The notes: generated by a model from the sequence alone, not told the origin. Counted from the first letter of the stretch, positions 1 through 24,000 are shown. The stretch: DNA of 24,000 bases from Companilactobacillus sp. HBUAS59544 (GCF_036913635.1 NZ_JAYKTZ010000003.1); one strand, 5' to 3'. Numbers and translations are program-made.

Positions 1-822
1 TTGTAAAATTTTATCGATCAAGGCAGCTAAAGCAACAAAGGCAATCACATTTGCGGCAATGATCAAAATTAATTTACCAGCACCTAAAATAGAATCTCCT
101 AAAAATGAGAAAAATGGTTCTTTTTTGCCATCACCTTGTCCTTTAAGCTTAGCAATCGTATCTTCTTCTGGCGTTACAGTCACCGGATTTAACAAACTCG
201 TGACGATAATAGCATTGATGATATTGATAGGAATCGCCGTCAAAACAAATTGGCCTGGCATCATTTGAATGTATGATCCAATAATTGAAGCCGTGACACA
301 ACTCATTGACATCATCGCCAAAGTCAAATTTCTCATCGAATTCATTTGTTTTAATTGTAAACTTGAAACTGCCAAAGCTTCAGTATTACCTAGAAACATC
401 ATCTCTACAGCAAAAAACGACTCAAACTTCGGTTGCCCAGTGATAAATGACAACCCTTTTCCGATCCATTTGATGATAAATGGCAAAACGCCAATATATG
501 TCAAAATATCAAATAATGGAACGATCAATAAAATTGGTAACAAAGCACTAGTGAAAAAATCCATGCTCTTGACGTGCACAAAACTCGGTAAGGCAAACTC
601 AATCCCCACATAAGCAACTTGAACTAACCAATTGAACCCTTCTGCTGCACCGGAAACAATCGCACGGCCAGCCTCAAAACTAGTCAAGAACCAAGCCAAG
701 ACTAAGTTTAAAATGACCATGACCGCAATTGATCTCCAATGTATTCCCTGTTTGTTTTTCGAGAATAGAAATCCAATACCTAGAAATACCAGCAGGCCTA
801 TAACATTAACTAATAGGTACAT
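1..822 (-). CDS. nupC: NupC/CNT-family nucleoside transporter, N-terminal 274 codons; C-terminus lies beyond the window start
   Basis: Not in the supplied ORF track because it runs off the edge. Manual minus-strand translation from ATG (822-820) gives MYLLVNVIGLLVFLGIGFLFSKNKQGIHWRSIAVMVILNLVLAWFLTSFEAGRAIVSGAAEGFNWLV...GAGKLILIIAANVIAFVALAALIDKILQ, open to position 1. It is multi-TM and NupC-like. AAGGAG RBS lies 6 nt upstream. The + strand ORFs 59-886 are its antisense shadows. Confidence 0.8.
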   Translation of the reverse strand, partial: MYLLVNVIGLLVFLGIGFLFSKNKQGIHWRSIAVMVILNLVLAWFLTSFEAGRAIVSGAAEGFNWLVQVAYVGIEFALPSFVHVKSMDFFTSALLPILLIVPLFDILTYIGVLPFIIKWIGKGLSFITGQPKFESFFAVEMMFLGNTEALAVSSLQLKQMNSMRNLTLAMMSMSCVTASIIGSYIQMMPGQFVLTAIPINIINAIIVTSLLNPVTVTPEEDTIAKLKGQGDGKKEPFFSFLGDSILGAGKLILIIAANVIAFVALAALIDKILQ

Positions 823-974
823 AAAAAACTCCTTTGTATTGGTAATATTGTTTAATATTACATGGCGTGTATGGACTTGTCTATAATTTTTTGTTCCCAT
901 CAGTTAATATTTCTAAAAAAAATATTTACGATTTATAATAGTGATACAAATATTCTTGAAAGTGAGGCCTCATT

Positions 975-1820
975 TTGAAAAACATCTTATTCAATCAACA
1001 ACAGACTTCAGCAATCGGCATTGGTACTTGGCATTTAGGAGAAGGCAACGCCACTGAAAATAATCGCCAAATGGAAGCCATCAAATATGGACTCGATCAT
1101 GGCATCAATTTGATCGATACTGCCGAAATGTACGGTGAAGGATTGTCTGAAACCTTGATTGGTAAAACAATCAAAGACTATCCACGGGACAAATTTCAAT
1201 TGGTATCCAAGTTTTATCCCTATCACGCCACCGAAAAATTGATTGAGACTAGTTTAAAGAAGAGTTTGCAACGCCTACAAACTGATTACTTAGACTTGTA
1301 CTTGTTACACTGGCGCGGTGACACCCCACTCTCAGAAACCGTTACTGGCTTAGAAAAAATGGTTCAAGCTGGTTTGATTAAAAACTGGGGTGTTTCTAAT
1401 TTTGATTTGGCCGATCTCAAAGAACTTTCACAGCTAGAACGTGGCACTAACTGTCGTGTCAACGAAGATTTGTATAACATCGGCAGCCGTGGTATTGAAT
1501 ATGACATCTTACCTTGGCAAAAACAACACCAAATGTCATTTATCGGTTATTCACCCTTTGGATCAGACGGTGGAGCTTATTTAAATATCAAACCAGTTCT
1601 AAAGGAAATGGCTCAGTCAAAAAATATCACCATCCATCAATTGCTATTAGCCTGGGTCATTCGTAATCATGACTTATTGAGCATCCCTAAGACCTCCTCA
1701 GTTGAACATATGAAGAGTAACCTCGATGCCATCGATATCAGTTTCACTCCTGATGAATTGGAATTGTTAGATCAGAACTACCCTAAACCAAATCAAAAAA
1801 CATCACTAGAAACAATTTAA
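975..1820 (+). CDS. Aldo/keto reductase family oxidoreductase (281 aa), TTG start
   Basis: AKR hallmarks are present: GIGTWHLGEG, LIDTAEMYGEG (catalytic Tyr context), YLDLYLLHW, GVSNF, IPKTSS. GTGAGG RBS lies upstream of TTG 975. Confidence 0.9.
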   Translation: MKNILFNQQQTSAIGIGTWHLGEGNATENNRQMEAIKYGLDHGINLIDTAEMYGEGLSETLIGKTIKDYPRDKFQLVSKFYPYHATEKLIETSLKKSLQRLQTDYLDLYLLHWRGDTPLSETVTGLEKMVQAGLIKNWGVSNFDLADLKELSQLERGTNCRVNEDLYNIGSRGIEYDILPWQKQHQMSFIGYSPFGSDGGAYLNIKPVLKEMAQSKNITIHQLLLAWVIRNHDLLSIPKTSSVEHMKSNLDAIDISFTPDELELLDQNYPKPNQKTSLETI

Positions 1821-1828
1821 ATCAATGG

Positions 1829-1858
1829 CAGTCAACTACAACTTGGCTGCTATTTTTT
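1829..1858 (+). terminator. Weak candidate intrinsic terminator for the AKR gene, embedded in the 3' end of convergent ribH
   Basis: CAGTCAA (1829-1835) pairs with TTGGCTG (1843-1849) for 7 bp including one G-U, with a 7-nt loop, followed by CTATTTTTT. Only 15 bp separate the two convergent stop codons. Confidence 0.3.
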
Positions 1859-2306
1859 CGGCATTGATCACTTCAACTACGTCACTGGCACATTCACTAC
1901 CTTTATTTCCAGCTTTTCCACCAGCTCGATTGAGTGCTTGATCCATATTATCAGTCGTCAAAATCCCATACATTACTGGGATTCTACCGGTCAGTGTTTG
2001 TTGACTCACACCAGTGGCTGACTGAGCACAGACATAATCAAAGTGAGCTGTTTCACCTCTGACTACTGCCCCTAAGGCAATCACACCGTCAATATTTTGG
2101 TTCTCGGAAATAATTTTTGTCATACGAGGGATTTCAAAAGCCCCTGGCACTTTAATTACTGTGATATCCGAATCAGCCACCTGCAGTTGTTTTAATTTTT
2201 CCAAAGCTCCTTGTAGCAATTTATTAGTCACAAGCTCATTAAACTTAGCAACAACTATCGCAATTTTTAAATTTGTTCCATTTAAATTTCCGTTAATTTC
2301 GTTCAT
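1836..2306 (-). CDS. ribH: 6,7-dimethyl-8-ribityllumazine synthase (156 aa)
   Basis: Typical lumazine synthase sequence (IAIVVAKFNELVTNKLLQGA, VPGAFEIP, ALGAVVRGETAHFDYV). Last gene of the rib operon. GAGGTAG RBS. Confidence 0.95.
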   Translation of the reverse strand: MNEINGNLNGTNLKIAIVVAKFNELVTNKLLQGALEKLKQLQVADSDITVIKVPGAFEIPRMTKIISENQNIDGVIALGAVVRGETAHFDYVCAQSATGVSQQTLTGRIPVMYGILTTDNMDQALNRAGGKAGNKGSECASDVVEVINAEKIAAKL

Positions 2307-2307
2307 G

Positions 2308-3504
2308 TTAATCTACCTCGTTTAGTAAATGATGAAATTTTTTCTTTTTAGTTTCTAAATAATGACGATCGTTATTATTTGGCTTAGTTTCCAAGGGTAC
2401 TCGTTTAACGCTGACGCCCAATTTTTGTAACTGGCTGATTTTGTCAGGATTATTAGTCATTAAAGCTACCGAATCAATTTGAAAGTATTTCAAAATTGAC
2501 ATTACAACGTCATAATTTCTAGCATCTGCTGGTAAGCCTAATTTCTCATTGGCTTCAACCGTATCATAGCCGGAATCTTGTAACTGATAAGCTCGCAATT
2601 TATTGATCAATCCGATACCCCGACCTTCTTGATGCAAGTAAATCAAAGCACCGTTACCATTAGCTTCAATTTTCCTTAAAGCTGTCTCTAATTGTTCCCC
2701 ACAATCGCAACGCTTGGAACCTAAAATATCACCGGTGAAGCATTCTGAATGAACTCGTAAGAGTAAGTTTGATTTTTTCAGATCACCTTTATAAATGACC
2801 AACAATGGTTGATTTTGATAAGTGAACGAGTGCAGGCGAAAATGTCCAAATTTAGTTGGTAAATCAACATCGGAATCTGACTTCAAAACTTGAAAGTTAG
2901 TTAAGTAACGATATTGAATAATGTCAGCAATCGTAATCATCGTCATGTGGTTCTCGGTCGCAATCTCCTTTAGTTGTTTACGACGTGCCATCTGACCATT
3001 GTCTCGAATAACTTCACAAATGTAAGCTACCGGTGTGGCTTGGGCAATCTTAGCCAAATCAATGGCTGCTTCAGTATGTCCATCACGAACAATTACGCCG
3101 CCATCTTTAGCAATCAATGGGAAAATATGCCCTGGATGATAAAAATCATTTGGTTCGTTTGAGGTTGCTAAAGCTTTAATCGTCTTAGCACGGTCAAAAG
3201 CTGAGATACCAGTCGTTGTAGTTTTTACGTCAGTACTGATGGTAAAAGCCGTGTTGAAGGCATCATGTGAACTTGCCATCAGTGATAGATCCAACTTTTG
3301 AGCAATTTCTGAACTCATCGGAACGCATAACAATCCGCGAGCATGATTGATCATAAAGTTGACCTTTTCTCCATTTACAAAGTCGGCTAAACCAATCATA
3401 TCCCCCTCAGCTTCACGATCAGTTGAATCTGCTACAATGATCAATTTACCTTGTTTTAAATCCGCTACCGCTTGTTCAACTCGCTTAATTACTCCATTAG
3501 TCAT
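2308..3504 (-). CDS. ribBA: Bifunctional 3,4-dihydroxy-2-butanone-4-phosphate synthase / GTP cyclohydrolase II (398 aa)
   Basis: N-terminal DHBP synthase motifs (DREAEGD, GHTEAAIDL) and C-terminal GTP cyclohydrolase II motifs (RVHSECFTGDILGSKRCDCGEQL, YLHQEGRGIGLINK). The start ATG overlaps the end of the ribE reading frame (ATGACTAA). Confidence 0.95.
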   Translation of the reverse strand: MTNGVIKRVEQAVADLKQGKLIIVADSTDREAEGDMIGLADFVNGEKVNFMINHARGLLCVPMSSEIAQKLDLSLMASSHDAFNTAFTISTDVKTTTTGISAFDRAKTIKALATSNEPNDFYHPGHIFPLIAKDGGVIVRDGHTEAAIDLAKIAQATPVAYICEVIRDNGQMARRKQLKEIATENHMTMITIADIIQYRYLTNFQVLKSDSDVDLPTKFGHFRLHSFTYQNQPLLVIYKGDLKKSNLLLRVHSECFTGDILGSKRCDCGEQLETALRKIEANGNGALIYLHQEGRGIGLINKLRAYQLQDSGYDTVEANEKLGLPADARNYDVVMSILKYFQIDSVALMTNNPDKISQLQKLGVSVKRVPLETKPNNNDRHYLETKKKKFHHLLNEVD

Positions 3505-4090
3505 TTTGACTCCCCCTCAAATTGCGATACACATATTTTCCTAAAATATCTGTTTCTAAATTAACTACGTCACCAAGCTTTAAAGCTCCTAAAACTGTCT
3601 TTTCTTATGTAAAGGGAATGATTCCAACTTGAAATTGATCCTTTTGGACACTAATAATCGTTAAACTAACTCCGTCAATTGTGATTGATCCTTTTTCAAC
3701 TAAATAAGGTGAATACTTAGGGTCAATTGAAAAAATTAAAAGATCCGAATTTCTAGCTCTTTTTTTAGCCAGTAATTGTCCAGTTGTATCAACGTGTCCT
3801 AAAACAAAATGTCCTCCGATTTTAGAATTTAGTTGCAATGCTGGTTCCAAGTTCACTTCCTGTTGCAGTTGAAAATCATTGATATTAGTTTTTTTGACTG
3901 TTTCTGGCATCACATCGACTTGAAAACGTGCTTTTTCAATTTGCGTGACTGTCAAACAGATGCCATCGATAGCAATGCTATCGCCAAGTTCAAGTTGTCC
4001 TAGGTGATGTGAGATGACCAACGATAAATTATCGCGTGATTGCTTGATCTGTTGGACCTTCCCAATACCTTTCACAATTCCTGTAAACAT
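3497..4090 (-). pseudogene. ribE: Riboflavin synthase alpha chain interrupted by a single in-frame TAA at 3605-3607 (161 aa made; 35 further homologous codons remain in frame)
   Basis: The ORF MFTGIVKGIGKV...GIIPFT stops at TAA 3607-3605. Reading on in the same frame gives EKTVLGALKLGDVVNLETDILGKYVYRNLRGSQND, ending at TAA 3499-3497. This is the expected riboflavin synthase C-terminus and the expected overlap with the ribBA ATG. Checked codon by codon. Confidence 0.8.
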
Positions 4091-5103
4091 TATTCAAGCC
4101 TCCAAGTCGTAATCTTTAAATTATCAGCTAACGTTAAAATTTCTGGTTGAGCAAATTTCAATTTAGCTACGGGTCCATTGATCGCTGGTAATCCCTGGCC
4201 AAAAATTTTATTTGCTAAGTAAATGACCAGTCGATCACACAATTTTTCATTGAGAAAATCTGCCTGCAGGTGGGTACCGCCTTCAACTAATATCGATTGG
4301 ATTCCTAAATGACCTAGTTTTTGGATAATTTTAAGTGGTGTCCAATCATCTACAAAAACTTGAACATTTTTCGGTAATGTTCGACTGGATTTTTTTTGAC
4401 TAAAAAAATAAATCGGTTCACTGGTTTGAAAAATCCGCCTTTTCAAATCAACGCTGTTCACGTCCCGAATGACAACTGCACGAATAGGTGGAAATTTTTC
4501 TTTTTTACGAACAGTCAATTTAGGATCGTCTATTTTAAATGTATTTTCACCAACTAAAATCACTTGCGATTCTCGGCGTAATTCTTGACTATCTTTGAAA
4601 ACCTCTTGATTGGTGATCATTGAACGTGTTCCCTTAGTTTGATTGACTTTTCCATCCAGAGTCATGGCATATTTTATTGTTACTAGCGGTCGGTTGTTTT
4701 GATGAAAAAATTTATAAGCAAGGCTCAAATCATTTTTTTGATGCAAATTTTCAACCTGAACTCCATGACTTTCTAAATACTTAATCCCATTACCGCTGAC
4801 TATGGGATTAGGGTCGGTTTCGGCAATAACTACTTTCTTAATGCCTACTTCAACAATTTTTTGCACACATGGTGGTGTTTTGCCAAAATGTGAACAAGGC
4901 TCTAAAGTTACGTATAAAGTTGCCCCATAAGCTTCAGAAATATCCGGCAAATGTTGTAAAGCATTTATCTCAGCATGATTCTGGCCATAAGTTTCATGGT
5001 ACCCAGAACTTAAAATTTGCTGATTTTTTACAATTACGGCCCCAACTTGGGGATTTTTCCATGTATCTTTACCCTTTCTCGCTTCTGTAAAAGCTAATTT
5101 CAT
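4090..5103 (-). CDS. ribD: Bifunctional diaminohydroxyphosphoribosylaminopyrimidine deaminase / 5-amino-6-(5-phosphoribosylamino)uracil reductase (337 aa)
   Basis: Deaminase motifs HAEINAL and LEPCSHFGKTPPC, plus a C-terminal reductase domain. Start moved to ATG 5103 (MKLAFTEARKG), because the 34-codon extension in the ORF track runs through the riboswitch terminator. Confidence 0.9.
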   Translation of the reverse strand: MKLAFTEARKGKDTWKNPQVGAVIVKNQQILSSGYHETYGQNHAEINALQHLPDISEAYGATLYVTLEPCSHFGKTPPCVQKIVEVGIKKVVIAETDPNPIVSGNGIKYLESHGVQVENLHQKNDLSLAYKFFHQNNRPLVTIKYAMTLDGKVNQTKGTRSMITNQEVFKDSQELRRESQVILVGENTFKIDDPKLTVRKKEKFPPIRAVVIRDVNSVDLKRRIFQTSEPIYFFSQKKSSRTLPKNVQVFVDDWTPLKIIQKLGHLGIQSILVEGGTHLQADFLNEKLCDRLVIYLANKIFGQGLPAINGPVAKLKFAQPEILTLADNLKITTWRLE

Positions 5104-5130
5104 AAATCTATCCAAAATCCTATTCACCCC

Positions 5131-5163
5131 ACAAAAAAAGCCCCGCAAAAATTTTGCGGGACT
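5131..5163 (-). terminator. Intrinsic terminator forming the expression platform of the FMN riboswitch
   Basis: Minus strand reads GTCCCGCAAAATTTTTGCGGGGCTTTTTTTGTGG: a GC-rich stem (5141-5160) followed by a T-run, about 30 nt upstream of the ribD ATG. Confidence 0.85.
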
Positions 5164-5235
5164 TTTAAGATAAGCTAAATAAGACTCCATACGAGACGAT
5201 GCCAAATAGGCTTATCAATAGCATGAAATTTTATT

Positions 5236-5370
5236 TTCTTCTACCATCCAGACTATACTGTCGGCTCTGGCTTAATACCAGATCCACCACTCTCGTGGGT
5301 CACGGGCTCCAACTTCAAAGAAGCTGCTACCGTCGGTCGGGAATTACACCCTGCCCCGAAGAAATCTATA
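5236..5370 (-). promoter_or_regulatory. FMN riboswitch (RFN element) aptamer
   Basis: Minus strand carries the conserved RFN blocks: TCTTCGGGGCAGGGTGTAATTCCCGACCGACGGTAGC, GAGCCCGTGACCC, GGTATTAAGCCAGAGCCGACAGTATAGTCTGGATGGTAGAAGAA. It sits between a promoter and ribD. Confidence 0.9.
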
Positions 5371-5387
5371 TTCAGTTTTCATGAGAA

Positions 5388-5416
5388 ATATTACAATAAA
5401 AATGTTATTTTGACAA
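5388..5416 (-). promoter_or_regulatory. Sigma-A-type promoter of the rib operon
   Basis: Minus strand: TTGTCA (5416-5411), 17-nt spacer, TAATAT (5393-5388), about 20 nt upstream of the riboswitch. Confidence 0.6.
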
Positions 5417-5468
5417 ATCAAGTTTTATTAATTTATGTCTAATAAATTAGAAACAATCGTTTAAAAAA

Positions 5469-6248
5469 TTAAACAGCTGAATTATTATGTAGCTTCTCAT
5501 TAGCCTTATTGCCAGTGGTCTCGAAATAAGTAGGAGCAGTCCGATTAATAAAATCACTAAAAAGTGTCAATTGACGTGAATCCTTTTGCCACAAATTTTC
5601 AGGATGCCACTGAACAGCTTGGATAGTTGCATCTTCATTCTCAATAGCTTCAATCACACCATCTGAAGCGGTAGCTACAACTTTTAAATGATCAGGTACT
5701 GATTTGATAGCTTGGTGATGTCTAGAATTAACATATACATTGTCGCCAATCGATTTATATAATTTTGAGTTGAAATCAACTCGAACAAAATGTGTCGGTT
5801 GATCTCCGGGCGCAGACTGTTCATGTTTCAACAATTTGCCCGAATACTGAGTTGGTAAATCCTGATATAGCGTTCCCCCCAAAGCAACGTCAATCATCTG
5901 AGCTCCACGACAAATTCCAAAAATTGGAATCTTTTTTGCCACAGCAGTACGAATTAGAGCAATTTCAAATAAATCCCGATCACGATTCGTAACTCGCAAT
6001 TGCGGAATGGGTTCTTCACCCATAAAGCTAGGATCTATATCTGGTCCACCAGAAAAAATAATTCCATCCATTTTTTCAACCAATTGATTGATTTTATCTA
6101 CTGGTAGGTATGGTAAACCTACTGGAATGCCGCCAGCTGCTAATACCCCATCAACAATTGGTCTTGGCACAAAATCCATCAACTTCTGATCGATTACATC
6201 GGTTGCCTCTAAAAATACGTCTGCAGTAATACCAATCAATTTGCTCAT
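5469..6248 (-). CDS. Peptidase C26 / class-I glutamine amidotransferase-like hydrolase (gamma-glutamyl-gamma-aminobutyrate hydrolase family, 259 aa)
   Basis: Nucleophile-elbow motif IFGICRGAQMIDVALGG and WHPE (catalytic His/Glu context). The GATase1 layout is typical of the PuuD-like C26 family. Confidence 0.8.
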   Translation of the reverse strand: MSKLIGITADVFLEATDVIDQKLMDFVPRPIVDGVLAAGGIPVGLPYLPVDKINQLVEKMDGIIFSGGPDIDPSFMGEEPIPQLRVTNRDRDLFEIALIRTAVAKKIPIFGICRGAQMIDVALGGTLYQDLPTQYSGKLLKHEQSAPGDQPTHFVRVDFNSKLYKSIGDNVYVNSRHHQAIKSVPDHLKVVATASDGVIEAIENEDATIQAVQWHPENLWQKDSRQLTLFSDFINRTAPTYFETTGNKANEKLHNNSAV

Positions 6249-6372
6249 AGAGATTGAACCCCCTTTTTATAATTTTAATTGTAAGACTAGCACTCTAAAT
6301 TAATCTGTCAAATGTTTTGTTAATAATATTAAATAATTACTAATAAATATCTAATAATTTAATATATTATCT

Positions 6373-6401
6373 AGTATAATCGAGCTAATATATACAATCA
6401 A
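6373..6401 (-). promoter_or_regulatory. Candidate promoter of the C26 hydrolase gene; shares 25/30 nt with the promoter at 17332-17361
   Basis: Minus strand: TTGATT (6401-6396), 17 nt, TATACT (6378-6373). It would give a leader of about 118 nt. Confidence 0.45.
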
Positions 6402-6435
6402 TATTAAAGTTACTCTAATTTTATAGACATTTTGG

Positions 6436-6474
6436 AAAAAAAAGACACATTCTTTAATTTTCGAATGTGTCTTT
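6436..6474 (-). terminator. Intrinsic terminator of the dhaKLM operon
   Basis: Minus strand: AAAGACACATTC-loop-GAATGTGTCTTT followed by TTTTTTTT, starting 9 nt after the dhaM stop. Confidence 0.85.
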
Positions 6475-6482
6475 GATCAAAT

Positions 6483-6851
6483 TTATTTAATTTTAAGTGG
6501 TTCTAATGTTTTTTCTATCGTCTGAAGAGGTGAATCAATTTCCGCTAAAGTCGCTGCGGCATATGCACCTTCGACTAATGCAACATCGTATTTATGAATC
6601 TTCTTGTCCGTCATTTCCATTAACATCTCTAAATTCATCTTTGAACTGCCAAGATCATAAAAGGCTAAAATTTCCTCACCGGAATTTTTTTCTACTGCTG
6701 TTTGAATTTTTTCTAATGATGAACCAATTTTGCCATCGTCAGTTCCACCAGCAATCGTGATCGATAATTTTGGTGCTGCCTGTTCAATTAATTTCTTTAC
6801 TCCAGTAGCAATATCTTGCGAATGTGAAACTATTAAAATTCCATATTTCAT
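6483..6851 (-). CDS. dhaM: PTS-dependent dihydroxyacetone kinase, phosphotransferase subunit (single EIIA-mannose-like domain, 122 aa)
   Basis: MKYGILIVSHSQDIATG has the conserved N-terminal His in a VSHS context. Its position after dhaK-dhaL also fits. Confidence 0.85.
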   Translation of the reverse strand: MKYGILIVSHSQDIATGVKKLIEQAAPKLSITIAGGTDDGKIGSSLEKIQTAVEKNSGEEILAFYDLGSSKMNLEMLMEMTDKKIHKYDVALVEGAYAAATLAEIDSPLQTIEKTLEPLKIK

Positions 6852-6856
6852 AAATA

Positions 6857-7441
6857 CTATGCTCCTAACACAGTTAGTAAAGCTTCAAACAAGTATGCAC
6901 TTGATTGAGCTCCAGGATCTATGTGACCTTTGGACTTTTCTTCCAAATAACTAGCCCGGCCCTTTGTGGCAACTAAAGCTTTATTGTTTGCTAAAGCATC
7001 ATCGAGAACACTTTGTGTGAATTGGTTATTCTCCAAAGCTTGCGCCACTGGTTCCCAAACATCGATCATTGTCTTCATACCAAAATCTGATTGCCCTCGA
7101 CGTTTCAAACCAGCAAGACCTGTTTGAACTAGCTTAGTTAAATCCTTATCATCCTTAGCCTTCTTTGACATATCTAAAAAAGCTGTTCCATAAAGGGGAC
7201 CTGACGCTCCACCAACTTTTTGAATCAAAGCAAAAGCAACAGTTTTATACAAACCAGCAATATCTTCAGGATTCTTTTTTTCAAAAGCATCAGTAATAGC
7301 TTTCATTCCTCGATCCATATTTGTACCGTGATCACCGTCACCGATAGCTGTATCTAATTCATTTAATTGGGATTTTTCACTTTCAACTTTTTCAACAAAC
7401 AATTCTATCCATTTTTTCGTTTCAGCTAAACCTAATTCCAT
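6857..7441 (-). CDS. dhaL: Dihydroxyacetone kinase ADP-binding subunit (194 aa)
   Basis: Dak2 motifs LDTAIGDGDHGTNM and GGASGPLYGT. ATG 7441 is preferred over the track's TTG 7444 (GAGGAAG RBS 7 nt upstream). Confidence 0.9.
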   Translation of the reverse strand: MELGLAETKKWIELFVEKVESEKSQLNELDTAIGDGDHGTNMDRGMKAITDAFEKKNPEDIAGLYKTVAFALIQKVGGASGPLYGTAFLDMSKKAKDDKDLTKLVQTGLAGLKRRGQSDFGMKTMIDVWEPVAQALENNQFTQSVLDDALANNKALVATKGRASYLEEKSKGHIDPGAQSSAYLFEALLTVLGA

Positions 7442-7456
7442 CAAAAAACTTCCTCT

Positions 7457-8449
7457 CTACCAGCCAATTGTAGTAACTGGTTCTTCCAACATATCGATCC
7501 ATGCGTCTTCAGCTTTCATTATTGTTAATGAAACACCTTGCATATCAAGTGAAGTGACTTTATTTCCCACTTTGCTAAAAGCAACTTGAATTTTCTTATC
7601 TGCCAATTCATTCAAAACATCATTAGCAAAAATATATTGTTCCATTAAAGGTGTAGCACCCATACCATTTACTAGAACAACAAATTTTCCCGTTTGATCA
7701 GAAAATTCTGGCATGATTTTTTCAATTAATTGATGAGCCAATTCCTTAGAAGGCTTGATTTTTTCAACTGAATAACCACGTTCATTATGAATACCAATGC
7801 CATATTCGACCTCATCATCTTTCAATTCAAATCCCGGATGTCCAACAGCCGGAACTGTAGCTGCATGCAAAGCAATTCCAATAGTCTTTGTATTGTCGAT
7901 CACCTTTTGTCCCAAAGCAGCTAAATCATCCAGATTCATGCCTGAACGGGCGGCTGCACCAACAATCTTTTCAACCAAAACTGTTCCAGCTACACCACGT
8001 TTACCTTGAGTGAATTCACTATTTTCAACTGAAATATCATCATCAACAACAATCGTCTTAATTTTGATATCTTCAGCTTCAGCCATTTCTTTAGCCATAT
8101 CAAAATTCATAACATCACCAGAATAATTCTTAACGATCAACAAGACGCCTAAGCCTTGGTCAACTGCTTTAATAGCTTCATAGATTTGATCAGGAGTTGG
8201 TGAAGTAAAGACCTCACCAGCAACAGCAGCACTCAACATCCCGTCACCAACATAACCGGCATGTAAAGGTTCGTGACCAGATCCTCCGCCAGAAACAACA
8301 CCAACTTGTTTATTTTGAGAAAATTTTACATCATTTCTAACAACTGCCGTAGTTCCCTCAATTTGTTTAACCAACTTAGGATTAGTTTTTACGAGACCAG
8401 AAATCATCTCGGAAACGATATCCTCAGTTTTATTAATGATTTTCTTCAT
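7457..8449 (-). CDS. dhaK: Dihydroxyacetone kinase dihydroxyacetone-binding subunit (330 aa)
   Basis: Dak1 motifs VVSGGGSGHEPLHAGYVGDGML and KNYSGDVMNF. Start moved to ATG 8449 (MKKIINK), which has an AAGGAGG RBS. Confidence 0.9.
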   Translation of the reverse strand: MKKIINKTEDIVSEMISGLVKTNPKLVKQIEGTTAVVRNDVKFSQNKQVGVVSGGGSGHEPLHAGYVGDGMLSAAVAGEVFTSPTPDQIYEAIKAVDQGLGVLLIVKNYSGDVMNFDMAKEMAEAEDIKIKTIVVDDDISVENSEFTQGKRGVAGTVLVEKIVGAAARSGMNLDDLAALGQKVIDNTKTIGIALHAATVPAVGHPGFELKDDEVEYGIGIHNERGYSVEKIKPSKELAHQLIEKIMPEFSDQTGKFVVLVNGMGATPLMEQYIFANDVLNELADKKIQVAFSKVGNKVTSLDMQGVSLTIMKAEDAWIDMLEEPVTTIGW

Positions 8450-8458
8450 AATTGCCTC

Positions 8459-8472
8459 CTTAAACGCTTTCA
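8459..8472 (-). promoter_or_regulatory. cre-like (CcpA) box in the dhaK leader; imperfect
   Basis: Minus strand TGAAAGCGTTTAAG matches 12/14 positions of TGWAANCGNTNWCA (the last two positions are off). It lies between the -10 and the RBS. Confidence 0.3.
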
Positions 8473-8482
8473 ATACAGTTTC

Positions 8483-8511
8483 ATTATATTATTTCTCGTG
8501 ATTTTTCCCAA
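8483..8511 (-). promoter_or_regulatory. Promoter of dhaKLM
   Basis: Minus strand: TTGGGA (8511-8506), 17 nt, TATAAT (8488-8483). Confidence 0.55.
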
Positions 8512-8515
8512 CTTT

Positions 8516-9328
8516 TTACAAAGCAAACTTCTCAATTGCTAAGCCAACACCATCATGATTGTTATCAGCCGTCACAAAATCACAAACTTCTTTAGCACCT
8601 TTAGTAGCGTTGTCCATCGCTACACCCATGCCAGCAAGCTTTATCATAGAAATATCATTATCCCGATCACCCATGGCAATTACTTGCTTCATATCAATAT
8701 TCAATGAATCAGCCAAATGTTTGACCGCAACTCCTTTATTGACGTGCTGTGGAAAAATTTCTAGAAAACCAACACCTGTCCTAACTACAAAATAGTCTTG
8801 ATCAAAATGGTCATGAACCATTTGTGAGATTGAATCTAATTTCTTTTCATCACCATTGATGATGGCTTTGACGATTTCAAAATCTTCAGGCAGTTCATCT
8901 GGTTCACGAATCAACAAACCATTATCATTTTCAAAAGCTTGCGTAATAGTATATTTATCAATATTTTCAAAATGACTAGTATATGTCCGCCCTTCTGGAT
9001 CGACAACGTTATAGTTCAAACGGTTTCTTTGTGCAAAGTCAACAAATTCACGATAAAATTGATTACTCAAAGTTTGTTGGTAAATGATTTTTCCAACCAT
9101 ATTTTCAATGATTCCGCCACCATTGGTAATCATATATTGCTCAGAGCCACTGATCCCCAGATTTTTGGCATAATCCGTTATAGCGTTATGAGTTCTACCT
9201 GAACACAAGACAACTTTAATTCCTTTAGCTAAAGCTCTTTTGATTGCGGAAGCGTTTTTTGCTGAAACCGTCTTCTCAGAAGTTAGTAGAGTATCATCCA
9301 TATCTAGTGCTATTAATTTATAATCCAT
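8516..9328 (-). CDS. Cof-type HAD-IIB phosphatase (270 aa)
   Basis: HAD motifs LDMDDTLL (motif I), CSGR (II), K...GDRDNDISM (III/IV), and a Cof-type cap. The start ATG overlaps the upstream stop by 1 nt (TAATG). Confidence 0.85.
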   Translation of the reverse strand: MDYKLIALDMDDTLLTSEKTVSAKNASAIKRALAKGIKVVLCSGRTHNAITDYAKNLGISGSEQYMITNGGGIIENMVGKIIYQQTLSNQFYREFVDFAQRNRLNYNVVDPEGRTYTSHFENIDKYTITQAFENDNGLLIREPDELPEDFEIVKAIINGDEKKLDSISQMVHDHFDQDYFVVRTGVGFLEIFPQHVNKGVAVKHLADSLNIDMKQVIAMGDRDNDISMIKLAGMGVAMDNATKGAKEVCDFVTADNNHDGVGLAIEKFAL

Positions 9329-10098
9329 TACTTATCCTCACTCAAAGCATATTTTGTTATTGCCACTCCAACACCGCTATGATTATTATCGAGCGTTATG
9401 TCGTCAGCAAAATTTTTAATTCTTTGTGGTGAATTAGCCATTGCTACACCCACGCCAGCTAATTTCAACATCGGCACATCATTATCCAAATCCCCGATAG
9501 CTAATACTTGTTTCATATTTATTTTTAATCGTTTGGCTAATTTTTGTAAGGCTAAACCTTTGTTAACCTCCTTGGGAAAAAGTTCAATATCACGAGGACT
9601 GGTTATTACAATAAAGAACTTTTGATCAAATTTTTGATGCAAACTTGCTGCTAATGAATTTAACTTATGTTTTCTTGTATGCATTAAAAACTTGACAATA
9701 CCTAGTTCTGGATCAAGCATCCTTTTTTCCATCCATTCTTGATACGAATCATAAATATTTCCTTTGGTATCAATCAAAATATGCGCAATTTTATCATCGG
9801 TTAGTTGCTCAGCTATTTCTTGACAAGTGGTATTTTCTAGAACTTTTCGATAATGAATTTTTTTATCTAGACTTTCAATGACATTACCACCAAACTCAAT
9901 AATATATTGGTCACTGCCTGAAATTCCTAATTCATGGCAACTGTCAATTATGCCATCATATGAACGCCCTGAATTCAAAACAACTTTAATTCCTTGATCC
10001 AAAGCCTTTTTTATCGCCGCTTTATTATCAGCCGAAATCTTTTTCTTATCATCCAAAAGAGTGCCATCCATATCAATAGCAATCATTTTTATGTCCAT
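9328..10098 (-). CDS. Cof-type HAD-IIB phosphatase, paralog (256 aa)
   Basis: IDMDGTLL, NSGR, GDLDNDVPML. AAGGAG RBS 7 nt before ATG 10098. By eye about 40% identical to the downstream paralog. Confidence 0.85.
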   Translation of the reverse strand: MDIKMIAIDMDGTLLDDKKKISADNKAAIKKALDQGIKVVLNSGRSYDGIIDSCHELGISGSDQYIIEFGGNVIESLDKKIHYRKVLENTTCQEIAEQLTDDKIAHILIDTKGNIYDSYQEWMEKRMLDPELGIVKFLMHTRKHKLNSLAASLHQKFDQKFFIVITSPRDIELFPKEVNKGLALQKLAKRLKINMKQVLAIGDLDNDVPMLKLAGVGVAMANSPQRIKNFADDITLDNNHSGVGVAITKYALSEDK

Positions 10099-10144
10099 AA
10101 TGCTCTCCTTTGCTTTACTTTTACTTTAATTGTAATCCTTTACA

Positions 10145-10184
10145 TAAAAAAGTGGCTGAATCTAATAAATTCAACCACTTTTTC
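10145..10184 (-). terminator. Intrinsic terminator ending the seven-gene operon
   Basis: Minus strand: AAAAAGTGGTTGAAT-loop-ATTCAGCCACTTTTTT, a stem of about 14 bp with one mismatch, running into a T-tract. It starts 5 nt after the M42 stop codon. Confidence 0.8.
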
Positions 10185-10188
10185 CATA

Positions 10189-11283
10189 TCATTCTATTCC
10201 TGCAGATTTCTTTAGCTTATCTACTGTTGACCAATCAGCGCGACGACAAAATTCTGTTATTAATTTTATAGTTTGTTCATAATCTCGTTTATGAACCATC
10301 AATCTTGGCGAATGCATATAACGTGTCGGCATTGAAATAGTCATTGTTAAAACACCTTCCAGCATTTTATGAATATTACATGCATCAGTTCCACCGACCG
10401 TCATAAAATCATATCTTACGTCCAAATTCAAATCAGACACTATATTTTCCATTGTTTGAAGTAAACCATTATTTGCCATAGTTAATGAATCCAACACAGA
10501 CAGGATCACTCCTCCGCCAAGTTTCATCCCCTCACTATCAATTGGAGTATCCGTTGCAGTAGTAACATCCATAGCAATTGCAATATCGGGTTTAATGGTA
10601 TGAACTGCTGTTCTAGCACCTCGTATACCTACCTCTTCTTGGACAGTTGCGGCATGGTAAACATTAGCATAATGGCTCTCCATAGAAAGATTTCTCATCA
10701 CTTCCAATGCGGCCCCGACGCTTAAACGATCATCAAATGCTTTTCCCATTAAATAATTAGGATCATTCATTTGTCTAAATTTGACATTTGGCGTAATCAT
10801 ATCTCCAATTTGAATGCCTAAATGTTCTGCATATTTTCTCGAAGGAACACCAATATCTAGAAACAAATCTTTTGGTGCAATCACTTTGTTCTTAATACTA
10901 TCTGGCAAACCATGTGGTGCCCTTGATCCAACCACTCCAATAATTTTTTTATTATCCTCAGTGGTAATCGTCATTTCTTGTGCTGGCATAACATGTCCCC
11001 ACCAGCCTCCAACAGGAAGCAATTTTATATACCCATCATCGGTAATGCTTCTAACCATAAATCCAACTTCGTCCATATGACTAGACAACATAATTGTTGG
11101 TCCTTTTTTATCGCCATAGGACTTCAAAATAGTTGATCCCAAGTTATCATATTCTATTTCATCAGAATACTTTTCACCAAATGAGGTTACTACTCTGCTA
11201 ACTTCCCTTTCTCTTCCACCAATTCCATCAGCTTCAGATAGATCTTTTAACAAATTCAAATCTACTTCATTAAATTTAACCAT
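10189..11283 (-). CDS. M42-family metallo-aminopeptidase (PepA/FrvX/YsdC-like), full metal-ligand set (364 aa from ATG 11283; alternative GTG 11295)
   Basis: SSHMDEVGF, GKAFDDRLSVG, TVQEEVGIRGA, IAMDVTTA and TRYMHSP give the complete His / Asp / Glu-Glu / Asp / His pattern of M42 (clan MH). Confidence 0.85.
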   Translation of the reverse strand: MVKFNEVDLNLLKDLSEADGIGGREREVSRVVTSFGEKYSDEIEYDNLGSTILKSYGDKKGPTIMLSSHMDEVGFMVRSITDDGYIKLLPVGGWWGHVMPAQEMTITTEDNKKIIGVVGSRAPHGLPDSIKNKVIAPKDLFLDIGVPSRKYAEHLGIQIGDMITPNVKFRQMNDPNYLMGKAFDDRLSVGAALEVMRNLSMESHYANVYHAATVQEEVGIRGARTAVHTIKPDIAIAMDVTTATDTPIDSEGMKLGGGVILSVLDSLTMANNGLLQTMENIVSDLNLDVRYDFMTVGGTDACNIHKMLEGVLTMTISMPTRYMHSPRLMVHKRDYEQTIKLITEFCRRADWSTVDKLKKSAGIE

Positions 11284-11295
11284 CTTAACTGACAC

Positions 11296-12357
11296 CTACC
11301 TATTCTCTTCTTTAAATGATTGAATCTTGTCTATATTCAATTCTCCAACAAATTCTAAAAGCGCTTCTTTGGCAGATGAAAAATCATTTAAATCAAGAAC
11401 AGAGTTAGGGGTATTCATGTTTCTAATAGGAACATTTATAAACAGTGTTGGACATCCAGTTCTTAGCTTATTAATCCAGGCCGCATCTGACCCTTCCATT
11501 GAGTAATAAAATTGGAAAGGAATCTTCTTACTCCGACACAATTTTTTAAGCTCAGAAATTAGTAATCGATTTGGCAAAACCGTTTTATCATAAAAATTAA
11601 CTAATAAGCCTTTTCCTAAACAACCAATTCTATCATCAACTTTTTCTTGATAATCAAAGGCCTGGTCAGTGTCCAATACAATTCCCAAATCTGGTTTAAC
11701 CAAATTCGTGGTCGTTTGAATACCTCGTAATCCAACTTGCTCCTGGACAGTACATCCGACAAATAAATCGAAATCAAATGATTCATTTTGCACTTCTTTT
11801 AGAAATTCAATTTCCATCAGAGGAGCATATCTTCCATTCCAGTTACTAGTAAATATTTTATTCGAATTCTCATTTTTATTTAAAACTGGAAGAAAAGAAA
11901 CTCTATCACCTAATTTAATATCACTTTTTTCCAACTCACTTAAATTACTAAATCCAAAATCAATGAGGACATCTCCCTTAGAATCTAATGCATCCCCTTC
12001 AACATTAAATCCTAAAATAGTACCGTGCAGATTCTGAGAAGGTAGTAAAACTGCAGTTCCCAATAAACAATTTTTATTAATTTCACCTAAGGAAAGTGCC
12101 TTTACTGTTCCGTTCTCATTGAATTTTTTAATAATAAAACCAACTTCATCCATATGACCAGAAATTAAAACATGTGGAGCGTCTTTTCGCTTACTCTTTT
12201 TTACCGCATAAATTGACCCTAAATTATCATATATTATTTCATCAGAATATTTTTCAAATTCATTTCTAAGCACTTGTGAAATAGCTTTTTCATTTCCAGA
12301 AACTCCCGGTGCGTTGATAACCTTATTTAACAATGTTGTATCTACCGTTGAATTCAT
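11296..12357 (-). CDS. M42-family paralog with substituted metal ligands (probable pseudo-peptidase or repurposed subunit, 353 aa)
   Basis: SGHMDEVGF is retained. The aligned motifs read SNWNGRYAP (for AFDDR), TVQEQVGLRG (for QEEVG), VLDTDQA (Asp retained) and IRNMNTP (for YMHSP). GAGGAG RBS 7 nt before ATG 12357. Confidence 0.8.
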   Translation of the reverse strand: MNSTVDTTLLNKVINAPGVSGNEKAISQVLRNEFEKYSDEIIYDNLGSIYAVKKSKRKDAPHVLISGHMDEVGFIIKKFNENGTVKALSLGEINKNCLLGTAVLLPSQNLHGTILGFNVEGDALDSKGDVLIDFGFSNLSELEKSDIKLGDRVSFLPVLNKNENSNKIFTSNWNGRYAPLMEIEFLKEVQNESFDFDLFVGCTVQEQVGLRGIQTTTNLVKPDLGIVLDTDQAFDYQEKVDDRIGCLGKGLLVNFYDKTVLPNRLLISELKKLCRSKKIPFQFYYSMEGSDAAWINKLRTGCPTLFINVPIRNMNTPNSVLDLNDFSSAKEALLEFVGELNIDKIQSFKEENR

Positions 12358-12368
12358 CACTAATCTCC

Positions 12369-12890
12369 TCAGTAACAGATTTCTTTCTTCAAGTCAGAGT
12401 AATCTTCTTTTTGTACCTTTCTCTTTGCTAAATCAATAATGTTCTTTAGAGAAGCAGTTAATCCTGTACCCCCTTTTTTAGGCATTTTAACTATATCAAT
12501 TTTATCTTTATACTCGGAAATTGCCTCCGTACATTCCACAGACATTGCTGCAACTACAGGAATATGAACTTTTTGTTCAATCTTAAGACCTACTTCTCCA
12601 CACATTTTTCCAAATTTTTCATAATTAAATGCTGGGCCACAAATGACAACATCAGGTTGCAATTTTCTAACCATAGCTGCCATTTTTTTTGATACAATTT
12701 CATGATTTTCCAAGAAATAATCGTCACCACTATATAAAGTTGCAATTATTTCCGAATTATCCTCTTTTAATAGTGAATCAAACATGTTAGTAGATCCAAT
12801 TCCAAGTTTTTTTCCACCTAGTTCAACGTTTCCGTTTTCTTTACCACCTAATCCAGCTTGAATTTGGTCAAAAATAAAAATAATTTTCAT
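12369..12890 (-). CDS. Stand-alone protein resembling the N-terminal half of glycine/sarcosine/betaine reductase component B (GrdB family), no selenocysteine region (173 aa)
   Basis: MKIIFIFDQIQAGLGGKENG...GDDYFLENHEIVSKKMAAMVRKLQPDVVICGPAFNYEKFGKMCGEVG parallels, from memory, the GrdB N-terminus (VVHYINQFFAGIGGEEKA...GDSYYNEN...PDLFIAGPAFNAGRYGVACG). Start at ATG 12890 with a GAGGTGA RBS. Confidence 0.65.
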   Translation of the reverse strand: MKIIFIFDQIQAGLGGKENGNVELGGKKLGIGSTNMFDSLLKEDNSEIIATLYSGDDYFLENHEIVSKKMAAMVRKLQPDVVICGPAFNYEKFGKMCGEVGLKIEQKVHIPVVAAMSVECTEAISEYKDKIDIVKMPKKGGTGLTASLKNIIDLAKRKVQKEDYSDLKKEICY

Positions 12891-12903
12891 AGCGCTCACC
12901 TCT

Positions 12904-14244
12904 CTATAAATCATCTAACGAAAGATCATCAAACGATAAATCATCTGTTTCTTTTGATTTTTTAGCTTCAGCTTCCTCTTTCAAATATTGCTTATCCAAC
13001 GTTTTTATAAATGGATAGTAAACTAAACATCCTAAAGCCAATAGAACAAACTGCCATAATGATGCTATTAAACTACCCGTAGATAAGTAGCCTGAAAATC
13101 CTATCGGAGTAGTCCACGGCAAGGCTACGCCATTTGTATAAGGAATTAATCCAATTTTCGTAACAATAGTTGACAAGATTAAATTCATTGTAGGTACTAA
13201 TATGAATGGAATAATAATAATAGGATTTAGAACAATCGGAAGTCCAAAAATAATTGGTTCATTAATACCAAAAATTCCGGGTACTAATGACAAGTTAGCT
13301 AACTTTTTAATTCTTTCAGATTTACAGAAAAATATCATAATAATAATCAAGGATAAAGTACTTCCCCCACCACCAAAATTCGTGAAGAAGTTTGAGAATG
13401 GATCGGTAAAAATGTTGGGCAAAGTTTTCCCTGCTTGAAATGCATCCAAATTCTCCATTGTTAAAACTCTTGTAATTGGTCCAAAAACTGAATTTGCAAC
13501 TGCCGGACCATTAATTCCAAAGAACCAGAAAATTGTACATGCTAAGGAATAAACAATCTGAGCAGTTAACGTATTACCGACACCCTTTAATGGTGTTTGT
13601 AAAATTTCAAAAATAAAATTATGGAATGTTTGGAATGTTGTAAATTCAAAACCAATTCTAATAAAGAAGAAAATAACCATAACGATTCCACTTGGTACCA
13701 AAGCAGCAAACGATTGAGTGACTGCTGGTGGAACACCATCAGGCATCTTAATGGTCCATCCCTTTTTAGTTGCATATGCATAAACTTGAACAGAAAGCAA
13801 TGCAACTACTAAACCTAAAAATATTCCGTTAGTACCAAGATATTGCATGTCAATAGCACTCAATGGATCTTTCAATCCTTTTGCCGTTATTTGTAAAGGT
13901 GTCAAAATCAAATACCCAATAATTGCAACAGCTGCCCCTTGAATTGCATCAACCTTCAATTGTCTCCCATAGGCATAAGCAGTACCCATACATGATAAGA
14001 AACCAATCATGTCAAAAACTGCTCCTGAAACGTTTGTAAACCATGATGACCAATTGTCACCTAAAATATTATTCCAGAATCCTTCCCAACCTGGAATCGG
14101 AAAATTCGAAAATAGTAAGAAAAATGAACCAACAATAATTAATGGGGTAGTGATTAAAAAACCATCTCTGATGGCAACTAAAATCTTATTTCTGCCTAGC
14201 TTTTCCGCCACTGGCATTAAGCCGCTTTCTAACTTATTAAACAT
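12904..14244 (-). CDS. PTS EIIC permease, lactose/cellobiose/chitobiose (Lac/Chb) family (446 aa), with an acidic repeat tail
   Basis: N-terminus MPVAEKLGRNKILVAIRDGFLITTPLIIVGSFFLL is typical of CelB/ChbC-type EIIC. About 10 TM segments and a GINEPIIFGLPIVLNP motif. C-terminal tail ...ETDDLSFDDLSLDDL. No EIIA/EIIB gene in the window. Confidence 0.85.
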   Translation of the reverse strand: MFNKLESGLMPVAEKLGRNKILVAIRDGFLITTPLIIVGSFFLLFSNFPIPGWEGFWNNILGDNWSSWFTNVSGAVFDMIGFLSCMGTAYAYGRQLKVDAIQGAAVAIIGYLILTPLQITAKGLKDPLSAIDMQYLGTNGIFLGLVVALLSVQVYAYATKKGWTIKMPDGVPPAVTQSFAALVPSGIVMVIFFFIRIGFEFTTFQTFHNFIFEILQTPLKGVGNTLTAQIVYSLACTIFWFFGINGPAVANSVFGPITRVLTMENLDAFQAGKTLPNIFTDPFSNFFTNFGGGGSTLSLIIIMIFFCKSERIKKLANLSLVPGIFGINEPIIFGLPIVLNPIIIIPFILVPTMNLILSTIVTKIGLIPYTNGVALPWTTPIGFSGYLSTGSLIASLWQFVLLALGCLVYYPFIKTLDKQYLKEEAEAKKSKETDDLSFDDLSLDDL

Positions 14245-14289
14245 GGCATTTCACCTCTTAATTAATTTATTTATCTCTATAAAAACTCC

Positions 14290-15594
14290 TTAACACAATT
14301 CATTTTTTAAACAATCGTAATAAATTTCCATCATCATTTGCCAATCCTTCACATTTAGCCATTCATCACCTTTATGTGCAATCCCTTTTTGCCCAGGAAA
14401 TGATGGTCCAAATGCCACTATGTTTGGCATGCTACGTGCATACGTTGCTCCGGTAGTAGTAACTGGCTTCCCGTTTAAACCAGTATCATTTTCATAAATC
14501 TTAGAAAAATTTTTAATAAAATCCTGATTTGTACTTTTGACAACTGAAGGAATATTTCTATTAATCTCAACTGTCATATTTGATAAAAATTCCGTTGCTA
14601 GTTGTTTTAATATCTGCTCAGAATTTATTGACACTGGGTAACGCATAGAAAAGCTCAAATTCAACGAATCAGTTTTCTTTTCAATTTTATAAAAAGATAA
14701 TTGTAATTTTCCTGAATTATCATCTTCAAAATTAATCCCCAAATTTTTACCATCGGTCTGATCTGAGAATTTATCATCTATCCATCTAAACGTTTCTCCG
14801 ATTTGTCCATTCAATGAGCTAGCTTTATTAACTAACATAGGTAATACATTCTTGGCCATATCAGGAGCATTACTTGGTGATTTCTCCCCTTTAAAATTAG
14901 TTGTTATTCCGTCAATCGTTATCGATGCCGTATCTGGAATAAAACTTTTATCAAATACTCCATCGATTTTCTCAATTCTTTCTAGAGAATCATCGGTTAT
15001 TAAACAATTTATGGTTAAATCTAGCAATCCCCGCTCACCATAAACAATAGGAAATTTACAATCTGGAGTAAATCCGGCATATGGTGGTATTTCTTCATTC
15101 AAATATAATGGAATATCATTACTACCGGATTCTTCATCTGTTCCAAAAATTATTCTGATTCTCTTTTTCAGGGGTATATTTTGTTCTTTTATTAGATATA
15201 GAGCAAAAACTGTAGAAATAAATGGACCTTTATTATCTAAAACCCCTCTTCCAAAAAATCTCTTTTTTGAAATACTTAAATCAAATGGCGGATAATTCCA
15301 ATCATCTACTACATCCACTACATCTAAATGTCCTAATACAGCAAAATATTCACTAGTATTGGGCCCGTATTCTAGCCAACCAACACAGTCTGAAGCTTGA
15401 CCAGTTCTAAATCCTAGTTCTTTTGCGAGATTAAGCATATATTCCATCGCTTTTTTGGGTCCAATTCCAAATGGAGCTTGAAAGGTTCTATTCCCTTTTA
15501 CACTAGGAATAGATACTAGTCCTTTAAAATAATCAATGAACTGATTTTCATATTTGGAATACAGTACATTAAAATCACCACGAACATCATTCAA
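14290..15594 (-). CDS. pepV: M20-family dipeptidase, PepV/Sapep-like (434 aa), TTG start
   Basis: GHLDVVDV, GRGVLDNKGP, FGTDEESGS, PIVYGERG and GIAHKGDEW give the complete M20 ligand pattern with a PepV-type lid. TTG 15594 is preceded by an AAAGGAGGG RBS. The track's longer ORF would overlap the GntR gene end. Confidence 0.8.
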   Translation of the reverse strand: MNDVRGDFNVLYSKYENQFIDYFKGLVSIPSVKGNRTFQAPFGIGPKKAMEYMLNLAKELGFRTGQASDCVGWLEYGPNTSEYFAVLGHLDVVDVVDDWNYPPFDLSISKKRFFGRGVLDNKGPFISTVFALYLIKEQNIPLKKRIRIIFGTDEESGSNDIPLYLNEEIPPYAGFTPDCKFPIVYGERGLLDLTINCLITDDSLERIEKIDGVFDKSFIPDTASITIDGITTNFKGEKSPSNAPDMAKNVLPMLVNKASSLNGQIGETFRWIDDKFSDQTDGKNLGINFEDDNSGKLQLSFYKIEKKTDSLNLSFSMRYPVSINSEQILKQLATEFLSNMTVEINRNIPSVVKSTNQDFIKNFSKIYENDTGLNGKPVTTTGATYARSMPNIVAFGPSFPGQKGIAHKGDEWLNVKDWQMMMEIYYDCLKNELC

Positions 15595-15613
15595 GATTAT
15601 TTCCCTCCTTTCT

Positions 15614-16330
15614 TCAATTATGTCGATATAAAATATTATGAAATGTATATTTATCAGCTCGATAAAAAGATTCATCATAAAGAATCGGATAACCATCCGC
15701 AGAATAAGATGTGGTATGTGCTAAAAAACCAGGTGAACCCAATTTTATATTCATTTCATGGCTCAGTTTCTCACTCGATAAAACCGATTCTAATTCTTGA
15801 CTTCCATATGCAATTTTTATTGTTTTTTCAATAATACTAAAGAGTGAACCTGAAGCCATTTCACGATTAAGATTCTTTGCAAACTTCTGCTTTAAATATA
15901 TTTCCTCATGAGTCATAGAGTTATTGCCTATAGACCTTAAGCGGATTATTTTCCAAACTTTTTCTTTATCTAACAGTCTCAGTTGATCTTTTACAGTATC
16001 GGAAACATTTGATGTTTCCAAAAATGATAAAACCTTTGTGTGACTTTCTAGATGCATCTTTTTTGCAACTTCAGAGAAACCCACCAATCCATTGCTACCA
16101 CTGGAAATTCGACTATCTGGTGCTAAAACAAAGGTTCCCCGATTACGATCTTTAACAACTAATTGTCTCTTCTCTAATTCTTCAATCGATTTGCGAATCG
16201 TCAAACGTGAAGTATCAAATTGAAATGATAATTCCGTCTCAGACGGCAACTTTTGATGAACTCCATATTCTCCATCTTTGATGATCTTTTCTAATTTATC
16301 CGCGATCTTGCTGTACAAATATTCTGGCAT
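15614..16330 (-). CDS. GntR-family transcriptional regulator, HutC subfamily (wHTH + UTRA effector domain, 238 aa)
   Basis: N-terminus LYSKIADKLEKIIKDGEYGVHQKLPSETELSFQFDTSRLTIRKSIEELEKRQLV is a canonical GntR wHTH. The C-terminal length and pattern fit UTRA. Confidence 0.85.
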   Translation of the reverse strand: MPEYLYSKIADKLEKIIKDGEYGVHQKLPSETELSFQFDTSRLTIRKSIEELEKRQLVVKDRNRGTFVLAPDSRISSGSNGLVGFSEVAKKMHLESHTKVLSFLETSNVSDTVKDQLRLLDKEKVWKIIRLRSIGNNSMTHEEIYLKQKFAKNLNREMASGSLFSIIEKTIKIAYGSQELESVLSSEKLSHEMNIKLGSPGFLAHTTSYSADGYPILYDESFYRADKYTFHNILYRHN

Positions 16331-16343
16331 AAAAAAATTCCTC

Positions 16344-17297
16344 TTAATCTATTGGTGCTTTAATTCTCTTCTCATATGCATCCATCCACTCTTGTGTGAT
16401 GGGACTGATCTTAGTCTTATCATTTTCATCTGGATAGGCGATATAAACTGCTGGTGCTTCTTTTTCTGTTCCCATGGCAAATGTGAATTCAACATTGGTT
16501 GAAACTCCCCATTGTCCATCCTTACTCAAAGCAATTAAGGAGAACTCTCCAATTTTTCCGAAGCGCTTCTTTAATTTTCTCAAAAATGGATAGAGAGCTT
16601 TATCACAGGCTGCTTGTGGACTCAAACCAGTTCCCATTAAACGAACTATCTCATAGCAAAGACATCCTTTCATAATATCTTCACCTAAACCAGTTGCGGC
16701 AGCTCCTCCAATATCACTGTCAACGTAAAAACCATCACCTACTAAAGCGGAATCGCCAGTTCGACCAGCTTTTTTCATAAATAGTCCTGAAGTCGAAGTT
16801 CCGACTGACATTGAACCTGTTTGATCCAAACTGACCATTCCAACAGTATCATGTCCGTCATATGGTGAAAGATTCTTTTCAGCAATTTCAGCTTTGCGTT
16901 TCTCCCAAATTTTCTTTGCTCTAGGTGTCAACATATTCTTTCTTTCAAAGCCATTTTTAGTCGCATATTGACTGGCACCTTCACCTACCAAAACGCTGTT
17001 GAAATGCTCATGGCTCAAGCTTCTGGCTACTGAGATCGGATTCTTCACATCACTGATACCCATGACTGCACCAACGCCAAAAGTATCACCACTCATAAAG
17101 GCTGAATCTAATTCAACTAACCCATTTTCGTTAGGCAAACCACCGAATCCGACAGATTTAAAGTATGGATAATCCTCCACTTCTTTAATGGCAGATTCTA
17201 CCGCATCGCCGCTAGTACCACCACCTTTCAATAAATCAAGTCCCTTAGAGAGACCTTCATAAGCCATTCTCCAAGTTCCAATCATTGCATAAGTCAT
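16344..17297 (-). CDS. Ntn-hydrolase of the asparaginase-2 family, glycosylasparaginase (aspartylglucosaminidase) type (317 aa), no signal peptide
   Basis: Autoprocessing/nucleophile site GHD-TVGMVSLD (AGA-like HDT(I/V)GM, not IaaA-like G-TVGAV). Also GTSTSG, GRTGDSALVGDGFYVD (substrate Arg/Asp) and ATGLGEDIM. Start at ATG 17297 with an AAGGAG RBS 7 nt upstream. Confidence 0.75.
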   Translation of the reverse strand: MTYAMIGTWRMAYEGLSKGLDLLKGGGTSGDAVESAIKEVEDYPYFKSVGFGGLPNENGLVELDSAFMSGDTFGVGAVMGISDVKNPISVARSLSHEHFNSVLVGEGASQYATKNGFERKNMLTPRAKKIWEKRKAEIAEKNLSPYDGHDTVGMVSLDQTGSMSVGTSTSGLFMKKAGRTGDSALVGDGFYVDSDIGGAAATGLGEDIMKGCLCYEIVRLMGTGLSPQAACDKALYPFLRKLKKRFGKIGEFSLIALSKDGQWGVSTNVEFTFAMGTEKEAPAVYIAYPDENDKTKISPITQEWMDAYEKRIKAPID

Positions 17298-17312
17298 CTG
17301 ATCACTCCTTTT

Positions 17313-17326
17313 TGTAATCGATTTCA
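17313..17326 (-). promoter_or_regulatory. cre box (CcpA/HPr-Ser-P operator), perfect match
   Basis: Minus strand TGAAATCGATTACA matches 14/14 positions of TGWAANCGNTNWCA. It lies at about +1 to +14 of the predicted transcript. Confidence 0.7.
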
Positions 17327-17332
17327 TAATTT

Positions 17333-17361
17333 AGTATAATCACGATTGTATATACAATCAA
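17333..17361 (-). promoter_or_regulatory. Promoter of the glycosylasparaginase-GntR-pepV-EIIC-grdB-like-M42-M42 operon
   Basis: Minus strand: TTGATT (17361-17356), 17 nt, TATACT (17338-17333). The predicted leader is about 29 nt. Confidence 0.6.
17344..17359. promoter_or_regulatory. Perfect 16-bp palindrome GATTGTATATACAATC; candidate operator of the operon-encoded GntR/HutC regulator
   Basis: The sequence is exactly self-complementary. Its core GTATATAC fits the HutC-subfamily consensus GT-N-TA-N-AC. It overlaps the -35 hexamer and spacer of the operon promoter. Confidence 0.55.
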
Positions 17362-17528
17362 GTACAAATTATGCTGAGTTATGTAAATTTAACTTTACAA
17401 TTAGACCTTTTTTTATTTTTTTTAAGATATCTGAAATTTTTTTGCGAAATTTAATTACCTTTTACCTAAAAAAACAGAATACCGTTTCATTGGGATTTGA
17501 AATGGCATACAAAATTATTATCATAGTC

Positions 17529-17563
17529 AAAAAAAGCCCCATTTCCAATTTTTGGAAACGAGG
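17529..17563 (-). terminator. Orphan terminator-like hairpin in the divergent intergenic region, better paired on the minus-strand RNA
   Basis: Minus strand: CCTCGTTTCCAA-AAA-TTGGAAATGGGG (12 bp, two G-U pairs) followed by CTTTTTTT. On the + strand the two G-U pairs become C-A mismatches, although a TTTCTCTTTTTT tract follows. Confidence 0.4.
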
Positions 17564-17580
17564 TTTCTCTTTTTTAAGCC

Positions 17581-17593
17581 AAATACGAACAAT
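17581..17593 (+). promoter_or_regulatory. PurBox-like sequence (possible PurR site) upstream of guaD
   Basis: AAATACGAACAAT matches 12/13 positions of the lactococcal PurBox consensus AWWWCCGAACWWT (recalled from memory). Its spacing to the candidate promoter differs from the lactococcal examples. Confidence 0.25.
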
Positions 17594-17603
17594 TTACTAT
17601 TTA

Positions 17604-17633
17604 TTTACATTATCATTCATGTTAACCTAATAT
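17604..17633 (+). promoter_or_regulatory. Candidate promoter of the guaD-permease operon
   Basis: TTTACA (17604-17609), 18 nt, TAATAT (17628-17633). Confidence 0.4.
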
Positions 17634-17689
17634 TAATAAATTTAAGGAAGTGTTAGATTATCACCTATCAAATTGTTTTTGAGGGATCT

Positions 17690-18994
17690 GTGATTACCTC
17701 AGCAACATTTGACAAGGCGGATTTTACACCAAAAGCTCTTATATGTGTAGACCAGTCAGGCATTATTGACCGCGTAATTTCCGCTACTGATTCTGATTAT
17801 CAGTCTGTCAAACAAGCTGCAATTAATCAAGATACCCTTCGTATCGTTTCACCTGGTAATTATCTTTTGCCAGGTTTCACTGATTTACATATTCATGCTC
17901 CACAATGGCCTCAAGCAGGTCTTGCCCTGGATAAGCCATATAATGAATGGCTTAACACTTATACTTTCCCATTGGAAGCTAAATTTAAGGATCTAGCCTA
18001 TGCCAAGAAAGTCTATAAAAGTTTAATTAAGGAACTGTTAGCCAATGGAACAACTACTGGGCTGTTTTTCGGTTCCATTGACACTAAAGCTGATTTAGTC
18101 TTAGCTAAGATCTGTGCTGAGTATGGTCAGCGTGCGTTCATCGGCCGTGTCAACATGGACAATCCAGAACAGACACCAGATTATTATCGCGACAGTTCTT
18201 CTGCAGAAAGCATTTCTGAAACTGAAAAATTCATCCAAGAAATGTTTGCTTTACAAAAAGAAACTGGTGCGCAATTGACACCAGTAATCACGCCACGTTT
18301 TGTTCCCAGTTGTACTCCAGAGACCTTAAAGGGCTTAGGACAACTGGCCAAAAAATATGATTTGCCAATTCAATCACACTGCAGTGAAAGCATCTGGGAA
18401 GATGGTTTTGCCAAAGAGAACTTTCATCAGCGTGATGCTTCAGTCCTTGACAAATACGGACTTTTGACTGATAAAGCCGTTATGGCGCATGGTACATTAT
18501 TAAATGACGCCGATCTAAAATTATTTTCAAACCGTAAAACTGCTTTGGCACACTGCCCAATTTCCAATGTTTATTTTGGAAATCAAGTAGCGCCAATTCT
18601 TAAGGCTCATGAACAAAATGTCAAAGTTGGTCTGGGAACGGATATTTCCGGCGGTTTCTCCCCAAGCATTTACAAAAATATGCAACAAGCAATCATGTCC
18701 TCACAGATTTTAAAAGATCAAACTGATCAAAATAGTCGCTTAACTGCTAGTAACGTTTTCTATCTGGCAACGGTTGGTGGTGCAAAAGCTTTACACCTTC
18801 AAACTGGTCAAATCAAAGCCGGCTATCAAGCTGATTTACAAATAGTTTCTGATTCTTTTAGAGAAGTTGCTTCAAATCAAAGTCAGGATATTTTTGAAAG
18901 ATTGATATATCACACTAATAAAGAGAATATTTTACAAGTTTACGTCTCAGGAAAATTAGTTCATAACAATTTAGGAGAGAAAAATGGAAAATAA
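17690..18994 (+). CDS. guaD: Guanine deaminase (434 aa), GTG start
   Basis: Amidohydrolase metal motif PGFTDLHIHAPQWPQ (the HxH...PQ signature of guanine deaminases), plus SHCSES and GLGTDISGG. GAGGGA lies upstream of GTG. Confidence 0.85.
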   Translation: MITSATFDKADFTPKALICVDQSGIIDRVISATDSDYQSVKQAAINQDTLRIVSPGNYLLPGFTDLHIHAPQWPQAGLALDKPYNEWLNTYTFPLEAKFKDLAYAKKVYKSLIKELLANGTTTGLFFGSIDTKADLVLAKICAEYGQRAFIGRVNMDNPEQTPDYYRDSSSAESISETEKFIQEMFALQKETGAQLTPVITPRFVPSCTPETLKGLGQLAKKYDLPIQSHCSESIWEDGFAKENFHQRDASVLDKYGLLTDKAVMAHGTLLNDADLKLFSNRKTALAHCPISNVYFGNQVAPILKAHEQNVKVGLGTDISGGFSPSIYKNMQQAIMSSQILKDQTDQNSRLTASNVFYLATVGGAKALHLQTGQIKAGYQADLQIVSDSFREVASNQSQDIFERLIYHTNKENILQVYVSGKLVHNNLGEKNGK

Positions 18995-20327
18995 AAAAAG
19001 TACCTTATTAGTTGGTCCTGATGATAAAATCGGCGCAACTGAAGCTGGTTTCTTAGGATTACAACATGTCTTAGCAATGGATATTTACGTTCCACCAATT
19101 ATTCTAGCCGGAATGATGGCCATGGGTGTCGGCGACCAAATGAATCTGCTCCAGTCTACTTTCTTAGCGGCTGGTATTGGTACGATTTTACAAACTTTCG
19201 TCTTCATGAAAATGCCTGTTTCACAAGGTCCATCTTTTGTTCCACTCGGAGCTGCGGCCGGAGTTGTTTTAGGTTCAGGTGGCCTCAGAGGTAATGGTAT
19301 GGGTACCTTGATCGGTGCCTTATTGGTTGGTTCCATAATTTTAATTATCTTAGGTGCAACCGGAATCTTCCAAAAGATCATCAACAAACTTGTCCCTGCC
19401 CTCGTTGGAGGTACGATCATCACTTGTGTTGGATTGTCGCTGATTCCAACTGCTTTAAACAGTAATATTTTCAATGCTCCAGGAAATATCAATAAAAATA
19501 TGATTTTGGCAGCTGTAACTGCTTTAACTTTGTTAGTTTCAGTCGCAATTAGTTTGAAATTTAAAAAAGTTGAACGTTTCTTTAGAACTAGTTCAATTAT
19601 CTTAGCGCTAGGTGTTGGAACTCTTGTTTCAACTATGATGGGAATGTTTGACTGGAAAACAGTTACGAGCGCTCCTTGGTTTGGTCTTCCAAATGGAACT
19701 ATTCTACATTGGGGTATCAATTTCTCACCTTCAGCAATCATCACTTTTATCATCATCTATGCTGTTATCACAACTGAAACAACTGGTACTTGGTTTGCCA
19801 TGGGTGCTGTAACTAATCATGAAATCACTGACAAACAATGGAATCACGGTATCATCGGTGAAGGTTTAAGTTGTATGGTAGCCGCACTTCTTGGTACAAC
19901 TCCAGTTACAGGTTACTCAACTAATGCCGGTGTTATCTCTATTACTGGTGTTGCTTCAAAACGGGTTTTCTTATTTGCTGGAATCTGGTTCTCAATCTTA
20001 GGTTTCTTCAGTAAATTATCAGCCTTTCTAGCTGCAATCCCTGCCCCTGTTATCGGTGGTGTCTTTGCAATTATCACTGTAACTATCATGCTAAACGGTT
20101 TGAATGTTATTCGTGGAATTGAAACGACTGATCGTGATCTTTATATCATTGGAGTTCCAATTATCTTAACGTTAGCTTTAGTTCTACTACCTGCTAATGT
20201 AACTAAGAATGCTCCACAAATTATTCAATACTTATTAGGTTCACCAATCGCTGTTGCTGCAATCGCGGCAATTATCTTAAATCTTGTTATGCCTAAACAA
20301 TCAGCTAAACAAGTTAAGACAGCCTAA
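18984..20327 (+). CDS. NCS2/NAT-family nucleobase:cation symporter (xanthine/uracil-permease-like, 447 aa)
   Basis: About 13 TM segments and a NAT-signature-like YSTNAGVISITGVASKR. AGGAGA RBS. It overlaps guaD by 11 nt, implying co-translation. Confidence 0.85.
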   Translation: MENKKSTLLVGPDDKIGATEAGFLGLQHVLAMDIYVPPIILAGMMAMGVGDQMNLLQSTFLAAGIGTILQTFVFMKMPVSQGPSFVPLGAAAGVVLGSGGLRGNGMGTLIGALLVGSIILIILGATGIFQKIINKLVPALVGGTIITCVGLSLIPTALNSNIFNAPGNINKNMILAAVTALTLLVSVAISLKFKKVERFFRTSSIILALGVGTLVSTMMGMFDWKTVTSAPWFGLPNGTILHWGINFSPSAIITFIIIYAVITTETTGTWFAMGAVTNHEITDKQWNHGIIGEGLSCMVAALLGTTPVTGYSTNAGVISITGVASKRVFLFAGIWFSILGFFSKLSAFLAAIPAPVIGGVFAIITVTIMLNGLNVIRGIETTDRDLYIIGVPIILTLALVLLPANVTKNAPQIIQYLLGSPIAVAAIAAIILNLVMPKQSAKQVKTA

Positions 20328-20330
20328 GCC

Positions 20331-20380
20331 AAAAAAATAGCATCTATTCAATTAACAATGAATAGATGCTATTTTTTTTC
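20331..20380. terminator. Bidirectional intrinsic terminator between the convergent permease and GGDEF genes
   Basis: AAAAAAA-ATAGCATCTATTCA-loop-TGAATAGATGCTAT-TTTTTTTT: a perfect 14-bp stem flanked by an A-run and a T-run. Confidence 0.9.
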
Positions 20381-20385
20381 ATATA

Positions 20386-21513
20386 TCACAACGCCGTAAT
20401 CTGTTTACGCCCATTTCTTTTAGAGTGATAAAGATTGCCATCAACACGCGAATAGAAATCATTTGGCTGAGCATCTTTTTTAGAGATCATCGACACTCCA
20501 ACTGAAATTGTGATATTGATTTTTTGCCCATTAACTTCTACATCAATATGATTTAAAGCGGCAAAAATTTGATGCACGATTGGTTCGGTCGCCTCTAAAT
20601 CATAACCGGGAAAGATGACGTTAAATTCTTCGCCACCTGTTCGATAAAGTTTAACATTCGGGTCATTTTCAGAAATCACAGTTTCAACGACATCAACTAC
20701 ATGTTGCAAAACTTTATCACCGGCCAAGTGACCATAAGTATCATTAACTTGTTTGAAGTGATCAATGTCGAACATCATCATTGAAAGATCAAGTTTGTTG
20801 ACCGTGCTATCGCTAAACAGATGATCCATTTCTGCTTTATAGGCGGCAAAATTTTCCGTCTTCGTTAGAGCATCATGATTAGCAAACTTCAACAGTTTAA
20901 GCTTTAATTGACTGTCACGCAAAATCATCCCTACGTAACTGTAAAGTAAAGCTTCAAAAATAATTAAATATAACCATTCTTGTAAATACGTTGACCATGT
21001 AAAATCAAATTTTAATTTCATGAAGAACCACAAGAGTGCCCCAAAGAACGTTCCCAAAAACATATAATTAATAAAGGAATGTTTTACCGCTTGATTTCGA
21101 CGTAATTGATTCATGCTGAGGTAAAACAACATTAAAGTGAATCCATGACACCATGACTCCCAGTAACCAATTGAGCCATTGAACATCATATATAAAATCA
21201 TAATTGGAAAAAATACCAAAAACGGAACTTTAATATTTAAGAAATAAGCACAAAAGACCAAGGCGATTAATTGAAAATTCATAAACTGCCAAGAAATCGG
21301 TGTCCCGACAAGCGTCGCTTGCATACTGAAGATAAAAATCAACATGTACAAGACTCCGAAGGCTGAATTTAATTTGTCATCATCTACATTTATTTTTTTA
21401 GAATGTAGAAACGTTTTTAAACCGTCATAAAGAACTTGATAAAGTGTGAAGATTCCTAAAATGAAGAAAACACCCGTTATAAAAGGTGAAACGTGCCAAA
21501 TCGACCAAGTCAA
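20386..21513 (-). CDS. Membrane-anchored diguanylate cyclase (multi-TM N-terminal domain + GGDEF, 375 aa), TTG start
   Basis: HDALTKTENF, FDIDHFKQVNDTYGHLAGD and YRTGGEEFNVIFPG. There are 6-7 predicted TM helices. Start moved to TTG 21513 (MTWSIWHVSPF) by analogy with the paralog; both have GGAGG 11 nt upstream. Confidence 0.85.
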   Translation of the reverse strand: MTWSIWHVSPFITGVFFILGIFTLYQVLYDGLKTFLHSKKINVDDDKLNSAFGVLYMLIFIFSMQATLVGTPISWQFMNFQLIALVFCAYFLNIKVPFLVFFPIMILYMMFNGSIGYWESWCHGFTLMLFYLSMNQLRRNQAVKHSFINYMFLGTFFGALLWFFMKLKFDFTWSTYLQEWLYLIIFEALLYSYVGMILRDSQLKLKLLKFANHDALTKTENFAAYKAEMDHLFSDSTVNKLDLSMMMFDIDHFKQVNDTYGHLAGDKVLQHVVDVVETVISENDPNVKLYRTGGEEFNVIFPGYDLEATEPIVHQIFAALNHIDVEVNGQKINITISVGVSMISKKDAQPNDFYSRVDGNLYHSKRNGRKQITAL

Positions 21514-21579
21514 GAATGCGATAACCTCCAACTTTATATTCTTTTTTAAAATTATATTTATATTTTATAATAATAGCAC

Positions 21580-21620
21580 AAAAAAACTCACTACCCTCGA
21601 AAATTCGATGAAGTAGTGAA
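21580..21620 (-). terminator. Intrinsic terminator between the two GGDEF genes
   Basis: Minus strand: TTCACTAC...TCGAATTTTCGA...GTAGTGAG followed by TTTTTTT, directly after the stop of the upstream paralog. Confidence 0.6.
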
Positions 21621-21625
21621 ATTTT

Positions 21626-22753
21626 TTAAATAGCCGTAATCTGCATCCGACCATTGTTTTTCGATTGATAAAGATTCTCATCCACCCGACCATACAAATC
21701 GTTAGGATGAAGATCATCTTCAGAAATCTCGGAAACACCGACCGAAATCGAAATGGTAATTTCATTTCCATTGTATTCTACTGGCAAGTGATTAACTGCC
21801 GAAAAAATCTCCTGCACAATCATTTTTGTTGAATCAAGATCATAACCTGGAAAAACAATATTGAATTCCTCCCCACCAGTCCGATAAAACTTGACCGAAG
21901 GATCGTTCTCATTGATTACTGTTGATACAACGTCCGCTACCTGCTGTAAAACCTTGTCTCCTGCCAAATGCCCATAAGTATCATTAACCTGCTTAAAATG
22001 GTCAATATCAAACATCATCATCGACAGATGTAACTTATTATGACGACTATTACTGAAAACGTATTTCATCTCGGAATCATAAGCTGCGTAATTAGAAATT
22101 TTGGTTAAGGCATCATGATTAGCAAATTCGACTAGCCGTAATTTTAATTTGCTATCACGCAAAATCATATTGACGTAACTATAAAGTAAGATTTCAAAAA
22201 TCATCATATATGACCACTCTTCTAGCGTTATCCTGAAACTTAAATCAAATTTCAAGGCGACAAATGTCCACAATAAAATTCCAGAAACTATGCCAGTTAT
22301 AAGATAGTCAATAAATTGATGTTTTTCATTTTGAATACGATGAATCCGATTAAAAGTATCATATGTCACAATAACAGTCCAAGCATGACACCATGATTCC
22401 CAATAACCAAATGAACCATTGATCGTCATATATACCAAAACAATTGGAATAAAATAACGCAGTGGTACTTTGATATTTAAAAAGTAAGCACAAAAAACTA
22501 ATGCAATGATTTGAAAATTCATAAATTGCCAGGAAATTGCTTTACCCGACAAAGAAGCTTGCATACTAAAAATAAAGATCAACATGTAAAAAATACCGAA
22601 AACCGAGTTCAAATGATCTTCGTCAATTTTAAACTTTTTTAAGTTAAAAAATGATTTCAACCAATCATATAAAACTTCATACAAAGTGAATACACCCAGA
22701 ATAAAGAAAATACTGGTAATAAACGGTGATACGTGCCATACATGCCATGTCAA
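21626..22753 (-). CDS. Membrane-anchored diguanylate cyclase, tandem paralog (375 aa), TTG start
   Basis: Same architecture and length as 20386-21513. YRTGGEEFNIVFPG and FDIDHFKQVNDTYGHLAGD. By eye roughly two-thirds amino-acid identity along the whole length. Confidence 0.85.
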   Translation of the reverse strand: MTWHVWHVSPFITSIFFILGVFTLYEVLYDWLKSFFNLKKFKIDEDHLNSVFGIFYMLIFIFSMQASLSGKAISWQFMNFQIIALVFCAYFLNIKVPLRYFIPIVLVYMTINGSFGYWESWCHAWTVIVTYDTFNRIHRIQNEKHQFIDYLITGIVSGILLWTFVALKFDLSFRITLEEWSYMMIFEILLYSYVNMILRDSKLKLRLVEFANHDALTKISNYAAYDSEMKYVFSNSRHNKLHLSMMMFDIDHFKQVNDTYGHLAGDKVLQQVADVVSTVINENDPSVKFYRTGGEEFNIVFPGYDLDSTKMIVQEIFSAVNHLPVEYNGNEITISISVGVSEISEDDLHPNDLYGRVDENLYQSKNNGRMQITAI

Positions 22754-22894
22754 TAATTATTAAACCTCCCATCAGTTTTTCCCTCTATAAGAAACTATAC
22801 CCATGACAAGAATACTATATTTTTTTACTTTTTCATTATTTAAAAGAATATTCACTGATTTATTTTTCAATAACATTTTGAAATTTACTAAAAC

Positions 22895-24000
22895 TTAAAA
22901 ATAATCAATTAATTCTGGCTTTTTTTGAACTAAAACTTTATCCAAATCTTGAATTTTTTTAGTGTCACCTTTGATAAATCCATAGTCAGCTAATGATTCT
23001 AGAGAACGATAGCCAAACATGGCTTTGGTCAAATTCTGGATAGTTAATTCAATGTTTGCTGCCTCACCATCCGCAATTTTAATGGTAACTTTTTTATCAC
23101 GAACACTAATTTTCCATGTATGAGCATTCCATTCCAAAGTATCTTCTACTTTAATGAAAACTTCATCTAAATCATTTTGAACAGGATAACGTGTAAAGAA
23201 GTCTTCTAAATTAACAATTCTAGCCATCATATATGGCGTAACGGTCAATTCAGCAGAATATGGATCAGTTAGAAGATCAGCTTTAAAATCAGGATCTGGA
23301 GATTCAAAAATAAATTTCTTGAAAATCGATTGATGCTTAGTAACAAACTTAGCCAGCAATTGACGGCTCAAAGGATTCAAATTGACCCATTCATGAATGT
23401 AAAAATTCTCCTGTTCATGATAATAAATCATATAACCAATTAAAATATCGTCTTTATTATAAGCTAGTGCCACTTTATGATCAGCGTGTTTATCGATCAT
23501 GTGATCCCACCACCATTGTGAACGATTAACTCCGCCCAAATGATTTTGATCCAAATAGAGTTTTTTCATTTCATCAGGGATATCTTTGACATCGATCCGT
23601 TCAACATAACCTTTATTGCTACTCTTAATGCGAGGCAATTTATCATTTTCAATCACTACTTGTGTATGGTCGAAGACTTGTTCATATCCAAATTGACGAT
23701 AGTACCCGAAAGAAAATGGTGCTAAATAAGATAATGTGACTTCATTTTTATACATATCAAACAATGCTTGATCAAGCATTTTAGATGCTCCACCACGACC
23801 ACCAAATTCAGGAGCACTCATTACATCACCAATTCCGTTCATTTTGAAGTCAACTCCATGAAAGTTAACGTCAAACGGAATACTGAATAAACCACTACCT
23901 AATTTTTTGCCATTCATTAAACCGTAAACTAATGAATGATCATATCTTTCTTTAAAGACACGTTTTCTATCTGTGGAATCTTCGCGATTAAATGAGTAAA
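22895..24000 (-). CDS. Eis-like GNAT N-acetyltransferase with C-terminal SCP2-like domain; N-terminus beyond the window end
   Basis: The frame stays open upstream of the track's Met (…YSFNREDSTDRKRVFKERYDHSLVYGLMNGKKLG…) to position 23998. GNAT motif A-like FGGRGGASKML. Length and layout fit Eis/COG4552-type proteins. Confidence 0.65.
   Translation of the reverse strand, partial: YSFNREDSTDRKRVFKERYDHSLVYGLMNGKKLGSGLFSIPFDVNFHGVDFKMNGIGDVMSAPEFGGRGGASKMLDQALFDMYKNEVTLSYLAPFSFGYYRQFGYEQVFDHTQVVIENDKLPRIKSSNKGYVERIDVKDIPDEMKKLYLDQNHLGGVNRSQWWWDHMIDKHADHKVALAYNKDDILIGYMIYYHEQENFYIHEWVNLNPLSRQLLAKFVTKHQSIFKKFIFESPDPDFKADLLTDPYSAELTVTPYMMARIVNLEDFFTRYPVQNDLDEVFIKVEDTLEWNAHTWKISVRDKKVTIKIADGEAANIELTIQNLTKAMFGYRSLESLADYGFIKGDTKKIQDLDKVLVQKKPELIDYF

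Follow-up and report, generated by a model that had tools for sequence, protein, structure and literature searches.

Seven closely packed ORFs occupy the minus strand of the Companilactobacillus window (the whole 24-kb stretch of DNA that was analysed), with a single promoter-like site ahead of them and a strong terminator behind. Pfam and NCBIfam profile searches confirmed all of the ORFs, together with the families that an earlier, sequence-only reading had proposed for them. The gene order is G-R-P-C-D-M42b-M42a (Ntn hydrolase, GntR regulator, M20 dipeptidase, EIIC, GrdB-like protein, M42b, and M42a), and the features, in order of their coordinates, are as follows:

10146..10184, minus strand: intrinsic terminator, an 18-bp stem followed by a U-run (dG -22.3 kcal/mol, z -6.3)
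10189..11295, minus strand: M42a, an intact, YsdC-like M42 aminopeptidase (PF05343, E 7e-91)
11296..12357, minus strand: M42b, an M42 paralog with degenerate metal ligands, a predicted pseudo-peptidase (PF05343, E 6e-52)
12369..12890, minus strand: GrdB N-terminal-domain-like protein of 173 aa, no selenocysteine (NF041545 "GrdB_like_no_Se", 253 bits, cut-off 175)
12904..14244, minus strand: PTS EIIC of the lactose/cellobiose (Lac/Cel) family, "type A" clade (TIGR00410, 408 bits, cut-off 236)
14290..15594, minus strand: Sapep/PepV-type M20 dipeptidase of 434 aa, EgaP/PepV counterpart (TIGR01887, 353 bits)
15614..16330, minus strand: GntR/HutC-family regulator (GntR + UTRA), EgaR/AlfR2 orthologue group (NF041547 "GntR_LSA1692", 321 bits, cut-off 275)
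16344..17297, minus strand: cytoplasmic glycosylasparaginase, an AsnA2/EgaG-type Ntn hydrolase of 317 aa (PF01112 Asparaginase_2, E 2e-64)
17313..17326, no strand assigned: perfect cre (CcpA) site TGAAATCGATTACA, zero mismatches, between the -10 box and the RBS
17333..17361, minus strand: promoter-like site, -35 TTGATT (17361-17356), 17-nt spacer, -10 TATACT (17338-17333), by consensus match only
17345..17358, no strand assigned: perfect 14-bp palindrome ATTGTATATACAAT, the putative operator for a GntR/HutC (EgaR/AlfR2-type) repressor

Each of the seven genes is preceded by its own RBS. Two starts in the ORF list proved to be spurious upstream extensions: the Ntn gene begins at ATG 17297 (RBS AAAGGAG), not 17327, and the M20 gene begins at TTG 15594 (RBS AAAGGAGG), not 15696. 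M42a starts at either GTG 11295 or ATG 11283. With these corrections, the intergenic gaps, in gene order, are 13, 19, 45, 13, ~11, and 0-12 nt.

The earlier claim of one promoter and one terminator stood firmly for the terminator, whose hairpin was equalled in folding by 0 of 200 shuffled sequences. The promoter-like site is weak evidence alone, because shuffled sequence yields matches of this kind at least as often as the region does, but the conserved operator and cre site around it strengthen the case. The palindrome overlaps the -35 box and spacer and occurs only once within the window. In L. sakei and five further Companilactobacillus species, exactly the same 14-mer precedes the Ntn gene by ~60 nt, and in Enterococcus and Vagococcus the operator core, GTATATAC, is found ahead of that gene. 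A cre-like site is likewise conserved in related loci at about -29, and expression of the L. sakei cluster genes is higher on ribose than on glucose (PMC3146418).

Protein families of the operon

The Ntn hydrolase possesses the autoprocessing site HDT151VG, and is cytoplasmic, since its chain starts with the mature domain and leaves no space for a signal peptide. Its best solved relative is the Elizabethkingia glycosylasparaginase (184 bits, versus 127 bits for isoaspartyl peptidases), and it is 66% identical to the AsnA2 orthologue of the L. rhamnosus alf-2 locus and 74% identical to L. sakei asnA2. Judged from its sequence, the protein belongs to the glycosylasparaginase branch and not to the isoaspartyl branch, as the earlier reading had placed it; the NCBI name for the hydrolase is N(4)-(beta-N-acetylglucosaminyl)-L-asparaginase, and L. 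casei AsnA2 acts on GlcNAc-Asn (PMC6960285). An isoaspartyl peptidase or plant-type asparaginase (EcAIII/ASRGL1 branch) was considered and rejected, with 112 bits to NF007589 (cut-off 567) and a PDB ranking that favours glycosylasparaginases.

The model matched by the regulator, NF041547, is also matched by the regulators of L. rhamnosus alf-2, Enterococcus, and L. sakei. The M20 dipeptidase finds its best PDB matches in Sapep (3KI9/3KHX) and PepV (1LFW); its metal ligands are intact, the motifs GHLDVV, LDNKG, TDEES, TPDCKF, and AHKGDE are all found, and orthologues elsewhere match the same model. PepV is not needed in L. casei (PMC6960285).

M42a, whose best PDB match is 1VHE (315 bits), retains the full catalytic and ligand set (His, Asp, Glu-Glu, Asp, His; 7/7), and all seven residues are kept in 38/38 sequences. 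M42b retains the fold-family signature and carries the substitutions D188N, D189G, E221Q, and H328N (M42a numbering), with orthologues that are degenerate in nearly all of the 40 examined, and it is predicted to be catalytically inactive. The residues thus point to one intact enzyme and one ligand-degenerate paralog, in agreement with the sequence-only reading, and this composition is newly described here, as is the restriction of the pair to one monophyletic EIIC clade (type A).

The GrdB-like gene follows the EIIC gene after a 13-nt gap, and its product matches PF07355 over positions 2-168 only of the 347-position model. True GrdB (~430 aa, its C-terminal half containing selenocysteine) was ruled out, since the protein scores only 68-95 bits on the GrdB/F/H models, whose cut-offs are 602-800; the GrdB-like family is a distinct set of ~173-aa proteins. 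The AF2 model (pLDDT 96) has a flavodoxin-like alpha/beta fold, and a search for a solved homologue found none. The protein may serve as a cytoplasmic accessory of EIIC.

In an NJ tree, the EIIC falls inside a single clade in which every member is followed by GrdB-like, M42b, and M42a genes; it is 79-81% identical to Enterococcus EIICs and 54-57% identical to those of sister Companilactobacillus species. No EIIB or EIIA gene (ORFs matching PF02302 or PF02255) was found within the window, so transport would depend on trans-acting components. An EIIB was likewise not found at the E. canis, E. gallinarum, and L. sakei loci.

Conservation and related systems

The neighbourhood was surveyed in 80 species loci, 77 of which were informative for linkage of the EIIC and GrdB-like genes. 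These two genes are linked in 77/77, which marks the GrdB-like protein as a characteristic companion of EIICs of this family, a new observation, and an Ntn gene was found in 65/80. The genes form one conserved functional neighbourhood, as had been proposed, and the set recurs in Lactobacillales, Clostridia, and Erysipelotrichales; the same seven families are present in L. sakei and several Enterococcus species. In the Lactobacillales, all of the genes lie in one operon under the promoter and operator of the Ntn gene. Among the type A loci, the Ntn gene lies within 10 kb in 28/40 and was not found in 12/40, four of which are full 20-kb loci (e.g., L041). At the corresponding place in their chromosomes, sister Companilactobacillus species have another kind of module, one that lacks the M42 genes, and both module types occur in tandem at L011, L026, L029, and L035. 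GH4 and YdjC genes lie near some loci, and aspartase-like and fumarase genes, counted as nearby downstream metabolism, adjoin the C. disporicum locus. No alternative glycosidase was consistently linked across the surveyed loci.

In function, the system matches the E. faecalis ega (enterococcal glycosylasparaginase) locus (Combret et al., Res Microbiol 2024;175:104169, as recounted in PMC11549559 and PMC11976118), which according to those accounts contains a GntR regulator, a dipeptidase, EgaG, EIIB, EIIC, and a GrdB-like pseudogene. As far as these accounts describe it, ega shares with the window a GntR regulator, an M20 dipeptidase, a glycosylasparaginase, a Lac/Cel-type EIIC with a GrdB-like gene, described as a "putative oxidoreductase," directly after it, and an EIIA supplied in trans, which in E. 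faecalis is CelA1; the substrate there, GlcNAc-L-Asn, enters through the PTS. Uptake of GlcNAc-Asn by a PTS, suggested earlier from the Companilactobacillus sequence, is accordingly on record for the homologous locus. The two also differ: ega, as recounted, has an in-locus EIIB (EgaB), whereas the window has none; the GrdB-like gene is intact in the window but a split pseudogene in OG1RF; the M42a/M42b pair is an addition relative to ega as described; and the window holds one transcription unit, whereas two promoters are reported for ega. E. faecalis was not among the best 120 EIIC or the best 120 Ntn matches (all at least 66% identical), and the proven transporter, EgaC, may therefore belong to a different EIIC clade.

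The alf-2 cluster of Lacticaseibacillus casei BL23, whose substrate is 6'-fucosyl-GlcNAc-Asn, has the same core, namely an AlfR2-type GntR regulator (same NCBIfam equivalog), a PepV-type M20 dipeptidase, and AsnA2, which like the window enzyme is cytoplasmic and self-processing (PMC6960285). The sequence-only reading had drawn this parallel, and its account of alf-2 agrees with PMC6960285 except that asdA was omitted. No counterpart of the AlfH MFS permease, AlfC alpha-L-fucosidase, SugK ROK kinase, or AsdA was found in the window; unlike uptake by AlfH, PTS uptake would deliver the sugar already phosphorylated. The L. rhamnosus alf-2 locus (L084) has fucosidase and MFS genes beside a GntR-M20-Ntn-ROK series. 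Another related system is the L. sakei asnA2 cluster (LSA1689-LSA1693 region; L081), with all seven families on one strand at 49-74% identity, exactly the same 14-mer operator upstream of asnA2 together with a cre-like site, and the M20 gene last as opposed to third. L. sakei asnA2 is induced in meat, where an asnA2 mutant grows less well (PMC6960285), and asnA2-pepV-alfR2-PTS clusters of L. sakei and L. curvatus were already drawn by Becerra et al. 2020. Together with ega, which appeared in 2023 (cited in PMC11549559 and PMC11976118), and the NCBI models dedicated to the regulator and to the GrdB-like protein, these clusters overturn the earlier description of the system as "undescribed."

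Other likenesses are more distant. E. coli frvX, sgcX, and ypdE also place an M42 aminopeptidase within a PTS operon, a likeness by analogy only, and M42a retains the full catalytic set of TET aminopeptidases; unlike those E. coli cases, the window has an obligate M42 pair with a conserved ligand-degenerate member. The DUF3284 proteins ChbD and CelI are, like the GrdB-like protein, small cytoplasmic proteins encoded beside a Lac/Cel-type EIIC, and they influence PTS-dependent growth in their own systems (PMC12791066, PMC11976118), but their fold and family are unrelated.

A probable route for N-glycoprotein core remnants

The observed gene identities, active-site status, neighbourhood conservation, and conserved cis-elements, joined with the E. 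faecalis PTS uptake of GlcNAc-L-Asn and EgaG function recounted in PMC11549559 and PMC11976118 and with the activity of L. casei AsnA2, make it probable that the operon works as an ega-type system by which the cell uses GlcNAc-beta-Asn, the core remnant of N-glycoproteins, and likely short Asn-glycopeptides as well. For the substrate of the type A EIIC and the roles of the peptidases, we infer the following. The EIIC, with EIIA and EIIB partners encoded elsewhere in the genome, would import the glyco-amino acid and phosphorylate C6 of GlcNAc. Cytoplasmic peptidases would then trim the glyco-asparagine until its alpha-amino and alpha-carboxyl groups are both free, with an M42a/M42b complex working from the N-terminal side alongside the Sapep/PepV-type M20 dipeptidase. 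The glycosylasparaginase would cleave the product to aspartate and 6-P-GlcNAc-amine, which would decay to GlcNAc-6-P and ammonia. The in-operon GntR/HutC repressor would bind the promoter-overlapping palindrome, and CcpA the cre site just downstream of it. Weighing against this reading are the lack of EIIB and EIIA genes in the window, the possible difference in clade from EgaC, the type A loci in which no Ntn gene was found, and the dispensability of PepV in L. casei.

It is possible, if distinctly less likely, that the type A module (EIIC, GrdB-like, M42b, and M42a) forms a unit of its own that transports and processes some other sugar-amino-acid or sugar-peptide conjugate, such as N-glycopeptide stubs of greater length or a different peptide that is beta-glycosylated or glycated, and was merely recruited beside the asparaginase core in this lineage. 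The confinement of the M42 pair to one EIIC clade, the tandem loci, and the M42-less module of the sister species, with its divergent EIIC, all fit such a unit, and the type A modules without an Ntn gene (L041, L028, L048, and L058) suggest that the module may carry cargo that does not need the asparaginase. Against it, most type A loci do have an Ntn gene within 10 kb, the Lactobacillales genes share a single operon controlled from the promoter and operator of the Ntn gene, and no other glycosidase consistently travels with the module.

It is very unlikely that the EIIC is an ordinary cellobiose/chitobiose transporter with peptidase genes as chance neighbours: it does score near the cellobiose EIIC model (TIGR00359, 408 bits, below the cut-off of 434), and GH4 and YdjC genes are close to some loci, but no phospho-beta-glucosidase was found in the window, the same genes occur together in three bacterial groups, and promoter, operator, and terminator are common to all of it. 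Least credible is beta-aspartyl (isoaspartyl) peptide catabolism with an incidental PTS gene, for although Asparaginase_2 includes isoaspartyl peptidases and a weak NCBIfam beta-aspartyl-peptidase match exists, that match falls far below its cut-off, PDB glycosylasparaginases score far higher, identity to AsnA2-type enzymes is 66-74%, and the most conserved neighbour is a sugar-type EIIC.

The window operon is a compositional variant of a known system, in its Companilactobacillus copy. Further new observations are the conserved operator and perfect cre site of its promoter, the lack of EIIB and EIIA genes in the window, and the M42-less module of the sister species. PTS uptake of GlcNAc-Asn was already known; the three conserved extra genes are those for the GrdB-like protein and the active/inactive M42 pair, for which glycopeptide trimming is one candidate role.

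The operon and its known relatives

Seven ORFs lie on the minus strand of the window, spanning 10189-17327 in the ORF list. By Pfam and NCBIfam, the first encodes an Asparaginase_2 Ntn hydrolase, and it is followed by a GntR/UTRA regulator that passes the cut-off of NF041547 ("GntR_LSA1692"), a Sapep/PepV-type M20 dipeptidase, a lactose/cellobiose-family EIIC, a 173-aa GrdB-like protein, and two M42 peptidases, here termed M42b and M42a. The GrdB-like protein is matched by PF07355 in its N-terminal half only and passes the cut-off of NF041545 ("GrdB_like_no_Se"). Two starts in the ORF list were rejected as artefacts. The Ntn gene begins at ATG 17297, preceded by AAAGGAG, rather than at ATG 17327, which falls within a cre site (17313-17326), and its N-terminal extension "MKSITKRSDQ" is almost certainly an untranslated leader; the M20 gene begins at TTG 15594, preceded by AAAGGAGG. 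With the corrected starts, each gene possesses its own RBS, and intergenic gaps are 0-45 nt.

Features of the operon and its flanks
5232-5367, minus strand: FMN riboswitch (RF00050, 110 bits), preceding the ribD-ribE-ribBA-ribH operon at 1836-5205
8516-10098: two tandem Cof-type HAD-IIB phosphatase genes, next after the operon
10146-10184: terminator after the last gene, with an 18-bp stem and U-run (dG -22.3 kcal/mol, z -6.3)
17313-17326: perfect cre site between the -10 box and the RBS
5' of the first gene: promoter-like TTGATT-17-TATACT, a consensus match
17345-17358: perfect palindrome ATTGTATATACAAT, covering part of the -35 box and the spacer, in a single copy in the window
20386-22753, minus strand: two tandem GGDEF-domain paralogs of ~375-380 aa, beyond the deaminase and permease genes

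Since the gene families, starts, gaps, terminator and promoter-like site were all found, the tightly packed seven-gene minus-strand array described by the sequence-only reading is correct.

GlcNAc-Asn is the universal stub left by deglycosylation and proteolysis of N-glycoproteins, and its use has been linked to the growth of L. sakei on meat and to the virulence of E. faecalis. In that species, the operon responsible reportedly has the structure egaRP / egaGBCD1D2. The OG1RF locus tags given in PMC11549559 and PMC11976118 agree with this layout. These papers, which cite Combret et al. (Res Microbiol 175:104169), already describe an "enterococcal glycosylasparaginase locus (ega)", with OG1RF_10933 and 10934 as its GntR regulator and dipeptidase, and they name CelA1, a general EIIA, as that of the GlcNAc-L-Asn PTS. 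E. faecalis itself fell outside the best 80 of 323 GrdB-like loci and outside the top 120 match lists for Ntn and EIIC. A second relative is the alf-2 cluster of L. casei, comprising alfH, alfC, asdA, alfR2, pepV, asnA2 and sugK, where AsnA2 is active on GlcNAc-Asn (Becerra et al. 2020, PMC6960285). Figure 7 of the same paper sets alf-2-related clusters side by side, those of L. sakei and L. curvatus among them, and names PTS genes in its legend; an asnA2 mutant of L. sakei is reported there to grow more poorly on meat.

The window Ntn hydrolase belongs with these enzymes, sharing 74% identity with L. sakei asnA2, 66% with the orthologue of L. rhamnosus (whose locus is a textbook alf-2), and 66-69% with Enterococcus enzymes named N(4)-(beta-N-acetylglucosaminyl)-L-asparaginase by NCBI. 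Its HDT(V)G autoprocessing site is kept, and among solved structures it scores 184 bits with the Elizabethkingia glycosylasparaginase versus 127 bits with isoaspartyl peptidases. The window regulator also matches the same NCBIfam equivalog as its counterparts in alf-2, in L. sakei and in the Enterococcus loci. The same seven genes occur in L. sakei, all on one strand, and in Enterococcus sp. AZ128 they are joined by an EIIB gene. Relative to the ega/asnA2 system, the window lacks EIIB (no Lac/Cel EIIA or EIIB gene occurs in its 24 kb), has an intact GrdB-like gene, adds the M42a/M42b pair, and carries an EIIC of the M42-associated clade, type A. Judged from homology and gene content, the window operon represents the known ega/asnA2 system for glyco-amino acids in a variant composition, and it can be annotated with confidence on that basis. 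The functional substance of the earlier proposal, a candidate undescribed catabolic system for glyco-amino acids or glycopeptides, was thus right; "undescribed" was not, as the ega and asnA2 clusters are already in the literature.

Regulation and genomic setting

An identical copy of the palindromic 14-mer ATTGTATATACAAT precedes the Ntn gene by ~60 nt in L. sakei as well as in five further Companilactobacillus species, and a GTATATAC core occupies the equivalent place in Enterococcus and Vagococcus. Likewise, a cre-like site is seen again at ~-29 in related loci. L. sakei expresses its cluster genes at modestly higher levels on ribose than on glucose (PMC3146418). Taken together, the palindrome, the cre site, their conservation and the L. 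sakei expression data support the view of the operon as a single repressor-controlled, catabolite-repressed transcription unit.

Two further elements lie near the ends of the operon. Just past the terminator, and 5' of the first HAD phosphatase gene, a cre-like sequence (TGTAAAGGATTACA, 10131-10144) departs from the consensus at one position. The other element, between the divergent genes and ~180 nt 5' of the operon promoter, is an orphan hairpin that resembles a terminator and is followed by a U-run (17537-17563, minus strand; dG -19.3 kcal/mol, z -5.0); it has no minus-strand gene upstream of it and no Rfam match.

Downstream, the flank consists of the two Cof-type HAD phosphatase genes, dhaKLM, a C26 peptidase gene and the rib operon. 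Upstream, divergent genes encode a guanine deaminase and a xanthine/uracil permease; a purine riboswitch 5' of the deaminase gene was considered and rejected, as no Rfam match was obtained even at a permissive threshold. Gene order and sequence are nearly identical in Companilactobacillus suantsaicola BCRC 81127 (90-100% amino-acid identity), and an EIIC of Companilactobacillus sp. HBUAS59544 matches that of the window at 100%. GC content is without anomaly, giving no evident signal of horizontal transfer.

The same site, between the guanine deaminase and HAD genes, holds a different set in five sister Companilactobacillus loci (L053, L054, L055, L061 and L063), namely Ntn, GntR, GrdB-like, EIIC and M20, with no M42. 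The tandem HAD genes follow at four of the five, being absent at L054, and they are likewise absent from the Enterococcus and L. sakei loci. The EIICs of the sister species share only 54-57% identity with that of the window, which is nested among Enterococcus EIICs at 79-81%. With a different module and distant EIICs at one shared site, these sequence comparisons indicate that the module has been exchanged, or replaced, within the genus.

The GrdB-like protein and two modular forms

A GrdB-like profile search of GTDB species representatives yielded 323 loci, the best 80 of which were analysed. Separately, all ORFs within 8 kb were subjected to unsupervised clustering in 81 loci.

Neighbours of the GrdB-like gene
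EIIC directly 5': 66/80 loci (median gap ~17 nt)
EIIC upstream, within 2.6 kb: 6/80
EIIC directly 3': 5/80
GrdB-like gene at a contig edge, uninformative: 3/80
Clustering within 8 kb: EIIC 80/81; M20 68/81; Ntn 63/81; EIIB 59/81; M42, as pairs, 41/81; EIIA 36/81; RDD-family membrane protein 36/81 (absent from the window); PRD regulator 31/81; CutC-family 30/81 (e.g., L066, 12667-13341; absent from the window); GntR 19/81

The family counts 636 of 1.84 billion cluster representatives and is thus small, and its best 150 showed no fusions, to EIIC or otherwise. No solved homologue was found. The AlphaFold model (pLDDT 96) has a flavodoxin-like alpha/beta fold, with the invariant residues in loops past the beta-strands, among them two Gly-rich loops (DQxQAGxGG past beta-1 and PKKGGxG past beta-6). 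A role as substitute EIIB can be dismissed, since EIIB (and EIIA) genes are also present in the loci of C. difficile, C. disporicum and Enterococcus. The C. difficile locus, ordered PRD-regulator, EIIA, EIIB, EIIC, GrdB-like, Ntn, M20, CutC, has EIIB together with the GrdB-like gene, and the latter is therefore an extra component. Furthermore, one of the papers citing Combret et al. gives the GrdB-like gene as a pseudogene in E. faecalis OG1RF, whose locus is still described as a GlcNAc-Asn system, so that the protein is probably accessory. The DUF3284 proteins ChbD and CelI provide a precedent for small proteins that aid Lac/Cel-type PTS transporters (PMC12791066, PMC11976118).

In an NJ tree, all EIICs followed by GrdB-like, M42b and M42a genes fall into one clade, type A, whose members share 58-100% identity with the window EIIC. 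The remaining clades, type B, lack M42 and usually have Ntn directly 3' of the GrdB-like gene. Each type accounts for 40 of the 80 loci, with an Ntn gene in 28 type A and 37 type B loci, and the EIIC distance matrix correlates with that of the GrdB-like proteins (r ~0.75-0.78). Both types occur in tandem in four genomes (L011, L026, L029 and L035). Stand-alone type A modules also exist; for example, L041 comprises a PucR-like regulator, EIIB, EIIC, GrdB-like, M42b and M42a. With its GrdB-like marker in 323 species genomes, the system is widespread in Firmicutes, and it exists in two modular forms.

Two individual loci may be mentioned here. A Lactobacillales MAG (L011, 8654-15773) has the genes for EIIC, GrdB-like, M42b and M42a in tandem with another set of EIIC, GrdB-like and Ntn. 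In C. disporicum (L083, 14360-17627), fumarase subunit genes and an aspartase-like Lyase_1 gene lie between the type A module and Ntn, an arrangement that fits aspartate as a pathway product.

The M42 pair and possible glycopeptide import

Among solved structures, M42a is closest to B. subtilis YsdC, and its seven catalytic and metal residues are all retained in 38 of the 38 sequences compared. M42b of the window lacks metal ligands (D188N, D189G, E221Q, H328N), and nearly all of 40 orthologues are degenerate at these positions; its ORF is nonetheless intact and conserved. We infer from this pattern that the two may assemble into a TET-like hetero-oligomer in which M42b is a pseudo-enzyme subunit. 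For glycosylasparaginases to act, the asparagine must have its alpha-amino and alpha-carboxyl groups free (PMC6960285), and an aminopeptidase plus a dipeptidase are what the reduction of Asn-glycopeptides to the free glyco-amino acid would need.

A joint reading of these features, which we consider rather unlikely but put forward tentatively, is that type A represents a glycopeptide-importing PTS. The cargo of the module (EIIC, GrdB-like, M42b, M42a) would be short Asn-linked glycopeptides, beyond the free glyco-amino acid alone, and the phosphorylated glycopeptide would be trimmed by the M42 complex, in which an active subunit is paired with a pseudo-enzyme. For this EIIC family, the GrdB-N-domain protein would serve as a new, obligatory partner in the cytoplasm, possibly binding the phosphorylated product via its two Gly-rich loops. 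If true, glycopeptide import would provide a rationale for the so far unexplained pairing of M42 and PTS genes in operons (frvX, sgcX, ypdE). Three conserved components, namely the GrdB-like protein and the M42 pair of pseudo- and active enzyme, offer a concrete, testable route to two questions: whether a PTS can carry glycopeptides and why M42 peptidases reside inside PTS operons.
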